From assembly GCA_015062495.1 (NCBI GenBank), contig SUUN01000001.1, forward strand, positions 97,069-161,068: a stretch of 64,000 nucleotides of DNA, given 5' to 3'. Positions 1 through 64,000 of this stretch are shown here, piece by piece. The position numbers were made by a program, and so were the translations under genes. The notes under the pieces were generated by a model, which was given only the letters and a program-made list of their open reading frames with translations, was not told the origin of the DNA and searched no databases. Origin of the DNA: Alphaproteobacteria bacterium. GTDB taxonomy: Bacteria; Pseudomonadota; Alphaproteobacteria; Rs-D84. Numbering within the stretch: the first letter of the stretch is position 1; every line of letters begins with the position of its first letter.

Positions 1-343
1 CGCAAATATTGCCGGCATTCATGAACAGATTATAAACGCACGACGGGTTGTGGTGGAAAACCTGAACGCGGCATGGAATATATATCAATCCCAGGAATAT
101 GCGATTAATGCGACCCAGGCCAGTGTTGATGCGAATATGTCTGCGCTGGATGGGGTGCGTGACGGTCAGGCGCATGGGCGACGGACGGTGTTGGATGTGC
201 TGAATGCGGAACAAGAATTACTGAATTCGCGTGTGGCGCACACACGTGCCAAACATGCGCGAATTGCTGCGTTCTTTGCAGTATTGGCGGCGGTTGGGGA
301 ATTAACCCCAGAAAATCTGGGGCTTGATATTTCAGAAAAATAG
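1..343 (+). CDS. TolC-family outer membrane efflux protein, C-terminal fragment (5' end lies outside window; frame open to position 2)
   Basis: ORF 50..343 frame stays open back to window start; C-terminal sequence (YE.G..S.LDVLNAEQEL...LAAVGEL) resembles the second helical repeat of OEP/TolC proteins. Confidence 0.6.
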   Translation, partial: ANIAGIHEQIINARRVVVENLNAAWNIYQSQEYAINATQASVDANMSALDGVRDGQAHGRRTVLDVLNAEQELLNSRVAHTRAKHARIAAFFAVLAAVGELTPENLGLDISEK

Positions 344-361
344 TATAAAATAGGTGGCGTT

Positions 362-438
362 GCGCCCTTAGCTCAGCTGGATAGAGCATCAGATTTCTAA
401 TCTGCAGGTCGAGGGTTCGAATCCCCCAGGGCGTGCCA
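362..438 (+). tRNA. tRNA-Arg, anticodon TCT
   Basis: Cloverleaf readable: acceptor GCGCCCT / AGGGCGT, D-arm GCTC-AGCTGGATA-GAGC, anticodon loop TTTCTAA (U33, anticodon TCT, A37), T-loop TTCGAAT, 3' GCCA. Confidence 0.85.
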
Positions 439-473
439 GAATTTAACCGTCGCGATTGCGGCGGTTTTGTTTT
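435..473. repeat. Left copy of an exact 39-bp direct repeat (overlaps last 4 nt of tRNA-Arg and its terminator hairpin)
   Basis: gccagaatttaaccgtcgcgattgcggcggttttgtttt is identical at 435-473 and 2083-2121. Confidence 0.8.
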
Positions 474-478
474 TTGTT
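444..478 (+). terminator. Rho-independent terminator after tRNA-Arg
   Basis: AACCGTCGC-gatt-GCGGCGGTT hairpin followed by TTTGTTTTTTG. Confidence 0.6.
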
Positions 479-708
479 TGGATTTTTGTCATTTTTTGGT
501 GTAGTATATACTTTGACATGGCGATTGCTGTGTTGGGCGTCGAAACCCGTTTATGCTCAGTGCCTGTGAAGGTAGAAAATATCTCCAACCAATATGGTTG
601 GAGGGCGGTGAATATATTGAATAAGCCCGCTATTTTCTGAGCATTATAGTTTCGAACCTCCAACCACCCGCTTTGTCAGGTGGTTTTTTGTTTAAAAAAG
701 GATAAAAA

Positions 709-927
709 ATGAGTGGAGTAAACGTGAAGCAGTCAATTAATCAAAATCTTTTGACTTTTATTTTTTCGATGTTGCTTATTGTTGTGGGCGAGTATGCTTG
801 TGTGTCCTGTTGCGTCTATTATGCATTTGCCTATTCTGTGTCGTTGGCAGCGGGCGTTTCTACTATCTTGACATTGGCTGCGTATACAAAAGATTATTGT
901 GCGAAGAAAAGTAATAAATGTAAATAG
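709..927 (+). CDS. Small hydrophobic protein (2 predicted TM segments), hypothetical
   Basis: 72-aa ORF with AAGGA RBS 7 nt upstream of ATG; ends 1 nt before next ORF; inside the DR-flanked islet. Confidence 0.35.
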   Translation: MSGVNVKQSINQNLLTFIFSMLLIVVGEYACVSCCVYYAFAYSVSLAAGVSTILTLAAYTKDYCAKKSNKCK

Positions 928-2076
928 GTGACAAAAATGCAAGTATTGATAGTAATATTATGTCTTTTTTTGGCTTATCTGCTTCTTTGCTTTTATGAAT
1001 TTAAGGAGGCATTAGATGACAAAAAAAGGAAACAGAAATTAATGTCAGATTTAGAAATTTTAATAAAAGCAACGAAAAAGTCTGTGCAAAAACTGAATAA
1101 GCACGTTGGTCTTTGGCGTCAAGATTATGTAGATATGATTAATGAGTGTATGGAAAGATACTATAAGGTGTTGGAAACTAAATATTTTCAACTTGTATTT
1201 GTTGATGATTATGGTAGAGCGCAGCTTTCGGATTTTGAGAGGGAGTTAATTAACTTTTCTTATCAGATTGTCTTTGAGGATGAAATTCAGTATAGATATC
1301 AGCAGATTGTGAAGGAGTTTATTGGACACGCTTCATTTAGTGACGTTATTGTTCTTCGGCAATATATGAAACAAAATGGTCTGTCTTGGAAAGAAGTTGA
1401 GCAGCTATGGCCGGCGTGGCGTACAGATTTGCGTTATGTTCTGGAAGCTGGTTTGCTTTTTGCTGCTGAAGTGTTGCGGCAATGGTTTCCACCTATGGAT
1501 AAAGGTATTTTATTGGAAGACGCTGTGCCAGAAAATGATGCTTTTGAAACGTTCTATGATGGGTATTTTAACTTGGAAGGATTTCTTGATGTTAAGGGAG
1601 CAGAAATTATATTAAAGGCAAATGCCAAAGTGCTGTGTTTCTCCATAATCGATAATTTGTTCGATATTACATTTAGAAATGCCGTTTATAAAAATAAGTC
1701 TTTTACAAAGATAGGAAAACAGAGTGCCCAGCAGAAAGAAACGCCGCAACAATATGAGAGGCATATTGCTACAAATTTGAAAAAACTTGGGTTTGAAGCG
1801 CGTACTACCAAGGCGTCAGGTGACCAGGGGGCAGATGTTCTGGCCAGTAAGGACGGTGTGTCATTTGCGATACAATGCAAAATGTATTCTAAACCTGTGG
1901 GCAATAAGGCTGTTCAAGAAGCGAATGCGGGACGTGATTTTTATAAAAAAGATTATGGAGTGGTGATTTCTAATGCGGGGTTCACCAAATCGGCGCGTCA
2001 AGCCGCGCATGCGTGTGGTATTATTTTATTAAATGACAATCAATTAGAGTCTTTATTGAAATACACCAATAGATGA
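928..2076 (+). CDS. Membrane-anchored protein with C-terminal Mrr-cat (PD-(D/E)xK restriction-endonuclease-like) domain
   Basis: N-terminal TM helix (LIVILCLFLAYLLLCFYEF). C-terminal ~110 aa match the Mrr_cat pattern: LKKLGFEA...GDQGADVLA...FAIQCKMY...ISNAGFTKSA...GIILLNDNQLESLL. Confidence 0.7.
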   Translation: MTKMQVLIVILCLFLAYLLLCFYEFKEALDDKKRKQKLMSDLEILIKATKKSVQKLNKHVGLWRQDYVDMINECMERYYKVLETKYFQLVFVDDYGRAQLSDFERELINFSYQIVFEDEIQYRYQQIVKEFIGHASFSDVIVLRQYMKQNGLSWKEVEQLWPAWRTDLRYVLEAGLLFAAEVLRQWFPPMDKGILLEDAVPENDAFETFYDGYFNLEGFLDVKGAEIILKANAKVLCFSIIDNLFDITFRNAVYKNKSFTKIGKQSAQQKETPQQYERHIATNLKKLGFEARTTKASGDQGADVLASKDGVSFAIQCKMYSKPVGNKAVQEANAGRDFYKKDYGVVISNAGFTKSARQAAHACGIILLNDNQLESLLKYTNR

Positions 2077-2082
2077 TAAAAT

Positions 2083-2121
2083 GCCAGAATTTAACCGTCG
2101 CGATTGCGGCGGTTTTGTTTT
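2083..2121. repeat. Right copy of the 39-bp direct repeat
   Basis: Identical to 435-473; sequence diverges immediately outside. Confidence 0.8.
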
Positions 2122-2198
2122 GCGGTGTTTTGGGGAATCGTTCCTGGGGCGGGGTGGGGCGCGGTGTGATATACTGGGTGATGTAAAGGGAGGAAATA

Positions 2199-2675
2199 AT
2201 GAAAAAATTTTTGACATTTGTTTTAGCAATTGTGATTTCGTTTGTGCCGGGGATTTTTGGCGGATTCTTTTCACCAATGAGTCCGGGTGTAAACGATTGG
2301 TATAATGGATTGGCGCAGTCGGTTTTGACCCCAAATGGGTGGGTGTTTAGTATCGCGTGGCTGATTTTATACACTCTGTTGGGGATAGCCCTGTATTTAA
2401 TTATGCGCAGTGGCAAAACGCGCCAGAACAAGGCGACGGCATATACGCTGTTTATTGTTCAGATGATTTTGAATACGTTGTGGAGTTATCTGTTCTTTGG
2501 CCTGCATATGGTTGGTTGGGCGATGATTTGTGTGGTGGCACTGGTTGGGGTGGCATTCTGGATGGCGATTGCGTTCAAGCCAATCAGCCGGGGGGCATCA
2601 TTTTTGGTGTGGCCGTATATTGCGTGGCTGATATTCGCAGCGTATTTGAACGGCACGATTTTAATTTTGAACTGA
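2199..2675 (+). CDS. tspO: TspO/MBR family tryptophan-rich sensory protein
   Basis: 158 aa, five TM segments, Trp-rich; N-terminal WY..L.KP..P...F...W..LY and C-terminal WP....F..YLN family signatures; GGAGG RBS. Confidence 0.85.
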   Translation: MKKFLTFVLAIVISFVPGIFGGFFSPMSPGVNDWYNGLAQSVLTPNGWVFSIAWLILYTLLGIALYLIMRSGKTRQNKATAYTLFIVQMILNTLWSYLFFGLHMVGWAMICVVALVGVAFWMAIAFKPISRGASFLVWPYIAWLIFAAYLNGTILILN

Positions 2676-2708
2676 TTTTTGTTTAAGCCGGCTTTGCCGG
2701 TTTTTTTG

Positions 2709-2975
2709 TTGCAGTATAAAACTTTTATTGGTACAATGACTGTTGTCAGCATGTGTTTTATGCTGGCGGGGTGTGGAAACCCTTTGTTGGCGTCGGAATA
2801 TTTGTTAATGGCGCAGATTGCGCTGTTTTTTATTGCGGCGGAAGTTACTCCTGACTGTTGGTCAGGAGGGTTGCGATATATATAAATAAGCACACAATTC
2901 CAACAATTGTTTCCAACCTCCTGGCCACCTTAGTTTTATGGTGGTTTTTTGAAATTGTACAAAAGGAGGAAGTCG
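2709..2975 (+). promoter_or_regulatory. Leader copy 0: sigma70 promoter (TTGCAG-N17-TACAAT, 2709-2737) plus a structured 5' leader related to the leaders at 10863 and 21274
   Basis: Shares CGGGGTGTG.AAACCC hairpin, mid-leader terminator (GCGCA-gat-TGCGC + T6), CTCCTGAC-loop-GTCAGGAG hairpin, conserved GGTTGCGATATATATAAATAAGCACACAATTC block, CAACCTCCTG anti-pairing segment and a second terminator (CCACC..GGTGG T6) before the RBS. Confidence 0.6.
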
Positions 2976-3430
2976 TGAAACAAAAACTAATATGTTTGAC
3001 AGTTGTGTTGTTGATGGTGTCTGATGCGGCGGCTGGTGTATATGGATGTGTTGCAGCCAGTGAACCGATACCAGCGCAATCAAGCAGATGTTCGGGAATG
3101 GACTGGAACTTGCTGAGCAGCAATTATCCATATTGGCAATATGGTGATGTTGTTGCTGGGTTTGCCAAGTGTGTTGGTGGTAGTAGTGTGACATGTACGT
3201 GTCGACAAATCTGGCCATATTTTAATGCAATGGGGGAATGGACTGCTAATGCCAGCAGTATAAACAGTCAATGTTCTGCGTCAACAACATCACTATCTGA
3301 TTGTTATACAAATTGTGCGCGTGCGTGCTTGGCGTCAATTGCGGATAATTATATTACCTGGGGTTATAATGATACTGGCAATCGATATGAATTACAAAAT
3401 ATATTGTCTTATTCCGTGTTTTATAAATAG
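2976..3430 (+). CDS. Small Cys-rich secreted protein (signal peptide), hypothetical
   Basis: GTG start 6 nt after AAGGAGG; N-terminal signal peptide MKQKLICLTVVLLMVSDAAAG; 12 Cys in the mature region; preceded by leader copy 0. Confidence 0.55.
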
Positions 3431-3447
3431 TAAATGGAGTTAATATA

Positions 3448-3846
3448 ATGAAAAAGTTGTTCGTTTTTTTTATGTTTTTGATGTCATGTGGAAATGCATT
3501 TTCGGTTGCGTGTTTGCAATATGATATTAGTGGTTGTTCCCAGTATTCGTCATCAAGTTATACAGACAGTACAGGTGTTACCGCAATGTATAAGTGCGGT
3601 GGTGGTGGCAATCGCGTTGATGTCGTTGGCATGTGTGGAACAGAATTGTCAGGTGGTGACATTGTTTACAACACAACAAATCTGAATGATAACAGCAGGT
3701 GTTTTTGTCGTATAACTTACCCTTTCTTGTCTGATTGGGTCGTTGCAGGCGGTGGGTGTTATAATCCATCCGCAGGAACAATAGGATGTGTTAGCGCTTG
3801 TGAAGCGTTGTTAAATTCTGGTACTAACTGGATATCGTATAAATAA
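3448..3846 (+). CDS. Small Cys-rich secreted protein, hypothetical
   Basis: 132 aa, signal peptide MKKLFVFFMFLMSCGNAFS, about 11 Cys; tandem with neighbours (17-nt gaps). Confidence 0.55.
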   Translation: MKKLFVFFMFLMSCGNAFSVACLQYDISGCSQYSSSSYTDSTGVTAMYKCGGGGNRVDVVGMCGTELSGGDIVYNTTNLNDNSRCFCRITYPFLSDWVVAGGGCYNPSAGTIGCVSACEALLNSGTNWISYK

Positions 3847-3856
3847 GGAGATTCTT

Positions 3857-4147
3857 ATGAAAAAAGTATTGCTTTTATGTTTTACTGTCTGTATGTTTGG
3901 CGCAAACGCAGCGGATTTACCAGCTTGCAGAGGGACGTTACAATTATGGCCAAATGTCGGGTATTATGAGTCATCTTGCCCCGCGGGAACGATTGAATTG
4001 GTTGTGGCGTCTTTGCCTTGTGAATATGCAAGCAGTGCTCAGACATGCGGCATGTTCGTTAATGATAATGGCGAAACAGATGTTTATATCGGAGAGGATG
4101 CTTCTGGCGTATTCGAAATATCTGGTTTTTGTGGACTGTCGCAGTAG
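3857..4147 (+). CDS. Small Cys-rich secreted protein, hypothetical
   Basis: 96 aa, AAGGAG RBS, signal peptide MKKVLLLCFTVCMFGANA, 7 Cys. Confidence 0.5.
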   Translation: MKKVLLLCFTVCMFGANAADLPACRGTLQLWPNVGYYESSCPAGTIELVVASLPCEYASSAQTCGMFVNDNGETDVYIGEDASGVFEISGFCGLSQ

Positions 4148-4154
4148 TGTAGCC

Positions 4155-4490
4155 TTATATCTTTAATATCTTGACATGTGGGTCGCCAATGTTCAGGTAT
4201 TTTAGGCCCAATTCTTCGACATAGTCGGGACTGTAATTTTGTAACAGTTCAATGTGGCGGTGTAATTCGTTCAGGGTCTGTTGTTCAGATGCCAATTGCT
4301 CGCGTTCGTTGCCCAGTTGCCATACGTTGTATCCGAAACGCTGGATACTGACATCGCCCCAAAACATACCGATGAACATAAAACCGGCAAATAATGCCAA
4401 AACAATGCCCAGTTTGCCACGTCCGCCACCAGACCAGGCTGAACCTAAAAAACGAAATAAATTTTTGATTTTTTCCTTCATGGATGGCAT
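4155..4490 (-). CDS. ftsB: Septum formation initiator FtsB/DivIC-like protein
   Basis: 111 aa; single TM segment followed by a coiled-coil (LASEQQTLNELHRHIELLQN) and conserved C-terminal LGLKYLNIGD-like tail. Confidence 0.55.
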   Translation of the reverse strand: MPSMKEKIKNLFRFLGSAWSGGGRGKLGIVLALFAGFMFIGMFWGDVSIQRFGYNVWQLGNEREQLASEQQTLNELHRHIELLQNYSPDYVEELGLKYLNIGDPHVKILKI

Positions 4491-4500
4491 TATATCATAA

Positions 4501-5412
4501 ATGTTTAGTGATAATCAAATTTTTGCTGCGCCATTGGCTGGGATTACAGACCGGCCGTTTCGACGCGTCATTCGTGAATTTTCCCCAAATGCGCCGATTG
4601 TGACGGAAATGATTTCGTGTCATTCGTTGGTGGGGGCGCATAAAAATTGCCTGCGGAATTTCGATAACTATGCGGACGAAGGGAATGTTGGGGCGCAAAT
4701 CTTTGGCGCGGATGTGGGGTTAATGGCGGATGCAGCGCGAATTTTGGCAGATGCGGGGGCAAAATGGATTGATATAAATATGGGCTGCCCCGTGCCTAAG
4801 GTTGCGACACGCGCCGGCGCGGGGGCGCATTTAATGCGGGATCACGCGTTGGCGGGTAAAATTATGCGCGCTGTTGTGCGGGCGGTTGATATTCCGGTGT
4901 CAATTAAAACACGGCTGGGGTGGGATGATGATAATCGGGATTGGCGCGATTTGATTGATATTGCAGCAGATGCAGGCGTGCGATTTGCTGCATTGCATGG
5001 GCGGACGCGGGCGCAGTTATATCTGGGGAATGCGGTTCATCCAGATGTGTCGGATGCGCCGATTCCAATTATCGCAAATGGTGATATTAAAACTGCAGAT
5101 GATGTTAATGCGGTTCAGAAATTGGGCTATGCGGGGGTGATGATTGGGCGCGGATTATTGGGACGTCCGTGGGCGTTGGCGGAAATTGCCGGTGGTGCGC
5201 CAACATACAATGTTGGGGATGTTGCGTTGCGACATCTGGAATATGCGATTGAATACTATGGCGAAAAAACAGCAATCCCAATGTTTAGAAAACACGCCGC
5301 GTGGTACAGCGCAGGTATGCCGAATTCGTCGGATTTTCGTATCAGGGTTAACAGAATGGATAGTGCGGATGCGTTAAAGGTTGCAATTCGTGAATTTTGG
5401 GGTATCATTTAG
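4501..5412 (+). CDS. tRNA-dihydrouridine synthase (Dus family)
   Basis: N-terminal LAPLAGITD.PFR, FGAD.., catalytic-region NMGCP.PKV, C-terminal helical domain; 303 aa. Confidence 0.85.
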   Translation: MFSDNQIFAAPLAGITDRPFRRVIREFSPNAPIVTEMISCHSLVGAHKNCLRNFDNYADEGNVGAQIFGADVGLMADAARILADAGAKWIDINMGCPVPKVATRAGAGAHLMRDHALAGKIMRAVVRAVDIPVSIKTRLGWDDDNRDWRDLIDIAADAGVRFAALHGRTRAQLYLGNAVHPDVSDAPIPIIANGDIKTADDVNAVQKLGYAGVMIGRGLLGRPWALAEIAGGAPTYNVGDVALRHLEYAIEYYGEKTAIPMFRKHAAWYSAGMPNSSDFRIRVNRMDSADALKVAIREFWGII

Positions 5413-5442
5413 GCACGGTAAAATTTTAGGGGATTGGTAAAG

Positions 5443-6315
5443 ATGACAGAAAATATTGAAAATACAGATGTTGTTGTGGACGCGCCGGTGGTTATGACGG
5501 CGGGGGAAATGTTGCGTAATGCGCGTACAACTGGGCGCAGAAAACGTGAAATTCCAACAATTTCTAAACAATTGTGTATTCGTGAGGAATTTTTAGAGGC
5601 CCTGGAAAATGGTCAGTATGATGTAATCCCAGAACCCGTTTATATCTTAGGTTTTGCACGCAACTATGCGATGGAGTTGGGATTAAATCCGGACGAAGTT
5701 GTTGAAAAAATCAAAAAAGAAATGGGGCTGGTTTCAGACTGTGTGTCCGATGATGATGATGATGTAAGTGCATGCGCAATGCCCAGTATCCAAGAAGAAA
5801 GTTGGGCCAAGGTTGCATTTGGCAAGGCGTATCAGTTTGTTTATCAGAACTGGATTTGGTTTGTGGGTGGCGTTATTGCAATTGCGTTGATTGTGTTTGC
5901 GGTTGTTATGCTGACACCGTCAAAGACAGATGAAGTTGTTACACCTGCCCAGGTGGTTGTGTCGGTTGAAGATATGGTCAAAGAACCAGAATACAAACAG
6001 CCAGTGCGTGAACGTTTTGGTACAGATAATCGCGCCACGGCGGAAATTATATTGCAGGCAAATAAAAAAACCGGCGAAGCGGGAACGTGGGTTGAAATCA
6101 AAGATGCGCGCGGTCGTACAGAAATTAGTCGTGTGTTGATGCCGGGCGATGTGTATTATGTGCCGGTCAAAGGGACGTACAAGGCGACATTTGGTAACGC
6201 CGGTGGAATTGATGTGTGGGTTGGTGGAAAATTAGCCCCCCAGGTTGGCCCAGAATATAAGAAAGTTTCTGGTGTGGAACTGGTGCCTGAAAAATTAATG
6301 AAAACAGGTAAATAA
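5443..6315 (+). CDS. RodZ-like helix-turn-helix cytoskeletal protein (XRE-HTH N-terminal domain, TM, DUF4115-like C-terminus)
   Basis: HTH with [11 protein letters not shown]...[18 protein letters not shown]; central TM; track start 5434 is TTG, ATG at 5443 has AGGGGA RBS. Confidence 0.6.
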
Positions 6316-6323
6316 AATATAGA

Positions 6324-6353
6324 AAGGGGCGAAAGGAATTTTCGCCCTTTGTA
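6324..6353 (+). terminator. Rho-independent terminator
   Basis: GGGGCGAAA-ggaa-TTTTCGCCC then TTTG. Confidence 0.55.
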
Positions 6354-6391
6354 TTGAAATTTGTTTTACGTAAACTATATATATTCGTACT

Positions 6392-9262
6392 ATGGCAGGA
6401 ATAATAAAAATTCGCGGGGCACGCGAAAATAATCTTAAAAATATCGATTTAGACATACCAAAAAATAAGTTGGTTGTCTTTACAGGCGTTTCCGGTTCGG
6501 GAAAATCGTCGTTGGCGTTTAATACCATTTATGCCGAAGGCCAGCGCAGATATGTCGAATCGCTGTCCAGTTATGCACGACAGTTCTTGGATATGCAGAA
6601 AAAGCCTGATGTGGATTTGATAGAAGGGTTGGCCCCAGCGATTTCAATTGAACAGAAAACAACGTCAAAAAATCCGCGATCGACCGTTGGTACTGTGACC
6701 GAGGTTTATGATTACCTGCGATTGTTGTGGGCACGTATTGGTGTGCCGCATTCGCCAGTGACGGGTAAACCCATTAAGTCACAGTCGGTCGCAGAAATGG
6801 TCGATTGGACTATGAAAATTCCGGCGGATACAAAAATATTTATAATGGCGCCATTGGTGCGCGAACGCAAAGGCGAATATAGAAAAGAATTGGCGTTCTT
6901 GGTCAAGCAGGGGTATCAACGCGCAATTATTGATGGGGAACTGGTGGATTTGTCAGCGGTTGCGCCATTGGATAAAAATAAAAAACATAATATTTTTGTA
7001 ATTGTTGATCGTTTGCAGATGCCACCGACTGATTCAGATACCGAAGAGTTTCGCTCGCGTTTATATGCGTCGTTTGAAGGGGCATTGCGTCTGGTGCCGG
7101 GGTCGGTGTTGGTGCGGCGTTTGGATACGAACGAAGATACACTGTATTCCCAAAATTATGCGTGCCCGGTCAGTGGGTTTACAGTACCAAAAATTGAACC
7201 GCGATTGTTTTCATTTAATGCGCCAATGGGGGCGTGTCAGAACTGTGACGGGTTGGGTGTGCAATTGAATATGTCACCGGATTTGGTCGTGCCAGATCCA
7301 TCAAAGTCAATCCTGGGCGGGGCGATTGCGCCGTGGTCGCGTGGCGGGATGTTAAGTCAGTTCGAACATTTGTTAGACGCGTTACATAAAAAATTCAAGA
7401 TTCCATTGTCTAAGCCATGGCATACATTGACATCAGAACAAAAAGATTTGGTTTTGTATGGCAGTGGTGATGAACCGATTAAGATAAACTGGAATGGGTT
7501 CGTTTATGAAAAACCATACGAAGGTGTTATCCCAAATATCGAACGGCGTTGGCGTGAATCTGATTCCGAGGCAATGCGCACGGAATTGGCAAAGTATCAA
7601 TCTGAAAAGCCGTGTCCAGTGTGTCATGGTAAACGACTGAATATCCATGCGTTGTGTGTGCGCATAAATGATGCGGATATTATGGATGTTTGTGATATGT
7701 CGGTGGATGATTGTTTAAATTGGTTCCGTGATTTGCCAAACCATTTGTCGCAAAAGGATAATGATATTGCACGAATCGTTCTGCGTGAAATAACAGACAG
7801 ATTATATTTCCTGCAAAACGTGGGGCTGGGGTATTTAACACTGTCGCGGATGGCGGGAACGTTGTCGGGGGGTGAAGCGCAACGAATTCGTTTGGCGTCG
7901 CAAATTGGCAGCGGTCTGTCGGGTGTTCTGTATGTGTTGGATGAACCGTCAATCGGATTGCATCAGGCGGATAATGATAAACTGTTGGAAACGTTGAAAA
8001 TGCTGCGCGACAAGGATAATACCGTTATCGTTGTGGAACATGACGAAGATGCGATGCGTGCGGCGGATTACTTGGTTGATATTGGTCGTGGCGCAGGTAT
8101 TAACGGTGGTAATGTTATCGCGCATGGTACACCAGCCCAGGTGATTAAGAACAAGGATTCTATAACAGGGCAATATTTATCAGGTGCGCGCAAAATTGAA
8201 GTGCCGACAAAACGTCGCGCTGGTAATGGTAAATCGATTGTCATAGAAGGGGCGCGTGGAAATAACCTGAAAAATGTGACAGTTGAATTTCCGTTGGGGA
8301 AATTTATCGCACTGACAGGTGTGTCGGGGTCAGGTAAATCGACGTTGTTGCTGAATACATTATATCCAGCTTTAATGCGTGCGCTGTATAATTCTAAAAT
8401 GGAAACAGGGACGCACGATATTATTCGTGGGATGGAAAATGTAGACAAGGTTGTCGATATCGATCAATCCCCAATTGGGCGCAGCCCACGCAGTAATCCA
8501 GCAACATATACCGGTGTGTTTGGTGATATTCGTGATTTCTTTGCGGGATTGCCAGATGCCAAGGCGCGCGGGTATGGGCCGGGACGATTTTCATTTAACG
8601 TCAAGGGTGGGCGATGTGAGGCGTGCCAGGGTGATGGCCAGATTAAAATTGAAATGAATTTCTTGGCCGATGTGTATGTTGAATGTGATTGTTGCCGTGG
8701 CAGTCGTTATAACGAAGAAACATTGGCGGTTAAGTACAAGGGCAAATCAATCGCAGATGTTTTGAATATGACGGTTGAAGAAGCGTACAGATTCTTTGTT
8801 AATGTGCCAAAAATTGCACGTAAATTGGAATTGTTAAAGCGTGTTGGATTGGATTATATTAAATTGGGACAAAGTTCGTTGGATTTGTCCGGGGGCGAAG
8901 CACAGCGTATAAAACTGTCCAAAGAATTGGCGGCACGCAGTACAGGCGAAACAATCTATATTTTGGATGAACCAACGACGGGTTTGCACTTTGAGGATAT
9001 CAAGATGCTGTTGTCTGTTTTGCATGAATTGGTCGAGCAGGGCAATACAGTTATCGTTATTGAACATAATCTGGAAGTAATTAAAACCGCAGACTGGATT
9101 GTTGATTTGGGGCCGGTAGGTGGCGCAGGTGGTGGTCGTGTTATTGCAACTGGTACGCCAGAGCAGGTGGCGGATGTGGCAGAATCGCAGACCGGAAAAT
9201 ATTTACAGCGGTATCTGGACAAACCAGCAAAAAATAGTAAAATAAATGCGAAAAAGGAGTAG
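6392..9262 (+). CDS. uvrA: Excinuclease ABC subunit A
   Basis: 956 aa; two ABC ATPase modules ([12 protein letters not shown] / [19 protein letters not shown] x2), zinc-finger Cys clusters. Confidence 0.97.
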
Positions 9263-9264
9263 TT

Positions 9265-9792
9265 ATGTTTGGTTTTGGTAAAAAGAAAGACAAAGCGCAG
9301 GTAAACAGTAATATTACTGATGCAGATATCAAGGCGGCGGAAAAGGACCTGGGGGTGGATAAAATGCCGGCCGGAATGAAAGAAACCGCCCAGCGCATGA
9401 TGAGCGGTGAATTTGATATGAATGATATGTTGGCCCAATTAAAGCAAATCAAAAAAATGAGTAATTTTAGCGGTCTGTTGAAAATGGTGCCGGGAATGAG
9501 TGGCGCAGTGTCTGCGATGAAGGAAAAGATTAAAGATGGCAGTGTTGATGCCCAGATTAAAATACTGGAAGCAATGACACCGGCTGAACGCGCAGAACCA
9601 GAAAAAGTTTTTGCCAATGCCAAGGCGCGTATCGCAGAAACCGCAAAATGTACCGTGCGTGATGTGGAACATATCATCAAACAGTACACCAAGATGAAGC
9701 AACAGATGGCAATGATTCAACGTATGGGTGGTATGGAGGCCGTAATGCAGAAAATGCAGCAACAGCCCGGTCCAAAACCACAGGGGTTGTAA
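9265..9792 (+). CDS. Standalone SRP54/Ffh M-domain-like protein (no NG domain)
   Basis: AAGGAG RBS; FDMNDMLAQLKQIKKMSNFSGLLKMVPGMSG and IKILEAMTPAERAEPE...RIAETAK...IIKQYTKMKQQMAMIQRM align with the Ffh M domain; Met-rich; the SRKRRIA.GSG RNA-binding motif is degenerate. Confidence 0.55.
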   Translation: MFGFGKKKDKAQVNSNITDADIKAAEKDLGVDKMPAGMKETAQRMMSGEFDMNDMLAQLKQIKKMSNFSGLLKMVPGMSGAVSAMKEKIKDGSVDAQIKILEAMTPAERAEPEKVFANAKARIAETAKCTVRDVEHIIKQYTKMKQQMAMIQRMGGMEAVMQKMQQQPGPKPQGL

Positions 9793-9843
9793 TGTCTTTT
9801 TTAGAGAGAGGGTGTAGTACACAAAAAACTCAAAGGATATAAG

Positions 9844-10113
9844 ATGAAGATAAATTGGAAAAAATTGTTTGATTGGAGCATCGAAGCCGTTGGTGGCCCA
9901 GGCGAAACATATGATAAAAATGGTCGTGTGCGTGGGTACAAAGTGGTTGTAAAGTACACACATCATGGTTCAGATGAATTATTTTTTGGCATGGAAGATG
10001 AACATTTGTGGACACAATATGGCAGTCCAGAAAATGCCGCAAAGCAGACGGTGAAGTACTATCAGGATAAAATTGCCAAACAGCGTAAAGTACACTTAGC
10101 ACGTCAAAAATAA
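9844..10113 (+). CDS. Hypothetical protein
   Basis: 89-aa ORF with AAGGA RBS; no recognisable motifs. Confidence 0.4.
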   Translation: MKINWKKLFDWSIEAVGGPGETYDKNGRVRGYKVVVKYTHHGSDELFFGMEDEHLWTQYGSPENAAKQTVKYYQDKIAKQRKVHLARQK

Positions 10114-10772
10114 TGAAAATAACCAATAAAAAGATTGCTAGTAAAAAATCATCGGTCGCCTGGTTGCAACGCCAGGCGGCAGATCCATATGTTGCACGGG
10201 CGCAAAAAGAAGGTTATCGGGCGCGTGCGGCATATAAACTGATTGAAATGAACGAAAAGTTCAAGTTTCTGCGCAATGGCCAGGTGGTGGTTGACCTGGG
10301 GGCGGCACCGGGGTCGTGGTCGCAATATATTGCGCGAACATATCCAAAATCGCGTGTGTTTGCGATGGATTTGCTGGAAATTTCACCAATCGTCGGTGTG
10401 GAAACGTATCAGGGCGACTTTACATCTGATGCGGCATTGCGTTGGCTGGAAGACAAGTTGGGATTACAACCCGATGAAATTGGCGCGGGCACTGCAGATG
10501 TGATTGTGTCGGATATGGCACCTAATACAGTGGGACATAAAAAAACCGACCATATTCGTCAGATGGTGTTGCTGGAATATGCGTTTGATTTTGCGTTGCG
10601 TGCATTAAAACCGGGTGGAACATTTGTGTGCAAGTCATTTACAGGTGGCACAACCCAGGATTTGCTGAAACAAATCAAGGAACATTTTGAATATGTTCAC
10701 CATATAAAACCGCCGTCTTCGCGCAAGGACAGCGTGGAAATGTTTATAGTTGCGCTTGGGTTTCGTGGATAA
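10113..10772 (+). CDS. rlmE: 23S rRNA (uridine2552-2'-O)-methyltransferase RlmE/FtsJ
   Basis: SAM-binding VVDLGAAPGSWSQ, DMAPN, K..D catalytic tetrad context; 219 aa. Confidence 0.9.
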   Translation: MKITNKKIASKKSSVAWLQRQAADPYVARAQKEGYRARAAYKLIEMNEKFKFLRNGQVVVDLGAAPGSWSQYIARTYPKSRVFAMDLLEISPIVGVETYQGDFTSDAALRWLEDKLGLQPDEIGAGTADVIVSDMAPNTVGHKKTDHIRQMVLLEYAFDFALRALKPGGTFVCKSFTGGTTQDLLKQIKEHFEYVHHIKPPSSRKDSVEMFIVALGFRG

Positions 10773-10862
10773 CATCCCCCGTTTGGGGGATTTTTTCAAA
10801 GTGCAAATAGCAAAGCGCAAAGAGCAATTAATATTTAGATAAATAAAAGTTTATCTAAGTAA

Positions 10863-11142
10863 TTGAATTTATAACAACTATGGCGTATAATGAATGTGTC
10901 GTCGGGTGTTCCGATGACGGGGTGTGAGAACCCGTTCCTTTGCGTCTGAGAAATGTTATGGACGCGCCAAAGATGGCGTGTTTTTTGTCAGATGAAAAAT
11001 AAAAAAACTCCTGATACCCCATTGGGTCAGGAGGGTTGCGATATATATAAATAAGCACACAATTCAAAGGATTGTTCTCAACCTCCTGACCGTCAAAAAA
11101 ATGACGGTTTTTGTTTAACAAAAAAATCAGGAGATTGAACAA
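10863..11142 (+). promoter_or_regulatory. Leader copy 1: promoter TTGAAT-N17-TATAAT (10863-10891) plus a ~250-nt structured leader with two terminators and mutually exclusive pairings
   Basis: Hairpin ACGGG-GTGTGAGAA-CCCGT; terminator CGCGCC-aaagat-GGCGTG+T6 (10962-10986); hairpin CTCCTGAT..GTCAGGAG (11009-11033); GGTCAGGAGGGTTG can pair with CAACCTCCTGACC (11079-11091), which overlaps terminator 2 (GACCGTCA..TGACGGTTTTT, 11088-11112); SD CAGGAGAT then ATG. Confidence 0.65.
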
Positions 11143-11670
11143 ATGAGAAATAAACATATTTTTATTTGTGCCCTGTGTGCGACGTTTGTTGCGCCCGTGG
11201 CACATGGGGCAAGTTGTTTTTATGATGTTGATTGCGAAAGTACAAGTCCATCTGGGGGAATTACGATTGGGCTTACTTGTCCCACGATTACGGTTGGACT
11301 GAAAACGTATGTGGGTATCATGAAGCATTCGTTCACGCACACATGCAACTTTGTGTCTGGGTCGTTGTATGGTTCGTGTGGTCAATTAATTAATGCGGAT
11401 GTCCGTTATGCGTGCTGTCCAGGGTATTATGGCGAATGTAGCGATAATACCGATATTACGACGTGCAGTTGTTCACGATGTCCGCAGTTTAGCGATGCGT
11501 CTGGAACGGTTTATGGAACGACGGAGGGACCGGTGGCAGGAAACGCAAGCAGTTATTCTGGCAATGCCCCGTCCAAGACAGATTGTTATGTTCCAGCCGA
11601 CAAGGGATACGAGGATTCAGATGGGACAGGAACATTTGAATTTACGTCAAAATGTTATTATTCCAATTAA
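11143..11670 (+). CDS. Cys-rich secreted protein, paralog A (C-terminal ...TCSCSRCP...CY...GTGTFEFTSKCYYSN module)
   Basis: Signal peptide MRNKHIFICALCATFVAPVAHG; 16 Cys; C-terminal module shared with the 21552 and 29339 proteins. Confidence 0.6.
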   Translation: MRNKHIFICALCATFVAPVAHGASCFYDVDCESTSPSGGITIGLTCPTITVGLKTYVGIMKHSFTHTCNFVSGSLYGSCGQLINADVRYACCPGYYGECSDNTDITTCSCSRCPQFSDASGTVYGTTEGPVAGNASSYSGNAPSKTDCYVPADKGYEDSDGTGTFEFTSKCYYSN

Positions 11671-11697
11671 AAAATCCCCCGAATGGGGGATTTTTTA
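11671..11697 (+). terminator. Rho-independent terminator
   Basis: AAAATCCCCC-gaat-GGGGGATTTTTT. Confidence 0.7.
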
Positions 11698-11731
11698 GTG
11701 GTTAGTGGTAAGTATCTTACAAGGAGGAAAT

Positions 11732-11959
11732 ATGAACAAACTATATTTTTTTCTTTTTTTTATTTTTGTGTTGTGGGGGGCATATATCGTTGGGGGACGT
11801 GTTGAACATGAAAAATGTAAGGCTGTTGCAGCAGATGATGTTGCAACCCATCAGATGAAATTTATTAGATTACAGGAGGATATTAATGCAGAGGCTGTTA
11901 GTCGTGGGGTTGGTGATATTCGTCGCGTCCTGCGCGAAAAATACACAATTGCCGAATAA
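11732..11959 (+). CDS. Small membrane protein, hypothetical
   Basis: AAGGAGG RBS; N-terminal TM (LYFFLFFIFVLWGAYIV); overlaps the next small ORF in another frame, so only one of the two may be real. Confidence 0.3.
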   Translation: MNKLYFFLFFIFVLWGAYIVGGRVEHEKCKAVAADDVATHQMKFIRLQEDINAEAVSRGVGDIRRVLREKYTIAE

Positions 11960-12083
11960 TGTCTGTGCGCCAATCGTATGCGAGCCGATATATGGACGGG
12001 CGGACGACTGGGGTGTGATAAGCGATGATTTGGCACGAAATATTTACAGGCATAATAAACTGTGCGCGGAATATAATAAATAG
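11886..12083 (+). CDS. Small lipoprotein-like protein, hypothetical
   Basis: CAGGAGG RBS; signal peptide with lipobox-like VASC; 65 aa. Confidence 0.35.
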   Translation: MQRLLVVGLVIFVASCAKNTQLPNNVCAPIVCEPIYGRADDWGVISDDLARNIYRHNKLCAEYNK

Positions 12084-12121
12084 TCGGTTGACAATGTTGT
12101 AGTTTGTGCTATATTTATAGT

Positions 12122-13063
12122 ATGATAAAAAACACTGACACTTTGATTAATGATATAAATGCGCCACGTGTGCATCACCGTGCCTTGACGGGGTATTTGC
12201 GGCGCAATTGGTCACGCAATCCGAATGAGTTAAAGCGAATTGTTTATAATACAGATGTGTCACAATATCTGGGGGCGTTGCCACCACAGTTGCGGGCGCG
12301 TGTTCCGCGGGAACAGATTGCGACCGTTACAGCACAGTTTCGCGACAAACTGGAAAACTTTTTAATCGACAATATTGTTGATTTGCGGGCAATGGAAACA
12401 GATCGGGTTTATGATTTGTCGGAAATTGGCGATTTGTTTGGCACGCAGTGTAGTCTGGTGGCGCGCGGTATTAATGTATATGGGGTAAATCCGTGGTCGG
12501 GGTTGTTGGGGTTTGTGTGCAAAATGTCGTTCCCGGAAATTGGCGCGCATTATGCGTTGAAACTGTATTATAACCATATTCCAGAAGTTACGCATTATAG
12601 CCACGGTCCGTGGTTTGAAGTTGCGACCGCATTGGCCACTAACAAGGCTGAGCCGCATGATAACGTGCCAATGTATATGGCATCCCTGCGGTACGAGAAA
12701 TATTTGCTTAGTCAATGGGCCGGTGACAGGGATGATGGTGTGCCGCAACGCGATAATAAATTTAAGGTCTTTTGTACGCGTACTGATGAAGACGAGTCCA
12801 GAAATCGTCGTGGTGGGCGTCGAATTGACTGGGGCGAAACATATATGACAAATTATGGTGGTTTGTCGTATCATGGGCGTAAAATATACCGCCAGGCACT
12901 GAATATGGACGAAGTAGGGCTGCGTAAATCAATTGTACGTGCGCGTAATAATTTTGAAAAACGTGACGTGGCGAATGCATTGGAACTGGCCGGGTTGATT
13001 GCGTGGTATGATGATAATCAGCCGTTATCCCAGTTCCTGTATCGCGTTCAAAATCAACGCTAG
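12122..13063 (+). CDS. Hypothetical protein
   Basis: Long ORF (track start 12104); a TTGACA-N16-TATATT promoter-like site at 12087-12116 suggests the ATG at 12122 (MIKNTD) is the start; no motifs recognised. Confidence 0.45.
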   Translation: MIKNTDTLINDINAPRVHHRALTGYLRRNWSRNPNELKRIVYNTDVSQYLGALPPQLRARVPREQIATVTAQFRDKLENFLIDNIVDLRAMETDRVYDLSEIGDLFGTQCSLVARGINVYGVNPWSGLLGFVCKMSFPEIGAHYALKLYYNHIPEVTHYSHGPWFEVATALATNKAEPHDNVPMYMASLRYEKYLLSQWAGDRDDGVPQRDNKFKVFCTRTDEDESRNRRGGRRIDWGETYMTNYGGLSYHGRKIYRQALNMDEVGLRKSIVRARNNFEKRDVANALELAGLIAWYDDNQPLSQFLYRVQNQR

Positions 13064-13066
13064 GGT

Positions 13067-13903
13067 TTATTCGCCAACGACCAATCCAACCAATCGTTTG
13101 ACGATTTGGGCATTTTGTGCATCGCCAGATGGGGCGTATTCCACGAATTCAATGCTGGTTGCATCGTCAAATTCACGAATCAGGTATTCGGCGGCGTCTG
13201 GGGTTATGCCGTCGGGCGCGGGGACAAGGACATCGCCAAAATACTTTGGGTCAATCGCATCAAAATCAAACGATACAACAAATGGGCGATTGCCAATTTT
13301 ATGTCGGATTTCTGCCACTGCATTACGCAAATCGTCGCCTGTTTTCAATTGTTCGGGCGTGCGTGTGTATATGTTATTTGCGCGAACAAATTCGATTTCA
13401 GCGGGTTCATATGAACGTGTGCCCAGATAGAATACCCGGTCGGGTGTCAGGGCAGGTTTGGTTTTTAACAAAGACAACCAGCGTTCATCACCAGTACCCA
13501 TCAATGCGCGAACGTTCGTGCCGTGTGGCGCGCCAGATGCCTGGGCCTGGGCGGATTGGGGTGTGTGAATATCCAAGTGTGCATCAATATACACCAGGCA
13601 CAGGTCGTTATTTGTCGTACGGTCGGCCAATGCGGCAAAATGCCCATAGTTAACCGAGTGGTCGCCGCCAATCATAATATGTCGCTCGTATGGTGTGGCG
13701 GCATAGATTTTTTGCTGAATCTTGTAATTTTCGCCAAAGCGATCGCGGGCGCATTCGTCCGCATCGAACGCGTCGGCAACAACCGTTGTCCAGTCTGCGT
13801 TTGGAAACATTTCTTTGATTGCAGCCGGGGCCAGCGCAGGCCCGCCGTTAATCGCAGTGCGCAGGCATCCGCGACCGTATTCGATACCCATTATATTATT
13901 CAC
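13067..13903 (-). CDS. Arginase/agmatinase/formiminoglutamase-family metallohydrolase
   Basis: Mn-binding motifs GGDHSV, DAHLDIHT, SFDFDAIDP; 278 aa. Confidence 0.8.
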   Translation of the reverse strand: MNNIMGIEYGRGCLRTAINGGPALAPAAIKEMFPNADWTTVVADAFDADECARDRFGENYKIQQKIYAATPYERHIMIGGDHSVNYGHFAALADRTTNNDLCLVYIDAHLDIHTPQSAQAQASGAPHGTNVRALMGTGDERWLSLLKTKPALTPDRVFYLGTRSYEPAEIEFVRANNIYTRTPEQLKTGDDLRNAVAEIRHKIGNRPFVVSFDFDAIDPKYFGDVLVPAPDGITPDAAEYLIREFDDATSIEFVEYAPSGDAQNAQIVKRLVGLVVGE

Positions 13904-14834
13904 GATAAGACTCCACTATACTTTCGGCGGCGTTTTTTAATCTTTGTAATGATTGCTCGTACGTGGCACAATCGCGTGCAATTTCAGAGCGGTATGCATC
14001 GCGCAGGTTGCCCGCCATATAATAACAACCCTGCAGATGTTGGACACAATATTCGTGCCCGGTGTTATATGCGTTTTGACCACGGACACGACTTTCCATA
14101 TCTGCCCAGTTGATATCAAGGGCCGCGTCCAGGTTTGTCCATGAATTTTCATTGGTGTATTTGCCAACTGTTGACATCCAGTATTCGTCCATTTCGGCGT
14201 CCGTCCATGTGTTTGTTGAACGCATTGTTAAAATCTGGGTAATCAAATTTTCAATCGCAGGTTGGTATTCCGAATCGATTTGGGATAATTTCGAACTGCA
14301 ATAGCAACGGTTGTACGCGGTGTTTTCGCGTTCGCAATACTGGTTCATACATTCTGTGTAATCGGACAGGCATCGCGTGGATGATACGCGTTCTGTGGCG
14401 GTGCTTGCGGTCTGGGTTGTCGCAGAACGATTTGTGTATGTTGTTGGATGACTGCGATTTGTTGCGGAGGTTGAAACCACAGTTTGCGTCTGGTTACCAC
14501 GCAGATTGCCGCGACGCGCCACAACGCGGCGTGCGTTTGGTGTGGATGCAGTACTTGATGCAGTTGCCGAACGTGCGGTGCTTTTTGCGGTTCGTGGTAC
14601 AACGCGTCGCGCCCCAGACAGTGGTGTTGTTTTAACGACTGTGTCAATCAGGTTTGAATTCTGGGTCGGTGTTACGCCGGGGTTCAGGTTTGTACGCATC
14701 TGGTTATTCATATATGGGTACATGTAATTGTAGTTATAACCAGTTGTGTTGGTCATGCGCGCGTCGCGTGTTGCGGCGGACGCGTTGAAAACCAGGGCGA
14801 AAAATGCAAAAAAACAGAATATTCTTTTTCTCAT
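13896..14834 (-). CDS. Secreted Ser/Thr-rich, Cys-containing hypothetical protein
   Basis: Track ORF extends to 15014 but that extension is antisense to tRNA-Pro; the internal ATG (MRKRIFCFFAFFALVFNASA signal peptide) at 14834 is taken as the start. Confidence 0.5.
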   Translation of the reverse strand: MRKRIFCFFAFFALVFNASAATRDARMTNTTGYNYNYMYPYMNNQMRTNLNPGVTPTQNSNLIDTVVKTTPLSGARRVVPRTAKSTARSATASSTASTPNARRVVARRGNLRGNQTQTVVSTSATNRSHPTTYTNRSATTQTASTATERVSSTRCLSDYTECMNQYCERENTAYNRCYCSSKLSQIDSEYQPAIENLITQILTMRSTNTWTDAEMDEYWMSTVGKYTNENSWTNLDAALDINWADMESRVRGQNAYNTGHEYCVQHLQGCYYMAGNLRDAYRSEIARDCATYEQSLQRLKNAAESIVESYRE

Positions 14835-14917
14835 TACTGTAATGATAGAAAAATTGATATAAAAATAAAAGAAAAATTTGCAATCAGAAAAAATGCTGTT
14901 ATAATAGCCCATGTTTT

Positions 14918-14994
14918 CGGGGTGTAGCTCAGTCTGGTAGAGTGCTTGGTTTGGGACCAAGATGTCGAAGGTTCGAATCCTTTCGCCCCGACCA
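14918..14994 (+). tRNA. tRNA-Pro, anticodon TGG
   Basis: Acceptor CGGGGTG/CGCCCCG, anticodon arm CTTGG-TTTGGGA-CCAAG (anticodon TGG), T-loop GTTCGAATC, 3' ACCA. Confidence 0.85.
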
Positions 14995-15197
14995 GAAAAT
15001 TCAAACCGTCGCATTTGCGGCGGTTTTAATTTTCTGTTTGGAACGCGTGGATTCGAACGACAAAATTCTTTTGTCGGGTTCGAATGTTACCCTCGTCCGT
15101 CGCATAAATGCGCCGCGACTGCGGGGCATTCGTGACGATTTCGCTGTGCTTTGCGTGCAAAATCTACTCATTGTCTCCCCGAGGCATGAGATAAACA

Positions 15198-15228
15198 AAA
15201 ATACCGCAGTTAGTGCGGTATTTTTATT
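15198..15228. terminator. Bidirectional rho-independent terminator (serves rnhA on the minus strand)
   Basis: ATACCGCA-gtta-GTGCGGTAT flanked by A- and T-runs on both sides. Confidence 0.6.
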
Positions 15229-15652
15229 TTAAACTTTCGGCGGCGGTGCGTGCCAATGTGTCAACGCGTTCGTTCATTTCATCGCCGTTGTGGCCGCGTA
15301 CCCAAAACCAATGGATTTTCTTGGTCGATGCCAATTCGTCCAGTTTTTGCCACAGTTCTTGGTTTTTGACCGGTTTTTTGTCCGCAGTGCGCCAATTGTT
15401 TTTCTTCCAATTTTTTATCCATGATTGCATGCCGTTTTTTACATACTGGCTGTCGGTGTGGATTTCCAGTTCGTCGTGTCGGCGCGCCGCCGTCAATGCG
15501 CAAATCACCGCCATTAATTCCATGCGATTGTTTGTTGTGTTATGTTCGCCACCACTGCGTTCGGCGGTGTGTGTGCCGTCGGTCGCAACAAATCCCCAAC
15601 CGCCGGGGCCTGGGTTGCCCAGGCAAGAGCCATCAGTCCAAATTTTTAGCAT
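15224..15652 (-). CDS. rnhA: Ribonuclease HI
   Basis: MLKIWTDGSCLGNPGPGGWG...ELMA...HTDSQY...W..RGH.G...NERVD; the track ORF has a spurious N-terminal extension, start set at the MLKIW ATG. Confidence 0.9.
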   Translation of the reverse strand: MLKIWTDGSCLGNPGPGGWGFVATDGTHTAERSGGEHNTTNNRMELMAVICALTAARRHDELEIHTDSQYVKNGMQSWIKNWKKNNWRTADKKPVKNQELWQKLDELASTKKIHWFWVRGHNGDEMNERVDTLARTAAESLK

Positions 15653-15687
15653 TTTATATGTGTCCTTTTTATGATATAATATCACAC

Positions 15688-17469
15688 ATGAAGTATATTT
15701 CCAAAGATTTAAAAGACATGGCAAACGCAGTGCGCGCGTGGGCAATGTATGCAATTCGAACGGCGGCCAGTGGGCATGTCGGAATTGTGCTGGGGGCGGC
15801 GGATGTTGTGACGGTTGTGTTTGCGAATTTTATGCGCCGTGGGCGCGACCGGTTTGTGATGTCGGCGGGACATGGCAGTGCACTGTTGTATTCTGTATTA
15901 AAGTTGGCGGGATATAATATTGGCGATATGGAATCTTTTCGCAAAATTGGCGGGTTGCCCGGACATCCAGAATATGGTATCGATGGGGTTGATGCAACAA
16001 CGGGGCCCCTGGGCCAGGGGGTTGGGAATGCCGTTGGTATGGCAATTGCGGCAAAAATTCAAAACACAGATTCACGTGTGTATTGTTTGTGTTCGGACGG
16101 TGATTTGATGGAAGGCGTTGCCCAGGAATCAATTGCGTTTGCAGGACGATATAAATTAAACAACCTGGTCTTATTATGGGATGATAATGGTGTCAGTATC
16201 GATGGTGTGGCGCAGACTGATATTGATATGCCGGCGCGTATGGTGGCGGCTGGATGGCGGGTGATGTCAGTTGATGGACACGATTTTGCACAAATTAACC
16301 GTGCGTTGGAAAATGCAAAAAAATCTGATTTGCCGGTGTTTGTTCAATGCAAAACCCAGATTGGACGTGATTCGTCTGTGGCGGGAACGCGCAAGGCGCA
16401 TGGACTGGCAATCAATGATTCTGAATTGATGCAGTTGGTCCAGAAATTTATTTCGCCGTGTGGTGATAATCTGTGGCGAAATGTGGCTATGGAAAATGTG
16501 GCCGTTGTGTCGGGAAATGAACAGTATAATTTGCCACATGCGGTCTTGGCCGATGTGCCCGAAAAAATATCGACACGCGAATTGTCGGGGATGTATTTGG
16601 GCGCGTTGTTGGGTGCGGGCGCAGATATAGTCGGGGGCAGTGCCGACCTGGGGGACAGTACGAATGTGCATGTGTCTGGGGCGTGCGATATAACCAATAA
16701 TGATTTTACGGGGAATTATATAAATTTTGGTGTGCGCGAAGGTGCAATGGCGGCAATTTTAAATGGCATGGCGTTGTCGGGGCTGCGGGTGTTCGGTTCG
16801 ACGTTCTTGGTGTTCAGTGATTATATGCGGCCGGCTATGCGTTTAAGTGCACTGATGGGCGTGCCGGTGGTCTATGTTTTAACGCACGACAGTGTTGCAG
16901 TTGGCGAAGATGGCCCAACACATCAGCCAATTGAACAGTTGCCATCACTGCGTATGATTCCAAATATGAATGTGTTTCGTCCATGTAATGGGACCGAGGT
17001 GATTTATGCATGGCGACGTGCGTTGACGGAAAAGGCGCGACCATCATGTATCGTTTTGTCGCGTCAGAAATTTAAACAGTATGCAACACCGTTGGGCGCG
17101 GATTTGGCATGTGGTGCGTATATTATTCGACCGGCAAATTCGACGCGTGTTCGTGCAACAATTATTGCCACAGGCAGTGAAGTTCCATTGGCGATTGCGG
17201 TGGCGGAAAAATTGGGTAATGGTGTCCAGGTCGTGTCCATGCCGTCGGTCGCGGATTTTCGTGCACAATCCCCAGAATATAAACAACAGATTTTGCGTGG
17301 CTTTGTCGTAGCGATAGAGGCATCTGTGTCCGCCCCATGGTTTGAATTTGCCGATGCGGTGGTTGGAATTGACCGTTTCGGAATGTCTGGTGATGGAAAT
17401 TCGGTTTGTTCGGAACTGGGGTTCAATGTGGATGCGATTGTGGCCGATATTCTGGATAAGATTAGATAG
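15688..17469 (+). CDS. tkt: Transketolase
   Basis: TPP-binding motif GHPEYG...TTGPLGQGVGNAVGMA, pyrimidine-binding and C-terminal domains; start at the MKYISKD ATG (the track N-extension overlaps rnhA); -10 TATAAT upstream. Confidence 0.88.
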   Translation: MKYISKDLKDMANAVRAWAMYAIRTAASGHVGIVLGAADVVTVVFANFMRRGRDRFVMSAGHGSALLYSVLKLAGYNIGDMESFRKIGGLPGHPEYGIDGVDATTGPLGQGVGNAVGMAIAAKIQNTDSRVYCLCSDGDLMEGVAQESIAFAGRYKLNNLVLLWDDNGVSIDGVAQTDIDMPARMVAAGWRVMSVDGHDFAQINRALENAKKSDLPVFVQCKTQIGRDSSVAGTRKAHGLAINDSELMQLVQKFISPCGDNLWRNVAMENVAVVSGNEQYNLPHAVLADVPEKISTRELSGMYLGALLGAGADIVGGSADLGDSTNVHVSGACDITNNDFTGNYINFGVREGAMAAILNGMALSGLRVFGSTFLVFSDYMRPAMRLSALMGVPVVYVLTHDSVAVGEDGPTHQPIEQLPSLRMIPNMNVFRPCNGTEVIYAWRRALTEKARPSCIVLSRQKFKQYATPLGADLACGAYIIRPANSTRVRATIIATGSEVPLAIAVAEKLGNGVQVVSMPSVADFRAQSPEYKQQILRGFVVAIEASVSAPWFEFADAVVGIDRFGMSGDGNSVCSELGFNVDAIVADILDKIR

Positions 17470-17471
17470 AA

Positions 17472-18164
17472 ATGTCTGACTATGTTTTTACATTATCATC
17501 AGGCGAGGAAATTCCAGTTGTAATCACAACACGGCGTGGTGTGCGAAATATTACACTGCGACCCAAAGTCGCGCCAAAGCGCGAGATTTGTATTTCCAAG
17601 CCGTGGCTGGTGTCGGAAAATGCGGCGATTAAGTTTCTGGTTTCAAAACAAAAATGGATTGAGTGTACATTTCAAAAATGTCCGGTCAAGGTTCGATTAA
17701 AGCCGGGTGACAATATCGAATTTCTGGGGCGTGTGGTGGAATTGGTGCATGTGCCTGGGATGCGGTCTAATAGATTTGAAGGCGACAAATTGTTAATTGG
17801 TGGTGCGCCAGAAATGTTTGAACGGCGTATCCGTGATGTTGTTAAGGCGGAATTTTTAATCGAATTAAAGAAAATAATACGTACTGCGCCACGGGAATTT
17901 TGGCCACGTCGCATTGCGTTGCGTGACACAACCAGTCGCTGGGGCAGTTGTTCATCAACAGGGACGATGTCTTTTTCGTGGCGGTTGGCGTTCGCACCGG
18001 TTGATGTTATGCGATATGTTGTGATGCATGAATTGGCGCACACAAAACATATGGATCATTCGGCGGAATTCTGGGCGACGGTGCGTGAATTGTACGGGTT
18101 TGGGGTTGAACGTGCAAAACGTTGGTTGACCCAAAATGGTGGCACGTTGCATCGGTATTTTTAA
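17472..18164 (+). CDS. YgjP-like (DUF45/M48-family) zinc metallohydrolase
   Basis: Motif HELAHTKHMDHSAEFW near the C-terminus; 230 aa. Confidence 0.7.
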   Translation: MSDYVFTLSSGEEIPVVITTRRGVRNITLRPKVAPKREICISKPWLVSENAAIKFLVSKQKWIECTFQKCPVKVRLKPGDNIEFLGRVVELVHVPGMRSNRFEGDKLLIGGAPEMFERRIRDVVKAEFLIELKKIIRTAPREFWPRRIALRDTTSRWGSCSSTGTMSFSWRLAFAPVDVMRYVVMHELAHTKHMDHSAEFWATVRELYGFGVERAKRWLTQNGGTLHRYF

Positions 18165-18514
18165 TTGTGAAAACGTACCTGTGGCGGGGTGGGGCGGTTT
18201 GATGTATGATATAGATATATCTTTCCGGGGCGCAAAAAAAATCGCCGGCCACAGATGTTAAAAGCAAGAAAATCTTTTCTTTCGTCATTTTGTGGGCTTG
18301 GTGGTTGGTTGCGCCCCGCCTGAATTTTTCTATGTTTTTACTTGAAAAAATTAAAATTTGTCCTAAGATTAGTGGGAAATGTGTAATAAAAATGTATTTT
18401 TTGTAATCTTTCATCACGCCCGTGCGGGCGAATATTAGCATATTGTGTATTTCTGTGGTATAATTGACATTGATAATGTCGTCGGTTTTCATATAAACAA
18501 TAGGATTTAGTAAA

Positions 18515-19816
18515 ATGGATTTGAAACCAACAAAACCGTTGTCAGGTTTTATAGAATTGTTGCCCGCACAGCAACGTTGCTTTGATTTTTGTGCGGCGCG
18601 TATGTTAGATGTGCTGAAAACATCCGGATTTAATCAGTTGGATTTGCCGGCGATTGAACGCGCAGAAGTTTTGACGGACAAAGATAACTGGGATGAAATC
18701 GAAACCCAGATGTTCTTGTTTCAAAAAGGCGATACGAAAATGGGACTGCGTTACGATGGAACGGTCGGATTGTCGCGGTATGTCGCGGGACATCTGAACG
18801 ATTTGGTGTTTCCGTTCCGTGCCAGTCAATTTTCGAAACGTTATCGTGGTGAACGTGCGCAGCGCGGTCGCTATCGTGAATTTTATCAGATGGACATGGA
18901 TATTATGGGCGTTAATTCGCTGTCCACGAATTATGATGCAGAAATTATTTCTGTGATTCAGCGGACGTTGGATTCTGTGTCTGAATTTATTGGTGAAAAT
19001 GCGGTGCGTGTCGGTTCGCGCCCATTCTGGGATGCGTTGTTTGATTATCTGGAAATGACAGATGGCCAGAAAAAAGATGTGTTCGTTTTAATCGATAAAA
19101 AAGATAAAATGGGGGATGAAGACTTTGCCGAAGGCTTGCGCGATACGTTAAACAACCCAGAAAAAGAAAATCAGATTAAGTCTGTATTTACAAATGGGTA
19201 TTATGATTTCTTGAACAAGTCTGACAAGTTGGATTTGGCGGTTGCTGAATTAAACCAATTTATGAAAACACTGGAATTGTTCGGGGTGAAAAATGCCGAA
19301 ATCGACCTGTCGATTACGCGTGGGTTGGCATATTATACCGGTCTGGTGTTTGAATTTAAATTGTTAAGTCATCCAGAATTGGGAACGGCGGCCGGCGGTG
19401 GTCGTTATGCCGATTTAGCGGGCAAGTTCAGCAAGACCAAGATTATTGGCGTTGGTGCGGCGATTGGTTTTTCGCGTATATTTGTCGCGCTAATGGAATC
19501 GGGCGCGATTGATTTGTCGCGTTTTGAATCGCCGGTTGATGTTTCTGTGCTGTGTATGGGAAATGAAAACCTGGGGTATGCGGTGTCTGTGTTGAATGCG
19601 TTGCGTGACGCAAACATTGCGGCGGTTGCGTATTTGGATGCGGATAAAAAGTTCAAAAACCAAATTGAGTACAGCGATAAAATAAAGGCTAGATTCAGTG
19701 CGATAATTGGCGAAACGGAAGCAAAAAATCAAGTTGTTGCGTTGAAAAATATGGCGACCGGCGAACAGCAGAGTTTGACGGTTGGTGATGCAATAAAAGT
19801 TGTGCGGGGTGAATAA
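18515..19816 (+). CDS. hisS: Histidyl-tRNA synthetase (class II aaRS, HisS family; HisZ-like paralog not excluded)
   Basis: Motif 2 region RYRGERAQRGRYREFYQMD, GGGRYADL, C-terminal anticodon-binding-like domain; 433 aa with an insertion domain. Confidence 0.7.
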   Translation: MDLKPTKPLSGFIELLPAQQRCFDFCAARMLDVLKTSGFNQLDLPAIERAEVLTDKDNWDEIETQMFLFQKGDTKMGLRYDGTVGLSRYVAGHLNDLVFPFRASQFSKRYRGERAQRGRYREFYQMDMDIMGVNSLSTNYDAEIISVIQRTLDSVSEFIGENAVRVGSRPFWDALFDYLEMTDGQKKDVFVLIDKKDKMGDEDFAEGLRDTLNNPEKENQIKSVFTNGYYDFLNKSDKLDLAVAELNQFMKTLELFGVKNAEIDLSITRGLAYYTGLVFEFKLLSHPELGTAAGGGRYADLAGKFSKTKIIGVGAAIGFSRIFVALMESGAIDLSRFESPVDVSVLCMGNENLGYAVSVLNALRDANIAAVAYLDADKKFKNQIEYSDKIKARFSAIIGETEAKNQVVALKNMATGEQQSLTVGDAIKVVRGE

Positions 19817-19818
19817 TT

Positions 19819-20883
19819 ATGATTGTTGAACAGAAGTTGAAAGATATTCAAACGCGCGCAGCCGAAATTGAGGCCCAGATGAATTCAGGTGCAGTGTCGG
19901 GGGACGAGTTAACAAAACTGTCCAAGGAATATTCGCGTCTGAATGAAATATTGCCGATGATAAATGAATATTTTCAGACGGTTGTGGGTATCAAAGATGC
20001 CGAAGAAATGATGGGTGATGCAGAGTTACGCGAAATCGCGAACGAGCAGTTGCATGAACTAAACCATCGTTTGCCGGAAATTGAAAAGAATTTGCAAATT
20101 GCGCTGTTGCCACGTGATGCGGCGGATGACAACAGTGTGATTATGGAAATTCGTGCGGGTGTTGGTGGTGAAGAGTCGGCATTGTTTGCGGGCGATTTGT
20201 ATAATCAATATAAATCATATGCCCTGCGCCAAGGGTGGAAGGTTGAGGTTATCGAAGAAAATGCAACATCGCTGCGTGGGTATAAAGAAATTGTGTTCAA
20301 AATTGATGGCGCGGGCGCGTATGGTCGTATGAAATTTGAATCCGGTATTCATCGTGTTCAGCGTGTTCCAGAAACCGAAGCAGGGGGGCGTATTCATACC
20401 AGTGCGGCATCTGTTGCCGTTATGCCCGAGGCCAAAGATATTGACGTTGTTATCGATGACAAAGATATTCGTATCGATATTTTCCGCGCGTCTGGGGCGG
20501 GTGGCCAGCACGTTAATAAAACCGACAGCGCGATACGTATTACGCACTTTCCAACCGGTATTGTTGTGACATGCCAAAACGAACGTTCGCAATTGCAGAA
20601 CAAGACGGCGGCGATGGCGGTTCTGCGTTCCAAGTTGTATGAAAAGCAGCGCATGGAACAGGAAAATGCCAGTAATGCATCGCGCAAGTCCATGGTTGGG
20701 TCGGGCGACAGAAGTGAAAAAATTCGTACCTATAATTTCCCGGAACAGCGCGTAACCGATCATCGTATTAAACTGACGCTGTATAAGTTAGATGATATTC
20801 TGGCCGGTGGGATGGGGCTGGATGAAATGATTGATGCGTTGATTGCGGCCGATCAGTTAGAGCAATTGGCGAATATGGAGTAG
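19819..20883 (+). CDS. prfA: Peptide chain release factor 1
   Basis: GGQ motif (SGAGGQHVNKTDSAIR), PxT-class domain; 354 aa. Confidence 0.95.
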   Translation: MIVEQKLKDIQTRAAEIEAQMNSGAVSGDELTKLSKEYSRLNEILPMINEYFQTVVGIKDAEEMMGDAELREIANEQLHELNHRLPEIEKNLQIALLPRDAADDNSVIMEIRAGVGGEESALFAGDLYNQYKSYALRQGWKVEVIEENATSLRGYKEIVFKIDGAGAYGRMKFESGIHRVQRVPETEAGGRIHTSAASVAVMPEAKDIDVVIDDKDIRIDIFRASGAGGQHVNKTDSAIRITHFPTGIVVTCQNERSQLQNKTAAMAVLRSKLYEKQRMEQENASNASRKSMVGSGDRSEKIRTYNFPEQRVTDHRIKLTLYKLDDILAGGMGLDEMIDALIAADQLEQLANME

Positions 20884-20887
20884 ATTT

Positions 20888-21178
20888 GTGCGACGCAAGG
20901 CGACAATCAAGGCGGTTTATACACTGTGCGAAAAGGCGTTGGGCGGAAAGTTGCCTGTTGAATATACTGAATATGATAAAAGGTTGCGGTATCAGCGTAG
21001 CACCCTGCGTGATTGTTGGCAATCGTATGCGGATTTTACAAAATATCAGTCAGATGTTCGGGATTGGATTGTGGAATTTGAGCAGAAGGGTGGCTTTGAT
21101 AAGATTGTCGCAGATACGTGGCGATGGTGTTTGGGAATAAATAAAAAATTACCCGTAAAAATCCAAAAACAACGTTAA
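20888..21178 (+). CDS. Hypothetical protein (GTG start)
   Basis: 96-aa ORF immediately after prfA, followed by a terminator at 21178-21209. Confidence 0.4.
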   Translation: MRRKATIKAVYTLCEKALGGKLPVEYTEYDKRLRYQRSTLRDCWQSYADFTKYQSDVRDWIVEFEQKGGFDKIVADTWRWCLGINKKLPVKIQKQR

Positions 21179-21273
21179 AAAAATCCCGTGACCGCGGGAT
21201 TTTTTTTGAGATATGAGACATGAAACATGAGATAGGAATACTTCACTAAATAAACTTTTATTTATTTAAGTAT

Positions 21274-21551
21274 TTGAATTTGTGGCAACTATGGCGTATA
21301 ATTGTTGTGTCGTCGGGTGTTCCGGTGATGGGGTGTCGAAACCCGTTCCTTTGCGTCTGAGAAAAGAGTTTGAATGCGCCGATGCTGGGCGTGTTTTATC
21401 AGATGAAAAATAACAAACTCCTGATGCCAATTGGGTCAGGAGGGTTGCGATATATATAAATAAGCACACAATTCAAAGGATTGTTTCGAACCTCCTGACC
21501 GTCAAATGATTGGCGGTTTTTTGTTTAACAAAAAATCAGGAGATAGAACAA
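21274..21551 (+). promoter_or_regulatory. Leader copy 2: promoter TTGAAT-N17-TATAAT (21274-21302) plus a structured leader homologous to 10863-11142
   Basis: Same architecture as copy 1 with compensatory substitutions: ATGGG..CCCGT, GCGCC..GGCGT+T-run, CTCCTGAT..GTCAGGAG, conserved AT-rich block, CGAACCTCCTGACC, second hairpin plus T6, SD CAGGAGAT. Confidence 0.65.
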
Positions 21552-22229
21552 ATGAAAAAAAATTTACTGTTTGTGGTTGGGGCTGTGTGCTCGGTGGTGG
21601 CGTGTCCAGCAATGGGGGCATACAACTGTTATCAGATAGCGCAATCGTCAGAATATTTATGCGACGGTGCTTTGTCACAGTATCAGATAACGGGGGTGAG
21701 GCCAAGTTTGGATATGTTGGGTGGCGGTATGACGATGCCAGGTTGTGCCAGCAGTGATTATTTTGAATGTTGGGCATATACATCTGGCAGTAATACGGTT
21801 TATGTTCCGTGGTATGACTGTGATAGTTGTATGGCTGGATATACCAGAAAGTCTACAACCGCGCAAATGGGCGGATGTGGAAATGCCACATATTATTATT
21901 GCGAAGAAAATTGTACCGGGTGCAGTAATTGTACGTCTGATACGACGTGGTCCACAACGGGTACGGACGGATATGAAAAAAAGGTCACACGCACGTGCAG
22001 TTGTAACACGTGTATGATCAGCACTTCATATCGTTGCGCCGCCGGATATTATGGCAGTTCAACAAACGGTACATCGGGGTGTACGCGGTGTCCGTCGTCG
22101 GGTGGGGTCTATGGCACAAGTGCCGCAGGCAGTACCGCGATAACATCGTGTTATATTCCGTCTGGAACGTCGATGACAGATAGTGTAGGAACGTATGAAT
22201 ATACGTCAAATTGTTATTATAGCGAATAA
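21552..22229 (+). CDS. Cys-rich secreted protein, paralog B (C-terminal ...CSCNTC...RCP...CY...GTYEYTSNCYYSE)
   Basis: Signal peptide MKKNLLFVVGAVCSVVACPAMG; about 24 Cys; C-terminal module shared with 11143 and 29339. Confidence 0.6.
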   Translation: MKKNLLFVVGAVCSVVACPAMGAYNCYQIAQSSEYLCDGALSQYQITGVRPSLDMLGGGMTMPGCASSDYFECWAYTSGSNTVYVPWYDCDSCMAGYTRKSTTAQMGGCGNATYYYCEENCTGCSNCTSDTTWSTTGTDGYEKKVTRTCSCNTCMISTSYRCAAGYYGSSTNGTSGCTRCPSSGGVYGTSAAGSTAITSCYIPSGTSMTDSVGTYEYTSNCYYSE

Positions 22230-22258
22230 AAAATCCCCGTTTCCGGGGATTTTTATTG
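22229..22258. terminator. Bidirectional terminator
   Basis: AAAAATCCCCG-tttc-CGGGGATTTTTAT between convergent genes. Confidence 0.7.
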
Positions 22259-22259
22259 T

Positions 22260-23372
22260 TTAAAATGCGTATTTGATATTCATGCCACCAATCCATCCGT
22301 CGCGGGCGCCGTCGCGGCGACCAAAGTGCGCAGATATGTTAAAGTGGTTTACATATTTTTCCAGCGATATGCCATATTCGCGATAGTTGTCGGTTTCAAG
22401 TGCGTCGGCGACAATATCATTGATGTGTGTGTCGCCACCGTTGTCAAATATCATTACATATTTGGCGTTCAGTGCGCCGAACCATCCGTTTGCGATGTGC
22501 TTAATCGCGCGCAGGGTGGGGGTGACTTCGAACATGCTGAATAATGCGTCGTTCTTTAAAATATCGCCGGATGCAGATGTGTAATCTTCGCCACGAATCC
22601 ATGTGTATCCCAGGTGTATGCCGGGCTGTAATGTAAATGTGCCGTCCAACGCAAAATCGTATGTGATTTCTGTTGCAGCGCCAACCCAGAAATTTGAATG
22701 TTCGTCGGTGCCGAATATTGTGTCGGTGGTGTTATTTAATACGCCACCGTCAACTGTTGCAAACAGTCCCCAATTGCCGAATACGTTGCCGTTATAGATG
22801 CCAAAGTGACCGCCCTGGGAATCGATTTGGATTTCGTTGTTTTGTTGGTCGCCGTCGATGAATCCGGCGTACATTCCCCATTTAGATACGCCACCCGCGA
22901 ATTCAGACAGGCCGCCTGCGATGCCGAACATAAATGTGTTTATATTGGAATCTAAGTGCGCGAAATTGTCAAATACAGCGTCGTCGCCCATATGTTGCCA
23001 GTTCAACCAAATGCTGTTCAGTGCGGCATCGGCATTGTAAATGTCGCCGCCACTGCGACCGGCACTGCCGTCGTCGTTATATTCGCCGTACATCGGTGCG
23101 GTGCCGTACATTGGGGCACGGCCGTATGTGGTGGCAGGATTTTCACCGCGTTGGGCGGAAATTGATTTGGCGCGTTGTTTCTGTGCGCCCATGTTACCGC
23201 GCATAGATCCTGCAAATGAAGAAATTGCAGTTTGTGTAATTGTGTGTTGAATTGATGCGATGTTGTGTGCCGTAATTGCGTTTGCATAGGCGTGTGTGTT
23301 TGTCGCGGCGTGTGCACCAGATGTGCCCAACAATGACAATAAAGAAATTGTAAAAAGGGTTGTGTGTTTCAT
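22260..23372 (-). CDS. Outer-membrane beta-barrel protein (autotransporter-like / OMP; C-terminal ...NIKYAF)
   Basis: Signal peptide MKHTTLFTISLLSLLGTSGAHA; alternating amphipathic strands and a terminal aromatic residue typical of BAM substrates. Confidence 0.5.
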   Translation of the reverse strand: MKHTTLFTISLLSLLGTSGAHAATNTHAYANAITAHNIASIQHTITQTAISSFAGSMRGNMGAQKQRAKSISAQRGENPATTYGRAPMYGTAPMYGEYNDDGSAGRSGGDIYNADAALNSIWLNWQHMGDDAVFDNFAHLDSNINTFMFGIAGGLSEFAGGVSKWGMYAGFIDGDQQNNEIQIDSQGGHFGIYNGNVFGNWGLFATVDGGVLNNTTDTIFGTDEHSNFWVGAATEITYDFALDGTFTLQPGIHLGYTWIRGEDYTSASGDILKNDALFSMFEVTPTLRAIKHIANGWFGALNAKYVMIFDNGGDTHINDIVADALETDNYREYGISLEKYVNHFNISAHFGRRDGARDGWIGGMNIKYAF

Positions 23373-23492
23373 GTTTACTCTCTTTTTGTTCCCCGAATTA
23401 TGTTTGATATTATAGCATAAATTCCCATTAAATAAAATGATAATGTGTTTTTTATTGAGAGTTTTAGGAAATCTGATATCATATGTGCTGAT

Positions 23493-24053
23493 ATGAAAAA
23501 CGCAAAAGATGAATTTATAGACAGACCTGTTGTTATGGTTGGTTTAATGGGGGCGGGCAAAACCAGTGTTGGGCGTGCATTGGCGCGTCGACTGGGGATT
23601 CCGTTCGTGGATTCGGATAAGGAAATAGAAGCCGCCGCCGGATGCAGCGTGGTTGATATTTTTTCGCTGTATGGCGAAGAAGAATTTCGTCGTGTAGAAC
23701 AGCGTGTGATTGAACGTCTGTTGGATACGCCGCCGGCGTTGAAGGTGATTTCAACGGGCGAGGGGGCGTTTATAACACCGGCCGTTCGTGAAATGGTGTT
23801 GGAACGTGCGTTGTCGGTGTGGTTGCGGGCGGATTTAGACTTGTTGGTCAAACGTACCGGTGCGCGTGATACGCGTCCGCAATTATTGAATACGGATAGT
23901 AGGAAAATCTTGCAGCAATTGATAGACGAACGTTATGGAATTTATGCGTTGGCAGATATTACTGTTGAAACGCACGATGAAAATTTGCGCAAGACACTGG
24001 GGGCGGTGTTACGTGGTATCGAAGAGTATTCTAATAAACAAGATAAGGAGTAA
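23493..24053 (+). CDS. aroK: Shikimate kinase
   Basis: P-loop GLMGAGKTSVG, shikimate-binding D.D..IE, LID region; start at the MKNAKD ATG. Confidence 0.85.
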   Translation: MKNAKDEFIDRPVVMVGLMGAGKTSVGRALARRLGIPFVDSDKEIEAAAGCSVVDIFSLYGEEEFRRVEQRVIERLLDTPPALKVISTGEGAFITPAVREMVLERALSVWLRADLDLLVKRTGARDTRPQLLNTDSRKILQQLIDERYGIYALADITVETHDENLRKTLGAVLRGIEEYSNKQDKE

Positions 24054-24057
24054 AAAT

Positions 24058-24636
24058 ATGGCAAAAAAGAATAAGTTAATCAAAGAATTTAGCACTTTTG
24101 TTCAGCGCGGTAATGCGATCGATATGGCGGTTGGTATCATTGTTGGTAGTGTTATGACCAGTGTTGTTAATTCGTTGGTCAAAGATGTTATTATGCCGCC
24201 GATTGGGGTGTTGATTGGTGGGGTTGATTTTTCCCAGTGGTTCTTTGTGTTGAATAATCCGGCGGGCGGTCATTATGAAACGATTGCGGCGGCCCAGGCA
24301 GCGGGGGCGACGACCTTGAATTTGGGGATGTTTTTGAATTCTGTGGTCAGTTTCTTTATAACGATGTTTGCGATATTCTTGTTTGTGCGTACGATGAACA
24401 AAATGCGTGATAAAAAACCGGCGAATACACATGCGTGCCCGTATTGCAAGTCGACGATTAATAATGCCGCGACCAAGTGTCCGTTTTGCTGTTCGGATGT
24501 AGAGGCGGTTGAAACCGGCGCAGTCGTTGAAAGCGATTTGAAGAAAGGTGTTAAAGAAGTGGCAAAAATTGCAACACATGTTGCAGATGGCGCGTTGGAT
24601 AAAATTAAAAAAATTAAAAAGATTACAAAGCGTTAG
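24058..24636 (+). CDS. mscL: Large-conductance mechanosensitive channel MscL with C-terminal Cys4 zinc-ribbon-like extension
   Basis: MAKKNKLIKEFSTFVQRGNAIDMAVGIIVG..VVNSLV.D.IMPPIG signature; extra ~50 aa with CPYCKS...CPFCCS; AAGGAG RBS. Confidence 0.85.
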   Translation: MAKKNKLIKEFSTFVQRGNAIDMAVGIIVGSVMTSVVNSLVKDVIMPPIGVLIGGVDFSQWFFVLNNPAGGHYETIAAAQAAGATTLNLGMFLNSVVSFFITMFAIFLFVRTMNKMRDKKPANTHACPYCKSTINNAATKCPFCCSDVEAVETGAVVESDLKKGVKEVAKIATHVADGALDKIKKIKKITKR

Positions 24637-24785
24637 TTTGCAAACGTTGATAAATTGATTTAACTAAGGGCGGGGCAGAAATGGCCCGCCTGAATTTTGG
24701 TGGTGACGGACGGATTATGTATAGTTTTGTGTTTGGGTGATGTTTGTGATATAATTCATATGTATTTTTATCAAAGGGGGTAAAT

Positions 24786-24962
24786 ATGATTATAGTTGGA
24801 TTGTTGTATATAATTGTTTTAGTTTTGGTGGTGTTGTGGTTTGTGGCGTGGATTTCGATGCCTTTTAAGTTGGACAGGGTGAACCAAAATTTAGCAGAAA
24901 TAAAAGAATTATTGCGAGAACAGAATGGGGGTAAAACGGTGCGCAAAAAGACTGTGGGGTAG
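24786..24962 (+). CDS. Small membrane protein (58 aa), hypothetical, not in ORF track (<60 aa)
   Basis: AAGGGGG RBS 6 nt before ATG; single TM (IIVGLLYIIVLVLVVLWFVAWI). Confidence 0.3.
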   Translation: MIIVGLLYIIVLVLVVLWFVAWISMPFKLDRVNQNLAEIKELLREQNGGKTVRKKTVG

Positions 24963-25003
24963 TGATTTATAAAAGGCGCATAATGTATATTATGTATAGT
25001 TTA

Positions 25004-25104
25004 GTGTGCTGTGGCACACGTAAACGTATACATAATATAGATAATTGTGGGCTTTGGTTTGTGTGTGTTTGCTGTGCTGTGGCACACGTAAACGTATACA
25101 TATA
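25004..25104. repeat. Two tandem copies (period 68 bp) of a palindrome-containing motif TGCTGTGGCACACGTAAACGTATACATA
   Basis: Identical 28-mers at 25007-25034 and 25075-25102; each contains GTGTGC..GCACAC and GTATAC palindromes. Confidence 0.6.
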
Positions 25105-25563
25105 CAATGCGAATGTGTTGAATAAGTTGATAGCCACTTCGTCGATCACGTCCGGATGAATTTGCCTTTCCCGACCGATGTGCAACAATAGATTCCGATC
25201 TGGTTAGTGTTTTGGTTTGATTTGTGGTACTATAATATTGATGATGGATTTGATTGTTTTTGTGATTTGATGAAAAGTTAAAGTTTTGTGTTGAAAGTTC
25301 TGGGCAATGATTTGTTATTAGGCTTATAAATCGATTTGGTCGATTTGTTGGTTTTTGGTTTTTTTGGGATTGTAAAATGTCCGAAAAATGGTGATTTGCG
25401 CCCTATTCTGGCCCAAAAAATCGAAAAAATGGCGGATTTCTGCGGGTTTGCGGGCGTTTGTGCGCCCGGCGGGGCGGTTTTTAGGGGCGTTTTTGGTGGT
25501 GGGGTGGGTGATTCTTTGTGGCGACGGTTGATTTTGCGATGTTGCTGGGCTAGAATAATGTGT

Positions 25564-26271
25564 ATGAGATTAGATCAGGCATTAGTTCAGCGTAATTTAT
25601 ATTCCACGCGTGCACGGGCGGTGGCTGGTATTCGTGGTGGATTGGTGACGGTGAATGGCGCGCCCGCTAAAAAGCCCAGCCAGGATGTTGGGGATTCTGA
25701 TGTCTTGGTTGCGGGTGAATTGCCCTATTCCACCGGTCGTGGCAGTTTGAAATTAGCGCACGCATTAGATTATTTTAAAATCAATCCAGATGGTATGGCG
25801 TGTTTGGATGTTGGTGCCAGCACAGGCGGATTTACCGAGGTTTTATTAAAACGTGGTGCGGCACGTGTCTATGCGGTGGATGTTGGTACAGATCAGTTGA
25901 TTCCAGAACTGTGTGCGGATGCGCGTGTGGTGTCGTTAGAGAGGACAGATATTCGCACCCTGTCTGTACAATCGTTGGTTGATTTGGTGGTGGTTGATGT
26001 TTCATTTGTGTCGCTGACTAATATTGTGTCTGCGTTGGTTCCGTGGGGCGCGCGGGATATAATTGTTTTGATTAAGCCCCAGTTCGAAGTACCGCGCGAT
26101 GTTGCCGCGCGTTCCAATGGGGTTATAAAGTCCGCCCAGTGGCACGAATTTGCCAAAAATCAGGTTATTGAATGTTTTGAAAAACATGGATTTCAATTGG
26201 GTGGAATAACGGAATCGCCGGTCAAGGGCGGCAGTGGTAATACCGAATTTTTGGCACGGTTTATAAGATAA
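25564..26271 (+). CDS. tlyA: TlyA-family rRNA 2'-O-methyltransferase (haemolysin A-like)
   Basis: S4 domain (RLDQALVQRNL..RA.A...I..G.V.VNG), FtsJ-like MTase LDVGASTGGFTEVLL, DVG; start chosen at MRLDQ. Confidence 0.8.
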   Translation: MRLDQALVQRNLYSTRARAVAGIRGGLVTVNGAPAKKPSQDVGDSDVLVAGELPYSTGRGSLKLAHALDYFKINPDGMACLDVGASTGGFTEVLLKRGAARVYAVDVGTDQLIPELCADARVVSLERTDIRTLSVQSLVDLVVVDVSFVSLTNIVSALVPWGARDIIVLIKPQFEVPRDVAARSNGVIKSAQWHEFAKNQVIECFEKHGFQLGGITESPVKGGSGNTEFLARFIR

Positions 26272-26273
26272 AG

Positions 26274-26948
26274 TTATTCGTATGCTTGTGTGTCTTCGCG
26301 AACTTTAATGTTTTGAAATACTTTATCAAGAATTTTAAATTGTTCTGGTGTAGTGTCGGCATAGTGCGCAGGCATTAGAAATTTTCGTATTTTGATACGT
26401 GTTATGCCACTTGATATGTGTTGTTTGCGATAACGCCAAAGAGTGCGGATGCCATTTTCAATAATTAACAGGTCTATGTCACTATAACCAAATTTTTTGC
26501 GCAGTTTGTCTATGGCAATTTTTGCTTGTTTATTAGAAACATGCCTGTCAGTCATGTAAACTAATAATACTTTTTCGTGGGCTGCGAACACGTCGCGAAA
26601 GCGTTTAATTTTTGGTGCGTATGTTTCGACTGCGATTCTGAACCCTTCGACAAATGATAAATCTTTTGGGAAGTCGTGTGCAAATACCAATTTGGTTTTT
26701 GAATCCCAGAATCTGTAGTTGTGCCATTTTTCAATGCGTTCATATTTAATTTTCTGCAAACGTTCCGCAACTAAAAAATCTTGAAAATCATCCAGAATTA
26801 TTCGAATGCGCCCTTCGAATGTTCCGCGTTTAACCCAATCGAATGGAAATTTACGTCCGATAGGTCGTAAATTATAGTGTTTTAGGTTTTGGGTGCAGTT
26901 GCATCTATCGCCCAGTGGGATAATTTTATCGTATATAATGTTTCTCAT
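26274..26948 (-). CDS. DUF1796-family protein (putative papain-like peptidase fold)
   Basis: N-terminal IIPLGDRCNCTQNLK...PFDW pattern typical of DUF1796; 224 aa. Confidence 0.5.
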   Translation of the reverse strand: MRNIIYDKIIPLGDRCNCTQNLKHYNLRPIGRKFPFDWVKRGTFEGRIRIILDDFQDFLVAERLQKIKYERIEKWHNYRFWDSKTKLVFAHDFPKDLSFVEGFRIAVETYAPKIKRFRDVFAAHEKVLLVYMTDRHVSNKQAKIAIDKLRKKFGYSDIDLLIIENGIRTLWRYRKQHISSGITRIKIRKFLMPAHYADTTPEQFKILDKVFQNIKVREDTQAYE

Positions 26949-26955
26949 ATTAGTA

Positions 26956-27831
26956 TTATAGTTGTGTTTCTTTTATAAATCCTATTTCAGTTAAGCCATT
27001 AACTAAAACCTCGGCAAAGAATGCGGTCATCTGACAATAGAACCAGAAATCGTGTGCATGAATCTGTAAAAAACCTATTTTAAGCCATGGTTTCATGTGG
27101 CCAGTGTAATGTCGTACCACAATTTCGTTTTGTGGACAGTGTGTAATGAGATTTGATTTTACATTGAATCGCACATCCAATGGTTGATAATTTTTATCAA
27201 AGGCTTTGTTTAACACGTCTTGGTCGTTAAAGTACCTGGTTGTGGCTGTCATGCGTTCTGCGGTAATTAATTTGGGCAACATATCATTTTTGCGCCATTC
27301 GTTGCAATCTATTAGCATTACACCAGAATTAAAATATAGGTGTTCTGGTGACAGTAATGCAGCCGTGTATTGATTGTTTTTTTTGATTGGATTTTCATAT
27401 ACATTTGGGTCAGGTACCGCGCCAATAACATAGCCGTTTAAATCTTGGGCGTATAGGTCTGAGATGTCTTGCATTATAATTGTGTCGCAATCTAAATATA
27501 TAACTTTGCCCATTTCTGGTTTTAGGTCTGGAATCAGTAATCGCGCAAAACATGCGGTCGTCAGATAATTGCGCAGTTGTATATAGCCAAACTGGGTATT
27601 GGAATCTACGGGAATAAATTCAATTGAAAAATTAGAGAATTTTTCATGTAGCATTTCCATTTTTTTGCGATTCATTGGTGTCATGTCGCAATCTAGAATA
27701 TAAAATTCTATAAATGCGTTCGTATTGAACAGCAGGCTGGCCATTGATACGGTTGCGATCGGTGCGTACTTGTTGTCGCATGCATAAAATACAGGAATAT
27801 GATTTAATTTTTTTGTTTTAGTAGTGTCCAT
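26956..27831 (-). CDS. Glycosyltransferase family 8 (LPS alpha-1,3/1,2-glycosyltransferase-like)
   Basis: DNKY...A.SL.FN, YLDCDTII (DxD), YFNSGVMLIDCNEWR, H..G..KPW motifs. Confidence 0.85.
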   Translation of the reverse strand: MDTTKTKKLNHIPVFYACDNKYAPIATVSMASLLFNTNAFIEFYILDCDMTPMNRKKMEMLHEKFSNFSIEFIPVDSNTQFGYIQLRNYLTTACFARLLIPDLKPEMGKVIYLDCDTIIMQDISDLYAQDLNGYVIGAVPDPNVYENPIKKNNQYTAALLSPEHLYFNSGVMLIDCNEWRKNDMLPKLITAERMTATTRYFNDQDVLNKAFDKNYQPLDVRFNVKSNLITHCPQNEIVVRHYTGHMKPWLKIGFLQIHAHDFWFYCQMTAFFAEVLVNGLTEIGFIKETQL

Positions 27832-29318
27832 TCTGAAATGTCCTTTTTAGTTGGTTCCCATGGATGACCGTGTGTTGTCGCGCGCGAAAAACAGTATCGA
27901 CAAAACGGAATTGGGCGTGCGCAATAATTAAATACATCATGGGGGTGTAAATGTTTGTTATATATGTCCAGGCTGTCGGCGGCACATGGTCGTAGATTTG
28001 TGCCGAACTGGCGATTAAAATAGTGAATATATGCTACGATTGGACAGTGGTATAGACGGCCGCGATATAAATTTATACACCGTGTGTGTTGGCAGTTAAT
28101 AAAACTTTCGGCGCCATTTTGACGTCCTAAAATATCCAATGGTTTGTGGTATAATGTCTTTTGACAGTAACCAGTGCCGCCAAAGAAATCGAGTGCAACA
28201 TTGTATTTTTGTGCCAATTCGTTAACGGTTTCCCAATCTACGTGGATGGGATATTTGGTTGGCGATATAAGAATGCTGTAACGATGAGCGGCTTGCCAAA
28301 AGTCTGGTTTTTGTTGCGGTAACAGTATTCCGTTTGTAATAAAACGTATCAGGGATTTTGGAAACGCCAGACGTGCATATTTTATAAACGGAATTACGTC
28401 CGGGTGTAATAATGGTTCGCCGCCATACAGTTCCAATATTTTGACATTGCCACGTGTGATTTTCCGCAGGCGGAAAATATCACGTTTGAAATCGGCCAGT
28501 TTTAATTCAAAGTCCCCTGCCCGCGCTAGGCATGAAAAATGTGAACATGATTTACAGTTTAAATTACAGTGGTCGACCAGGTGAATGCTGACCTGGGGAA
28601 TGTGATCCAGGGGGACAACCTTACTCATTTGGCCCATGGCACTGTCCAGGCTAAGGCGTTGTATCATGTCGTCGATTGTGTTAATCCAACGGCGTGTTTT
28701 ACGTGATTGGGCGGCGTATTCGCGCAGAAAGTTATAAGAGTCTATTGTGTCGGCAATAAAATCATTTGGTGTGCGATATCCGCCGTGTACACGAATTATA
28801 TGGTTGCAAAAGCATGCGCGCGATGTAAAAACGCGTGGTTTATACATTATGCATTGACGCACGAACGCATCCCATCGTGTGATTTGTGTTAATTTATTTT
28901 TTATTAAAAAATCGCGTTTAAAAAACGTTGTTTCTGGGTATGAATTGGCACCATTGAAAAATACAGAATTCACCAATGGCATACCGTCAGCCTTGTATGC
29001 AAAGAATGGATATGCAAAGTTTGTTGGCGATGATGCGCGAATGTCGGAATTTGATTCCCAATGAGTTTCGGCGCAAAAGAAAATCATGTCGGTATTTTCA
29101 TCTTCGGCAATTTTGAGTAATTTTTCAATTGCATCGTTTGTATACAAATTGTCATCATTTGTGATTAATATGTATTTACCACGTGCGCGTGATAAATCCA
29201 AATGATCATGAATAATTTCAATGTTTTTATATGTTTGACGTTCCAGCCAGGCGGTTGCCTGGCTGCGGAATAATTCGTTGTCGCTGAATTGAACAAAAAT
29301 AGAGACCAATGGTGACAT
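27804..29318 (-). CDS. Fusion protein: N-terminal GT2-like glycosyltransferase domain plus C-terminal radical SAM / SPASM domain
   Basis: N-term SIFVQ...EIIHDH..... (GT-A-like fold); CNLNCKSC (Cx3Cx2C) and GGEPLL; C-terminal Cys cluster CQHTRC..C....C...FCRYC (SPASM/twitch-like). Confidence 0.7.
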   Translation of the reverse strand: MSPLVSIFVQFSDNELFRSQATAWLERQTYKNIEIIHDHLDLSRARGKYILITNDDNLYTNDAIEKLLKIAEDENTDMIFFCAETHWESNSDIRASSPTNFAYPFFAYKADGMPLVNSVFFNGANSYPETTFFKRDFLIKNKLTQITRWDAFVRQCIMYKPRVFTSRACFCNHIIRVHGGYRTPNDFIADTIDSYNFLREYAAQSRKTRRWINTIDDMIQRLSLDSAMGQMSKVVPLDHIPQVSIHLVDHCNLNCKSCSHFSCLARAGDFELKLADFKRDIFRLRKITRGNVKILELYGGEPLLHPDVIPFIKYARLAFPKSLIRFITNGILLPQQKPDFWQAAHRYSILISPTKYPIHVDWETVNELAQKYNVALDFFGGTGYCQKTLYHKPLDILGRQNGAESFINCQHTRCINLYRGRLYHCPIVAYIHYFNRQFGTNLRPCAADSLDIYNKHLHPHDVFNYCARPIPFCRYCFSRATTHGHPWEPTKKDISEWTLLKQKN

Positions 29319-29338
29319 TCTGGTTCCGTACTGTGTTA

Positions 29339-30235
29339 TTATGATACAAAACTCATAGAGCCATCTTCGAAGCAGATGCCTGTGCCTCCGCTGCCGGTGC
29401 TTGCGCTGGTGTCATAGATAAAACGTCCTGTGCTATCGTATAAACTCTCGCTGTCACTGTCAGCTTCGGATAAATGGAAATAGCACATGTCGAATCCTGA
29501 TGAATAAGTCAGGAAGCCTGATCGGTTATCGTCGCCGTCGTGTGGTGGACAGGCGATGCAACTGATGCCAGATAGCGATGTGTAGTCATTGCCGACCGTG
29601 GCGCCCTTTAATTGATAACCTGATTGGGCGCATCCGATGATACGGAAAGCATTGGTGTATGTATACCCATACAGTGAAGCCACCAATTCTTGAGTCCCTT
29701 GGCATCCTTCGCAGGCCAATGCGGGTTCGACGCACCACTGTTTGTCTGTTTCGCATTTTTGGTATTTTACACCGTTTTGTGTGTATACGGTTGAATCGCA
29801 TGTATCTGCTGGGGGGGCGCCAAAAACACTTTGTGTTATGCTGGAGCGATTATTTTCAAACCAGGTTGTCCCACAAAACCATGGTACGTTATCACTGGGG
29901 CCGGCTAGTCTGGTGGATGTAAAGTTGTTTGGATTCATATACCAGTCGCCGTTTTCATAAAATGGGCCGGTTGCGTAGAATCCATCGCCACTTGTTCGAA
30001 ATTCACAATTGTTTGTTGTGAATATTGGAATGCTGGTATAGCTGCTGACGGTTATGCGACAGTCGGCGTTTGCGTTGTCGCCATGCCCAAAATTACATCC
30101 ACTCAATTTGGTTGTCGTGTCACTGCATGTTGCAGCGGGTATAGCGTTAGCGTTATTTGTTGTGAAAAATATACTGAATGTGCCGATAAATCCGCCACAT
30201 ATACGCCACCAAATATTAAGTAATCCTTTTTGCAT
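29339..30235 (-). CDS. Cys-rich secreted protein, 298 aa, C-terminal module related to paralogs A/B
   Basis: Signal peptide ...FFTTNNANA; 20+ Cys; C-terminal CIACPP...CY....GTGICFEDGS resembles the C-termini of 11143/21552; 20 bp upstream of the rSAM fusion gene. Confidence 0.55.
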   Translation of the reverse strand: MQKGLLNIWWRICGGFIGTFSIFFTTNNANAIPAATCSDTTTKLSGCNFGHGDNANADCRITVSSYTSIPIFTTNNCEFRTSGDGFYATGPFYENGDWYMNPNNFTSTRLAGPSDNVPWFCGTTWFENNRSSITQSVFGAPPADTCDSTVYTQNGVKYQKCETDKQWCVEPALACEGCQGTQELVASLYGYTYTNAFRIIGCAQSGYQLKGATVGNDYTSLSGISCIACPPHDGDDNRSGFLTYSSGFDMCYFHLSEADSDSESLYDSTGRFIYDTSASTGSGGTGICFEDGSMSFVS

Positions 30236-30527
30236 GTTGTTTTGTCCCCTCCTCTGGGTGTTCTTCTTATTTCGTGTGTCTGTTCTAGGAAAACGGTGGT
30301 TTAGATTCGGCGGATTTTGTTGTTGACTTTTTATTGGAAAATATGGACAATATGTGGGTTAAGTATGTCGAAAACAAACCACCGTTTAGATTAGGCAATG
30401 TGTTTGTTTGTTGTTTTGTACAAAAATCAATGTGTTAGTTGCGTTTCTTTAAGGTTTTAAATTGTCTGGACTTTGTGTGTTTTTCGCGGTACTATTTGCC
30501 GGAATTTACACAAATATAGGATACAAT

Positions 30528-32927
30528 ATGGCAGAAGATATCAAGAAAATTCATGAACGCGAAGCAAAATGGCAACAGAAATGGCGCGATGCGCGCGCAT
30601 TTGTGCCACGTGATGATGGCAGTAAACCACGTTTCTATACATTGGTGGAATTTCCGTTCTTGTCCGGGGCGGGTATGCATGCCGGGCATATGATGAATTA
30701 TTCGGGTATTGATGTCTTGGCGCGTTTTCGCCGTGCGCGGGGATATGATGTACTGTTCCCAATGGGGTTTGACGCCATGGGTATCGCCGGGGAACACTAT
30801 GCAACCAAAATTGGCAAACATCCGGCGGATGTCGCGGTGGAATTAATCAAGGCGTATTCTGATATGATTGACCGTGTTGGGTGGTCTGTTGATCCGGAAA
30901 CACGCGTTTCTACGTCTGATCCAGATTATGTAAAGTGGACGCAGTGGATGTTTATTCAGTTCTGGAAGGCTGGGTTGGCGTATAAATCCGCCCTGCCGAT
31001 GAATTGGTGTCCATCATGTCGCACAACGTTCACAAATGAAGAATTAGAAGACAACAAGTGTCCGCGTTGCCATGGTGTTATCGAGAAAAAAGAAAAATTA
31101 CAGTGGAATTTGGCACTGTCAAAGTATGCGGACAAATTGCTGGATGGGCTGAACGATGTTGATTTCGAAGAACGTATTAAAAAAGATGAAATCAATCTGA
31201 TTGGCAAATCGCGCGGGGCGGATGTTGATTTTCGCGTGGGCGATGATGTTATGACTGTTTATACGACACGTGTGGATACAATCTTTGGTGTGACGTTCTG
31301 TGTTATTGCGCCGGAACATAAATTGTTGGCAAAATGGCTGGACGAAGGGAAAATTACAAATGCCGACGAAGTGCGCGCATATATCAAGGAATCAGCCGCA
31401 AAAACTGAAATTGAACGTACGGATGCAACCCGTGAAAAAACAGGTGTCGAATTAAAGGGTATTCGTGCCGTTAATCCATTTACGGGACGCGAAATTCCGG
31501 TGTTTACATCGGACTATGTGTTGGTGGACTATGCATATGGGACAATTATGGCAGTGCCGGCACATGATGGTCGCGACTGGGACTTTGCGAAAAAGTTCGG
31601 ACTGGAAATTATTCCGGTGTTGGCCGGTGGCGAGCCTGATAAAGTCTGGGAAGGTGACGGGGCGCATATTAATTCAGCTTTCTTGGATGGTATGGGCAAG
31701 GATGACGCCATTGCCGCTGCGATTAAGTATGGCACAGAACATGGGTTCGCACGTGGGACAACCAAGTATAAACTGAAAGATTGGGGATTTTCACGTCAGA
31801 TGTATTGGGGTGAACCAATACCGATGATTCATTGTGATAAATGTGGTTGGGTGCCAGTGCCAGATGACCAATTGCCAGTTATGCAACCGTACATGTCGGA
31901 TTATCGTCCCACAGACGAAGGTGAAGGCCCGTTGGCACGTGCGACGGATTGGGTAAATGTGCCCTGCCCGTGCTGTGGCGAAATGGCAAAACGCGAAACA
32001 GATACTATGCCGGGTTGGGCGGGGTCGTCGTGGTATTTCCTGCGATATCTGGACCCAAAGAACGATAAAGAGTTTTGTTCGCGCAAACAGATGGAAAACT
32101 GGATGCCGGTGACACATTATAATGGCGGTCATGAACATAATACGCGTCATTTGATTTATTCGCGTTTCTGGCATCGGGCGTTGTATGATTTGGGACTGGT
32201 TAACACACCAGAACCATATGCCAAACGTACCGCCCAGGGATTGCTGATGGGGAATGACGGTTACAAGATGTCAAAGTCCCGCGGTAATGGATTTATGGTG
32301 GCAGATTTGGTTGATAATGTCGGTGCAGATGCGGGACGTGTGGCGGTTTTGTCACTTGGACCGTGGGAAAATAATGCGGTTTGGACCGACGGTGCGTTGG
32401 CGGGGGTGCAGCGTTTCTTGAAACGTGTCGAAAATTTGGCGGATAATTTGACAGATGCACCAATGACCGCTGATCAAGAACGTTTGATGAATAAATTAAT
32501 CGCAGATGCAACGGAGCGCCTGGAAAATATGAAGTTTAATACGACTATTTCCGCGATGATGGAATATATCAATGCGTTCCCAGGGGGGACAATGCCCCGC
32601 CCTGCGTATGAAGCGTTGTTGCAGGTGCTGAATCCATTTGCACCACATTTAACCGAAGAAATGTGGGAAAAAATTGGGCATGATGAAATGTTGGTGTTCA
32701 CGCCATGGCCGACGTTTGATGCAGCAAAGTTGGTTGAAACATCAATGACGATTGTTGTGTCGGTTAATGGTAAACGTGCGGCGGACTTTGTAGTGCCGGC
32801 GGATGCGGATGAAGCAACCATTGTCGAAGCGGCACGCGCGGCGGCGGCAAGTAAACTGGCCGACGTGGAAATTATCAAGACCATTGTCGTGCCGAAAAAG
32901 TTAGTGAACTTTGTGGTAAAGAAGTAA
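30528..32927 (+). CDS. leuS: Leucyl-tRNA synthetase
   Basis: HMGH-region (HAGHMMNY), KMSKS, CP1 editing domain, C-terminal anticodon domain; start at MAEDIKK (the track N-extension is unlikely). Confidence 0.95.
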   Translation: MAEDIKKIHEREAKWQQKWRDARAFVPRDDGSKPRFYTLVEFPFLSGAGMHAGHMMNYSGIDVLARFRRARGYDVLFPMGFDAMGIAGEHYATKIGKHPADVAVELIKAYSDMIDRVGWSVDPETRVSTSDPDYVKWTQWMFIQFWKAGLAYKSALPMNWCPSCRTTFTNEELEDNKCPRCHGVIEKKEKLQWNLALSKYADKLLDGLNDVDFEERIKKDEINLIGKSRGADVDFRVGDDVMTVYTTRVDTIFGVTFCVIAPEHKLLAKWLDEGKITNADEVRAYIKESAAKTEIERTDATREKTGVELKGIRAVNPFTGREIPVFTSDYVLVDYAYGTIMAVPAHDGRDWDFAKKFGLEIIPVLAGGEPDKVWEGDGAHINSAFLDGMGKDDAIAAAIKYGTEHGFARGTTKYKLKDWGFSRQMYWGEPIPMIHCDKCGWVPVPDDQLPVMQPYMSDYRPTDEGEGPLARATDWVNVPCPCCGEMAKRETDTMPGWAGSSWYFLRYLDPKNDKEFCSRKQMENWMPVTHYNGGHEHNTRHLIYSRFWHRALYDLGLVNTPEPYAKRTAQGLLMGNDGYKMSKSRGNGFMVADLVDNVGADAGRVAVLSLGPWENNAVWTDGALAGVQRFLKRVENLADNLTDAPMTADQERLMNKLIADATERLENMKFNTTISAMMEYINAFPGGTMPRPAYEALLQVLNPFAPHLTEEMWEKIGHDEMLVFTPWPTFDAAKLVETSMTIVVSVNGKRAADFVVPADADEATIVEAARAAAASKLADVEIIKTIVVPKKLVNFVVKK

Positions 32928-32929
32928 AG

Positions 32930-32958
32930 AAAAACCGCCGAAATGGCGGTTTTTTTAT
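32930..32958. terminator. Bidirectional terminator
   Basis: AAAAACCGCCG-aaat-GGCGGTTTTTTTATTT. Confidence 0.75.
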
Positions 32959-32972
32959 TTGTTGTTTTTGTT

Positions 32973-33290
32973 TTATCGCAGGCCCTTGGCGCGACAGCAT
33001 GCGGATGCCGCAGCCTTCCAGTCTGAGAATTGTTTTGATGGGTTGCGCAAATCACGCCATGGTTGCCAACCATTGCAACGCTTTTTCGTGCCAGTGCCAC
33101 TGCATTTAGCATAGCGGCGCAAGGAACAGGTTTGATTGGAAACACGTCCGGTGTCGGTTGTGCATTTTACAACCACGTTTTGGTTTTTTGCGTCGTTTTG
33201 CCCCAGTTCCTTGGACGATATAACCTGGTACGCGTTGGCGGCGCATGCAGTTGTTAAAACGACAATTAATGACAGCAATATTTTTTTCAT
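32973..33290 (-). CDS. Small secreted Cys-rich protein, hypothetical
   Basis: 105 aa, signal peptide MKKILLSLIVVLTTACAANA, 8 Cys. Confidence 0.45.
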   Translation of the reverse strand: MKKILLSLIVVLTTACAANAYQVISSKELGQNDAKNQNVVVKCTTDTGRVSNQTCSLRRYAKCSGTGTKKRCNGWQPWRDLRNPSKQFSDWKAAASACCRAKGLR

Positions 33291-33351
33291 CAGTCATCCC
33301 CCATATGCATATATTATACGAATTTAGCATATAAAATACAACAGGAATAAA

Positions 33352-34419
33352 TTATTGGATAATTGGATCTGTGGTTGGATAATGACAACTGTTTTCACGT
33401 GTCAATTTTACACGGTTCATCCAGCCGGTTAAAAATACATCTTGGCCCGGTTTTGATGCGCATTTTATGAAGTATTGTTGCATGGCATCCATATAATCGT
33501 TATGCAGGTCGCCGTTATAGTTTTCCGTCGCCATAACAATTTCACTGTCTATGGTGTTGCGTTCGGGTATGCCCAGGACGCGACACAGATTGCGTATGGC
33601 TGTAACCGGGCCAGATGCCCATCCGAATGTGAATACATCACTGCGAATGTAGTCGGGTAATTTATCAATGCCGTATTGGGCATAGTATTTTCGGTGGGCG
33701 ATGTTTTCAGCGTCAGCGCGGGTGATGTTGCGGACGTCAATTTCGGGATTGTTGTTTTGTGAGATGCCATAACATGTATAGCCGCCGGAATCGTTTGGGT
33801 GGTTGCCACAGCCACCTTCGGCGCGGAATGTTGTTATCATTGTTTTTTCAAATGCCGGATCGGATTGGCGGTATTGCCCACTGGTCAGGATTTTGTTTGA
33901 AAAAACGTTGCTGCGCTGTGGCGGGGTGCATGGACCGTCGTGGATGTGTGGACTGGCAATAACTGGTTGGCCGTTTGTGGCTGTGCCAACGTTTGTGACC
34001 GGTGGTTTTGGTGCGGGGGATGCGGTTTCGGATGTCCCAGGTGTTTCAGATGGTTTCGATGGTTGGGGACGATCGCCGATTGCGATGGTGGCATCAACTG
34101 CGCCCGGTGTTTGGGGACAACGTGTTGCGTCCAATGGGTATTTTGCACAATATTGTGTGTTGGTCATGGACGCGATATCGTTTTGACGTATGGATTCTGC
34201 ATGGCGCAACATATATTTTTCTTCGGATTCGATGACGACAGGTTGATATGCGCTGCGCCCGGCAAATGGTTGATAGCCGGCGGCGGCACTGTTGCGACGT
34301 TCGATAAATGATGCGTCCATGGATGTTGTTGGAAATGATACGGGACGTAAAAAAGATTGGGCCGCGTGGGCGTTGGACATCATGAATAAAACGATAAAGA
34401 ATATTTGCGCCCTATTCAT
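33352..34419 (-). CDS. Secreted protein with C-terminal GH108-like (N-acetylmuramidase / secretion-activator family) domain
   Basis: Motif RAEGGCGNHPNDSGGYTCYGISQ matches the GH108 EGG..N.P.D.GG.T..GI signature; signal peptide MNRAQIFFIVLFMMSNAHA; start at ATG 34419 (the track 34440 start is also possible). Confidence 0.6.
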   Translation of the reverse strand: MNRAQIFFIVLFMMSNAHAAQSFLRPVSFPTTSMDASFIERRNSAAAGYQPFAGRSAYQPVVIESEEKYMLRHAESIRQNDIASMTNTQYCAKYPLDATRCPQTPGAVDATIAIGDRPQPSKPSETPGTSETASPAPKPPVTNVGTATNGQPVIASPHIHDGPCTPPQRSNVFSNKILTSGQYRQSDPAFEKTMITTFRAEGGCGNHPNDSGGYTCYGISQNNNPEIDVRNITRADAENIAHRKYYAQYGIDKLPDYIRSDVFTFGWASGPVTAIRNLCRVLGIPERNTIDSEIVMATENYNGDLHNDYMDAMQQYFIKCASKPGQDVFLTGWMNRVKLTRENSCHYPTTDPIIQ

Positions 34420-36084
34420 TTGTTGTCCATGGTTTGTCATTCATTATCAAGTAGTACAATTCTGGATTGTCCGAGCCTGGATTTCGCAACACAGGACGCA
34501 CAACAAATATGTCAATGTTGCATGGGGCGGCGGTGTCGTCTTGGTATTCGGTTAAATCCTGGTGAAATTTGGCGGCAAAGTCCATTGCCTGTAAATACGC
34601 TGCGTCATCGTCGGCCGCACTGACCGAGTCGCCCGCCCACATCAGCCACATGCCATGATTGACAACGTTTTCTTGGCCCTGTAAATCATCTGCGGATAAT
34701 AATAACAGGGGTGCAAAGTCGACACCACTGGTGAAATCGCCGGTGCTGGTTTCGGTCCAGTCGTACATGTCGCCGGCGAATTTAATCGCGCCGTACAACA
34801 GGCCGCCGGTTGCCTGGATTTTGCCCAGTGTGCCAATGTTTTTCATTGTTGAATTGAACAACCAGTCACGAACACGGGTGGATATTTTGCCACTGCGTCC
34901 CATTTTGGCGGCGCGTTTAATTAATTTGTTGCCAGATACGGCAGCCTTGCTTGCGCGTACTGTGCGCGCAATTATGTTGCCGCGCTGGGCGGTGCGGATT
35001 GCGCGCAGGCCGCGCAGACTGTGCCGATATGCGTTCAGTTCGGAAAATGTTTTGGTTGCATCGCGATATTTTTTTACATCATCCGCCGATTCCAGTGTTT
35101 TGATTGTGTCGTTTAATTTATCCAGTTCGCGGGTTTTGTCGGCGATTTTTGCAGCGTCGACAACCGTATCCAGTGCCTTGATTTCATCAGTTAATTTTGC
35201 CGCGTCGCGTGTGGCGCGTACGTATTTTACAACGTCGTCTGATTTTTCTAATGTTTTGATTGTTGTGCCCAGGCCCTTTAATGCGCGGGATGCGCGGGCG
35301 GATTTCGTCGCACCTGATATTACCAGACCACCCCCCATTGTTGCAACTGTTATAACGACATCCAGTGCCATTTCGGCATATGAAATCCATTGCAGATTTA
35401 CATCGCCCGCGACATAGTAATCGTTGGTGTCGTCGTCGATATTAACGGTGTGTTCACGCATAACTGTGTTTATGGTGGTTGCGTCGCGGGATACGGCACT
35501 GCGGTCGGTGCATGTGCCGCCATTGCCCGATGGGTATAATTTATCAATATTGTTTTTTATATAGTTCAGTGAAATTGTGTTGTTTTTGTTTGTGCCAACA
35601 AATTCATCCAATGCACCATGTTCGGTTACCATAATAGCGTACCAGGCGGGATCTGTGTTTGTCCATATTGCATCATCATCGCGTGCGCCGATGCGTGGAC
35701 TGTCCCCGCCGGACGGCAGGTCGCGCTTGTTCCCCAGCATAATGCGTTGTTTTAATATCTTGGGCTGGGTTTCATAGTTAATGACAATTTCACGTCCCCC
35801 GGGGAATGTATATTGGATGGGGGTGAATTTGATTGTTTCGTCATCTGGTACATTTGCGATTTCAGGACATGCCAATACAGTATTTAGCACATCAGGTAAT
35901 GCAAATGTTTGATAAATCCAGGTTTGAATATCGGTTTCGTGTGCGGTTTCATCGACTGTGTTGGCGGTTCGGGCAAGTGCGTCTGCAAATGCGCGTGATG
36001 CACATTCGGTGGCCGGCGCGTCATCTGCCCACGCAGGGGACAGAAGTAATGTGGTCAATATTGTAAACAATAATGATTTAATCA
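34412..36084 (-). CDS. Secreted hypothetical protein with internal basic/acidic repeats
   Basis: Signal peptide MIKSLLFTILTTLLLSPAWA; start ATG overlaps the upstream gene's stop (ATGATTAA coupling); repeated K..D.VKKY.DAT / R...A.K motifs. Confidence 0.5.
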
Positions 36085-37565
36085 TCAAGGCGCATCCCGT
36101 CAATTAATAATCCTGTGGCACCGTTATCCGCCGGCATTAATGTAGACGGGTCATACAGCGGCGCACCAACATAAAGGTCAATGTCGTCTTCGTTCCAGTC
36201 GCAGTTTCCTTTGTCTTGGACGTCGGATGCAATTTTTGCCTTGGCGGTTGCCCATTTTTCGTTTGTTGTCATAAATACGTTGCCCGCAGATGGTAAACCG
36301 GTGTTTGAAATTTCGCGTAAAACATAGTTGTTCGATTCGTCAATGCACAGGTTTTTGCCGAATATGGGTTTGAACACCTTGGTGTTCAGGTCGTCTGTTG
36401 GTGAATTTAAAGAATCTTTTGAACAGGATGTATAACAACCTTCGCCTTCGTCGGTGTCAGTGCAATTCATTATTTGTGGATTAAATCCTGATTCAAGATA
36501 ACTGTACACGCTGGCGATGCCACCGGCCGCAGCAATGGGGGTTGATATTGCGAATTTTGCCAGTGCACCGGTTAATGCTTTGCTGGCCAATGCTTGTTCG
36601 GCTGTTAAGGCGGCGGTGGCATTGGCCAGTTCTGTGTTTGCAGCGGCAACTTCGGCCTGAACAGCTTTTTGAGCGGTGCGCTTTGCAGCGGCCTTGGCTG
36701 CTTTGTCGTCAATCAAGTTTAAGGCCCTGGTGCCAGCGGGGCCCTTAATCGTGCCGTTGGCAATGCCAGCTTGAATTTCTTTTTTTATCATGGCGTCTGT
36801 TACGCGCTTTTTGCCGGCACTTTTTAAACTGGCCTTGGTTGAAATGACGACTGCATCGTTCGCAGCGGCCGTGGCGGCGGATTTTGCGGCGACAACCGCT
36901 TGGTCGCGGGCGACGGCTTTGGCGGTTGTTTTGCCGGCTTCTTTGACGGCTGCTTCGGCGGCGGCTTTGGTTGCAGCCTTGGCGGCTATGTCAACACCCA
37001 GTCGCTTAGATGTTGCGTCAATAACGGCTGTTTTTATTCCTTTTTTTACACCAATTTTGGTCAGGTTTTTTGCGCCCTGGACAACGGCAGTTTTTCCCGC
37101 CTGGACGGCGACGCCACCCGATCCCCATGAAAATACCGCCGCAACCGCGGTTGCAACCCACAATAATGCGTCTATGCCCGCCTGCCATGATCGGTTGTTT
37201 TCGCAAACAAATAATTGGCGACTGTCACCAGTGGTGGTTAATGCCGCTGCGACTTCGTCTACTAAATAATCCCAGTTGACTTCAATAAATAAATCGGGTT
37301 CGCTGACGGAAATGTCTTCGTCGGGACTGGTTCTGGCCAATAAATAATCACGGCAAACGTCAATATTTTCTGTAAAAAACTCAACCAGACCATCTGATGA
37401 GATAATAACAACGTCATTGTCAGAATCAACATGTTCTTGTAAATTAGTGGCAAGGTCGTTTGCCAATGCTTGCAGGCATTTATCTGTGTTTGCGTGTGCG
37501 CCAAATGCTGTTATAAATATAACAGAAATCGCGATGATGAATTTTTGTATAATTTGTCTTATCAT
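36078..37565 (-). CDS. Secreted Ala/Lys-rich hypothetical protein
   Basis: Signal peptide MIRQIIQKFIIAISVIFITAFGAHA; long AAKAA.KA low-complexity stretch; start overlaps the upstream stop (ATGA). Confidence 0.5.
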   Translation of the reverse strand: MIRQIIQKFIIAISVIFITAFGAHANTDKCLQALANDLATNLQEHVDSDNDVVIISSDGLVEFFTENIDVCRDYLLARTSPDEDISVSEPDLFIEVNWDYLVDEVAAALTTTGDSRQLFVCENNRSWQAGIDALLWVATAVAAVFSWGSGGVAVQAGKTAVVQGAKNLTKIGVKKGIKTAVIDATSKRLGVDIAAKAATKAAAEAAVKEAGKTTAKAVARDQAVVAAKSAATAAANDAVVISTKASLKSAGKKRVTDAMIKKEIQAGIANGTIKGPAGTRALNLIDDKAAKAAAKRTAQKAVQAEVAAANTELANATAALTAEQALASKALTGALAKFAISTPIAAAGGIASVYSYLESGFNPQIMNCTDTDEGEGCYTSCSKDSLNSPTDDLNTKVFKPIFGKNLCIDESNNYVLREISNTGLPSAGNVFMTTNEKWATAKAKIASDVQDKGNCDWNEDDIDLYVGAPLYDPSTLMPADNGATGLLIDGMRLDD

Positions 37566-38485
37566 TTTGGAAATGCCGCTATTATTCTATCTATTAACTG
37601 TTGACGTGCTGGGTCGACTGTGTCAGATCCATCAGACGAGCCGGGTGTGCCAGTGCCAGAGTCTTTTTTTTTACAACGTTCGTCGTCGGGATGTTTTTTA
37701 CAGTATTCATCCAAACTCAGATTGTTATAATCGCGTATTCGTGCCAGTTTTTCTTGGCGGCGCAGGTATGCCTCTATATTTTCAACTTCGATTTCTTTGT
37801 ATGCGCGGGCGTCTTTGAACGGTGCATAGCCGGCCGCCGCGTTTTCCATGCGTTCGGTAAATGATAAATCTGCATATGTCGTTGGAAATTCGGTTGTGCG
37901 AACCAATTTTGGTTGTTTTACACCGTTGGCCGCCTGTAAATCTTTTAATTCCTGTTTCCGGTCCAGAATTTCCATTTGCCATTCTTGTAATTTAGGGCTG
38001 AGTGGGTTTTGCATTTCAAACTTTGAACCGTCGCCCATTGTGCCCATGCCCGTTGTTGTTGGGAATGCAGCACCCGCCGATGGGGCGGCAATGGCATTTG
38101 TTTTCAAGTATTGTTCAAACGCGGTGTCAATGTATCCACCACAGGAAGATGCATAATTGCCATTTGGCATTTGGGATAACTGCAACATGATTGATGGACG
38201 AATGTCGGACAATTGCGTTGTTATGCATTTGTTGCGGTTTGCACATTCCGCCGCCACCAGGTATGATACCACATTTTGACAGTCGGACGTTTCAACAGAC
38301 GGGCCGGTTGCATAGACCGCAGTTGGAAAACGCTGATTATATGGGCCATTGGGATTCCAAAATGGGTTTGATGAATAATCCTGGACGTTTTGAATAACGC
38401 CATATTTGCTCATTACCGTGTTGGCATGGGCAAATGACGCAAAAAGCGCAGAAAATATAATAAATAAGTTGAACTTCATTCTCAT
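37562..38485 (-). CDS. Secreted hypothetical protein; shares an N-terminal-region module with the GH108 protein
   Basis: Signal peptide MRMKFNLFIIFSALFASFAHA; segment AAAGYAPF...AY....E..EAYLRR...YC.KHPDDERC parallels AAAGYQPF...AY...E..E.YMLR...YCAKYPLDATRC in the 33352 protein. Confidence 0.5.
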   Translation of the reverse strand: MRMKFNLFIIFSALFASFAHANTVMSKYGVIQNVQDYSSNPFWNPNGPYNQRFPTAVYATGPSVETSDCQNVVSYLVAAECANRNKCITTQLSDIRPSIMLQLSQMPNGNYASSCGGYIDTAFEQYLKTNAIAAPSAGAAFPTTTGMGTMGDGSKFEMQNPLSPKLQEWQMEILDRKQELKDLQAANGVKQPKLVRTTEFPTTYADLSFTERMENAAAGYAPFKDARAYKEIEVENIEAYLRRQEKLARIRDYNNLSLDEYCKKHPDDERCKKKDSGTGTPGSSDGSDTVDPARQQLIDRIIAAFPK

Positions 38486-38507
38486 ATCCGGGTCCCTGTT
38501 GTGGTAA

Positions 38508-38978
38508 TTATAGCAAAAATAGGTTTGCGATTAAAGACAAAATTCCACCAAGTAAAAAGAATGGTGCAAATGGGATGAATTTCTGGTTCTTGGCGCGTGC
38601 CCATATTGCGCCGGTTATGCATGCAATAATCAGTGCCAGTGCCAGGCCATTTGTCCCCAGCCATAATCCCCCCACCCCAATCAGTTTTATGTCGCCCATG
38701 CCAATTGGTGGTGTTGCGTCGGGGGTGCGGCGATGAATAAAATAATCAAATGCAAATCCGATAATCGCAGACATTGCGTATCCAAATGTTGCCCCAATTA
38801 CTGCATTGCGCATGTCAATTGGAAATCCAAAAAATGTAATTAATATCAGCCCAATCAGCATTAATGGGAAAAGATATGCGTCTGGGATTATGCGACGGCG
38901 AAAATCAGCAATGGAAATCAGTGTCGCACAGCCGATTGCGCCCACTAATAATAAAATGAAAAAGATGTAAAAAATCAT
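38508..38978 (-). CDS. A24-family prepilin peptidase (CpaA/TadV-like)
   Basis: Polytopic membrane protein with two catalytic-Asp motifs: ISIADFRRRIIPD and GMGDIKLIGVGGLWLG. Confidence 0.65.
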   Translation of the reverse strand: MIFYIFFILLLVGAIGCATLISIADFRRRIIPDAYLFPLMLIGLILITFFGFPIDMRNAVIGATFGYAMSAIIGFAFDYFIHRRTPDATPPIGMGDIKLIGVGGLWLGTNGLALALIIACITGAIWARAKNQKFIPFAPFFLLGGILSLIANLFLL

Positions 38979-39051
38979 GTTTTTCCCCCTTGCCTTTCGA
39001 ATCGGATGCGTGCTATAATTGTACTATAATGTATAACAAGGGTTTTGTAAA

Positions 39052-39600
39052 ATGAGTAAAGGTTGGGATAACGCAACGCTGAAAAAATTAAAGGCACTGA
39101 CCGGCAAGGGGTTGTCTACGTCCGAAATTGGCAAGCGTTTGGGTATGTCCAAAAATGCAATTGTGGGTAAGTTAAATCGCCTGGGGTGGAATGCCAAGGC
39201 GGGTGGTGCAACCGCTGGTGCTGAAAAAAAAGCAGAAGTAAAGAAAACTGTGGCCAAGCCCGCGGTTGTCAAAAAAACAACGGTAAAAAAATCAGAAGCG
39301 GCCAAGAAAACGGTTGCCAAGAAAGCGCCAGTCAAGGCAACAGCAAAAAAAACGACACCAAAAGTGGCCGAGGCAAAAACAGACACCAAGACAACTGCTA
39401 AAAATTTGGCTATGCATCAGCGTATTATTCAACATTCGTTGGAGATGGCAAATCTGAAACCGAACCAGTGTCGTTGGCCGATTGGTGATCCGGATTCAGA
39501 ACATTTTCATTTTTGTGGTGAAACTGTGTTCATAGGCAAACCGTATTGCTATGAGCATTGCAAGCAGGCGTATCAGTTTACACCGCCAAAGAAAAAATAA
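39052..39600 (+). CDS. gcrA: Cell-cycle transcriptional regulator GcrA
   Basis: N-terminal W...LKKL...GLS.SEI...LG.S.NAI.GK.NRLG; Lys/Ala-rich linker; C-terminal CRWPIGDP....FCG......PYC..H...AY. Confidence 0.9.
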   Translation: MSKGWDNATLKKLKALTGKGLSTSEIGKRLGMSKNAIVGKLNRLGWNAKAGGATAGAEKKAEVKKTVAKPAVVKKTTVKKSEAAKKTVAKKAPVKATAKKTTPKVAEAKTDTKTTAKNLAMHQRIIQHSLEMANLKPNQCRWPIGDPDSEHFHFCGETVFIGKPYCYEHCKQAYQFTPPKKK

Positions 39601-39625
39601 AGCGTACTTGGGGAAATAAAGCAAA

Positions 39626-41707
39626 ATGCCGAACGAGAGAGAAAATTTATATCAGCCACTGACATATGTTGACCTGGATATTGCGGGTAATGCGTTCCGG
39701 GCGTTCTATGATGTCGACAACAAATTGGTTATGGTGTTGGACTTTGTGGTTAATGATGTTAAACCAAATGTTTTGTTGGTGATAAATCCAGTTGGTAATC
39801 GCAAGTGGGACGATATCCTGATGAATGACTATGCGGTGGATTTAGAAACCATTCGTCCCAAGAAAGATAATAAATACCAAAAGTTGGATATAGAATATAC
39901 CGGGTTGTTGGAATACGATAACCTGATACGCGCATATAATGCAGGAAATGACCTGGCAAGTGCGTTGGCAGAATTGGAAGCGTTTCGCAATATGGCAGCG
40001 CGACGGGCGGCCCTGGAACGTTTGGGGGCGGCGGATATTGTCGCAGAACGTGCGCGCGAGACGATTGAAAAAACAAATGAAACAATCAGTGCTAATCAGG
40101 CGCGACTGAAAAGTTTGCGTGGCAAGTTGGCGGAACAGCGTCGAAATGTTGGGAAAGAGCCAACCAAACAATCTGCAGCCAAAATTTTAAGAACTGAGTC
40201 ACAGATTGATGCAGCAAGCGATAAAGTTGCACGTGCAAAAAAACGTTTGGTCAGTGCACAACACAGATTGGATGCAGCAACAGTGGATGCGGATATGGCG
40301 CGTGCAATTTTGGCGCGTTTGGACGACGATGGAATTGTGGAACATACTGTGCCGACCACGCCAATGCCAACAGATGTGGTCAGTTTTGAACAGCCGTCTG
40401 TTCCAATGGCGACGACGCCACAGTTTACCGAAATTACACCATTCCAAGAACCGGAATTTGATGAACCAAAGGCAGAAGATATGGCAGATGATGAAGTAAA
40501 GCCGTTGTTTGATAAAGATCCAGAAATTCTGGATGATGAAATTGCGTTTAAACCGATTGACTTTGATTTGCCAAGCGGGGCGGTTGCGCAGTCTGTTCCA
40601 GATGTGCCACGGTATGATGAGTCCGCGCCTGTGACGCCATTGAGTTTTGCGCCACCGGCCCAGTCGCAACCGGTTGAACCGATTGCTGCGCCAATGTTGG
40701 ACAGTTTGACGTCGGTTGATTTGCCGTCGGAACAGATTGATTCTGAGTTAATGGCGACGATTGCACCCGTAGCCGCGCCCCAGGAATTTGTTTCGCCTGT
40801 GGCAGATGTCGCGCCGGTTGTGGCGGATGTAAAACCTGTGGCGGATGTGTTGCCGTCGCAATCGCCCGTTGCCCCAATGCCAGAGGTTTCACCAGCCCCA
40901 ATCGATACAGGTATGCGGCCAGTGTCACCAATAACGGGTGTGGCTGCGGAAACGGCAACGCCGATCCGTCGCAAGCCAACGGTGCTGTATTATGTTATGC
41001 TGATTGTGCTGATTGTGTTGTCTGTGTTTACGTTGTGGCTGTATCAGAAATCGGCAAATGATACATTGCCGGAACTGGGGGCACAGACTAAACCGGTCGT
41101 TGAAGAAGCAGATAGACAGGATGTTCAACCAGAAAAAGATGTTGCGGTTGATGCGCCATCGCCGTTTATTGCACAGCAACAGGTTGAAATACAGGTCGCA
41201 GAACCCGTTGTGGTGCCAGAACCTGTGGTTGCAGAGCCGGTTGTGGTAGAGCCTGAGGTTGCCGATGTGGAATTAGAGCCTGTGCCCGTAACGCCGGCTG
41301 TGCCGGTTCAGATGGCGGACGAAGTTGTCCCGGCTGTGCCAGTAGAAGTAACGCCAGAGCCAATTGATGAAGTGCAAGAAGTTGTCGCAGAACCTGTGGT
41401 CACGCCGGTGGAGTCAGAGTCCCCGTTCTTGAGTGATGAAACGGTTGTCGCGACGCCACCAAAGCCAATCGTTGATATGGTTGTTGACAAGCCGGCTTAT
41501 AATGTATCACAAAATGAAAAGATGTTTGTGGCCGACCCGGAATACGAAACAGATGTTGTTGAACAAGAAGAAATAGAGACCTGTGCCAATGGGGATGTGC
41601 CAGATGCAGATGGATGTTGCGCGGGTGAAGAATTGGTGGATATGGAGGATGGTACGTTGATGTGCTGTGCCATCGGTACGGATGAATGTTTCCCGCCGAT
41701 GTTTTAA
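39626..41707 (+). CDS. Large low-complexity (Pro/Val/Glu-rich) membrane protein, hypothetical
   Basis: 693 aa; N-terminal globular region, coiled coil, single TM (VLYYVMLIVLIVLSVFTLWLY), PVVEP-type repeats, Cys-rich C-terminal tail. Confidence 0.5.
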   Translation: MPNERENLYQPLTYVDLDIAGNAFRAFYDVDNKLVMVLDFVVNDVKPNVLLVINPVGNRKWDDILMNDYAVDLETIRPKKDNKYQKLDIEYTGLLEYDNLIRAYNAGNDLASALAELEAFRNMAARRAALERLGAADIVAERARETIEKTNETISANQARLKSLRGKLAEQRRNVGKEPTKQSAAKILRTESQIDAASDKVARAKKRLVSAQHRLDAATVDADMARAILARLDDDGIVEHTVPTTPMPTDVVSFEQPSVPMATTPQFTEITPFQEPEFDEPKAEDMADDEVKPLFDKDPEILDDEIAFKPIDFDLPSGAVAQSVPDVPRYDESAPVTPLSFAPPAQSQPVEPIAAPMLDSLTSVDLPSEQIDSELMATIAPVAAPQEFVSPVADVAPVVADVKPVADVLPSQSPVAPMPEVSPAPIDTGMRPVSPITGVAAETATPIRRKPTVLYYVMLIVLIVLSVFTLWLYQKSANDTLPELGAQTKPVVEEADRQDVQPEKDVAVDAPSPFIAQQQVEIQVAEPVVVPEPVVAEPVVVEPEVADVELEPVPVTPAVPVQMADEVVPAVPVEVTPEPIDEVQEVVAEPVVTPVESESPFLSDETVVATPPKPIVDMVVDKPAYNVSQNEKMFVADPEYETDVVEQEEIETCANGDVPDADGCCAGEELVDMEDGTLMCCAIGTDECFPPMF

Positions 41708-41711
41708 AAAT

Positions 41712-41745
41712 AAAAATCCCGCATTGTTGCGGGATTTCTTTTATC
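41712..41745. terminator. Bidirectional terminator
   Basis: AAATCCCGCA-ttgt-TGCGGGATTT with flanking A/T runs. Confidence 0.7.
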
Positions 41746-42265
41746 GACCAAATGTGCGTGATTTGATTAAAAAAGGATTTTGTAATGGCACTGGTCGGTA
41801 ATCAGTCATTTCTACGCACGCATTTATGCAATGTGAATGTTCTGGAAAATCATAACCCATAATGTGGATGTGACCATGGATGTTTGCAATCGGTGGCATG
41901 TTGCCAAATTCTGGTAATGGTTCGTGGGATAGCATTATATAATTTTCAGCATCATAAATCGGGTGTTCGTACACGCGATTAAAACCGCAAGACAGCCACC
42001 ACGTGGCCGAATGTCCGCGGTCGTGATTGCCCATTATCAGGTATTTGCGCCCATGTAAATGGCGCAACAGATTTGATACTTTGGCCTTGGTCGCGCCATA
42101 CATTATGTCGCCCAGCCAATAACAAATATCTTGTTTGCCAATGGTTGCGTTATAGTTTTTTATTAATGTGGCATTCATTTCGGCAACTGATTTAAATGGA
42201 CGGTTGCCGTTCTTGATAATAGATTCTGAATCAAAGTGCGGGTCGGAAAATACAAATTTAGCCAT
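41741..42265 (-). CDS. Calcineurin-like metallophosphoesterase
   Basis: MAKFVFSDPHFD (D.H motif), GD...G, GNHDR, ..GH.H; 174 aa. Confidence 0.8.
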   Translation of the reverse strand: MAKFVFSDPHFDSESIIKNGNRPFKSVAEMNATLIKNYNATIGKQDICYWLGDIMYGATKAKVSNLLRHLHGRKYLIMGNHDRGHSATWWLSCGFNRVYEHPIYDAENYIMLSHEPLPEFGNMPPIANIHGHIHIMGYDFPEHSHCINACVEMTDYRPVPLQNPFLIKSRTFGR

Positions 42266-42281
42266 TGTGTGTCCCCCTGGG

Positions 42282-43199
42282 TTAAAGTGATTTAAAATCT
42301 TGGTTCAGGTTTTGCAAAATCTGGACGATTGTGTTCCATGATGTTTGCGGTTCGGTAAACGTGCCAGACATTGCATAATAATCGTCGGACAGTTTGTATA
42401 GGGTTTTGTCATCTGGGATTATTATTGCGTCGCGCGCGGCGGTCAGATCGATTTTCTTGGTCGTGTGGCGCGTTTGGTATTCAATGGTATCAATTAATAA
42501 ATCGTGTGTTTTGTCCAGATCAACAAAGGGTGTCAGCATTGCCACATCATAGTAATGGCGTGAATACGATTTGTCGCAGTGCGGTTTTGTTGTGTTGGCA
42601 TTGGAATGCAGTGCAAATACTTTGTCCCAAAATGTTTGTTCGTATGATATGGTTGGGATTGCCCCAAACGGTCTGTCAATCGAATATGGTAACAGTGCGC
42701 GACATGTTATACATGATGGTCGATAGTGTCGGGGCATAACCTCGATACACAGGTGTCCCGGGCCAAATTCGGATTGGTACAGCATGTGTAATGCAGGTGA
42801 AGAAGCGACGCGTTCGCTGTTTTCTGGTGATGGCCAATCGTGATCTGTGATAATTTCAAAACGGCCATCAGCGTTTATAATTTGTGCAATCTTTTCGCGT
42901 AATTCACCAAATGTAAAACGTTTGAAGCGCTTTTTGAAATTCCCCAGTTGCTTTTGTGTGTGGTCGCGGGGAATGTCGGTAAAGTTAATAAGCCCCAGGT
43001 CAATATCGCGACCAATGCGCCCACCAATGCTGTATGATTTTGACAGGGTTGCACCGCCGGTAAAGATAAAGTTTTCAAATATATAATCGTCGCGAAACAG
43101 TGCGTCCAATACAACACATTCCAGATAGTCTTGTTCAGCCAATCTGGGGTTTTTGGTTTTATTAATGGCGCGACGGACCGTCGATGTTATTTCTTTCAT
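42282..43199 (-). CDS. AbiEii/DUF1814-family nucleotidyltransferase (type IV TA toxin-like), no cognate AbiEi seen
   Basis: FIFTGGATLSKSY...IGRDIDL matches the AbiEii GGTAL...R.SEDID signature; start set at MKEITS (track start 43220). Confidence 0.65.
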   Translation of the reverse strand: MKEITSTVRRAINKTKNPRLAEQDYLECVVLDALFRDDYIFENFIFTGGATLSKSYSIGGRIGRDIDLGLINFTDIPRDHTQKQLGNFKKRFKRFTFGELREKIAQIINADGRFEIITDHDWPSPENSERVASSPALHMLYQSEFGPGHLCIEVMPRHYRPSCITCRALLPYSIDRPFGAIPTISYEQTFWDKVFALHSNANTTKPHCDKSYSRHYYDVAMLTPFVDLDKTHDLLIDTIEYQTRHTTKKIDLTAARDAIIIPDDKTLYKLSDDYYAMSGTFTEPQTSWNTIVQILQNLNQDFKSL

Positions 43200-43290
43200 G
43201 GCATAAATTATAATACACAAAGCGCGTTTGTCAATAAAATGTAATGTTTAATAAATTGACTTTGTGTGGTGGCTGGGGTATGATGTGTGT

Positions 43291-43638
43291 ATGAGAAAAA
43301 TAATTTGGTCTTTGGTGTTGTTGTGCGCCCTGCCCGGCGTGGCGATGGCGTATGTTAATCGTGATGTGGCGGTATTGCGCGTTATGAACAAAGATGCCGG
43401 CAAAGTTCAAGAAATAAAAATTCCTGTTGGGGACGAAGTACAGTTTGAAAAATTGTATATTAATGTGCGTGCGTGTAAACAGACTGACCCGTTCGAAGCC
43501 GAAGATTTCTGGGGGTTTATAGAGATTGCCGAAGCCAACAAAGGACAATTTTTTAGTAATTGGATGAGTCGTAATGAGCCAGGACAAAATCCGTTGCAAC
43601 ATGCAGATTATGATGTATGGATGGTTAAGTGCGAGTAA
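43291..43638 (+). CDS. Conserved secreted small protein (DUF2155-like), hypothetical
   Basis: Signal peptide MRKIIWSLVLLCALPGVAMA; RVMNKDAGKV motif; family assignment is from memory and uncertain. Confidence 0.45.
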   Translation: MRKIIWSLVLLCALPGVAMAYVNRDVAVLRVMNKDAGKVQEIKIPVGDEVQFEKLYINVRACKQTDPFEAEDFWGFIEIAEANKGQFFSNWMSRNEPGQNPLQHADYDVWMVKCE

Positions 43639-43647
43639 GGTTCTGAT

Positions 43648-44040
43648 ATGAAACTGAAAAATATGACGGGGTTTATGCTGGGGAATCCATCTAATGTGTA
43701 CAGTGTTGGCAGTGCGTGGGCCGATGTAGATTCGCGTGTGTGGGTGTGTGCTACATTGGATAAAGCAAAACGGGTTTTGCGGGAATCACAACAAAATACA
43801 ATTGGTATGGGATGCGTATGGACAACGATATATCAGGTGTCTGCACATGATATAGTATGCGAAAAAACACATGATGGATTGTTGTATACAAACACACCAA
43901 CAAAAATCTGTGTGGATCGGATTGTTTTCCACAAAGATGTGCGCCAGATAACAGATGCGGATTTGCTGGTTAATGCGCGCAGGCAACACGGTCAATTCGC
44001 CAGATTAATGCTTAGTTTACAACAGGGGGATGTAAGATGA
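43648..44040 (+). CDS. Hypothetical protein
   Basis: 130-aa ORF, no motifs recognised. Confidence 0.4.
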   Translation: MKLKNMTGFMLGNPSNVYSVGSAWADVDSRVWVCATLDKAKRVLRESQQNTIGMGCVWTTIYQVSAHDIVCEKTHDGLLYTNTPTKICVDRIVFHKDVRQITDADLLVNARRQHGQFARLMLSLQQGDVR

Positions 44041-44342
44041 ACTTTATAAAAAAATACTTTAAACTTTTTATTGGGGTTGGGGTTTTGATTTTGGTGCTGG
44101 TTGTATTTTTCTTTGCCCAGCGCAGCGGAACATTGGAATCAGGAACATTGAAAGATTGGCGCGCTGCGTCGGTGGAACGCCGTGTGTCGGCGGCACAGAT
44201 TTTGACCGGTGCGGACAAAGATGTAGATCTGTTGGTGGCGTGTGTGGATAAAATGGCGACTTTGCCCGACAGTGGCGAGATGGCAATTCGTGATGCTGCA
44301 TCACTGTGTCATACGGGTATTCAATTAAAAGATAACTTGTAA
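44037..44342 (+). CDS. Membrane-anchored hypothetical protein
   Basis: N-terminal TM (LFIGVGVLILVLVVFFFA); overlapping stop/start with the upstream ORF. Confidence 0.4.
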   Translation: MNFIKKYFKLFIGVGVLILVLVVFFFAQRSGTLESGTLKDWRAASVERRVSAAQILTGADKDVDLLVACVDKMATLPDSGEMAIRDAASLCHTGIQLKDNL

Positions 44343-44343
44343 T

Positions 44344-45033
44344 ATGTGGCGTAGTGTTTTTGCGATTTTGATTCTGGCCGGGTGTGTTGGTGATTATGCC
44401 GAATACCCCGGCCAGTCTTATTTAGGGGCACGATATGAAAATTCCCCGCTGGGTGAATGTGCCCCACCCGATCCAGATCCTGTGATACGGTTTGATGCGT
44501 TTGATTGTACTACGTTTGTGGAAACTGTGTTGGCCGGTGGGTGCGAGTGTTGCCTGAATCAAATTCGATACAAAGATGGGGAAATTGGATTTCTGACGCG
44601 TAATCATTTTATTGAATCTGATTGGCTGAATGCTAATTCAGATTTGGTGCGAAATGTAAGTGGTGAATATGCGCCGACCGCCATTCGACGTGTTGTGATT
44701 GATAAAGCAAATTGGTTTCGGGCTGTGCATGGGCTAAATATTGATGTCGCGCCGGTTGTGGTTGATTTGGAGTATGTGCCATATCAATATGTGGGCGATA
44801 TAAAAATACAAGAACCTGTGATTGTGCTGTTTGTTACTGACAACCCAAAATTTCGTGATACAATAGGTACTGATTTGGCCGTTGTGCATATGGGTTTTTG
44901 GTTGCCAAATGGAAAACTGCGCCATGCGTCAAGTAATCAGGGCAAAGTTGTGGATGTTGATATGGCAGAATATGTCGCAGGGCGAATGAAGAATAAACAA
45001 AATCTGGGGATTGCATTGGTTGAAATAAAATGA
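44344..45033 (+). CDS. DUF1460-like lipoprotein (NlpC/P60-superfamily fold suspected)
   Basis: Lipobox ILAGC; FDCTTFVETVLA resembles the DUF1460 conserved Cys motif. Confidence 0.45.
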   Translation: MWRSVFAILILAGCVGDYAEYPGQSYLGARYENSPLGECAPPDPDPVIRFDAFDCTTFVETVLAGGCECCLNQIRYKDGEIGFLTRNHFIESDWLNANSDLVRNVSGEYAPTAIRRVVIDKANWFRAVHGLNIDVAPVVVDLEYVPYQYVGDIKIQEPVIVLFVTDNPKFRDTIGTDLAVVHMGFWLPNGKLRHASSNQGKVVDVDMAEYVAGRMKNKQNLGIALVEIK

Positions 45034-46154
45034 AGAATGAAGAAAAAGTAATTTGTATGGATATGGGAACGCTGGGGGATGCGGGGCGCGGCGATGGGGC
45101 TGTGCTGTGTCTGGGGATTGAATCATCGTGTGATGAAACGTCGGCGGCATTGGTGGACAGTAATCGTAATGTGTTGGCGCATATTATTTATTCGCAAATC
45201 CCAGAACATCAGAAATATGGTGGTGTTGTGCCAGAATTGGCGGCACGCGCCCATATTTTGGCAATTGATGCGGTGATAAAACAGACGCTGGACAAGGCAG
45301 GCAAGACGATTGACGATGTTGATGTTGTGGCGGCGACGGCGGGACCGGGTTTGATTGGCGGTGTTTTGGTCGGCTGGATGGCGGCGACGGGGATTGCACA
45401 GTCAACAGCTAAACCATTGGTTGCGGTTAATCACCTGGAGGGACATGCATTAGTTCCACGTTTGTGCGCAACACGTGCGGATGGTGCGGGCGCAGAAATG
45501 TCGGTTGAGTTCCCGTATTTGTTAATGTTGGCGTCGGGTGGACATTGTCAGATTTTATTGGTGCGTGGTGTTGGACAATACGAATTGATTGGTCAGACCC
45601 TGGATGACAGTGCGGGCGAAGCATATGACAAGGTTGCCAAGATGTTGGGACTGGGGTATCCAGGTGGACCGATTGTGGATATGCGTGCACAAAGCGGAAA
45701 TCCGCGCGCGTTTGATTTTCCACGGCCGCTGTGTGACAAGCCGGGGTGTGATTTTTCGTTCAGTGGTATTAAAACCGCAGCGCGTACTTTTTTAGGTCGG
45801 GCGGAATTGCCGTTGACGGATGCGTATATAAATGATTTTTGCGCATCGTTCCAGGCATCGGTTGTAGACTGTATAGTAAATCGTTTGAATAATGCGTTGC
45901 GTGATACACGTGTGCGTGACGCCGCGCCAAAGACACTGGTTGTGGCGGGCGGTGTTGCGAAAAACAGCGCAATTCGTGCGGCAATGGAAAAATTAGCGCG
46001 TAAAAATAATATGGTGTTCGCTGCGCCACCGATGAACCTGTGTACGGATAATGGTGCGATGATTGCGTGGGCGGGACTGGAAAATTATCGTGTTGGGCGC
46101 ATTGTGCGTGAACCGATTGCACCACGTCCACGGTGGCCGTTGACTGAATTGTAA
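45030..46154 (+). CDS. tsaD: tRNA N6-adenosine threonylcarbamoyltransferase TsaD
   Basis: LGIESSCDETSAAL, metal-binding H..GH, GG...N family motifs; ATGA overlap with the upstream gene. Confidence 0.9.
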   Translation: MKNEEKVICMDMGTLGDAGRGDGAVLCLGIESSCDETSAALVDSNRNVLAHIIYSQIPEHQKYGGVVPELAARAHILAIDAVIKQTLDKAGKTIDDVDVVAATAGPGLIGGVLVGWMAATGIAQSTAKPLVAVNHLEGHALVPRLCATRADGAGAEMSVEFPYLLMLASGGHCQILLVRGVGQYELIGQTLDDSAGEAYDKVAKMLGLGYPGGPIVDMRAQSGNPRAFDFPRPLCDKPGCDFSFSGIKTAARTFLGRAELPLTDAYINDFCASFQASVVDCIVNRLNNALRDTRVRDAAPKTLVVAGGVAKNSAIRAAMEKLARKNNMVFAAPPMNLCTDNGAMIAWAGLENYRVGRIVREPIAPRPRWPLTEL

Positions 46155-46183
46155 TTTTTGTTGTTTTGTGGTATAATAGGACT

Positions 46184-46675
46184 ATGGAAAACTACAAGAA
46201 ATCTTATGATGCGGCGACACGCAAATTGTTAAGCCAGGCGGCGGATATCGATCGGATGTGTTTGCAACATTTTGATGCGCAATATACCCTGTATGATATA
46301 ACATATGTATTGCGCAATTTGTACGCAGATGAAAAATTCCGTCGTAAATTTGTGGGGCAAAATATCTTTCGCGGCTTTGTGCCATGGACCAAGGGATTTT
46401 GTGCGCTGTCCAGCATTTGTATATATGAGTTGTATGGTGGTTCGGATGTTTGGGTGCCGTCTGCAATTAAATTAGGGGCGTGGGAACATGCGCCGGTTGT
46501 GTATCTGCAGAATAAGTTTACAGATACGCCATTTGATACAACTGGGGATCAGTTTGCGCCATTGGTTGTGCCGTATCATGTGGGCGAACCGATTAATAAG
46601 CGTGTTCGCGATATGAAGACGCCGAATAAGGCGGAATTTATTAAACGTGTAAAACAAGAATTGGATAGACGGTAA
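46184..46675 (+). CDS. Hypothetical protein
   Basis: ORF with start at MENYKK; no motifs recognised. Confidence 0.4.
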   Translation: MENYKKSYDAATRKLLSQAADIDRMCLQHFDAQYTLYDITYVLRNLYADEKFRRKFVGQNIFRGFVPWTKGFCALSSICIYELYGGSDVWVPSAIKLGAWEHAPVVYLQNKFTDTPFDTTGDQFAPLVVPYHVGEPINKRVRDMKTPNKAEFIKRVKQELDRR

Positions 46676-46680
46676 AAACT

Positions 46681-47913
46681 ATGCAAAAATCAGAACCTTT
46701 TGTTAGCGCTGAAACGGTTTTTAGTGTGACAGATGCATCTGCACTGTTAAAGGGTGTTGTGGAAACCGCGTTTCCGCGGATAAAAATTCGTGGCGAGTTA
46801 TCGCAAATTACGCGCGCAACATCTGGGCATATGTATATGACAATCAAGGATGCGGGTGCGGCAATTTCTGTGATTATATGGCGCGGCACACCAGTGTCAT
46901 TCAAACTGGAAGATGGGATGGAAGTTATTATAACCGGGCGGTTTACAACGTATCCGGCGCGCAGTAATTACCAGATTGTTGCCAGTGAAATTGAAATGGC
47001 GGGAGTGGGCGCAATTCTGAAAATGCTGGAAGAGCGCAAGCGTAAACTGGCGGCCGAAGGTCTGTTTGATGAGGCGCGTAAAAAGCCCCTGCCCCGATTG
47101 CCACAAAGAATTGGTGTTGTAACCAGTCCGACTGGCGCGGCGTTTCAAGATATTCAAAATCGTTTACGGGAACGATTTCCGGTGCATGTGTTGTTGTATC
47201 CGGCGACTGTTCAAGGCGCGACAGCAGCGGCCGAAGTGGCAGCGGGCATTGAATACTTTAATCGTGAAAATAATGTTGACGTTATTATCGTTGCGCGTGG
47301 TGGTGGCGCACTGGAAGATTTGTTGCCTTTTTCCGAAGAGGTTGTGGTGCGTGCAGCCGCGGCCAGCCATATTCCGCTGATTTCGGGTGTCGGGCATGAG
47401 CCAGACTGGATGTTAATCGACTTTGCGGCGGACTATCGTGCGCCAACGCCAACCGGCGCCGCCGAGGCCGTTGTGCCAACCAAGTTAGCGTTGTCGCAGG
47501 AACTGGATAATATGTGGGTGCGATTGTCGGGGAACTTTACAACGCGTTTGGTTAATGCAAAACAGCGTATTGAATCGATAAGTATAAAAAGTCCAAAGCA
47601 GTTGGTTATGGAACATGCCCAGCGTCTGGATGATTTGGGGCGGACAATGAATATTATTGTTAATGCAAAAATTGCCGCTGCACATCAAAAAATGGATGTG
47701 GTGTCGGCGTTTCCAAATATATTGCAAAGCCGAATGGCGGTGTTAGGACAATCTGTGGCGCATCTGGGACAGATGTTAAATTCGTTAAGTTATAAAAGTG
47801 TGTTGTCGCGTGGGTTTGCGATTGTGCGTGATGAAAATAATCAGATAATCAGTCGCGCAGATGGTGGTGTGCCCAAGACAATTGAGTTTGCAGATGGAAT
47901 TATCCAGATATGA
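46681..47913 (+). CDS. xseA: Exodeoxyribonuclease VII large subunit
   Basis: N-terminal OB fold (VSVSDASALLKGVVE...IRGELS), catalytic core, C-terminal coiled coil; 410 aa. Confidence 0.9.
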   Translation: MQKSEPFVSAETVFSVTDASALLKGVVETAFPRIKIRGELSQITRATSGHMYMTIKDAGAAISVIIWRGTPVSFKLEDGMEVIITGRFTTYPARSNYQIVASEIEMAGVGAILKMLEERKRKLAAEGLFDEARKKPLPRLPQRIGVVTSPTGAAFQDIQNRLRERFPVHVLLYPATVQGATAAAEVAAGIEYFNRENNVDVIIVARGGGALEDLLPFSEEVVVRAAAASHIPLISGVGHEPDWMLIDFAADYRAPTPTGAAEAVVPTKLALSQELDNMWVRLSGNFTTRLVNAKQRIESISIKSPKQLVMEHAQRLDDLGRTMNIIVNAKIAAAHQKMDVVSAFPNILQSRMAVLGQSVAHLGQMLNSLSYKSVLSRGFAIVRDENNQIISRADGGVPKTIEFADGIIQI

Positions 47914-49045
47914 TGTGATTATTATTGGTGCGGGTGCGGCGGGGCTGAGTGCCGCGGGTGTCTTGGCGCGTCGTAATAAACGTGTTGTGGTGTTTGATAT
48001 GGGCGCGCAGCCCGGGCGCAAGGTTTTAGCGTCAGGTGGTGGACGTTGTAATATTACAAATTTGGCGGTAAAGTATGACAGGTATTTTGGTGAAAATCCG
48101 GACTTTGTGCGTGGTGCAATCAGTCGCGTATCACCGTATGATATTATTAATTGGGCGGATTCGCATGATATAGCGTTGGTTGAAAAAAATGCGGGACAGT
48201 ATTTCTGTGCCGATGGTGCGGGTGTGGTTTTGGATGCGTTAATGTATGATGCACATGGTGTGGATTTTGTATATAACACGGCGGTTGACTGTGTGCGCAA
48301 AGATGGTGATGATTTTGTTGTTAATGGTTGTGTGGCGCGGTCTGTGATTGTGGCGACAGGCGGCACTTCGTTTGGTGCGTTGGGGGTGTCGGATGCGGGG
48401 CACAAGATTGCGCGTGCGTTTGGACACAGAATTGTGCCGGTGCGCCCCGCCCTGTGTGCGTTGGCATTTGACGGCGCGCCGACAGAATTGGCGGGTGTGT
48501 CATTGGATGCGATTATTACGATTGGAAAACGGTCTGTGCGGGATTCGTTGTTGTTTACGCATTTTGGCATTGGTGGGCCGGCGGCGTATCGTGCCAGTTT
48601 GTATGATTTGAGCGGTGGTATTTCCATTAACTTGGTGCCGGATGTTGATATGTTTGCGGAATTGCGCAATGCTAAAAAAACACAGGGGCGCAAGACTGTG
48701 GCGGGCGTTCTGGGGCAATGGATGCCAGCGCGTGTTGCAAAATGGATTGTTGGGGCGAACGTGCGTAATATTGCCGATGTCAGGGACGCAGAATTAGAAA
48801 CAATCGCGCGACAGATTTCATGCTTGCAAGTGGCGGGGAATAAGATAAAGTATCACGGCATGGCCAGTGCCGAGGTTGTGCGCGGTGGCGTTGATACCAG
48901 TCAAGTATCGTCCAAGACGATGGAATCTAAATTATGTCCAGGGTTATATTTTGTGGGCGAAGTGTTGGATGTTGCGGGCGATTTGGGTGGTTTTAATTTA
49001 CACTGGGCGTGGGCCAGCGGACGCGTAGCCGGCGAAAATGCATAA
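47894..49045 (+). CDS. HI0933/BaiN-family NAD(P)/FAD-dependent flavoprotein
   Basis: YDVIIIGAGAAGLSAA dinucleotide-binding motif, GGGRCNITN, C-terminal GEVLDV.G..GG.NL.WAW.SG. Confidence 0.8.
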   Translation: MELSRYDVIIIGAGAAGLSAAGVLARRNKRVVVFDMGAQPGRKVLASGGGRCNITNLAVKYDRYFGENPDFVRGAISRVSPYDIINWADSHDIALVEKNAGQYFCADGAGVVLDALMYDAHGVDFVYNTAVDCVRKDGDDFVVNGCVARSVIVATGGTSFGALGVSDAGHKIARAFGHRIVPVRPALCALAFDGAPTELAGVSLDAIITIGKRSVRDSLLFTHFGIGGPAAYRASLYDLSGGISINLVPDVDMFAELRNAKKTQGRKTVAGVLGQWMPARVAKWIVGANVRNIADVRDAELETIARQISCLQVAGNKIKYHGMASAEVVRGGVDTSQVSSKTMESKLCPGLYFVGEVLDVAGDLGGFNLHWAWASGRVAGENA

Positions 49046-49065
49046 GTATAAACAAAGGGTTAATT

Positions 49066-49458
49066 ATGGATGTTAAGAAAAAGGTTTTATCGGTCGCGGG
49101 ACATGTAATTCATGATTTTCATCCCGATGCCGATGTGCAACAAAGTTTTGAAAATCTGGGGTTGGATTCGTTGGATAGGTTTGGGCTGATTGCTGATGTG
49201 GAACACGAGTGTAACGTTTCTATGCCGACAAAACTGGTCGATAAAATAAATTCTGTTGGCGATATTGTTGTCGCGGTTGAAAATTTAAAACGGGTGAAAA
49301 AAGCACGTGATACGTGGGTTCCGTGTACGTTTAATTGTGCGCTGCAATGTGCGTATATGTCAAATGTGCCCGATACGGCTAAATATCGTGCGACGATTGG
49401 GCCGGAAGTTAATTTTTGTGAAAGGATTGCCTGTAATTTATATGGCAAACAACGATAA
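49066..49458 (+). CDS. Acyl-carrier-protein-like domain protein with Cys-rich C-terminal tail
   Basis: LGLDSLDRFGLIADVEHE (DSL phosphopantetheine-site-like) followed by a C..C...C......C....C tail; AAGGG RBS. Confidence 0.45.
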   Translation: MDVKKKVLSVAGHVIHDFHPDADVQQSFENLGLDSLDRFGLIADVEHECNVSMPTKLVDKINSVGDIVVAVENLKRVKKARDTWVPCTFNCALQCAYMSNVPDTAKYRATIGPEVNFCERIACNLYGKQR

Positions 49459-49462
49459 GAAA

Positions 49463-49488
49463 ATAACCGCCGTTTGGCGGTTTTTTAT
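49463..49488. terminator. Bidirectional terminator
   Basis: AACCGCCG-tttg-GCGGTTTTTTATTT. Confidence 0.7.
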
Positions 49489-50564
49489 TTCTGTTCCCCG
49501 ATATATATGCCCATATTGGCGGCAACCGCCAATAAAGGGTTGTCGGGGGATACGTATGCGTTTGATGTTATTAGTTCGGGTATCTTGGGGTCGGTTACAC
49601 ATTCGCCGGACGCAACAAATTCAGACAATGGGATTGTGTGAACGTTGTCGCATTCCAGTGTGGTCATGACATATGTTTCGCCGTTTTCAATCGCGTTTAA
49701 TGCACAATCTGCAAATCGTGTGGCCAGTATTCGATCGGTTGCGATTGTATCGCCAGAACGTTGGGTGTGTTCTGGAAATGCGGTGCGGTTTACAATGCCA
49801 GCAGCGGTCAGTTTGCGTGAAATCATATCGGCAGGACGGCCGGAATGACCGCGTAATGTAATTCCTTCGGAAACGATAATTATGCCGTAATCTGAATTAG
49901 ATGATTTGATATGTTTAACTAGATTATCAATGTTGAATTTGATTTCTGGTATTAATATCGCCGATACGCCAGTGGCAATTCCTGCGTGTAATGCCAACAT
50001 GCCACAGTCGCGTCCCATTGCCTGGACAACGAACCAGCGATGGTGGCTGCGTGCGGTTAACATTAATTGATCGCAGAATGTTGTTAACTGTTGTACAGCG
50101 GTATCGAATCCGATTGTACGATCGGTACATGGTATGTCCATATCGATTGTTTTTGGAATGCATATTAGTTGCAAGTCGCGATAGATTTCGCGGTTTGCCC
50201 AGGCCAACGATAAACTGCCATTGCCCCCAATTAAAATTAATGCGTCCAGTTGCAGCGCGCGCAATGATTTGCGTAATTGTTTATTAAATGTGTCAACGCG
50301 CCCTGTTTCGGCGGCGGTTTCAAAGTTCAATGCGGTTGCGCGTCCGTTGTGCAGAAAACTGCCCGACAGGCGTGCGTTTTCAATTGGTAACAGCATATCG
50401 TTTAATTTTATGACCGCCGGTGGGTTTACGCACAGGCCATCTGTGCCATCCAGAATACCGTATACGTCCCAGCCACGCAGGTGTGCGCCCGTCATAATCC
50501 GCCATATTGCAGTGTTCAGGCCGCTGCAATCGCCACCTGTTGTCATAATTCCAATTTTCTTCAT
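49485..50564 (-). CDS. pfk: 6-phosphofructokinase (ATP- or PPi-dependent)
   Basis: GIMTTGGDCSGLN, ..GG.GS, MGR catalytic motifs; 359 aa. Confidence 0.85.
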   Translation of the reverse strand: MKKIGIMTTGGDCSGLNTAIWRIMTGAHLRGWDVYGILDGTDGLCVNPPAVIKLNDMLLPIENARLSGSFLHNGRATALNFETAAETGRVDTFNKQLRKSLRALQLDALILIGGNGSLSLAWANREIYRDLQLICIPKTIDMDIPCTDRTIGFDTAVQQLTTFCDQLMLTARSHHRWFVVQAMGRDCGMLALHAGIATGVSAILIPEIKFNIDNLVKHIKSSNSDYGIIIVSEGITLRGHSGRPADMISRKLTAAGIVNRTAFPEHTQRSGDTIATDRILATRFADCALNAIENGETYVMTTLECDNVHTIPLSEFVASGECVTDPKIPELITSNAYVSPDNPLLAVAANMGIYIGEQK

Positions 50565-50676
50565 ATAAATCCCCTGTTTTTTGTAAAATTATACCACAAA
50601 TAAATTGACAAAGAAATATTATTTGGAATAATTTGTCTAAATTAAAATATAACCTAGTTCCGCAGGAGTTTGTGCG

Positions 50677-51831
50677 ATGTCAAAACAGAATAAAAACAAT
50701 AATATGGGAAAAACAAAACGTTCCACAGATGATTTGATTAATGATGCAATTGCCCAACAAAATGATTGGCAGGAAAATCGTCGTGAATATACGCGTGGAT
50801 TTTTGAAGTCGCTGAATATGTTTGCGCGTCCGTCGGTCAAAAAACAGGAAAATCAATCTGTGGCCGCCGCTGATGCAGGGATGGCGCGCAGTCGCCACAG
50901 CGCATTACGTGCGTATTGGTTTCCGATTGCCTGTGCCATGGTGGTGATATTTATTGCGGTGTGGGTTATGTTTATTCGTGGTGCAACGCAACCGCGTGTT
51001 ATTGTTGTGCCCGCTGTGCCAGAGCCAGTTGTGCAACGTGTTGATAATATAACAGTGCCGACGTTTGATATTGTTCGAATTGAAAAAGATGGTGATGTCG
51101 TTATTGCGGGACGCTGGTTGCCACATCAGAATATTTCAATCATGGTAAATAACAAGATTGTTGCAACAGAACGTACAGATTATGCGGGCGAGTTTGTGTA
51201 TACGACCTCAACTGCGTGGAAGCCGGGTAATTATACCATTGCTTTGTTGGGCGCAGAACCAGAAGTAAAATCGTCAGACAAGGTGTTCGTTTATATTTCA
51301 GATGCAGGTGTGGAAAATTCTGTGTCTTTGTTGATGACCAAAGAAGGCAGTACTTTATTACAGGCGCCGGCAATGTTGCGCGATGGTGACTTGGCAGTAT
51401 CCAAGATTGATTATTTAGATACGGGTCGCATTGTTGTGTCGGGTGATGGGTTGCCACGTTTGCGCGTGTCGTTGGCGTTAAATGGTGATTATATGGGCTT
51501 TGCCCGTGTGTCAGATCACAGACATTTTGGTCTGGGGGCGGATGTCGGCGAACTGGAAAGCGGCAAGGAATATGAGTTGGCCGTGCGTATGCATGATGGT
51601 GATGGGCGTACAATCGGGACAGTGCTACATAAATTTGTTATGCCAGAAATGACAGGCGATGATGATACATACTATACTGTCCGTCGCGGGGATTGCTTGT
51701 GGATTATTGCACGTAATTTCTTGCGCCGTGGGGTGTTGTTCAGTGTTATTGCAGAACGCAATGCAATACAAAATCCTGATTTGATTTATCCAAAACAGTT
51801 GTTGCAAATTCCAACATCGGGCAAGCATTAA
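50677..51831 (+). CDS. LysM-domain membrane protein
   Basis: TM at ~aa 85-105; C-terminal YTVRRGDCLWIIARNF....SVIAERNAIQNPDLIYPKQLLQIP is a LysM motif. Confidence 0.6.
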   Translation: MSKQNKNNNMGKTKRSTDDLINDAIAQQNDWQENRREYTRGFLKSLNMFARPSVKKQENQSVAAADAGMARSRHSALRAYWFPIACAMVVIFIAVWVMFIRGATQPRVIVVPAVPEPVVQRVDNITVPTFDIVRIEKDGDVVIAGRWLPHQNISIMVNNKIVATERTDYAGEFVYTTSTAWKPGNYTIALLGAEPEVKSSDKVFVYISDAGVENSVSLLMTKEGSTLLQAPAMLRDGDLAVSKIDYLDTGRIVVSGDGLPRLRVSLALNGDYMGFARVSDHRHFGLGADVGELESGKEYELAVRMHDGDGRTIGTVLHKFVMPEMTGDDDTYYTVRRGDCLWIIARNFLRRGVLFSVIAERNAIQNPDLIYPKQLLQIPTSGKH

Positions 51832-52670
51832 TGAACGGCAATCATAATAAAATTAGTTTCGCAATAAAAAACACCAATTGGTGTAATTTGAAATGTGCAC
51901 ATTGCAGCGAGTGCAGCGGGCCACACGTTGCGCCAAATATCATGCCATTGGACAAGGTTGAACAATATATTGGCGAGTTCTGCGCGATGCCGTTGCCAAA
52001 GTGGGAATACATGGTGTTTACAGGTGGCGAAACAATGGCGCCCTATTTTATGAAACAGTATGAATATATACCGCAGTGTCTGGAAATCGCGGGACGCGCA
52101 GGTTTGGCACCGTTTATTAAAACAAATGGTGTGTGGGGAACGGACGATGCGTTGCGTCGTCGTATATTAAACGACTGTGCGAATGCGGCGATAAAAAATA
52201 ATACAATGACATCAATGGATGTGTCTATTGATGAATTTCATAACACTGTTCCAGCGGTGGCGCGTATTATCCAGGAAATTGTTAGCAGTGAACATTTGGC
52301 GCGTTGTGTGCGGGTGTCGATTTCAGGATTAGATACATTGAAATCACATGCGCAGTTTAATTATCTGATTGCATATCTAAAAGCGCACAATATTCATGTG
52401 TTCCCGTCGGGCAATACGTTTATTGCGGCACGTGAAACGATTGGGACCAAGATTTTGTTCGATTTTGGGACGCCTGTGTCACAGATGGGGCGCGCAAAAC
52501 AAAATAATATTGGTGAAGTGCGGCCGGATGGTTCGTCAGATGCGGTTTGGGGAAACTGTTTGCAGATAGATAATGAAGATGTCGCGACGCTGAACTATTT
52601 TCATAAAACGCCGGTGAATGGACGAACCGTCTATGATGTGACCCAGGAATTATTACTAAGGACCAGATAA
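51831..52670 (+). CDS. Radical SAM domain protein (function unknown)
   Basis: CNLKCAHC (Cx3Cx2C) and FTGGE SAM-binding motif; 279 aa; start overlaps the upstream stop. Confidence 0.55.
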   Translation: MNGNHNKISFAIKNTNWCNLKCAHCSECSGPHVAPNIMPLDKVEQYIGEFCAMPLPKWEYMVFTGGETMAPYFMKQYEYIPQCLEIAGRAGLAPFIKTNGVWGTDDALRRRILNDCANAAIKNNTMTSMDVSIDEFHNTVPAVARIIQEIVSSEHLARCVRVSISGLDTLKSHAQFNYLIAYLKAHNIHVFPSGNTFIAARETIGTKILFDFGTPVSQMGRAKQNNIGEVRPDGSSDAVWGNCLQIDNEDVATLNYFHKTPVNGRTVYDVTQELLLRTR

Positions 52671-52671
52671 A

Positions 52672-53484
52672 ATGTCAAAAAGAATACCGGATGAAGAACT
52701 GACGCCGGCGCAGTTAGCGAAACGCGAACGTCGCAGACTGTATCGCGAAAAAAATCGCGAAAAAATCGCCGCGCAAAAACGTGAATATTATTTGCGTAAT
52801 ATTGATAAGTTTAAGCAGCGCGCACGGAAACAAATGGCAACTATGACGCCAGAAGAACGCGGCGTCAAGGACGCAAAGTATCGCGCAAAAAAACGCGAGC
52901 AAATTCGGGCGCGCAAACGTCAGTACTATGTGGCTCATGCCGATGCGTACAAGGAACGCGCAAAACGTTATTATCATAGCCTGACGGCGGAACAGAGAAT
53001 GGATTTGGCACGTGCCAGAAAGCCCAGCCGTATAGCGTGGCGCGAAAGGAATCGTGAACATTTGGCGGATAAACGGCAACAGTATTATGCGGAAAATAAA
53101 GAACGTCTGAAAACGGTTGTTCAGCGGTATTATAAAGAACATGTGGAAGTTTTATCTGAAAAACGGGCGGTGGCGTATACGGAAAAAGTAAACGCGCGAC
53201 AGATGTGCCCGGCGTTCAGATTTGTTGAATATCTGCGATTGAAAGAAAATGCGCGGTTTGTTGTTGTGTATAAGCCGCATATGAATTTGGCGCATTTGGC
53301 GGCAAAAACATGCACGGCAATTCAACAGGCGGATTATAAATTGTGTCCGATTTGCAGAAATGCTAGAATTGCAAAGGATAAAATGGTGGCGGCCTGCCCT
53401 ATGCCCCGGGTGTTTGAATTTGATGATGCAGTACAGCAAATTCGTAGATTCGCAAAACAGATTGTCGCAGAAAATAAAAGATAA
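52672..53484 (+). CDS. Basic tandem-repeat protein (R/K-E-x-YY-x-x-N-K/R-E repeats) with C-terminal Cys cluster
   Basis: Six to seven ~27-30-aa repeats of ...RE.YY..N.E...; C-terminal C.....CP.C......C; 2-nt gap from the upstream gene. Confidence 0.5.
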   Translation: MSKRIPDEELTPAQLAKRERRRLYREKNREKIAAQKREYYLRNIDKFKQRARKQMATMTPEERGVKDAKYRAKKREQIRARKRQYYVAHADAYKERAKRYYHSLTAEQRMDLARARKPSRIAWRERNREHLADKRQQYYAENKERLKTVVQRYYKEHVEVLSEKRAVAYTEKVNARQMCPAFRFVEYLRLKENARFVVVYKPHMNLAHLAAKTCTAIQQADYKLCPICRNARIAKDKMVAACPMPRVFEFDDAVQQIRRFAKQIVAENKR

Positions 53485-53538
53485 AAATCGTTCTGGACAT
53501 GGGGGGATTTTTAGTATATTATTTGCCCTGTTCCGACT

Positions 53539-53612
53539 GCGGGCGTGGTATAATGGTAGCACGTCAGCTTCCCAAGCTGAAGACGAGGGTTCGATTCCCT
53601 TCGCCCGCACCA
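53539..53612 (+). tRNA. tRNA-Gly, anticodon CCC
   Basis: Acceptor GCGGGCG/CGCCCGC, anticodon arm TCAGC-TTCCCAA-GCTGA (anticodon CCC), T-loop GTTCGATTC, 3' ACCA. Confidence 0.85.
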
Positions 53613-53956
53613 CGCTTGTCTTTTGGTTTGTTTGAATCGGGTATTCTCTCTTCTTCGTCTAAAACTCGTTGCTAATAACGCAACTCGTTAAGACTGCGAT
53701 ACGTTTGGATTCCCTTCGCCCGCACCAAGTTTAAAGTTGGTTGTGTTTGAGTCGGGTATCCTTGTGACGCACACATCAATTCGTTGCTAATAACGCAACT
53801 CATTGTGTGTTTATACACGCGGATTCCCTTCGCCCGCACCAAGATTGTCTTTTGGTTTGTATGAATCGGGTATCCTCTCTTCTTCGTCTAAAACTCGTTG
53901 CTAATAACGCAACTCGTTAAGACTGCGATACGTTTGGATTCCCTTCGCCCGCACCA
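53592..53956. repeat. Tandem array: 21-nt tRNA-Gly 3' end (GGATTCCCTTCGCCCGCACCA) repeated at 53707, 53821 and 53936 with ~94-nt spacers (period 114-115 bp)
   Basis: Spacers 1 and 3 nearly identical, spacer 2 diverged; each contains TCGTTGCTAATAACGCAACTCGTT-like palindromic segment. Confidence 0.8.
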
Positions 53957-54028
53957 TCCGCTTTCTCTGACGCTACAGCGAGATTGGGGGGTATCCGCTT
54001 TCGCTGACGCTACAGCGAGATTGGGGTT
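53957..54028. repeat. 35-bp direct tandem duplication (TATCCGCTTTC.CTGACGCTACAGCGAGATTGGGG x2)
   Basis: Two adjacent near-identical copies. Confidence 0.7.
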
Positions 54029-54048
54029 GTAATTATTTGAATAAATAT

Positions 54049-54077
54049 TTGACTTTTGATTAGTTTTGGTTCATAAT
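54049..54077 (+). promoter_or_regulatory. Putative sigma70 promoter of the rpsP operon (TTGACT-N17-CATAAT)
   Basis: Consensus-like hexamers with 17-nt spacer ~140 nt upstream of rpsP. Confidence 0.45.
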
Positions 54078-54216
54078 AGGTGCGCAAATCCCAAAGATTG
54101 CCATTATTGTATCGCCAGTTCGCAGTATGCGTGTGGTACATCATCCGACGAGTGTTCGTCCTTGATGGCGGTTTTCTTTGTGGAAAAAACAGTTAATAAA
54201 TATAAGGAGCAAAATT

Positions 54217-54654
54217 ATGGCAACTGTTATTCGTTTGGCACGTTTCGGTGCGAAAAAACGCCCATATTATCACATTGTTGTGACAGATTCACGCAATGCA
54301 CGTAATTCGGGTAATGTATTGGAAGTCGTTGGTAAATATGACCCAATGCAGGCAAAAGATAGCGATAAACGCGTTATCTTGAAATTGGATGAAGTTAAGG
54401 CATGGTTGGCCAAAGGGGCACAGCCATCTGATCGTGTTTACAAGTTCTTGGCCAAAGCCGGCTTGGTAAAACCAAAGGCGATTCCAGTTCAGACCAAAAA
54501 ACATTTGCAGTCTGAAAAAACACAGATGAAAATCAAGGACAAAGCCGACAAGTTGGCAAAAATTGCCGCCGAAAAAGCAGCGGCAGAAGCCGCAGCCAAG
54601 GCTGCAGCAGAAGCGCCAGCCGAAGAAGCACCAGCAACAGAAACAGCTGAATAA
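54217..54654 (+). CDS. rpsP: 30S ribosomal protein S16 (with Lys/Ala-rich C-terminal extension)
   Basis: MATVIRLARFGAKKRPYYHIVV.DSR..R.G...E..G.YDP; AAGGAG RBS. Confidence 0.9.
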   Translation: MATVIRLARFGAKKRPYYHIVVTDSRNARNSGNVLEVVGKYDPMQAKDSDKRVILKLDEVKAWLAKGAQPSDRVYKFLAKAGLVKPKAIPVQTKKHLQSEKTQMKIKDKADKLAKIAAEKAAAEAAAKAAAEAPAEEAPATETAE

Positions 54655-54712
54655 ATTTTGCTTTGATTGCCCGGGGCGACCCGGGCAAGGTTTTGTTATA
54701 AGGGTATGATAA

Positions 54713-54913
54713 ATGGTAGAATGTTATTGCCCACATGCACCGGGGCTGGAATGTTCGCAGGTTGAACGAACAGATGAGTTTTATCGCCAGATGTCTGAGT
54801 CGTTATTGGCGAATAAACCGGTGATTTTCCTGACGGGTGGTCAATGCCCTGCGTATAGTGTTGACTGTATCAAGTTGGTCGAATACAAAGAACAAATGAA
54901 AAAGCAAAGATAA
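54713..54913 (+). CDS. Small Cys-containing hypothetical ORF between rpsP and rimM
   Basis: 66-aa ORF ending 1 nt before rimM; no RBS evidence evaluated. Confidence 0.2.
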   Translation: MVECYCPHAPGLECSQVERTDEFYRQMSESLLANKPVIFLTGGQCPAYSVDCIKLVEYKEQMKKQR

Positions 54914-54914
54914 T

Positions 54915-55379
54915 ATGACAGACGTTAAACAAATCTTGGTCGGAAAAATTGTCGCGCCACAGGGTATTCGTGGCGAGGTACGCGTACAGTCTTTTGCGGA
55001 AAAAACAACGGACTTTCAGAAGTTTAATGTGTGTAGCAATCGATTTGCAGACGGTGATTTTAAATTTGTGCGCGCAGTGCCAAATTCAAATGTTGTTATT
55101 GCCAAGATCCGTGGCGTTGATGACCGAAATGCCGCCGAAGCGTTGCGGGGAACAGAATTGTTTATAAATCGGGACGCCCTGCCCGATTTGAATACGAACG
55201 AATACTATCAGGCGGATTTAATTGGGTTTGCAGTTGTACGCGATGGTGTCCAGATTGGTGCTGTGGATTGTTTTCAAAACTATGGCGCGGGCGATATTAT
55301 TGAACTGGACAATGGTGATATGGTGTCGTTTGTTGGGGCGTCTGTCGACTTGAATGGCAAAGTAATAGTGGTTAGATAA
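54915..55379 (+). CDS. rimM: Ribosome maturation factor RimM
   Basis: GKIVAPQGIRGEVRV, PRC-barrel C-terminal domain; conserved operon position. Confidence 0.9.
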   Translation: MTDVKQILVGKIVAPQGIRGEVRVQSFAEKTTDFQKFNVCSNRFADGDFKFVRAVPNSNVVIAKIRGVDDRNAAEALRGTELFINRDALPDLNTNEYYQADLIGFAVVRDGVQIGAVDCFQNYGAGDIIELDNGDMVSFVGASVDLNGKVIVVR

Positions 55380-55380
55380 A

Positions 55381-56067
55381 ATGCATTTTAATATACTGAC
55401 CATTTTTCCAGAAATGTTTCCAGGGACGCTGGCGGGCGGCGTTGTTGGACGTGCGTTGGACAAGAAAATCTGGACATATGATGTGGTTAATATTCGGGAC
55501 TTTGCTATAAATAACTATGGCAGTGTTGATGATACCCAATTCGGTGGCGGTGCGGGTATGGTTATGCGACCAGATGCACTGGGTGATGCGTTGGATTCAA
55601 TTAAAAATCCAGGAAAAATTATATACTTTTCGCCACGCGGGGCAACGCTGAACCAAAAAATGGTGCGCGAATTTGTTGCCCAGCCCGATGCGACATATAC
55701 CCTGCTGTGTGGTCGGTACGAAGGAATTGATGAACGAATCATCGAAGAATATGATATAATGGAACTTTCCATCGGGGATTATATACTGTCGGGCGGTGAA
55801 GTTGCAGCCCAAGTTTTTATTGACAGTTGCGTTCGCGTGATGGATAATGTGGTTCACGGTGGTGCGGATACCACCGAAAACGAAAGTTTCGAAATCGGCG
55901 GGTTGGAATGGCCGTTATATACCCGTCCGTCAGTATGGCGTGGACGAAGCGTCCCAGAAGTCCTGCTGTCCGGTCACCACGGCAATATCGAACGGTGGCG
56001 GAAACAACAATCGGTTGACATAACCAAAGAACGTCGACCGGACTTAATAAAGGAAAATGAAAAATGA
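55381..56067 (+). CDS. trmD: tRNA (guanine37-N1)-methyltransferase
   Basis: [38 protein letters not shown] motifs. Confidence 0.95.
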
Positions 56068-56453
56068 GCATTATTAAAAAAATCGAAGCAGCCCAGATTG
56101 AAAAATTAAAGGGCGACAAAAAAATCCCAAACTTCAAGGCCGGGGATACATTAAAGGTTCACGTCAAAATTAAAGATGGTGATAAATTCCGTATCCAGGT
56201 TTTCGAAGGTGTTGTTATCGCACGCGATGGCGGCATGGGGAATAATGCATCCTTTACAGTACGTCGTGAATCATACGGTGTTGGTGTGGAACGTAAATTC
56301 CCACTGTACAGCCCTGCAATCGAAAAGATTGAAAAGGTTCGTATTGGTAAAGTACGTCGTGCAAAGTTATTCTTCCTGCGTGGGTTGTCAGGTAAAAAGG
56401 CGCGTATCGTCGAAGACTTGGCAGCAACAAGTGCAGAAAAGAGTGCAAAATAA
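56064..56453 (+). CDS. rplS: 50S ribosomal protein L19
   Basis: [31 protein letters not shown] family signature; ATGA overlap with trmD. Confidence 0.95.
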
Positions 56454-56455
56454 TA

Positions 56456-56516
56456 AAACCCGCCAATTGGCGGGTTTTTTTAGTGTCTGAAAAATCCCCC
56501 AATTGGGGGATTTTAA
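56456..56516. terminator. Pair of rho-independent terminators between convergent rplS and dnaK
   Basis: AACCCGCCAATTGGCGGGTTTTTTT and AAAATCCCCCAATTGGGGGATTTT. Confidence 0.75.
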
Positions 56517-58418
56517 TTATTTCTTTTCAGAAAAGTCCGCGTCGACGGTGCCGTCGTCGTTTTTCTTTTCTGTGTCGGCGGATGCGCCCTGCTCGGCCTG
56601 TTGGGCTTTGTAGACCGCTTCGCCCAGTTTCATGGCGCGTTCGGTTAACGCTTCGGTTTTTGATTTCAAACTGTCAACCGTTGCGTCAGCCTTGGCCAAT
56701 TCGTCGGCTAATTCTTTTTTCGCATCTTCGATTGCTTTTTTATCATCTTCGCTGATTTTATCACCGTGTTCTTTCAGTGATTTTTCAATGCTAAAGATAG
56801 CGGTTTCGGCGGTATTCTTGGCCTCGGCCAGTTCGCGTTTTGCCTTGTCCGCTTCGGCGTTGGCAGCGGCTTCGTCAACCATGCGTTTGATTTCGTCTTC
56901 GGACAGACCGCCGTCGGATTTGATTGAAATCGCCTGTTCTTTGCCGGTGCCTTTGTCCTTGGCCGATACGTGTACGATGCCGTTTGCGTCGATATCAAAT
57001 GACACTTCGATTTGTGGCATACCACGTGGGGCCGGTGCGATACCTTCTAGATTAAATTGGCCCAGTAATTTGTTGTCCGCCGCCATGTCGCGTTCGCCCT
57101 GGAATACACGGATGGTTACGGCCGACTGGTTGTCTTCGGCGGTGCTGAATACCTGGGATTTCTTGGTTGGGATTGTTGTGTTGCGGTCAATCAGACGTGT
57201 GAACACGCCACCCAATGTTTCAATGCCCAATGATAATGGCGTTACGTCCAGCAACAGAACGTCTTTGACATCGCCCTTTAATACGCCACCCTGGATGGCT
57301 GCGCCCATACCGACAACTTCGTCTGGGTTCACGCCCTTGTGTGGTTCGCGACCAAAGAATTCTTTGACCGTTTCGGCAACCTTGGGCATGCGGGTTTGAC
57401 CACCGACCAAGATAACTTCGTTAATCTGTGATTTTTCCAGACCTGCGTCCTTTAATGCCTTTTTGCAAGGTTCAATTGTGCGTTCAATCAAGTCCGCAAC
57501 CAACGATTCCAATTTCGCACGTGTCAGGGTTGTGTTAAAGTGCTTTGGCCCCGTCGCGTCCGCCGTCAAGAACGGCAGGTTGATGTCTGTGGATGTTTTA
57601 GACGACAATTCGATTTTTGCCTTTTCAGCGGCTTCTTTTAAACGTTGCAATGCCAGTTTGTCGCCCGACAGGTCAATGCCAGTCTGGGATTTAAATTCAG
57701 CAATCAAGTGTTCCAAAATACGCGCGTCAAAGTCTGAGCCACCCAGGGTCGTGTCGCCGTTGGTTGATTTTACTTCGAATACGCCATCGATAATTTCCAA
57801 AATAGATACGTCAAATGTACCACCACCCAGGTCATATACTGCGATGATGCCATCTTTGCCTTTGTCCAGGCCGTATGCCAATGCCGCGGCCGTTGGTTCG
57901 TTAACAATACGCAATACGTTCAGACCCGCAATGCGACCGGCGTCTTTGGTTGCCTGGCGCTGGGAATCGTTAAAGTATGCAGGAACGGTAATAACCGCGT
58001 CGGTGACCGGTTCACCCAGATAGGATTCGGCGTCTTTTTTCAATTTTGCCAAAATCATTGCAGAAATCTGGGATGGGGCATATTTCTTGCCGTCCATTTC
58101 AACCCATGCGTCGCCATTGTCGCCCGCAACGATTTTATATGGAACGCGTGCCGCAATTTCACGGACAGCTGGGCTGTCAAAGCGCAGACCCATTAAACGT
58201 TTGATTTCATAGATTGTGTTTTCGGGGTTGGTGACCGCCTGATTCTTGGCTGTGATGCCGACCAACTGTTCCCCGTTTGATGTCAATGCAACAACGGATG
58301 GGGTTGTGCGCTGACCTTCGGAATTTTCAATGATTTTTGGGTCAGAACCGTCCATGAACGCCATGGCCGAATTTGTTGTACCCAAGTCAATACCAATTAC
58401 TTTTCCCATGTTTTTCAC
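56517..58418 (-). CDS. dnaK: Molecular chaperone DnaK (Hsp70)
   Basis: [17 protein letters not shown], substrate-binding and lid domains, EEVD-less C-terminus typical of bacteria; 633 aa. Confidence 0.97.
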
Positions 58419-58765
58419 TCCTGTTAAAAAATTTGCTTACCCACCATATAGTTATGCAAAATTTGATTTCAAGTGGCAATAGACAGTTTTTCTTAAAATA
58501 AAACATAATGTTGTATTTTTAGGATTTTGTGGTATAATTGGTGTGAACTCAATGGGATTGGGTTCGGGGTTGTAGAAAGCCCTTATCGTGTACGGGCGAC
58601 ATTCAGTGTCGCTCAATTTTGCCCCCGACATGTGGTCGGGGTGTCGTTGGCTATACAACAGGCATTCGCCAAAGGCCAGCGAAATCATCACACGATATGA
58701 TTTTCTAACACCCCGATCGTCAATTTCATTTGACGATTATTTTTTATGCAAGAAAGGGGTAAGAA

Positions 58766-59689
58766 ATGTCAGATGCAGAATTGGATGCGTTAAATGCTGC
58801 TATTGCTGGAATAGCAGAAAGAATGGCTGATGGGACCGTTGGAAAAACAGTAACGAAAGATAAAGAAGGAAATATTATAACCATCATGGAAGAGAGTATG
58901 GGTCGCCGTATTATTACCCAGTATGATAAAGAAGGGCGTATAACAGTTTCGCAAATCTTGAAGGATAATGATGTTGTGAATTTCAAGGACGGATATATTT
59001 CCAGTATTATAAAGTATGAAGAAGATAGTTATAGTTTTGCCTATGGGGCGTTGGGAATGAATGAAATTCAGTATGGTGAAAATGGGCGTATGTTATCGTC
59101 TGTACACAAGGTAAGAATACGAGATAAATCTAGTTTTCGAAACGAGCCTGGTAGTGGCAAGTGGATGACGACGGACAAGACGACATACTATGACAATGGT
59201 CATATTGCGATACATACCACGTATAAACAAAGAACACAGAATACGGGACGTGGTAATGCGGACTCTTGGGACAATAGCATTCATGGTACAGACAGGGACG
59301 AAACAGATGTGGCAGAATCTTTTGTGTCATCAATTGAACAAATGGACGAAAGTGGCAAGTTGTTGCTGTCGGTGCAATTGCATGAATTTGACGAAGTTAA
59401 CTATCACCCCACAGGGCGCGTTGCGTCAATTCTGCGCAAGGATAAAGACAATAATCCAAAAACCATGACGTCGTATGATGATGTAGGACGAATTTTGAAT
59501 CAAATGGTTTATCAAGACGGCAAAGTGATTTCGTCGGTAGACTATGTGGATGGCAAGCCTGTGTCCAATGTCCAGCAAGGTAATGAAGAATATCAAAATA
59601 TTTTTGACCGGGCGGGAGAACGCGTTAAGAAACATGCCAAGGATAAAAAGGCGGTTGTGAGCCCTGCCCCGATTAAAGAACATGAATAA
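58766..59689 (+). CDS. Repeat-containing hypothetical protein (YD/MORN/YwqK-like G-rich beta-hairpin repeats)
   Basis: Recurrent Y..D.EGR / Y.NG...... / YDDVGR motifs; 307 aa. Confidence 0.45.
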   Translation: MSDAELDALNAAIAGIAERMADGTVGKTVTKDKEGNIITIMEESMGRRIITQYDKEGRITVSQILKDNDVVNFKDGYISSIIKYEEDSYSFAYGALGMNEIQYGENGRMLSSVHKVRIRDKSSFRNEPGSGKWMTTDKTTYYDNGHIAIHTTYKQRTQNTGRGNADSWDNSIHGTDRDETDVAESFVSSIEQMDESGKLLLSVQLHEFDEVNYHPTGRVASILRKDKDNNPKTMTSYDDVGRILNQMVYQDGKVISSVDYVDGKPVSNVQQGNEEYQNIFDRAGERVKKHAKDKKAVVSPAPIKEHE

Positions 59690-59708
59690 CTAATAAAAGG
59701 AGAGTTTT

Positions 59709-60368
59709 ATGGCAAAAATGACAGTAAATGAAGCTGCACAAATACTGGGGATTCCATTAAATGCAACCCGGGCCCAGTTAAAAAAAGCATATCGCGCGCT
59801 ATGCATGAAATATCATCCGGACAAAAATCCAGGTGATAAACATGCCGAAGAAATGTTCAAAAAAGTTGCTGAGGCTAATGAGGTGTTTCTAAAACATCTG
59901 GAACGTGGTGGAAACAGCAATCAAGGCAATGGTCAAAATCGTGGCGGGCAATCCAGCAATACTGGCACACGTCCAGGGGCGGATGGTGGAGCGCGTCCCG
60001 GGAATAATAATGGCGGTGGCGCGGGGCGTACGGGTTCGACCGGTACGGGGGCAAATGTAAATATAGATTCGATTTTGAAAACATTTTGGCAAAAGTATCA
60101 ACAGGCCAAGCGTGACCATGAAAACTTTATAAATGGTGAATTGGCCACGACGCGTCAAAAGGTAAAGGATACAGAAGCCAAGTTAGTACAGGCAGATAAC
60201 CTGGACAAGAAATTGGGCTATGTGCAAACGTTGCAACGTTTGCTGATGCAGGAAAAAATGCAGGTGGCGCGAGCTGTGATGCTGGCCAAAATGGCGAATA
60301 TGTATCTGAAACAGTATGAAGATGCCACCGCCAGATTTAATCGTAAAAATCAACAAGGGGGCAGATGA
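59709..60368 (+). CDS. J-domain (DnaJ-like) protein
   Basis: N-terminal J domain [20 protein letters not shown]; Gly-rich linker; C-terminal coiled coil. Confidence 0.8.
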
Positions 60369-61720
60369 TGACTAGTTTTATAACATGGCGAGCTGGTGAT
60401 GTAGAGAAGGCGATTTTTAATTTGTTAAAGCAAATGTTGCCAAATACAAAACTGCAAGATTTCGAAAAAAAACCAAATAGTGAGATTAGAGAGATAAAAC
60501 CACCACGTGATGGGATTGCGTATGTGGGTGAATATCTAATGGAAATGGCTATGACGGCTATACCTGGTATGGTCCGTTCGTTCGACAAGATAAAAATTGA
60601 ACAATATTGGAACAAGGACGGGAATTGTATTGGTTTTATGTTTCAAGGCAAAAAATATATGTTCGATAAGGAAAAATTGCCAGAGCGCGACCGGGAATTA
60701 GGGGGACAGATGACGGTGAATGATTCATGGGCAGAAAGAGTCGTGTCTTACTTAACAGGATTTTTGCCGAAACGAAAACTGGAAACATTTAGAAAAAATT
60801 ATTCAAAAGAGGACGTAATAGAGCATAATCCGCCTTTTAATGGTATTGCATATTCCTGTGCATACAGATGTCATACCATGGTGACCAAGCCAATACCCAA
60901 TAGGCGGGGCGAAGCGAAAAGCAGTTATGCAGATATTGTGCAGTATTGGGACAAGGACGGGAATTGCATTGGTTTTATGTTTCAAGGCCAAAAATATATG
61001 TTCGATAAAGAAAAATTGCCAGAACAAGGACAAGAAAAAAACACCCAAAGTCAAGATAACAAAGTGAACGTGTCGTTGGACAGTGATTTAGTTCGGGCGA
61101 TGACAAGGGCTGTGGGTGAAAATAATAATATGGAAATATATGGCACAGAAGTCTTGGCGATAGAGCCGGCAATTGATGGTGTCGCCTTTGCACAAAAGGC
61201 GCGAGGGGTTGCGGCTTTGGCACGACAAGGTTCGAGCGTAGTGGAAAAATCTGTTTGGTTTGATGCAGTACGTTTGTATGATGCCAAAGGTGCTTTTTTG
61301 GGGATGCAAGTCACGGATGACAAGCTTTTTAATGAGTATGATGTTTCTAATTCGGGCTTGGTCAAAGCAGATGCCAAGACAATGGAAATGATTAAAAATG
61401 CAAATAAAAAACTGGAAGCGGTTCGGGATGCAAATGGTAGTATAATCGGACTTGATTTAACTGCGTTATCTAAAAAGCAACAATTTGAACGAGGACAGGT
61501 ATTATTAACGACCACAAAAATTCCTGAAAACAGCGATATGGCAAGATTTGTTGCAGAACATCCTGGGGTAAAGGTGACTCACAGAGTCACCACGGCGGGC
61601 AAGTTAGTGTATAGTGTTGTGTATAAGTGGCCGATTGGGGGTGAAATTGTTGATTTTGACCAGGATGGCAAAGAAATCCGACGCATCGGTATCAAATCTA
61701 TGGAAAATCAGCGCGATTAA
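60365..61720 (+). CDS. Hypothetical protein with internal ~120-aa duplication
   Basis: [28 protein letters not shown] and [28 protein letters not shown] repeated modules; ATGA overlap with the J-protein gene. Confidence 0.5.
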
Positions 61721-61745
61721 AAATCCCCCAACCGGGGGATTTTTA
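61719..61745. terminator. Bidirectional terminator
   Basis: AAAAATCCCCCAACCGGGGGATTTTT. Confidence 0.75.
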
Positions 61746-63449
61746 CATTTCTGATGGGATTTTTAGACCCATTAAATCAATCGTTTTTGCCAATGTGTCG
61801 CGCGCAATTGTCGCAATATGCAATCGGCCCGCCCGAACATCGGCCGGCACGTCGTCACGCAGAATTGGACAGTTGTGATAGAATGTATTTATCAACTGGC
61901 ACAAATCATAGGCATAGTTTGCAATCATATCTGTGGCGCGATTGTCAAATGCACTGTGAACCGTGCGTTCGAAATCCAGGATTCCAATCAATAGATTGCG
62001 TTCATCCGAATTCATCGGCATATATGTCGCAGATGGTGCGTCGGTTGCGCGTTTCAATACGCTGTTCAAACGGACGGCGGTGTACAGGATGTATGGACCG
62101 GTGCGCCCTTCGAAACTGGTGACGGATGCGGGGTCAAAGATATAGTCAGACCGTACATCGTGCATCAGGTCGTTAAATTTAACCGCAGACAGCGCAATTG
62201 CAGCAATTGTGTCGTTGTCCAGTGTTTTGCCGGATTCGGCCACACGTGCGTTGACGGCTTCGTTTACGGCGTCGATAATATCGTCCAGACCGGCGGCGTT
62301 GCCGTCACGGGTCTTGAACGGTTTGCCGTCGCGGCCGTTTATTGTGCCGTATCCGATATGCTCGAATTTGTTATAATCGAATATACCGGAAATTTGGGAT
62401 GCGCGGAATAACTGTTCAAAGTGCAGACCCTGGCGCAAATCGGTGAAATATATGATACGGTCGGGGGCGTCTGTTATTTTACGACAATAAACGGCGGCTA
62501 GATCGGTTGAATCATATGTGTCCGCGCCGCGGGAATCAGTCCACATGTATGGTGGCATTGGTTTATTGTCGTCGTCGCGTTTAACAACGATAACCTGGGC
62601 GCCGTCGCTTTCGGTTATTAAATCTTTGGCGCGCAGGATTTTTTCAACGTCGTCCAAGTATTTCGCCGCGTTGCGTTCGCCCAAATCATAGTCAAATGGC
62701 AAGATGTTCAAGCGTTTGACCGTGTCGTTCATCATGTCCAATGATATTTTCAGGAATTTTTCATACAACGCAAAATAGCCCGCATGTCCGTCCTGGAATT
62801 TAGCCTTGATATCCTGGGCGTGCGATTGAAATTCTGGATTTTCTTTGGCGTACGCACTGGCTGCGGGATAGTAGGTGTTTAATTCAGACGGATTGATTTC
62901 AAAGTCAACCGATGTGTTTGGGTCGAAGTCGTCACGGAAATATGGTAATTCTGGGTGCAGGCGTTCAATCCACGCAATTACCAATGCCATTGGTTTGCCC
63001 CAGTCGCCGATATGATTCCACGAATATGTTTTATGTCCCAACATGCGCGCAATACGGTTGAATGTGTCGCCAACAATTGATGTGCGCAAATGTCCAATGT
63101 GTAACGATTTCGCAACATTATATGCACCATAATCCAGGTCGATTGTCATTGGTGTGTCTGTGCGTGGGGATTGCGGTTGGGCGGCAGAATCCCAAATGAA
63201 TTCGTCGCGCAACTTAATATTAATAAAACCAGGGCCGGCGATTGATGCATCGGCAACAAAATCTAATTCGGTCAGTTTTGGCAAGATTTCCGCCGCCAAT
63301 TCACGTGGATTTTTGCCAGCGGAACGCGCCATAACCATGGCGGCGTTGGTGGAAAAGTCACCAAATTCGCGGTTGCGGGGAACTTCTAGATTTACAGTTG
63401 TGCCCAGTTTTTCATTAATTGCATTTGATACATATTTATACAAATTCAT
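61743..63449 (-). CDS. argS: Arginyl-tRNA synthetase
   Basis: Class I HIGH region (SLHIGHLR), KMSK-like motif, DALR anticodon-binding C-terminus; 568 aa. Confidence 0.95.
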   Translation of the reverse strand: MNLYKYVSNAINEKLGTTVNLEVPRNREFGDFSTNAAMVMARSAGKNPRELAAEILPKLTELDFVADASIAGPGFINIKLRDEFIWDSAAQPQSPRTDTPMTIDLDYGAYNVAKSLHIGHLRTSIVGDTFNRIARMLGHKTYSWNHIGDWGKPMALVIAWIERLHPELPYFRDDFDPNTSVDFEINPSELNTYYPAASAYAKENPEFQSHAQDIKAKFQDGHAGYFALYEKFLKISLDMMNDTVKRLNILPFDYDLGERNAAKYLDDVEKILRAKDLITESDGAQVIVVKRDDDNKPMPPYMWTDSRGADTYDSTDLAAVYCRKITDAPDRIIYFTDLRQGLHFEQLFRASQISGIFDYNKFEHIGYGTINGRDGKPFKTRDGNAAGLDDIIDAVNEAVNARVAESGKTLDNDTIAAIALSAVKFNDLMHDVRSDYIFDPASVTSFEGRTGPYILYTAVRLNSVLKRATDAPSATYMPMNSDERNLLIGILDFERTVHSAFDNRATDMIANYAYDLCQLINTFYHNCPILRDDVPADVRAGRLHIATIARDTLAKTIDLMGLKIPSEM

Positions 63450-63473
63450 TTTCTGATACCCTTCGTAGTTTTC

Positions 63474-64000
63474 TTAGATTGGTAATACAATTCTGACGCG
63501 CAGACCGCCCAGTTCGCTGTTTTCCAGGAACATTTGTCCGCCGTGGTTTTCAATTGCAGTTTGCGCAATGGACAGTCCCAGGCCCGTGCCACCGGTGTCT
63601 GTGCCGCGCGCATCGTCCAGGCGCACAAATGGGCGCATGGCGTCGCGTTTGCGGTCGTCTGGGATGCCTGGGCCGTCGTCTTCGATAATGACTTCGACAG
63701 TGTCAGCGGTGTCGTGTTCTGTGATTTTTATTTGTTTATTAGCATAGCGTGCCGCGTTTTCGATGATGTTGCTGAATGCGCGTGCCAATGCCATTGGGCG
63801 TGCATAGAATTGGATCGGTGCGTCCGGGAAATCGGTGACGATTTTTTTGTCCGGGGCGGCGTCACGTGCAATTCGGGTCAGCATTGGTGGCAATTCAGTG
63901 GCCTGTTCGATTTCAGGTGCTTCGCCACGGGCGAATGCCAGGTATCCGTTCACCATTTCCGTCATACGGTCAATGTCGCGGATTAAATCGTCGCTGGTCG
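63474..64000 (-). CDS. Sensor histidine kinase, C-terminal HATPase_c portion (N-terminus beyond window end)
   Basis: N-box, G1 (DDGPGIP), G2 (GTGLGLSIA) motifs; frame open to the window end. Confidence 0.7.
   Translation of the reverse strand, partial: TSDDLIRDIDRMTEMVNGYLAFARGEAPEIEQATELPPMLTRIARDAAPDKKIVTDFPDAPIQFYARPMALARAFSNIIENAARYANKQIKITEHDTADTVEVIIEDDGPGIPDDRKRDAMRPFVRLDDARGTDTGGTGLGLSIAQTAIENHGGQMFLENSELGGLRVRIVLPI

Follow-up and report, generated by a model that had tools for sequence, protein, structure and literature searches.

A structured 5' leader lying between a promoter and the gene of a Cys-rich protein with a signal peptide raises the question of what kind of RNA element it is and how it might control the gene behind it. 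The leader was found in a 64-kb stretch of DNA, which was analysed as a whole and is called the window below. Its parts, and the further copies of the leader in the window, are listed in Table 1, where the leader under study is copy 1. The initial annotation had reported the stem-loop ACGGG..CCCGT, the hairpin formed by CTCCTGAT and GTCAGGAG, a second terminator directly before the gene, and an SD followed by an ATG; all of these were recovered. The promoter TTGAAT-N17-TATAAT is also present, but it had been called perfect, and with 10 of 12 consensus matches it is better described as good. The layout of an attenuator with an intrinsic terminator was found in full: a promoter, a leader, and a GC-rich hairpin with a U-tract directly before the ORF, together with an alternative helix that includes part of the 5' arm of the terminator. 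The copy 1 fold has a free energy of -86.7 kcal/mol (z = -6.9 versus shuffled sequences).

Table 1. Positions of the parts of copy 1 and of the other leader copies in the window (E-values of the home-built covariance models are rough)
Feature	Position	Strand	Description
Copy 1 promoter	10863-10891	+	sigma-70-type; -35 TTGAAT, 17-nt spacer, -10 TATAAT
Copy 1 leader RNA	10895-11117	+	structured 5' leader, about 220 bases
P1 hairpin	10898-10918	+	GTCGTCGG / CCGATGAC; covariation
P2 local hairpin	10917-10935	+	ACGGG/CCCGT; alternative fold of the 5' segment
5' segment	10919-10942	+	5' strand of the long-range helix: GGGGU-G-UGAGAAC, internal loop CCGUU, CCUUUG
P3 variable hairpin	10943-10994	+	CGTCTGA...TCAGATG; MFE fold
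P3 tip	10961-10986	+	terminator-like; GACGCGCC..GGCGTGTT plus T-run
A:B hairpin	11008-11033	+	A = CTCCTGAT, 11008-11015; B = GTCAGGAG, 11026-11033, extending to 11025-11038
Block hairpin	11037-11057	+	stem TGC/GCA, loop GATATATATAAATAA
P5 local hairpin	11059-11075	+	ACAATTC / GGATTGT; loop plus 3' arm serve as 3' strand of long-range helix III
3' segment	11065-11085	+	CAAAGG, ATT, GTTCTCAACCTC; 3' strand of the long-range helix
Segment C	11080-11091	+	AACCTCCTGACC; pairs with B (antiterminator), or splits: CCTC to the 5' segment, GACC to the terminator arm
Intrinsic terminator	11088-11113	+	GACCGTCA..TGACGGTT plus T-run; terminator scan; hairpin 11088-11109
Copy 1 regulated gene and SD	11128-11670	+	SD CAGGAG 11128-11133; ATG 11143; 175 aa, signal peptide, Cys-rich
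Copy 2	21306-21526	+	gene 21552-22229; R1 213 bits, R3 52.8 bits
Copy 3	2742-2954	+	gene 2975-3430; R1 184.5 bits, R3 53.2 bits
Copy 4	512-693	+	small ORF 709-924; R1 82.8 bits, R3 69.3 bits; Rfam sRNA-Xcc1 32.9 bits
Copy 5, divergent	58542-58746	+	own terminator; gene 58766-59689; R1 33.8 bits, E = 3e-6; R3 21.2 bits, E = 1e-5

Copies in the window and the leader family in Rs-D84

Covariance-model searching gave five copies of the leader in the window. That the architecture recurs at two more sites had been noticed before and holds for copies 2 and 3, but copies 4 and 5 had been overlooked. The five copies sit among housekeeping genes (rlmE, uvrA, prfA, tRNAs), ahead of secreted-protein genes, and each terminator ends about 25 nt before its gene. 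Copy 4 carries variant segments A (CTCCAACC), B (GGTTGGAGG) and C (CCTCCAACC), and the corresponding segments of copy 5 are CCCCGAC, GGTCGGGGTGT and ACACCCCGATC.

A homologue search with model R1, a covariance model built from Rs-D84 leaders alone, gave at least 100 family members in Enterousia-like (Rs-D84) gut alphaproteobacteria, a lineage in which genomes are tiny and obvious regulators are few (PMC12306168). In the 87 distinct upstream regions of family members, the spacing between a TTG...TAtAAT promoter and the first hairpin is constant. Of the 100 leaders, 96 have an ORF with an SD behind them on the same strand, mostly 12-58 nt downstream, and when homologous genes were fetched via their protein, the leader lay directly upstream in four out of four cases.

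The product of the downstream gene is nearly always a signal-peptide protein and often Cys-rich, which agrees with the original description of the leader as standing before Cys-rich secreted-protein genes. The 67 non-redundant downstream proteins are unrelated to each other; most carry a signal peptide and nearly all are without a Pfam domain, the matches being Ephrin_rec_like (3), Flg_new (2), HTH_3 (1), HTH_31 (1) and MORN_2 (1). No Pfam domain was found in the 175-aa product of copy 1 and no named family could be given to it, its 257 homologues all being annotated as 'hypothetical protein'. That one RNA device precedes the genes of many secreted Cys-rich proteins suggests a regulon for interaction with a host or partner, and this regulon can be defined purely by leader search.

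The closed fold and its covariation

The dominant conserved structure, which escaped the initial annotation, is a long-range helix between the 5' and 3' segments of Table 1, joining the segment just 3' of the first hairpin with the segment just 5' of the terminator. The closed fold, here called state 1, consists of P1, this helix of about 18 bp enclosing the P3, A:B and block hairpins, and the intact terminator. State 1, including the long-range helix, was predicted de novo by RNAalifold from 15 MAFFT-aligned sequences. Testing for covariation with RNAalifold and a wider alignment had been suggested, and the signal proved very strong, with compensatory changes at nearly every variable helix position.

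Among 93 distinct sequences, 98.7% of the cells pair and 38 of the 44 pairs change on both sides (710 cells). The 100-sequence alignment was fitted to the state-1 model, a dependence that is offset by the de novo prediction and by a structure-blind alignment, in which 95.4% of the cells pair, versus 36-55% with the partners slid, and 25 of the 44 pairs change on both sides. The 16 strongest mutual-information pairs all fall within state 1, and MFE folding gave state 1 for copy 1 and for 88 of 90 members. All 8 pairs of P1 change on both sides, with 99% of the cells paired (92% in the structure-blind alignment). The A:B hairpin is 99% paired, with 5 of 6 core pairs changing on both sides; the stem of the block hairpin covaries as well (pair 214-273 is UA in 48, CG in 38 and GC in 4 sequences). 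The terminator stem is 98.8% paired, 6 of its 7 pairs change on both sides, and 86 of 90 members have it in their MFE fold. The duplex of a 3' segment with its own 5' segment is better by 8.0 kcal/mol than with the 5' segments of other members (p = 6e-12). Even in the divergent copy 5, the MFE fold is the long-range helix plus the terminator (z = -7.35).

These data also decide whether there is an RNA element at all. Three copies within 20 kb share a stretch of 41 nt (11025-11065) at 100% identity (100 shuffles gave 0 matches), which could be taken for a DNA repeat that arose by gene duplication, by gene conversion or through a mobile element; as a coding remnant might, an ORF spans the leader of copy 3, and its start, read by eye, resembles that of a lipoprotein. 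However, a DNA repeat is contradicted by the hundreds of compensatory helix changes, which bear out the original argument that the stems are kept by differing base pairs, and by the fixed position of the leader between promoter and gene at about 100 loci in many species; a coding remnant does not fit the different frames of the block in copies 1 and 3. We consider both readings hardly credible. The AT-rich block had been called invariant, which is true of the three copies but not of the family, where it varies: as judged from the alignments, it is a hairpin with a covarying stem of 3-5 bp and a conserved loop GAAUAU..AAUAA, invariant among close relatives only.

Three other candidate functions were rejected. 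For a leader peptide or coding remnant, the short ORFs of copies 1-3 differ in frame over the block, and in the L002-type ORF the ATG shares bases with the -10 box. For a second promoter in the block, no properly spaced hexamer pair was seen by eye and the promoter scan lists none there. A dif/Xer or invertase site bears only a vague resemblance to the block, which is a covarying RNA hairpin. As a side observation, the P1 loop GUGU and ACAC at 11057-11060 form a candidate pseudoknot, accompanied by a mutual-information signal at 32-276 that has only three pair types and is confounded with subfamily structure.

Relation to sRNA-Xcc1, isrK and other known leaders

The Rfam scan of the whole window gave no family at its gathering score. 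The best window match to sRNA-Xcc1 (RF02221) was in copy 4, with 32.9 bits versus a gathering score of 53; in the copy 1 region neither sRNA-Xcc1 nor C4 matched at E up to 10, and sRNA-Xcc1 was absent from 20 family loci at the gathering threshold and from a partly different 20 at E up to 1. An Rfam match to a known family had been named as evidence that would tell against the initial annotation, and the outcome is divided: no copy reaches the gathering score, but there is homology to sRNA-Xcc1 leaders. With model R3, built from 46 phage leaders alone, the top five matches in the 64 kb are exactly the five window copies (69.3, 53.2, 52.8, 35.9 and 21.2 bits), copy 1 scoring 35.9 bits with a rough E = 1.5e-10. 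Conversely, R1 matches 24 phage leaders. In the set of phage loci from which the R3 leaders were taken, all 16 that were tested are bona fide RF02221, with 56-78 bits.

The sRNA-Xcc1 RNA was first mapped as a discrete 88-nt integron-encoded RNA of Xanthomonas campestris (PMC2996969); it has also been found ahead of symE in integron cassettes and, in APSE phage, ahead of an ORF6N gene, and is treated in the literature as a trans-acting sRNA. In 105 of 108 phage loci we found a complementary 5' segment (GAGGCGUCGAAACCUC) upstream of it, outside the search pattern. These phage leaders precede antirepressor genes (ORF6N, KilA-N, Bro-N, Rha, P22_AR, AntA), have a counterpart of P3 (CCAAC..GTTGG ATTTTTT), and carry the block-hairpin motif as GAAUACAA-[CCCGAAAGGG]-GAAUAAG. 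The comparison indicates that what is catalogued as sRNA-Xcc1 makes up the 3' half of a longer leader, which prophages carry before antirepressor genes. Re-read in this way, it belongs to a leader of 180-220 nt that has two rival folds and a 5' segment complementary to its 3' part; this leader is present in more than 100 prophages, Stx2a-converting phages among them.

Because copy 4 has a sub-threshold sRNA-Xcc1 match and the covariance models find each other's leaders, comparison places the window leader as a divergent branch of a catalogued, poorly understood RNA and not as an unrecognised new class. In the alternative fold described below (state 2), its 3' half resembles sRNA-Xcc1 in having an outer helix (B:C), the GAAUA..AAUAAG hairpin, a second hairpin (P5) and then UUnGAnCCnCC..CCACC. 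The outer helix round two hairpins with a CACC-type tail was found in the Rfam consensus alignment, in the MFE fold of truncated copy 1 and in the flank classes. In contrast to sRNA-Xcc1, the window leaders are without the nested CCC-GAAA-GGG hairpin; they are chromosomal, multicopy and placed before secreted Cys-rich proteins, whereas phage sRNA-Xcc1 lies in mobile elements before antirepressors.

The output differs as well. Phage leaders pair with the RBS region (own-versus-cross -4.8 kcal/mol, p = 3e-10), whereas the window leaders have an intrinsic terminator and their family gave -0.39 kcal/mol (p = 0.53). The proposal that the 5' CTCCTGAT might sequester the SD was not borne out, the SDs varying (GGGGGA, GGAGG, CAGGAG) without matching changes and no copy-specific pairing being seen downstream of the terminator; sequestration by segment C was rejected on the same variation without covariation, and on a downstream region that has no copy-specific complementarity to the 3' segment (p = 0.53). 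It appears that the same RNA has been re-used in the cellular lineage Rs-D84 with a different output and very different genes.

The phage leaders bear on the possibility that the leader is a metabolite- or ion-sensing riboswitch, in which the long-range helix would close a four-way junction serving as the aptamer, and a ligand that stabilises or destabilises this junction on binding would decide between terminator and antiterminator. The architecture fits such a reading, as the closing helix shares its 3' strand with the expression platform like that of a transcriptional riboswitch; there are conserved unpaired nucleotides (GAAUAU..AAUAA, CACAAUU and the internal loop CCGUU/AUU), and no known riboswitch class was matched in the Rfam scans. 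However, the homologous phage leaders control antirepressors by antisense-type pairing with the RBS region, where a role for a metabolite would be unexpected; the AU-only conserved loop caps a hairpin and is no part of the junction; and the about 67 unrelated signal-peptide proteins downstream have no common metabolic or transport theme, with no transporter or shared-pathway enzyme among them. We therefore consider a riboswitch unlikely.

The c4 RNA, of about 80 nt, is encoded in a leader before an antirepressor gene; two hairpins and an outer helix make up its structure, and it has complementary sites upstream and downstream. A c4-like arrangement was seen statistically in the phage sRNA-Xcc1 leaders, but c4 has a downstream target site, whereas the Rs-D84 leaders show no RBS-region complementarity, as given above. 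The c4 RNA is an antisense RNA of the immI operon of phages P1 and P7 (Citron and Schuster 1990, as cited in PMC8201110). The Bartonella Brt RNAs are abundant, multicopy leaders about 200 nt long that have a terminator close ahead of the gene, and for which a role as riboswitch-like cis element and sRNA has been proposed (PMC5387305). They resemble the window copies as multicopy alphaproteobacterial leaders with a terminator near the gene, but their downstream genes are XRE regulators. Homology to Brt was rejected, as the conserved Brt probe sequence has no counterpart here; Brt is an analogue, not a relative.

The likeness to isrK of the Salmonella prophage Gifsy-1 goes further in structure than in sequence. 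The 5' half of the IsrK leader likewise has a first hairpin, a middle hairpin and a terminator hairpin and stands before an antirepressor-like gene. Its middle hairpin pairs alternatively with a segment about 130 nt downstream, as shown by the compensating changes G28A/C162U and G31A/C159U (Hershko-Shalev et al. 2016, PMC4825925); this corresponds to P2 versus the long-range helix in the window leader, where the evidence is covariation. IsrK has no second terminator, its output is translational, via orf45 and anrP, and is driven by a short isoform in trans (PMC4825925), and its sequence similarity to the window copies is marginal. Rfam isrK (RF01394) matches 10899-10986 weakly (19.1 bits, E = 0.061, below the gathering score of 50). 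The isrK locus is the top R3 match in Gifsy-1, though a weak one at 13.1 bits and a rough E = 0.0035, and downstream it has a B/C-like pair, GGUGGGGCG / CGUCUCACC-ACCC; it was undetected by the Rs-D84 model R2 (5.1 bits).

This likeness gives some grounds for a dual-isoform mechanism of the IsrK type, in which a stop at the P3 tip would free an RNA of about 90 nt (P1, 5' segment and P3) that refolds read-through transcripts of its own locus in trans. The first terminator of the initial annotation, CGCGCC..GGCGTG plus T6, is indeed a GC-rich hairpin followed by T6, but it is the tip of the variable P3. This tip is terminator-like in 63 of the 93 distinct leaders, and in the phage relatives, but not in the other 30, and P3 is merely short in 16 (among them L002, L004, L007 and L013). 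The mechanism itself has been shown experimentally for IsrK (PMC4825925), and both the Rfam match and the top R3 match in Gifsy-1 point the same way. On the other hand, the Rs-D84 model misses the isrK locus, and a 5' segment acting in trans would have the partner that the cis copy already has, namely the 3' segment; because A:B and the terminator would then stay intact, antitermination would not obviously follow. We regard a dual isoform as very unlikely.

The alternative fold and a possible switch in termination

In state 2, B (11025-11038) pairs with C and takes GACC (11088-11091), the first 4 nt of the terminator stem; hairpins P2 and P5 are then formed by the 5' segment and the 3' segment, respectively. 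The pairing of CAACCTCCTGACC with GGTCAGGAGGGTTG, which had been pointed out together with its overlap with the 5' arm of the terminator, is this B:C helix, and it stands as the proposed antiterminator with an overlap of 4 nt. For the truncated copy 1 transcript, the MFE fold is B:C plus P5. The flanks of B and C are complementary in four classes, GUCA/UGAC, GGUU/AACC, GGCU/AGCC and GGCA/UGCC, and those of copy 5 are still complementary despite a different core.

B:C, P2 and P5 all covary in the phage relatives and agree with the curated Rfam structure of sRNA-Xcc1, of which the B:C outer helix is part. Within the Rs-D84 family state-2 covariation is limited, about 15 sequences being informative, because the metagenome search pattern fixed the A, B and C cores. 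In P2, pair 29-44 is GC in 66, AU in 13 and GU in 11 sequences. P5, which is mutually exclusive with the long-range helix, is 93% paired, with A-U replaced by U-A in 5 sequences and strong covariation in the phage relatives. State 1 is favoured thermodynamically in 87 of 90 truncated transcripts, by a median of 5.7 kcal/mol; therefore, state 2 may form rarely, and the terminator could be essentially constitutive.

A constitutive terminator would suit a stable independent sRNA like sRNA-Xcc1 or the c4 of P1, where the RNA of about 220 nt, or a processed B-to-C fragment, acts in trans and the gene is expressed by leak-through. That mapping in X. campestris showed sRNA-Xcc1 to be a discrete RNA of 88 nt (PMC2996969), that Brt are abundant leader-derived RNAs of similar size (PMC5387305) and that state 1 with the terminator is the predicted ground state in nearly all members are consistent with it. 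However, the short distance from terminator to gene leaves no room for a promoter, so that the genes would go unexpressed, and the variable helices differ from copy to copy, each pairing with its own 5' segment and with no downstream target. The B:C complementarity and terminator overlap are kept in all four classes, which counts against a constitutive terminator because they are needless for one. An sRNA of this kind is in our view quite unlikely.

Of the double label riboswitch/attenuator given at first, ligand sensing finds no support in the unrelated secreted proteins downstream, but 'attenuator candidate' is fair for a conserved, covarying cis leader with a terminator, because B:C overlaps the 5' arm of the latter. 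We consider that copy 1 is probably a cis-acting, two-state transcription attenuator, off by default and descended from prophage antirepressor leaders. As in classical attenuators, there are three mutually exclusive pairings, namely A:B as anti-antiterminator, B:C as antiterminator and C with the 3' arm of the terminator (11102-11109), but the leader is without a leader peptide, a known protein-binding motif or a ligand. State 1 would be the default that terminates transcription, and state 2 would let RNA polymerase read into the gene: a signal keeping the 5' segment off the 3' segment would free C, which could displace A from B and turn the gene on. Such a signal might be a ligand, a factor that holds P1-P2, or else a factor or contact acting on the conserved GAAUAU..AAUAA loop. 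The conserved parts are common to about 100 leaders in genomes of less than 1 Mb, so that many secreted or surface proteins would come under the joint control of one signal.

A wider reading, which is possible but which we hold only tentatively, is that gut alphaproteobacteria with genomes of less than 1 Mb have domesticated a phage antirepressor switch RNA in dozens of copies per genome, exchanging the translational platform for a terminator, as a master switch of the secreted or surface proteome that answers one signal (ligand, host factor or RNA) at P1-P2 or GAAUAU..AAUAA. If so, one ancient two-state leader would underlie two separate Rfam families, with sRNA-Xcc1 as one half and, more distantly, isrK as the other. 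The two-state mechanism is open to mutational test, for which IsrK, as an experimentally characterised cousin, offers a guide.

Leader family and its copies in the window

The promoter, hairpins, terminators, pairing segments and Shine-Dalgarno sequence (SD) listed by the initial annotation for 10863-11142 were all found in the sequence, which confirms that observation; the promoter (TTGAAT-N17-TATAAT, 10863-10891) and the second terminator (11088-11109) were also detected by a pattern scan. Three exact copies of the 41-nt stretch GGTCAGGAGGGTTGCGATATATATAAATAAGCACACAATTC are present in the window and none in shuffled sequences, the three copies described initially have a mean column identity of 81% when aligned, and the copy-1 RNA folds at -86.7 kcal/mol (z = -6.9 against dinucleotide shuffles). 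Directly 5' of the -35 box, an AT-rich element (AAACTTTTATTTAT..TAAGT; 10835-10862, 21250-21273 and the upstream regions of loci L002, L003 and L006) is conserved among the closest relatives and could act as an UP element or as a site for a factor; no conservation of it was observed across the whole leader family.

An exact search with 21 nt of the AT-rich block (hairpin at 11037-11057), using one genome per species, gave 12 true loci, all from gut MAGs labelled Candidatus Enterousia, Alphaproteobacteria or Rickettsiales, and in each of the 12 a same-strand signal-peptide gene comes next. By scanning metagenomes without the block, with only the arms A, B and C (11008-11015, 11025-11038 and 11080-11091) as the pattern CTCCTGA..TCAGGAGG..CCTCCTGA, 107 stretches were obtained. 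The block, which had been called invariant, is identical in the three window copies but varies among these stretches. It folds into a hairpin whose stem covaries (UGC/GCA, CGCG/CGCG, CGUG/CACG, UUGCU/AGCAA), and the loop sequence GAAUAU(n)AAUA(A) is AU-rich and conserved. R1, a covariance model built from 15 sequences (the 12 exact-block loci and the three window copies), retrieved 100 leaders in 87 sources. Five of them lie in the window; the three copies counted initially are among them, but copies 4 and 5 had been missed.

The element is a leader and not a free-standing gene. A TTG...TAtAAT promoter stands at a fixed distance from the first hairpin (P1) in 87 distinct upstream regions, and downstream of 96 of the 100 leaders, usually 12-58 nt past the T-run, an ORF with an SD begins on the same strand, so that there is no space for another promoter. 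When four homologues of the copy-2 protein were fetched purely by protein identity, each proved to have the leader directly upstream (55-175 bits).

Coordinates of the leaders, the long-range helix and the isrK locus
Feature	Position	Strand	Sequence or remarks
Copy 1	10895-11117		
Copy 2	21306-21526		
Copy 3	2742-2954		
Copy 4	512-693	+	full leader; tRNA gene 362-435 before, ORF 709-924 after
Copy 5	58542-58746	+	divergent leader; gene 58766-59689 after
Long-range helix 5' strand, copy 1	10919-10942		GGGGU-G-UGAGAAC ... CCUUUG; directly after first hairpin
Long-range helix 3' strand, copy 1	11065-11085		CAAAGG ... GUUCUCAACCUC; directly before terminator
isrK locus	L233 (Gifsy-1, NC_010392) 34131-34307	-	P1, middle hairpin complementary to ACGCCAACCC downstream, terminator hairpin, B GGUGGGGCG ... 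C CGUCUCACC-ACCC

Closed fold and second fold

The local hairpins described initially are present in copy 1, but RNAalifold, applied to a MAFFT alignment of the 12 loci and the three window copies, chose as consensus a long-range helix between the 5' and 3' segments instead. Its two strands vary together, for example as UCGAAAC/GUUUCGA, UGAGAAC/GUUCUCA, UGGAAAC/GUUUCCA and UGAUAGC/GCUAUCA, and as CCUUUG/CAAAGG, UUGUUGG/CCAACAA and CAUAAGG/CCUUAUG. On this structure-blind alignment, the closed structure (P1, the long-range helix with the hairpins inside it, and the terminator) has 95.4% of cells paired, compared with 36-55% after shifting the 3' partners by 1-3 columns, and 25 of its 44 pairs change on both sides. 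Among 93 distinct sequences the corresponding values are 98.7% paired and 38 of 44 pairs (710 cells); since this alignment was fitted to R1, the unbiased support comes from the RNAalifold prediction and the structure-blind alignment. In a model-free mutual-information ranking, all of the top 16 places are taken by pairs of the closed structure. The structured leader is genuine and strongly supported. The closed fold is the MFE structure in 88 of 90 full-length members, the terminator is present in 86 of the 90, and in 87 of 90 truncated transcripts it lies below the fold containing the B:C pairing (median 5.7 kcal/mol); as the thermodynamically favoured fold, it makes 'terminate' the most likely default state.

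The second fold combines B:C with the local hairpins P2 and P5 of the 5' and 3' segments. The pairing of B (GGUCAGGAGG) with C (CCUCCUGACC), proposed in the initial annotation, is supported by flanks that stay complementary in four classes, GUCA/UGAC, GGUU/AACC (including copy 4), GGCU/AGCC and GGCA/UGCC, and by covariation in the phage family described below. In copy 5 the whole core is replaced, with CCCC/GGGG in place of CUCC/GGAGG (A CCCCGAC, B GGUCGGGGUGU, C ACACCCCGAUC), and all three pairings, the long-range helix and the terminator are retained. B:C is incompatible with the A:B hairpin. It also excludes the long-range helix, in which CCUC of C is paired, and it occupies the four nucleotides GACC with which the terminator stem begins. 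When the copy-1 transcript is truncated before the 3' arm of the terminator, its MFE structure is B:C with the local P5 hairpin. Because the metagenome pattern fixed A, B and C, the very arms whose covariation matters, part of the sampling is affected and the evidence for B:C inside the Rs-D84 family is thinner; P2 and P5 have modest support there. The phage family shows covariation for B:C, P2 and P5, which, as comparative sequence evidence, independently validates the second fold.

Relationship to sRNA-Xcc1 phage leaders and IsrK

No Rfam family was found at threshold in the window or in 20 leader-family loci. The leaders are nevertheless homologous to those containing sRNA-Xcc1 (RF02221) and do not form a new class. 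Copy 4, the window copy nearest to this family, gave a sub-threshold match in E-value mode (32.9 bits; gathering score 53), and in its alignment the Rfam structure corresponds to the second fold, in which the outer helix B:C encloses two hairpins, one carrying AAUAnA and the other being P5, and UUnGAnCCnCC..CCACC comes next. Two scans of viral contigs yielded L122 and 110 prophage or phage loci; all 17 tested are bona fide sRNA-Xcc1 (56-78 bits). In 105 of 108 phage loci the 3' part has a complementary 5' segment (GAGGCGUCGAAACCUC) 120-200 nt before it, although this segment was absent from the search pattern. The phage leaders also carry a terminator-like P3 hairpin, an A:B hairpin and the loop motif GAAUACAA-[CCCGAAAGGG]-GAAUAAG. 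R1 matches 24 of them (best 37 bits), a figure inflated by the pattern selection. The five best matches of R3, a model built from 46 phage leaders only and run on the unselected 64-kb window, are exactly the five leaders, at 69.3 (copy 4), 53.2, 52.8, 35.9 (copy 1, E = 1.5e-10; model E-values are rough) and 21.2 bits. Judged from these sequence models, the homology is reciprocal. Within the sRNA-Xcc1-type prophage leaders, the Rs-D84 leader is a branch that has diverged and been re-purposed.

The prophage leaders sit before antirepressor-type genes, and their carriers include Stx2a-converting phages and Shigella phage POCJ13. Among 54 non-redundant downstream proteins, Pfam found ORF6N (11), KilA-N (11), Bro-N (9), Rha (8), P22_AR (4), AntA (3) and ANT (1). 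In L122-L231 and POCJ13 (NC_025434, 61724-61964), sRNA-Xcc1 is common in prophages directly before antirepressor genes; in viral contigs it always lies inside a longer leader with the complementary 5' segment and a terminator-like hairpin, in a region mostly unannotated in the records. According to published notes, sRNA-Xcc1 precedes symE in integron cassettes and, in APSE phage, an ORF6N gene.

The P5-loop/3' segment of phage leaders pairs better with its own upstream 5' segment (by 3.1 kcal/mol, p = 7e-7) and with its own downstream RBS region (by 4.8 kcal/mol, p = 3e-10) than in cross-pairs. In Rs-D84 leaders the upstream pairing alone is specific (8.0 kcal/mol, p = 6e-12), and no specific pairing of the 3' segment with the downstream region was seen (own against cross, p = 0.53); the RBS-targeting platform has therefore been exchanged for an intrinsic terminator overlapping C. 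The c4 antisense RNA of phage P1 has the site arrangement a1/b1 and a2/b2, and the two-partner pairing of the phage leaders resembles its layout. In P1, c4 regulates Ant (PMC8201110).

IsrK of Gifsy-1 has the same order of elements as the sRNA-Xcc1 leaders, and its locus is the top R3 match in the 48.5-kb phage (13.1 bits, E = 0.0035). Compensatory mutations showed that its middle hairpin can instead form a helix with a stretch about 130 nt downstream (PMC4825925). The 5' half of copy 1 matches Rfam isrK weakly (19.1 bits), and the Rs-D84 model did not detect the Gifsy-1 locus; IsrK is therefore taken as an experimental precedent and probably a distant relative outside the family itself. The shared order of elements suggests that Rfam isrK and Rfam sRNA-Xcc1 may be two halves of related leaders.

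Downstream genes and proposed regulation

The downstream proteins fall into about 67 unrelated families, nearly all with signal peptides, with a median Cys content of 8% and almost without Pfam domains. This gene set counts against a metabolite riboswitch and favours a general regulatory device; together with the phage ancestry, it makes a riboswitch, which the initial annotation had offered beside an attenuator and which is unproven, not the most likely reading. The attenuator half of that proposal stands, and the leader is a good attenuator candidate: copy 1 has the promoter, both folds, a terminator overlapped by B:C and a position directly before the gene. The closed fold would let the terminator form (off) and the B:C fold would block it (on). 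The loops of P2 and P5 are complementary to opposite strands of the long-range helix and would nucleate the closed fold fast, so that switching on would need the 5' segment to be held or closure to be blocked otherwise. Neither fold pairs the GAAUAU..AAUAAG loop, which gammaproteobacterial phages and Rs-D84 alphaproteobacteria nonetheless share; this conservation argues for an intramolecular partner or a universal factor. A terminator-like tip of the variable hairpin P3 (10943-10994), present in 63 of 93 leaders, may cause pausing or give rise to a short isoform in the manner of IsrK.

The genes after copies 1 and 2 (11143-11670 and 21552-22229), like those of L001, L006 and L011, encode Cys-rich secreted proteins with a common C-terminal module (..C.RCP..GGVYGTS.AGST.IT.CY.P.GT...D..GT..Y.S.CYYS/T). 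No Pfam domain was found in this family, and its 257 homologues, which come from MAGs of Alphaproteobacteria or Rickettsiales, are without exception named 'hypothetical protein'. The copy-4 ORF encodes 72 aa, hydrophobic and Cys-containing. The copy-5 protein (307 aa) has no signal peptide and may be the A5 member behind a single weak MORN_2 match. In at least two members, L013 (7495-7872) and L050 (3363-3587), the small downstream protein looks by eye like an XRE-type helix-turn-helix protein and not like a secreted one, an arrangement recalling Brt/Trp in Bartonella; Pfam gave one HTH_3 and one HTH_31 match in the downstream set, member not assigned.

Near-alike bidirectional terminators, AAAAAATCCCC(N3-6)GGGGATTTTTT, stand at gene ends (10774-10791, 11675-11690, 21177-21206, 22229-22254), and an autotransporter beta-domain gene (22260-23372, minus strand) faces the Cys-rich gene of copy 2 in convergent orientation. 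Every 2-kb bin of 1-64000 has a positive GC skew (0.02-0.37), and the plus strand carries most long ORFs; the window as a whole seems to belong to the leading strand of one replichore, and its skew is unusually strong.

Follow-up and report, generated by a model that had tools for sequence, protein, structure and literature searches.

What is the function of the region upstream of a small cysteine-rich protein gene, when nearly the same promoter and leader recur in front of another such gene in the same DNA? The DNA analyzed (the window) is a 64,000-nt stretch from Alphaproteobacteria bacterium (GCA_015062495.1 SUUN01000001.1:97069-161068), and the leader copies and the genes that follow them lie on its + strand. 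Positions 21274-21551 comprise a promoter and a ~215-nt leader (copy 2), with ~88% identity to positions 10863-11142 (copy 1). The promoter scan located a sigma-70-type promoter (10/12 match) at 21274-21302, with the -35 box TTGAAT at 21274-21279, a 17-nt spacer, and the -10 box TATAAT at 21297-21302. The twin promoter of copy 1 has the same arrangement at 10863-10891. Transcription of copy 2 would begin a few bases past the TATAAT box, probably after ~6-8 nt. In the family members displayed in the alignment, this box is conserved and its distance to the first hairpin is fixed. The leader is followed by the SD AGGAG (21538-21542) and gene B (21552-22229). Its translation is a 225-aa, Cys-rich protein with a hydrophobic N-terminus, for which the Pfam search gave no match, and the terminator scan placed a terminator of its own at 22229-22254. 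Copy 2 and gene B are neighbored by the housekeeping genes hisS and prfA on one side and by an autotransporter-domain gene on the other, and protein B was also found on a 161-kb JGI metagenome contig. The corresponding unit of copy 1 (10863-11670) includes a terminator at 11088-11109 and gene A (11143-11670), the product of which is a 175-aa, Cys-rich protein with a hydrophobic N-terminus.

The preliminary description of this locus regarded the two copies as one promoter-leader module with equal spacing of its elements. This is correct, as the leaders align with three small indels and a mean column identity of 88%. It further proposed a duplicated cassette of regulatory region plus gene, with the C-terminus of paralog B matching that of paralog A. 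The C-terminal ~87 residues of the two proteins do align, but with only 37% identity and over part of their length. The leader (~88%) is thus far better conserved than the genes (37%), and the cassette does not hold as a unit of duplication. A recent segmental duplication of promoter, leader, and gene, with the similarity reflecting recency or gene conversion, would explain the 88% identity and same layout of the two copies, as well as the similar gene 3' ends and terminators (repeat family D6). This explanation is contradicted by the different divergence of leader and coding sequence, and also by the base-pairing pattern of the substitutions (see below) and the number of relatives: the window alone has four, and 217 distinct ones are spread over at least 36 assemblies. 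We therefore consider it most improbable. The leader appears to have been kept by selection in front of diverged genes, and not to have been copied recently together with them.

The two-copy picture was also too narrow, as the window contains four leader copies and the element belongs to a large family. Copy 3 (2709-3430, including its first ORF) was located by motif search and repeat search, and the profile search also detected it (nhmmer E 5.8e-41). It is more divergent, with a promoter TTGCAG-17-TACAAT at 2709-2737 (identified by eye) and a leader that extends to 2974. It is followed by a row of three ORFs for small Cys-rich proteins (2975-3430, 3448-3846, and 3857-4147). Copy 4 (505-927), found by profile search, represents a second subfamily. 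Its leader (~505-708) precedes an ORF for a 72-aa membrane protein (709-927), and the copy sits in a 1.65-kb island flanked by tRNA-Arg. The window otherwise carries ordinary housekeeping genes, including that of the alphaproteobacterial regulator GcrA.

Species-representative genomes were scanned with the invariant core of the leader, which revealed 99 leader loci in ~36 assemblies. The hosts are nearly all gut MAGs, labeled 'Alphaproteobacteria bacterium', 'Candidatus Enterousia', or 'uncultured Rickettsiales'. One MAG contains 14 loci, and two others contain 9 and 8, which corresponds to at least 8-14 copies per genome of <1 Mb. The host order, Rs-D84 ('Ca. Enterousia'), is uncultured, with genomes mostly <1 Mb (PMC12306168). 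A metagenome scan that was built to leave out the canonical sequence type provided at least 120 further leader loci, from human gut, rumen, termite gut, and other samples. The metagenome contigs were compared with Rs-D84 loci by blastn, and 43 of the leader loci are accompanied by housekeeping DNA that is 67-80% identical to Rs-D84 loci, which indicates the same broad clade. The leader motif was present in only 8 of 2.9 million viral contigs, and BLAST of a phage-associated member against phage genomes gave no match. In total, 217 distinct family members were collected, with the use of nhmmer and pattern anchoring. The literature was searched by organism, by keyword, and with stretches of the sequence itself, and no description of this leader was found.

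The alignment of 10863-11142 against 21274-21551, which the preliminary description had put forward as the way to examine whether substitutions respect pairing, supports a constraint at the RNA level. The copies differ in 43 columns. Nine of these lie in the tested helices and belong to six pairs, and all six remain paired (6/6), three by double compensatory change and three by wobble. The other 34 differing columns are outside the helices, mainly in the variable hairpin and in loops. Not all of the stems originally drawn were retained. The change assigned to an ATGGG/CCCGT versus ACGGG/CCCGT stem is the C/T difference at 21329, which is better explained as a change in the pair that closes hairpin 21309-21316/21322-21329; this pair is G-C in one copy and G.U in the other, and in the family GU:90 and GC:5. 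The hairpin with the GATGCTG loop, which had been read as the terminator, is a variable insertion (21376-21391) that is absent from several members, and the conserved terminator is located at 21497-21524. The genuine double changes that distinguish copies 1 and 2 map to a pseudoknot that had not been recognized before (21335-21341/21484-21490), with GAGA/UCUC versus CGAA/UUCG. The more divergent copy 3 differs from copy 1 in 11 helix pairs that are changed on both sides, and all of these are still paired.

Such long-range compensatory changes, including those in the pseudoknot, make sense only in RNA. They argue against a DNA-level element, such as an operator, a recombination site, or a second promoter in the AT-rich core TTGCGA...CACAAT, although this core is invariant in the window copies and a weak TTGCGA-16-CACAAT likeness can be seen by eye, below the scan threshold. 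A leader-peptide attenuator that starts at the ATG at 21328 would be in line with the ATGGGG that is kept in about 90% of the copies. This ATG, however, is ACG in copy 1 and has no SD, and the length of the downstream region c varies, so that the frame is lost across the family. A DNA-level element or a leader peptide is therefore highly unlikely to account for this conservation.

The leader starts with a 5' domain. Its first hairpin, P1h (21309-21329; 21309-21316/21322-21329), has all of its 7/7 inner pairs changed on both sides and 94.9% of cells paired in the canonical alignment, and it also covaries in the broad alignment. It is followed by hairpin S1 (21330-21345; 21330-21333/21342-21345), with pair types GC:70, GU:20, and AU:6 in the canonical alignment and stem variants that include GGGG/CCC, GAGG/CCUC, GGAG/CUC, and AGAG/CUCU. 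The loop of S1 is the pseudoknot strand S2a (21335-21341), the partner of which is S2b at 21484-21490. Together they form the H-type pseudoknot S2 with a one-nucleotide first loop. The four central S2 pairs are unpaired in 0/96 sequences and show 2-4 pair types each. In the broader collection, an exact upstream 6-mer complement (S2a) is present in 188/212 members, compared to 13/212 for a reversed-6-mer control. Most of the broad family thus has an S1/S2 pseudoknot. The energy model also predicted pairing of the GGGG at 21330-33 with CUCC of the 3' element. This pairing was treated as optional and not as part of the core, because the change of the second G to A keeps the S1 pair (AU:6) but would break GGGG:CUCC.

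Further downstream, strand c (21348-21353) is the long-range partner of c' (21474-21479). The c:c' pairs are the top mutual-information pairs, and this helix covaries in the canonical alignment. Helix d (21354-21405; 21354-21360/21399-21405) covaries in 7/7 pairs in the same alignment and encloses the variable hairpin e (~21361-21398), which is missing in several canonical copies; most other members have a short loop in its place. Strand f (CUCCUGA, 21418-21424) could act as an anti-antiterminator, as it competes for strand f' (GGUCAGGAGG, 21434-21443). The latter can pair either with f (f:f', 21418-24/21436-42) or with the 3' element (CCUCCUGACC, 21491-21500), the 3' strand of the antiterminator helix, which overlaps the 5' arm of the terminator at 21497-21500.

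Between f' and the 3' element are two hairpins. Hairpin g (21444-21469; 21444-21448/21464-21469, with one bulged C) carries the conserved loop GAUAUAUAUAAAUAA. This loop, with the family consensus GAAUAnAnnGAAUAA, shows the highest conservation of all parts of the leader. The loop can be read as two facing GAAUA strands around a variable four-base cap, and the g stem shows covariation between subfamilies. Hairpin h (21469-21483; 21469-21472/21480-21483) contains c' in its loop; its pair 323:342 (A4 numbering) is AU:95 and UA:38. As c' sits in the h loop with practically no spacer, h and c:c' are probably alternatives on geometric grounds. The intrinsic terminator T, located by the terminator scan at 21497-21524, has a stem of 21497-21503/21512-21518 followed by a U run; in the broad alignment A4, 92.6% of its cells are paired and 6/7 pairs covary.

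The hand-built structure was tested on A2, an alignment of 97 canonical copies. In the observed alignment, 91.6% of cells were paired, compared to 76.9% after shuffling and 36-53% in slid controls. The covariation score was 0.438, whereas shuffled alignments gave 0.165 (0/500 shuffles reached the observed value) and slid controls 0.06-0.10. Changes on both sides were present in 30 pairs. APC-corrected mutual information on A2 recovered the helices P1h, S1, S2, c:c', d, f:f', and T only; it indicated no further long-range pairs, and the conserved g loop had no partner. The broader alignment A4 (147 sequences) was used for two sets of helices. The ON set (P1h, S1, S2, c, d, g, and f':3'-element) was paired in 85.3% of cells, compared to 70.3% in shuffled alignments, with a covariation of 0.401 compared to 0.168. 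The OFF set (f:f', h, and T) was paired in 94.4% compared to 83.7%, with a covariation of 0.334 compared to 0.167. Each set exceeded all shuffles and all slid controls.

The two sets of helices share nucleotides and are thus mutually exclusive. The strands at the center of this conflict are f, f', and the 3' element. All three are invariant in the canonical group, as expected if one strand must satisfy two partners, and in the other subfamily a switch in strand f is accompanied by switches in both f' and the 3' element. Across 217 members, the four variable pairs of the f':3'-element helix are 94-100% paired, with AT, TA, GC, and CG types, and the f:f' pairs covary in parallel. The three strands shift in concert, either as UGA/UCA/UGA or as AA/UU/AA, with rarer CGA/UCG and GGC/GCC types; most of this covariation comes from two major sequence types and therefore reflects few independent events. 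Window copy 4 and the other members of the second subfamily have all three strands altered together (f, CUCCAACC; f', GGUUGGAGG; 3' element, CCUCCAACC). Rarer types that retain the f':3'-element pairing are AUCGGGAGG/CCUCCCGAU, GCCGGAGG/CCUCCGGC, and GGGUUGGAGG/CCUCCAGCUC. The helices of both folds exist and covary.

We consider it likely that the leader is a cis-acting, riboswitch-like transcription attenuator in front of a secreted-protein gene. In the modeled ON fold, the core would be a three-way junction with arms g and h, closed by the helix between f' (21434-21443) and the 3' element (21491-21500). With GACC (21497-21500) engaged in this closing helix, the terminator stem loses its base, so no terminator would form next to the U run and the polymerase would read on into the gene. 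The OFF fold would consist of hairpin f:f', hairpin h, and the intrinsic terminator, and two antagonists would favor it. Strand f (21418-21424) would draw f' into a local hairpin, and the 5' domain would draw c' (by c:c') and the junction strand S2b (by the S1/S2 pseudoknot) into long-range helices. Terminator 21497-21524 would then form and transcription would end ~28 nt before the start codon.

The two folds have similar calculated energies. For copy 2, the value was -74.6 kcal/mol when f:f' and T were enforced (OFF) and -68.4 kcal/mol when the f':3'-element helix was enforced (ON), the latter for nested pairs only and without the pseudoknot contribution. The isolated segment 21434-21502 folded into the three-way junction at -25.0 kcal/mol. 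The nearest-neighbor model groups S2 and c:c' with the terminator fold. As read from the sequence, 21489-92 could pair with 21443-47, which would give the 3' element a toehold of 4-5 nt on f' and makes displacement of strand f plausible. This toehold would be blocked if the 5' domain captured 21484-90. We infer which fold is the default, the position of the 5' domain on the OFF side in this window, and a cellular signal that shifts the balance. The three-way junction would represent the ON fold and, probably, the recognition module. As the trigger, we favor a small molecule or protein that would be recognized at the conserved g internal loop and the junction and would stabilize the latter.

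Comparison of family members revealed that the same core is combined with different expression platforms. Judged from A4, about 90% of the members have the terminator platform. Four termite-gut members (L109, L144, L156, and L203) have no terminator. Their 3' element (CCUCCA) precedes UUGGAGG, the SD of the ORF behind it, and would pair alternatively with f' or with this SD. They also appear to have no 5' domain, so the three-way junction and strand f would represent a minimal switch. Members of the L107 type have neither f nor terminator, and second copies of S2a and c flank the SD. Here, c, c', and the SD-adjacent copy co-vary in five variants: AAGUAAG, AACAUAG, ACAAAAG, ACAAAUAG, and GUAAAAG. 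The N-termini of the downstream proteins resemble Bro-N/ORF6N antirepressors. In the L107 type, the 5' pairings would free the ribosome-binding site, and the sign of the 5' domain may therefore differ between platforms. One conserved core on several platforms (a terminator, an SD-pairing 3' element, and an SD-flanking mimic) is a hallmark of a cis-regulatory switch.

The genes that follow the leader indicate what is regulated. The preliminary description had proposed that the leader and the Cys-rich gene are functionally linked, and the family agrees with this: 116/118 copies (genome-derived loci and window) precede an SD and a same-strand ORF ~20-110 nt downstream. The products have a median length of 158 aa. 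A hydrophobic N-terminal core is present in 109/116 of them, according to a crude criterion that is not a signal-peptide predictor, and the median Cys content past residue 25 is 6.7%, compared to 1.7% in the other ORFs of the window. The downstream proteins fall into 18 BLAST clusters and are mostly orphan secreted proteins, with almost no matches in Pfam and NCBIfam apart from a few ephrin-receptor-like or TNFR-like Cys repeats, Listeria-Bacteroides repeats, and one outer-membrane barrel that matches the NCBIfam adhesin Adr. In the broader family, the targets also include small proteins like HTH regulators, antirepressor-like proteins, and tail-fibre-like proteins (by sequence judgement only), and some relatives precede Bro-N-like genes, as judged from N-terminal sequences only. 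The typical targets are single short genes with their own terminator, not long operons, and they have no common metabolic theme of the kind that usually indicates a metabolite.

This diversity of targets bears on whether the leader senses anything. The leader could be a ligand-independent antitermination or folding element, similar to put or EAR or acting as a kinetic co-transcriptional timer, which would set a fixed read-through rate without a signal. Terminator-like hairpins are present inside most canonical leaders (hairpin e with a U run, in addition to T), and the genes are of accessory type (secreted proteins, HTH regulators, antirepressors, an endonuclease island) and not from a single pathway, both of which would suit such an element. 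A constitutive element, on the other hand, needs neither two covarying exclusive folds nor dedicated competitor strands, and the targets are typically single short genes with their own terminator. We therefore think this explanation unlikely, and prefer the attenuator that responds to a signal.

Promoter-proximal structured RNAs with intrinsic terminators in front of accessory, surface-related, or phage-type genes are known from HK022 put, EAR, and LoaP-dependent leaders, and the leader described here is similar in this respect. It differs from these processive antitermination RNAs in that neither sequence nor model comparison gave a match (with EAR among the Rfam families) and in its mostly single short targets. 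Its alternative pairing suggests a local switch rather than a modified polymerase as in put, EAR, or LoaP.

We also searched for relatives among known RNAs. At gathering thresholds, Rfam scans of the window and 16 diverse loci detected only tRNAs, and E-value scans provided no other consistent family, with T-box and other curated cis-regulatory RNAs unmatched. A T-box was thus rejected, as there was no covariance-model match and only tRNAs were above the gathering score. When short stretches were used, the top match over the full model (1-87) in 4/4 members tested was RF02221, sRNA-Xcc1. The scores were 32.5 bits for L112, 30.0 bits for L107, 27.6 bits (E 0.0023) for window copy 2 (21434-21508), and 32.9 bits (E 0.00015) for window copy 4 (596-673), the best of the window. 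These 27.6-32.9 bits in the four members do not reach the RF02221 gathering score of 53 bits. The likeness was seen only with shorter stretches, and the E-value scan of 451 nt around copy 2 had missed it. In the cmscan alignments, RF02221 P1 falls on f':3'-element, stem 2 on g, and stem 3 on h, in register. The three-way junction of RF02221 is thus present with its closing helix, two hairpins, and a 6-nt joining strand, and its helices covary independently. BLAST of the junction against plasmids gave matches at chance level only.

In both the leader and sRNA-Xcc1, the closing helix is G-rich and 9-10 bp long, the first hairpin has a large loop, the second is short, and a joining strand of 6-7 nt lies ahead of the 3' strand of the closing helix. 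In the RACE sequence of sRNA-Xcc1, the closing helix is GGCCGGGUG/CACCCGGCC (supplement of PMC2996969). The first stem of sRNA-Xcc1 has AAUA...GAAAA around a capped mini-hairpin, and the closing strand is preceded by UGUUCAAG (supplement of PMC2996969), whereas the leader has GAAUA...GAAUAA and GUUUCGAA at these places. In contrast to sRNA-Xcc1, the leader starts ~125 nt before the junction; its additional parts are a 5' domain (P1h, the S1/S2 pseudoknot, c, and d/e), the competitor strand f, and a separate intrinsic terminator. The hosts (Rs-D84 Alphaproteobacteria) and the main cargo (Cys-rich secreted proteins) differ as well. We regard the 3' domain of the leader as a probable distant, sub-threshold relative of sRNA-Xcc1, and the Rs-D84 leader as an enlarged variant of it.

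sRNA-Xcc1 is an RNA of Xanthomonas, Xylella, and APSE phages, borne by integrons, phages, and islands. It was described as a trans-acting sRNA (PMC2996969; PMC6557892) and detected as a discrete ~88-nt RNA with its 5' end at the closing helix (PMC2996969). In copy 2, the sole promoter match is ~160 nt upstream of the junction (21274-21302), and a covarying 5' domain lies in front of the junction. By analogy, the leader might be a stand-alone sRNA gene, i.e., an enlarged trans-acting RNA of the sRNA-Xcc1 type, with the terminated ~215-nt RNA as its functional product. The junction match in register in 4/4 members (27.6-32.9 bits), the discrete ~88-nt sRNA-Xcc1 (PMC2996969), and the promoter and terminator that bracket the element are consistent with this. 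The surroundings of the element argue otherwise. The distance from terminator to ATG is only ~28 nt, with no match of the promoter scan in it; a co-oriented SD and ORF directly follow in 116/118 copies. Relatives that lack the terminator extend over the SD and have covarying sequestering strands, and the antiterminator shares nucleotides with the terminator arm. A stand-alone trans-acting RNA is therefore an improbable account of the element. The cis and trans readings are compatible, as the terminated leader could also act in trans.

The published contexts of sRNA-Xcc1 agree with a leader role. It is located upstream of, and co-oriented with, symE in integron cassettes (10.1101/2025.06.18.660453) and upstream of an ORF6N protein gene in APSE phages (PMC7313666), and Xylella has seven copies, five of them in tandem (PMC12189769). 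Like the leader, sRNA-Xcc1 thus precedes co-oriented accessory genes and may be multicopy per genome.

The cis-acting attenuator has the features of known switches. Between promoter and gene is a G+C-rich hairpin with a U run, and part of the 5' arm of this hairpin is also used by a competing helix. The leader combines a conserved, structured, sensor-like domain with covariation support and a pseudoknot, an antiterminator and terminator that share nucleotides, and an anti-antiterminator strand, as in riboswitches and attenuators. As in riboswitches, one core is used with transcriptional or translational platforms in different members. Many copies per genome are also seen in the T-box or c-di-GMP classes. 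It differs from riboswitches in that it belongs to no curated class and in its targets, which are secreted, small HTH, and antirepressor proteins without a biosynthetic or transport pathway; the downstream genes do not point to one metabolite or ion. The element is a strongly supported structured cis-regulatory leader that is abundant in one clade of gut bacteria with reduced genomes. A more specific possibility, which we put forward tentatively and think rather doubtful, is that it represents an orphan riboswitch class, with the sRNA-Xcc1-type junction as an aptamer that senses a global signal and sRNA-Xcc1 as the minimal cis form.

At least 8-14 genes per genome of <1 Mb, nearly all of them for small Cys-rich proteins with secretion-type N-termini, have this single RNA element in front of them, which may therefore control how these bacteria present their surface to host or partner cells. 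Its 217 distinct members, double long-range architecture, and three platforms are the usual start for finding a ligand or an RNA-binding regulator. The link to sRNA-Xcc1, which is annotated in many pathogens and mobile elements, suggests a testable re-reading of this RNA as a cis-acting leader. If the orphan-riboswitch reading is true, the 'trans-acting' sRNA-Xcc1 of integrons, phages, and islands would be a minimal form of the same cis switch, and a global signal would jointly switch on the 10-20 genes for surface or secreted proteins in reduced-genome gut Alphaproteobacteria. In the attenuator that we favor, binding of the small molecule or protein would turn the gene on at each copy, and the 10-20 genes for surface or secreted proteins with this leader in each genome would thereby be under coordinate control.

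An exact 40-nt direct repeat (434-473 and 2082-2121) flanks the region 474-2081 and corresponds to the last 5 nt of tRNA-Arg(TCT) together with the terminator of this tRNA gene. The 1.65-kb insert between the two repeats contains leader copy 4 (~505-708), which belongs to the second subfamily, followed by an ORF for a 72-aa membrane protein (709-927) and by an ORF (928-2076) whose 382-aa product carries an Mrr-type restriction-endonuclease domain. The insert looks like a small island integrated at the 3' end of tRNA-Arg(TCT). Copy 4 and three family loci collected outside the window (L112, L113, and L199) each lie ~100-700 nt from a tRNA gene, with small HTH-like proteins encoded downstream. 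The position of these tRNA-adjoining members 5' of HTH-like genes suggests that they mark the first gene of tRNA-integrated elements.

A second tRNA-associated repeat region was observed at 53591-54026. The 3' end of tRNA-Gly(CCC), GGATTCCCTTCGCCCGCACCA, occurs three more times (at 53708, 53823, and 53937; spacing ~115 nt), and each recurrence is preceded by a ~95-nt unit. These repeats, which are followed by a 34-nt tandem pair (53956-54026), could be stacked remnants of att sites, left behind by successive integrations, or else a repeat array of unknown type. Two 36-nt repeats located 68 nt apart (24999-25034 and 25067-25102) both contain the palindrome GTGTGCTGTGGCACAC. This pair is intergenic, 5' of the ORF starting at 25336, and may represent an operator pair. 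An 89-nt repeat (60596-60684 and 60935-61023, 92% identical) was found within the 451-aa ORF 60365-61720, for which no Pfam match was obtained. This indicates that the ORF product is internally repeated.

Seven loci from metagenome and viral contigs (L107, L131, L138, L145, L153, L160, and L226) form a phage-type sub-group of the leader RNA family, located 5' of Bro-N/ORF6N-like antirepressor genes. The layout of this sub-group differs: the terminator is missing, and a second, covarying set of the 5' strands (S2a and c) flanks the Shine-Dalgarno sequence. The same association with antirepressor-like genes was reported for sRNA-Xcc1, the nearest known RNA family, in APSE phages. Two leader-bearing contigs belong to assemblies filed as Bacteroidota (L033, assembly labeled Bacteroides fragilis, and L091, labeled Muribaculaceae). 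Their leaders are of the canonical type, which is elsewhere seen in alphaproteobacterial MAGs, and both contigs are probably mis-binned.

Downstream of leader copy 3 (2709-2974), three small Cys-rich ORFs follow in succession (2975-3430, 3448-3846, and 3857-4147). All three have signal-peptide-like N-termini, and none of them has a Pfam match. The arrangement of three ORFs behind a single leader suggests that the leader can regulate short operons, besides single genes.

What the first reader, a model, noticed from the sequence alone, without database searches (positions are those of the whole stretch)
26274..30235. Operon coupling a Cys-rich secreted paralog to a GT2 / radical-SAM-SPASM fusion enzyme, a GT8 glycosyltransferase and a DUF1796 protein
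Gene arrangement. On the minus strand, in order: a Cys-rich secreted protein (29339-30235); 20 bp later a 504-aa protein; then a GT8 enzyme; then DUF1796. The 504-aa protein has an N-terminal ~220 aa that looks like a GT-A glycosyltransferase. Its C-terminal ~280 aa carries the radical SAM CNLNCKSC/GGEPLL core plus a SPASM-like Cys cluster. Coupled starts and overlaps indicate an operon. The GT8 enzyme is DxD-containing and LPS-glycosyltransferase-like. Interpretation. A GT2-rSAM/SPASM fusion is unusual. SPASM radical SAM enzymes typically install thioether or C-C cross-links in Cys-rich peptides, and GT2 enzymes S/O-glycosylate bacteriocins (glycocins). One hypothesis is that the adjacent Cys-rich protein family is the substrate of a combined glycosylation and radical-SAM maturation pathway. 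Alternatively this is a glycan (LPS/capsule) modification locus and the neighbouring secreted protein is coincidental.
Basis: partly seen in the sequence, partly recalled or inferred. Interest (0 to 1): 0.8.

Follow-up and report, generated by a model that had tools for sequence, protein, structure and literature searches.

The report
Secreted protein with radical-SAM glycosylation cassette
An uncultured, small-genome gut bacterium keeps a fast-evolving secreted protein gene next to three sugar-handling enzymes, one an uncharacterised radical-SAM enzyme fused to a decayed glycosyltransferase, which suggests a new way of decorating a surface protein or glycan.

Summary
The four minus-strand genes are real and tightly packed, with a 20-nt gap, a 28-nt overlap and a 7-nt gap. 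The 504-aa protein is a GT-A (GT2-like) domain fused to a radical SAM domain.

Two details of the finding are wrong:
- The C-terminal Cys cluster is not SPASM. It is a one-auxiliary-cluster, twitch-type arrangement, and its nearest solved relative is the sugar dehydrogenase SpeY.
- The GT2-like domain is degenerate. It lacks about 36-40 aa of the nucleotide-binding segment, and its DXD motif is not conserved.

The fusion-GT8-DUF1796 trio is invariant in every related locus (Rs-D84 / Ca. Enterousia-like gut Alphaproteobacteria). The neighbouring secreted protein is not coincidental:
- Its family has only 14 representatives among 1.84 billion proteins.
- Every member whose context could be read lies directly upstream of the trio, in ten lineages with differing flanks. 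Both reverse look-ups confirmed this.

One subclade carries the trio alone. More distant relatives of the rSAM domain sit in polysaccharide clusters, often fused to genuine GT2 or GT8 domains.

Best reading (about 0.4): carbohydrate-type enzymes dedicated to glycosylating or modifying the co-encoded exported protein. The main rival (0.3) is a LOS/glycan modification with the protein as a glycan-dependent partner.

One unexplained result: 19 of 20 family members have an odd number of Cys in the mature protein.

The parts
29339..30235 (-). Secreted, fast-evolving Cys-containing protein (298 aa, 16 Cys; MBE6456435.1). It is the partner or candidate substrate of the cassette.
   Evidence: ORF; no Pfam or PDB match. 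Orthologues lie upstream of the enzyme trio in ten lineages. The family has 14 representatives in 1.84e9 proteins. Identity.
30143..30235 (-). Sec-type signal peptide (aa 1-31, ending ANA) with an unusually conserved n-region (W9, R11).
   Evidence: Alignment A5: M1, R11 and A31 are invariant and W9 is >=90%. This is the most conserved segment of the protein: 35% mean pairwise identity against 14% for the middle. Cleavage is inferred from the AxA motif.
29342..29680 (-). Conserved C-terminal module (aa 186-298). It includes 'FRIIGC', a C226...C229-P loop and C251-Y.
   Evidence: 28% mean identity against 14% for the variable region. Invariant residues are C202, C226, C251, D267, G270, F272, Y274 and C288.
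29414..29437 (-). Signature motif D267-S-T-G-R-F-I-Y274 (family pattern D-x-[STAG]-G-x-F-x-Y). It occurs once per family member, about 25-30 aa from the C-terminus.
   Evidence: one occurrence in each of 17 members.
28644..29318 (-). N-terminal GT-A (GT2-derived) domain of the 504-aa fusion (aa 1-~225). It is degenerate: the nucleotide-binding segment is deleted and the DXD is not conserved.
27804..28613 (-). Radical SAM domain with a twitch-like C-terminal auxiliary-cluster region (aa 236-504, plus the stop codon).
28545..28568 (-). CX3CX2C radical-SAM cluster motif (C251-N-L-N-C255-K-S-C258).
   Evidence: Invariant in 20/20 orthologues.
27891..28094 (-). Region holding the invariant Cys C409, C414, C425, C473 and C476 (putative single auxiliary [4Fe-4S] site). 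It is not a SPASM motif.
   Evidence: 20/20 for each. C409, C425, C473 and C476 align with Cys of SpeY, and C414 aligns with a Ser (alignment).
26956..27831 (-). GT8 retaining glycosyltransferase (291 aa). Its start overlaps the end of the fusion gene by 28 nt.
   Evidence: Pfam Glyco_transf_8 E 3.9e-50. LgtC E 1.1e-16, WbbM and GlyE 5gvv. The 'YLDCDTI' and 'HYTGHMKPW' motifs are read directly. 55-84% identical among orthologues.
26274..26948 (-). DUF1796 protein (224 aa). It is a putative papain-fold Cys/His enzyme with no signal peptide.
   Evidence: Pfam PF08795 E 3.7e-10. C16, D37, H91 and E164 are invariant in 11 orthologues. It is always the last gene of the trio.
30236..30461 (.). AT-rich divergent intergenic region between the cassette and leuS. 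It is the probable promoter region; no credible small ORF lies in it.
   Evidence: GC 0.358; ORF listing. The promoter scan was not above chance. The promoter role is inferred.

Best explanation
This is a clade-specific four-gene operon of an uncultured, reduced-genome gut alphaproteobacterium (order Rs-D84, Ca. Enterousia-like).

Components:
- A fast-evolving Sec-exported protein with a conserved signal peptide and a conserved C-terminal module.
- Three cytoplasmic, carbohydrate-type enzymes that are dedicated to it.

Proposed mechanism (inferred):
1. Before export, the GT8 enzyme puts an alpha-hexose on the protein, probably in or near the conserved C-terminal module.
2. The SpeY-like twitch radical-SAM domain abstracts a hydrogen from that sugar and oxidises, epimerises or dehydrates it. 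The domain is held on its target by a GT2-derived domain that appears to have lost canonical nucleotide-sugar catalysis and now acts as a binding module.
3. The DUF1796 Cys/His enzyme adds or removes an acyl group, or trims.
4. The product is a modified glycoprotein on the cell envelope.

Shown: gene order and coupling, domain identities, the decay of the GT2 domain, invariance of the enzyme trio, and strict adjacency and co-distribution of the secreted family.

Inferred: that the protein is the acceptor, the order of the steps, and the chemistry.
For: - Tight coupling of the four genes.
- The trio fusion-GT8-DUF1796 is present in all 13+ related loci.
- The secreted family is restricted to 14 representatives in 1.84e9 proteins. 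It is found only directly upstream of the trio, 12-137 nt away, in ten lineages with at least five flank arrangements.
- L019 carries three tandem members (493, 109 and 335 aa) ahead of the enzymes, like multiple substrates.
- The closest stand-alone rSAMs (49-51% identity) also follow secreted Cys-rich ORFs, with GTs downstream in L010.
- The enzymes are carbohydrate-type. SpeY is the nearest structure. The rSAM family is fused to true GT2 and GT8 domains. The GT8 resembles LgtC and the glycoprotein-acting GlyE.
- None of the three enzymes has an evident signal peptide or membrane segment, and no flippase or oligosaccharyltransferase gene lies in the cassette (read by eye from the translations).
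- The signal-peptide n-region and the C-terminal motif are conserved in an otherwise hypervariable protein, as expected of recognition elements.
- 19 of 20 members have an odd Cys count in the mature protein, which hints at one Cys that is not disulfide-bonded.
- The cassette is retained in genomes under 1 Mb.
Against: - There is no direct evidence of any modification.
- One subclade (P0013-P0018; loci L007/8, L014, L015) has the enzyme trio with MscS, ArgRS or another gene upstream and no family member on the contig.
- More distant rSAM relatives sit in ordinary polysaccharide clusters, so a glycan rather than a protein acceptor is equally natural.
- The GT8 cannot be told apart from LOS enzymes.
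- Synteny among related genomes is partly inheritance.
- Cys-rich secreted ORFs make up roughly 10% of genes in this window, so the outgroup adjacencies could be chance.
- The structure of the partner protein could not be modelled (pLDDT 41).
Confidence: 0.4

Rival explanations
1. Glycan-modification module with a glycan-dependent partner protein. The three enzymes modify a cell-envelope glycan (LOS core or another polysaccharide) on the cytoplasmic face. The co-encoded secreted protein is not a substrate. It is a variable surface protein whose conserved C-terminal module binds or is anchored to that modified glycan, in the way S-layer proteins depend on a specific cell-wall polymer.
For: - GT8 is LgtC/RfaJ/WbbM-like.
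- The N-domain fold is closest to polymer-decorating GT2s such as TarS, TarP and RmlT.
- The wider rSAM family lies in polysaccharide clusters and is fused to GTs.
- The trio persists without the protein in one subclade.
- A hypervariable body with a conserved C-terminal module is typical of anchored surface antigens.
- LpxA lies near the L003 cassette, so LPS is made in that lineage.
- The enzyme genes have the low GC typical of surface-glycan genes: 0.365-0.41 against 0.454 for the window.
Against: - It does not explain why the signal-peptide n-region is the best conserved part of the protein, nor the odd Cys parity.
- The adjacency is stricter than is usual for anchor/ligand pairs.
- The GT2-like domain has lost the segment needed for canonical donor binding.
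Confidence: 0.3
2. RiPP-like protein maturation in the strict sense of the first reader. The radical SAM domain acts directly on the polypeptide, for example forming a Cys-derived thioether or another cross-link or an epimerisation at the conserved C-terminal motif. Glycosylation by GT8 is a second modification, and DUF1796 acts as a processing peptidase.
For: - The partner genes lie directly upstream, as in precursor-maturase pairs, with three tandem 'precursors' in L019 that include a 109-aa mini-member.
- A 90-aa secreted 6-Cys ORF lies 3 nt upstream of the closest stand-alone rSAM in L022.
- The Cys count is odd in 19/20 mature proteins.
- The invariant D-x-x-G-x-F-x-Y motif is flanked by invariant Cys.
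- DUF1796 keeps a Cys/His pair.
- From my own knowledge, not tested here: cytoplasmic rSAM enzymes do act on exported proteins, as anSME does on sulfatases and QhpD on QhpC.
Against: - There is no SPASM domain and no RRE. NCBIfam peptide-maturase models match only the core motif and score far below their cut-offs.
- The family is fused to GT2, GT8 and methyltransferase domains in polysaccharide loci.
- The partners are 250-490 aa proteins with Sec signals and no cleavable leader.
- One subclade lacks an adjacent partner.
Confidence: 0.15
3. No functional link. The secreted gene is simply an inherited neighbour in a lineage rich in Cys-rich secreted proteins, and the trio is an ordinary glycan locus.
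For: - About 10% of plausible genes in the window are Cys-rich secreted ORFs.
- All cassette-bearing genomes belong to one clade.
- The window and L003 share the same LeuRS...TlyA site.
- One subclade lacks the gene.
Against: - The adjacency survives at least five different flank rearrangements.
- The family is never seen elsewhere in the contexts available, and 2/2 reverse look-ups hit the cassette.
- The family exists only where the cassette exists.
- Gaps are 12-49 nt in most loci.
Confidence: 0.1

Closest known systems
SpeY, twitch radical SAM dehydrogenase of spectinomycin biosynthesis (PDB 7wzv/7wzx/7x0b)
   Different: Identity is only 22-24%. SpeY is a stand-alone enzyme acting on an aminoglycoside intermediate, whereas here the domain is fused behind a GT-A domain. 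The family also has extra invariant Cys at C263 and C414 (C414 aligns with a Ser in SpeY). The genomic context is a secreted-protein/GT8/DUF1796 operon in a gut symbiont. The substrate is unknown.
GT2 GT-A glycosyltransferases that decorate polymers: CgT/GalT1 (5hea), TarS, TarP, RmlT, SpsA
   Different: About 36-40 residues that hold the first nucleotide-binding Asp ('DDGS') and the following alpha/beta unit are missing. The DXD is not conserved among orthologues. The domain evolves much faster than the rSAM half, at 30-64% against 61-85% identity. It is probably not a canonical transferase.
GT2-rSAM, GT8-rSAM and methyltransferase-rSAM fusion proteins of the same rSAM family (uncharacterised metagenomic proteins P0045, P0058, P0085, P0082, P0095)
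   Same: The rSAM domains are homologous (38-42% identity; 34% for the GT8 fusion P0082) and sit C-terminal to a carbohydrate-enzyme domain.
   Different: Those GT domains are intact (Pfam GT2 E 1e-36 to 1e-41). Where context is known (L018 for P0082; also the tandem-rSAM Butyrivibrio locus L012), the locus is a multi-GT polysaccharide cluster with no secreted Cys-rich gene.
Dedicated cytoplasmic glycosylation of exported adhesins (HMW1/HMW1C, AIDA-I/Aah, serine-rich-repeat proteins with GtfA/B plus GT8 enzymes such as GlyE). From my own knowledge.
   Same: A surface-protein gene lies next to soluble glycosyltransferases that act before export. GT8 enzymes take part in the SRRP systems. GlyE (5gvv) is among the PDB matches of the window's GT8 (E 9e-11).
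   Different: To my knowledge none of those systems contains a radical SAM enzyme, a DUF1796 protein or a pseudo-GT2 domain. Glycosylation of the protein here is not demonstrated.
Glycocins (SunA/SunS, GccF) and radical-SAM/SPASM peptide or protein maturases (sactisynthases, QhpD, anSME). From my own knowledge.
   Same: They involve Cys-rich exported polypeptides encoded next to a GT2 or an rSAM enzyme. Those enzymes modify the polypeptide in the cytoplasm before export.
   Different: The cassette has no SPASM motif, no RRE, no leader/ABC-C39 export genes and no active-looking GT2. The partners are large Sec-signal proteins.
LgtC/RfaJ-type LOS alpha-glycosyltransferases (GT8)
   Same: They are the best characterised relatives of 26956-27831 (LgtC E 1.1e-16; NCBIfam lipopolysaccharide 3-alpha-galactosyltransferase E 7.7e-19). 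The DXD and HxxGxxKPW motifs are present.
   Different: The NCBIfam score of 68 is far below the 461 cut-off, so the protein is not an equivalog. The acceptor is unknown.

Membership tests
Radical SAM superfamily (PF04055) | CX3CX2C cluster motif and a GGEP-type SAM-binding motif; Pfam score above the gathering threshold | tested here: met
   C251/C255/C258 and G299-G300-E301-P302 are invariant in 20 orthologues. Pfam score is 32.0 bits against a 29.5 cut-off.
SPASM subfamily of radical SAM enzymes | C-terminal seven-Cys motif including CX2CX5CX3C, which binds two auxiliary [4Fe-4S] clusters (definition from my own knowledge) | tested here: not met
   No SPASM Pfam hit. Only five invariant C-terminal Cys exist, spaced C-x4-C-x10-C...C-x2-C. 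SPASM-family NCBIfam models match only aa ~240-340 and score far below their cut-offs.
Twitch subfamily of radical SAM enzymes (SpeY/BtrN type) | Shortened C-terminal domain binding a single auxiliary [4Fe-4S] cluster | tested here: inconclusive
GT2 glycosyltransferases (GT-A, inverting) | GT-A fold | tested here: met
GT2 glycosyltransferases (GT-A, inverting) | Complete nucleotide-binding half, including the first conserved Asp ('DDGS' after beta2) | tested here: not met
   About 36-40 residues are absent in alignments to 5hea, 1h7l and 3bcv, to the true GT2-rSAM fusion P0058 and to the L010 GT2.
GT2 glycosyltransferases (GT-A, inverting) | Conserved DXD metal/diphosphate-binding motif | tested here: not met
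   At positions 54-57, D55 occurs in 10/20 and D56 in 9/20 orthologues. P0020 has 'NTNN' and P0010 has 'DGQT'. The window protein itself has N-D-D-N.
GT8 glycosyltransferases | Pfam GT8 match, DXD motif and the C-terminal HxxGxxKPW motif | tested here: met
   PF01501 E 3.9e-50 over profile positions 2-252 of 253. 'YLDCDTI' and 'HYTGHMKPW' are read in the translation.
DUF1796 (PF08795, putative papain-like cysteine peptidase) | Pfam match above threshold; conserved Cys/His pair | tested here: met
   40.3 bits against a 23 cut-off. C16 and H91 are invariant in 11 orthologues. Catalytic activity was not tested.
RiPP radical-SAM maturase systems (sacti-/ranthipeptide type) | Small precursor with a leader peptide, an RRE (PqqD-like) domain on the maturase, and a SPASM domain | tested here: not met
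   The partners are 109-493 aa with Sec-type signal peptides. There is no PqqD/RRE or SPASM Pfam hit. The linker at aa 184-234 is helical.
Glycocin systems (SunS-type) | Active GT2 S/O-glycosyltransferase, a small two-disulfide peptide, and ABC/C39 exporter and thiol-disulfide genes in the cluster (definition from my own knowledge) | tested here: not met
   The GT2-like domain is degenerate. No transporter, C39 or oxidoreductase gene lies in or next to the cassette; the flanks are leuS and a tlyA-like gene.
Prokaryotic viperins (pVip) | Full-length match to viperin models, including the C-terminal nucleotide-binding region | tested here: not met
   PADLOC pVip and the NCBIfam viperin model match only the cluster-binding core (aa 243-336, profile positions 2-84). 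The NCBIfam viperin model scores 38.7 bits against its 180-bit cut-off.

The most novel reading that the evidence does not exclude
A previously unknown protein-maturation system. A twitch radical-SAM enzyme is tethered to a pseudo-glycosyltransferase and works with a GT8 and a papain-fold enzyme. Together they install a radical-modified sugar, possibly S-linked or cross-linked through the one unpaired Cys, on a conserved C-terminal 'C-Y...D-x-T-G-x-F-x-Y...C' module of Sec-exported, hypervariable surface proteins of reduced-genome gut symbionts. The conserved signal-peptide n-region (W9-x-R11) would serve as a recognition element. Other Cys-rich secreted proteins of the genome that carry the same short motif would be further substrates, which would explain the lineages where the trio stands alone.
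Probability: 0.25. Interest if true: 0.8.

Novelty: new variant of a known kind. Interest (0 to 1): 0.6.

Why it matters
- I know of no bacterial protein-glycosylation or surface-glycan decoration system that uses a radical SAM enzyme tied to a specific partner protein. I found none in the paper library either.
- The rSAM family itself has more than 1,400 homologues in the database. It is often fused to GT2, GT8 or methyltransferase domains in polysaccharide loci, and it has no characterised member. The Rs-D84 cassette offers a compact four-gene entry point with an obvious candidate substrate for working out its chemistry.
- The host lineage has genomes under 1 Mb and probably depends on other cells. 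A retained, fast-evolving surface protein with dedicated modification enzymes is therefore a good candidate for a host- or partner-interaction determinant.
- The GT2-derived domain may be an example of a glycosyltransferase fold recycled as a targeting module.

Tried and rejected
- **SPASM assignment:** rejected.
- **Viperin or defence system:** only core-motif matches.
- **Homology of the 298-aa protein to other Cys-rich window ORFs:** none by blastp, by the full-length HMM or by the C-module HMM. Only a post-hoc regex motif is shared.
- **Structure of the secreted protein:** AF2 with 14 sequences gave pLDDT 41, which is unusable, so no fold search was made. Profile against PDB gave nothing.
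- **DUF1796:** no PDB relative by sequence. Database homologues are all orthologues except one, P0137 (35% identity), which sits beside a GT2 and a histidine phosphatase. No phage match.
- **Literature:** nothing useful for 7WZV, DUF1796, GT-rSAM fusions or HygY. Only the organism background was found.
- **Promoter and terminator scans:** at chance level.
- **Small precursor ORF in the upstream intergenic region:** none credible.
- **Plasmid search with the rSAM domain:** one distant Streptomyces hit only.
- **L009:** the rSAM-only gene that lacks both the N-domain and the partner gene looks like a rearrangement breakpoint in a strain of the L003 lineage. I did not use it as evidence.
- The afdb50 library was unavailable.

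Full report
**1. What is in the window**

Four minus-strand ORFs are present exactly as described: 29339-30235 (298 aa), 27804-29318 (504 aa), 26956-27831 (291 aa) and 26274-26948 (224 aa).
- They are separated by a 20-nt gap, a 28-nt overlap and a 7-nt gap.
- They lie between a divergent leuS (30462-32927) and a convergent tlyA-like S4+FtsJ gene (25336-26271).
- Promoter and terminator scans are at chance level, and the upstream intergenic region holds no credible small ORF.
- The packing, and the same overlaps in orthologous loci, argue for one transcription unit.
- The window's proteins are MBE6456435.1 ('hypothetical protein') and MBE6456434.1 ('4Fe-4S cluster-binding domain-containing protein') of an alphaproteobacterial MAG.
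- Related loci come from Ca. Enterousia, 'Alphaproteobacteria bacterium' and 'Rickettsiales bacterium' gut MAGs. This is the order Rs-D84, whose members have genomes under about 1 Mb and lack a TCA cycle and respiratory chains (PMC12306168).

**2. The 504-aa protein**

Radical SAM half:
- Pfam gives Radical_SAM at aa 248-335, just above threshold.
- In 20 full-length orthologues (47-99% identity), CNLNCKSC and GGEPLL are invariant.
- The best PDB match covers aa 245-485: 7wzv, E 2.4e-14. This entry is 'a Twitch Radical SAM Dehydrogenase SpeY'.
- The invariant C-terminal Cys are C409, C414, C425, C473 and C476, and C263 is also invariant. Four of them align with Cys of SpeY.
- There is no CX2CX5CX3C motif and no SPASM hit. 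The 'SPASM-like' label is therefore wrong, and a single-auxiliary-cluster (twitch-type) arrangement is the better description.
- RiPP-maturase and viperin models match only the cluster-binding core and score far below their cut-offs.

N-terminal half:
- Three independent alignments show that about 36-40 residues are missing. These residues include the 'DDGS' nucleotide-binding segment. The alignments are to PDB GT2s, to a genuine GT2-rSAM fusion P0058 and to a canonical GT2 of an outgroup operon.
- The DXD-equivalent positions are not conserved: D55 in 10/20, D56 in 9/20, and one orthologue has NTNN.
- Other acidic or basic residues are invariant: D41, D77, E88, D92, R94 and H173.
- The domain evolves much faster than the rSAM half, at 30-64% against 61-85% identity to the window.
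- I read it as a GT2-derived domain that has lost canonical donor chemistry but is still under selection, most simply as a binding or targeting module. This is inference.

**3. The other two enzymes**

- 26956-27831 is a clear GT8 (E 3.9e-50) with the DXD and HxxGxxKPW motifs. It is nearest to LgtC, a Bacteroides GT8, WbbM and the glycoprotein-acting GlyE.
- 26274-26948 is DUF1796. C16, D37, H91 and E164 are invariant in orthologues, which is compatible with a papain-fold Cys/His enzyme.
- By eye, none of the three enzymes has a signal peptide or membrane segment.

**4. The secreted protein**

- It has a Sec-type signal peptide ending ANA, 16 Cys, and no Pfam or PDB match.
- It is not detectably homologous to other Cys-rich ORFs of the window. 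A short C-terminal motif, C[YFW]...D-x-x-G-x-[FY]-x-[FY]...C, is shared with 11143-11670 and 21510-22229. That is 3 hits against 0.01 expected in shuffles, but the pattern was chosen after I had seen the sequences.
- An exhaustive profile search found only 14 representatives among 1.84 billion proteins.
- Aligned members share the signal peptide (M1, W9, R11, A31) and a C-terminal module: 'FRIIGC', a Cys loop ending C-P, C-Y, and D-x-[STAG]-G-x-F-x-Y once per protein.
- The middle of the protein is hypervariable in sequence and length. Mean pairwise identity is 35% for the signal peptide, 14% for the middle and 28% for the C-module.
- AF2 could not model it (pLDDT 41).

**5. Is the neighbour coincidental? 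No.**

- The trio fusion-GT8-DUF1796 is present in every related locus.
- A family member lies directly upstream, on the same strand, mostly 12-49 nt away. This holds in the window, L001, L002, L003/4, L005/6, L013, L016, L019, L020 and L021.
- The flanks differ among these loci:
  - LeuRS...TlyA in the window and L003.
  - SSB and a resolvase downstream in L001.
  - Fic upstream and a GT2 downstream in L002.
  - BOF and OmpA in L005.
  - Bax1-I and Lgt downstream in L020.
- Two look-ups that started from family members found by sequence alone (P0144, P0147) both landed on the cassette.
- L019 has three tandem members (493 aa with an internal duplication, a 109-aa mini-member and a 335-aa member) with near-identical signal peptides.
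- The two closest stand-alone rSAM relatives with readable context also follow secreted Cys-rich ORFs:
  - L010/L011 (51% identity): a 334-aa, 19-Cys protein overlapping the rSAM start, whose N-terminus 'MKQRMIGFFSRL' has an aromatic residue at position 9 and R at position 11, as in the family. A DXD protein and a canonical GT2 lie downstream.
  - L022 (49% identity): a 90-aa, 6-Cys secreted ORF 3 nt upstream.
  - Neither outgroup protein is significantly similar to the family by HMM. Because about 10% of genes here are Cys-rich secreted ORFs, these two cases are suggestive only.

**6. Evidence pointing the other way**

- One subclade (P0013-P0018; L007/8, L014, L015) has the trio with MscS, ArgRS or another gene upstream and no family member on the contig.
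- More distant rSAM relatives (33-42% identity) lie in ordinary polysaccharide clusters:
  - Butyrivibrio: six GT2s plus UDP-galactopyranose mutase.
  - A GT8-rSAM fusion among GT2s, a methyltransferase and an ATP-grasp.
  - A GT2/DegT context.
- The family is repeatedly fused to intact GT2, GT8 or methyltransferase domains.
- The enzyme genes have low GC (0.365-0.41 against 0.454 ± 0.033 for the window), while the partner gene does not (0.465).

**7. Interpretation**

- The enzymology is carbohydrate-type, not RiPP-type. The partnership with the secreted protein is nevertheless real.
- The reading that joins both facts is a dedicated, cytoplasmic (pre-export) glycosylation or modification of the co-encoded protein. 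The rSAM domain would remodel the sugar. Confidence is about 0.4.
- The main rival (0.3) is modification of LOS or another glycan that the protein's conserved C-module depends on. It explains the trio-only subclade more easily. It does not explain why the signal peptide is the best conserved part of the protein.
- A strict RiPP-like cross-linking model keeps some weight (0.15) because of the tandem 'precursors', the mini-member and the Cys parity.
- Pure coincidence gets 0.1.

**8. An unexplained regularity**

- After the conserved AxA site, 16 of 17 aligned family members have an odd number of Cys (9, 11, 13, 15 or 17). L013 is the exception with 18.
- L021 (13), the L019 493-aa protein (25, counted from M44) and the 109-aa member (7) are also odd. 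That makes 19 of 20.
- Parity is kept although the count varies, so Cys seem to be gained and lost in pairs around one unpaired Cys.
- That Cys could be free, intermolecular or modified. The sequences are related, so a binomial P value would overstate the case. The prediction is directly testable by thiol mapping.

**9. Novelty**

- I found no description of this cassette, of the GT-rSAM fusions or of the secreted family in the paper library.
- All the parts belong to known superfamilies. The combination is new, namely a twitch rSAM behind a decayed GT2 domain, with GT8 and DUF1796, tied to a private secreted protein family. It is therefore a new variant of a known kind rather than a new category.

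Noticed in passing
window 11143-11670 (+), 21510-22229 (+), 3857-4147 (+), 3448-3846 (+), 32973-33290 (-): These are further small Cys-rich ORFs with signal peptides. Three end with a motif like that of the cassette-linked protein: '...CYVPADKGYEDSDGTGTFEFTSKCYYSN', '...CYIPSGTSMTDSVGTYEYTSNCYYSE' and '...DASGVFEISGFC...'. By my count, the mature forms of 11143, 21510 and 3857 also have odd Cys numbers. They could be further clients of the same machinery or share a structural C-terminal module.
   Followed up: partly
window 51831-52670 (+), with 50677-51831 (+) and 52672-53484 (+): A second, unrelated radical SAM ORF (279 aa, 'NWCNLKCAHC', Pfam E 7.6e-7) directly follows a LysM-domain protein and precedes an unannotated 270-aa ORF.
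   Followed up: no
window 1-64000: GC skew is strongly and uniformly positive (0.02-0.37 in every 2-kb bin, with cumulative skew rising monotonically). The whole window therefore lies on one replichore, with unusually strong strand asymmetry.
   Followed up: no
window 26274-29318: The three enzyme genes have lower GC (DUF1796 0.369, GT8 0.365, fusion 0.411) than the window mean of 0.454 (sd 0.033). The partner gene (0.465) and the flanking housekeeping genes (0.48) do not.
   Followed up: partly
window 33352-38485 (-) and 22260-23372 (-): This is a run of large secreted or unknown proteins: a GH108 lysozyme-like protein at 33352-34440, and 563-, 495- and 307-aa ORFs with no Pfam match. An autotransporter beta-domain protein lies at 22260-23372. 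The envelope and secretome content around the locus looks rich.
   Followed up: no
L003 12510-16689; L009 10936-11989: Microviridae-like genes (Phage_F capsid, REP_ORF2-G2P replication protein, Phage_ORF5) lie just beyond the tlyA-like gene next to the cassette in one strain lineage. They are absent at the same site in L004. This looks like an integrated or co-assembled microvirus.
   Followed up: no
L019 91-3084: Three tandem members of the secreted family (493 aa with an internal duplication of the module, 109 aa, 335 aa) share an almost identical signal peptide. This suggests recent duplication or gene conversion and possible antigenic diversification.
   Followed up: partly
L009 6830-7834: In a strain of the L003 lineage the fusion gene is cut down to its rSAM half (277 aa). 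The partner gene and leuS are replaced by a 742-aa membrane protein on the other strand. This may be a rearrangement breakpoint or an assembly join.
   Followed up: partly
L010 258-5647 and L022 752-4495: Outgroup operons. L010 (Rickettsiales MAG) has a secreted HExxH protein, a 334-aa 19-Cys secreted protein, a stand-alone rSAM, a DXD protein and a GT2. L022 has an 868-aa Cys-rich Ephrin_rec_like protein, a 90-aa secreted 6-Cys ORF and a stand-alone rSAM. The pairing of this rSAM branch with secreted Cys-rich proteins may be older than the fusion.
   Followed up: partly
P0022, P0023, P0026 (proteins): Relatives of 685-698 aa carry two Radical_SAM stretches in tandem. This is another architecture of the same uncharacterised rSAM family. 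The 667-aa Butyrivibrio relative P0025 was not scanned; it lies in a polysaccharide cluster (L012).
   Followed up: no
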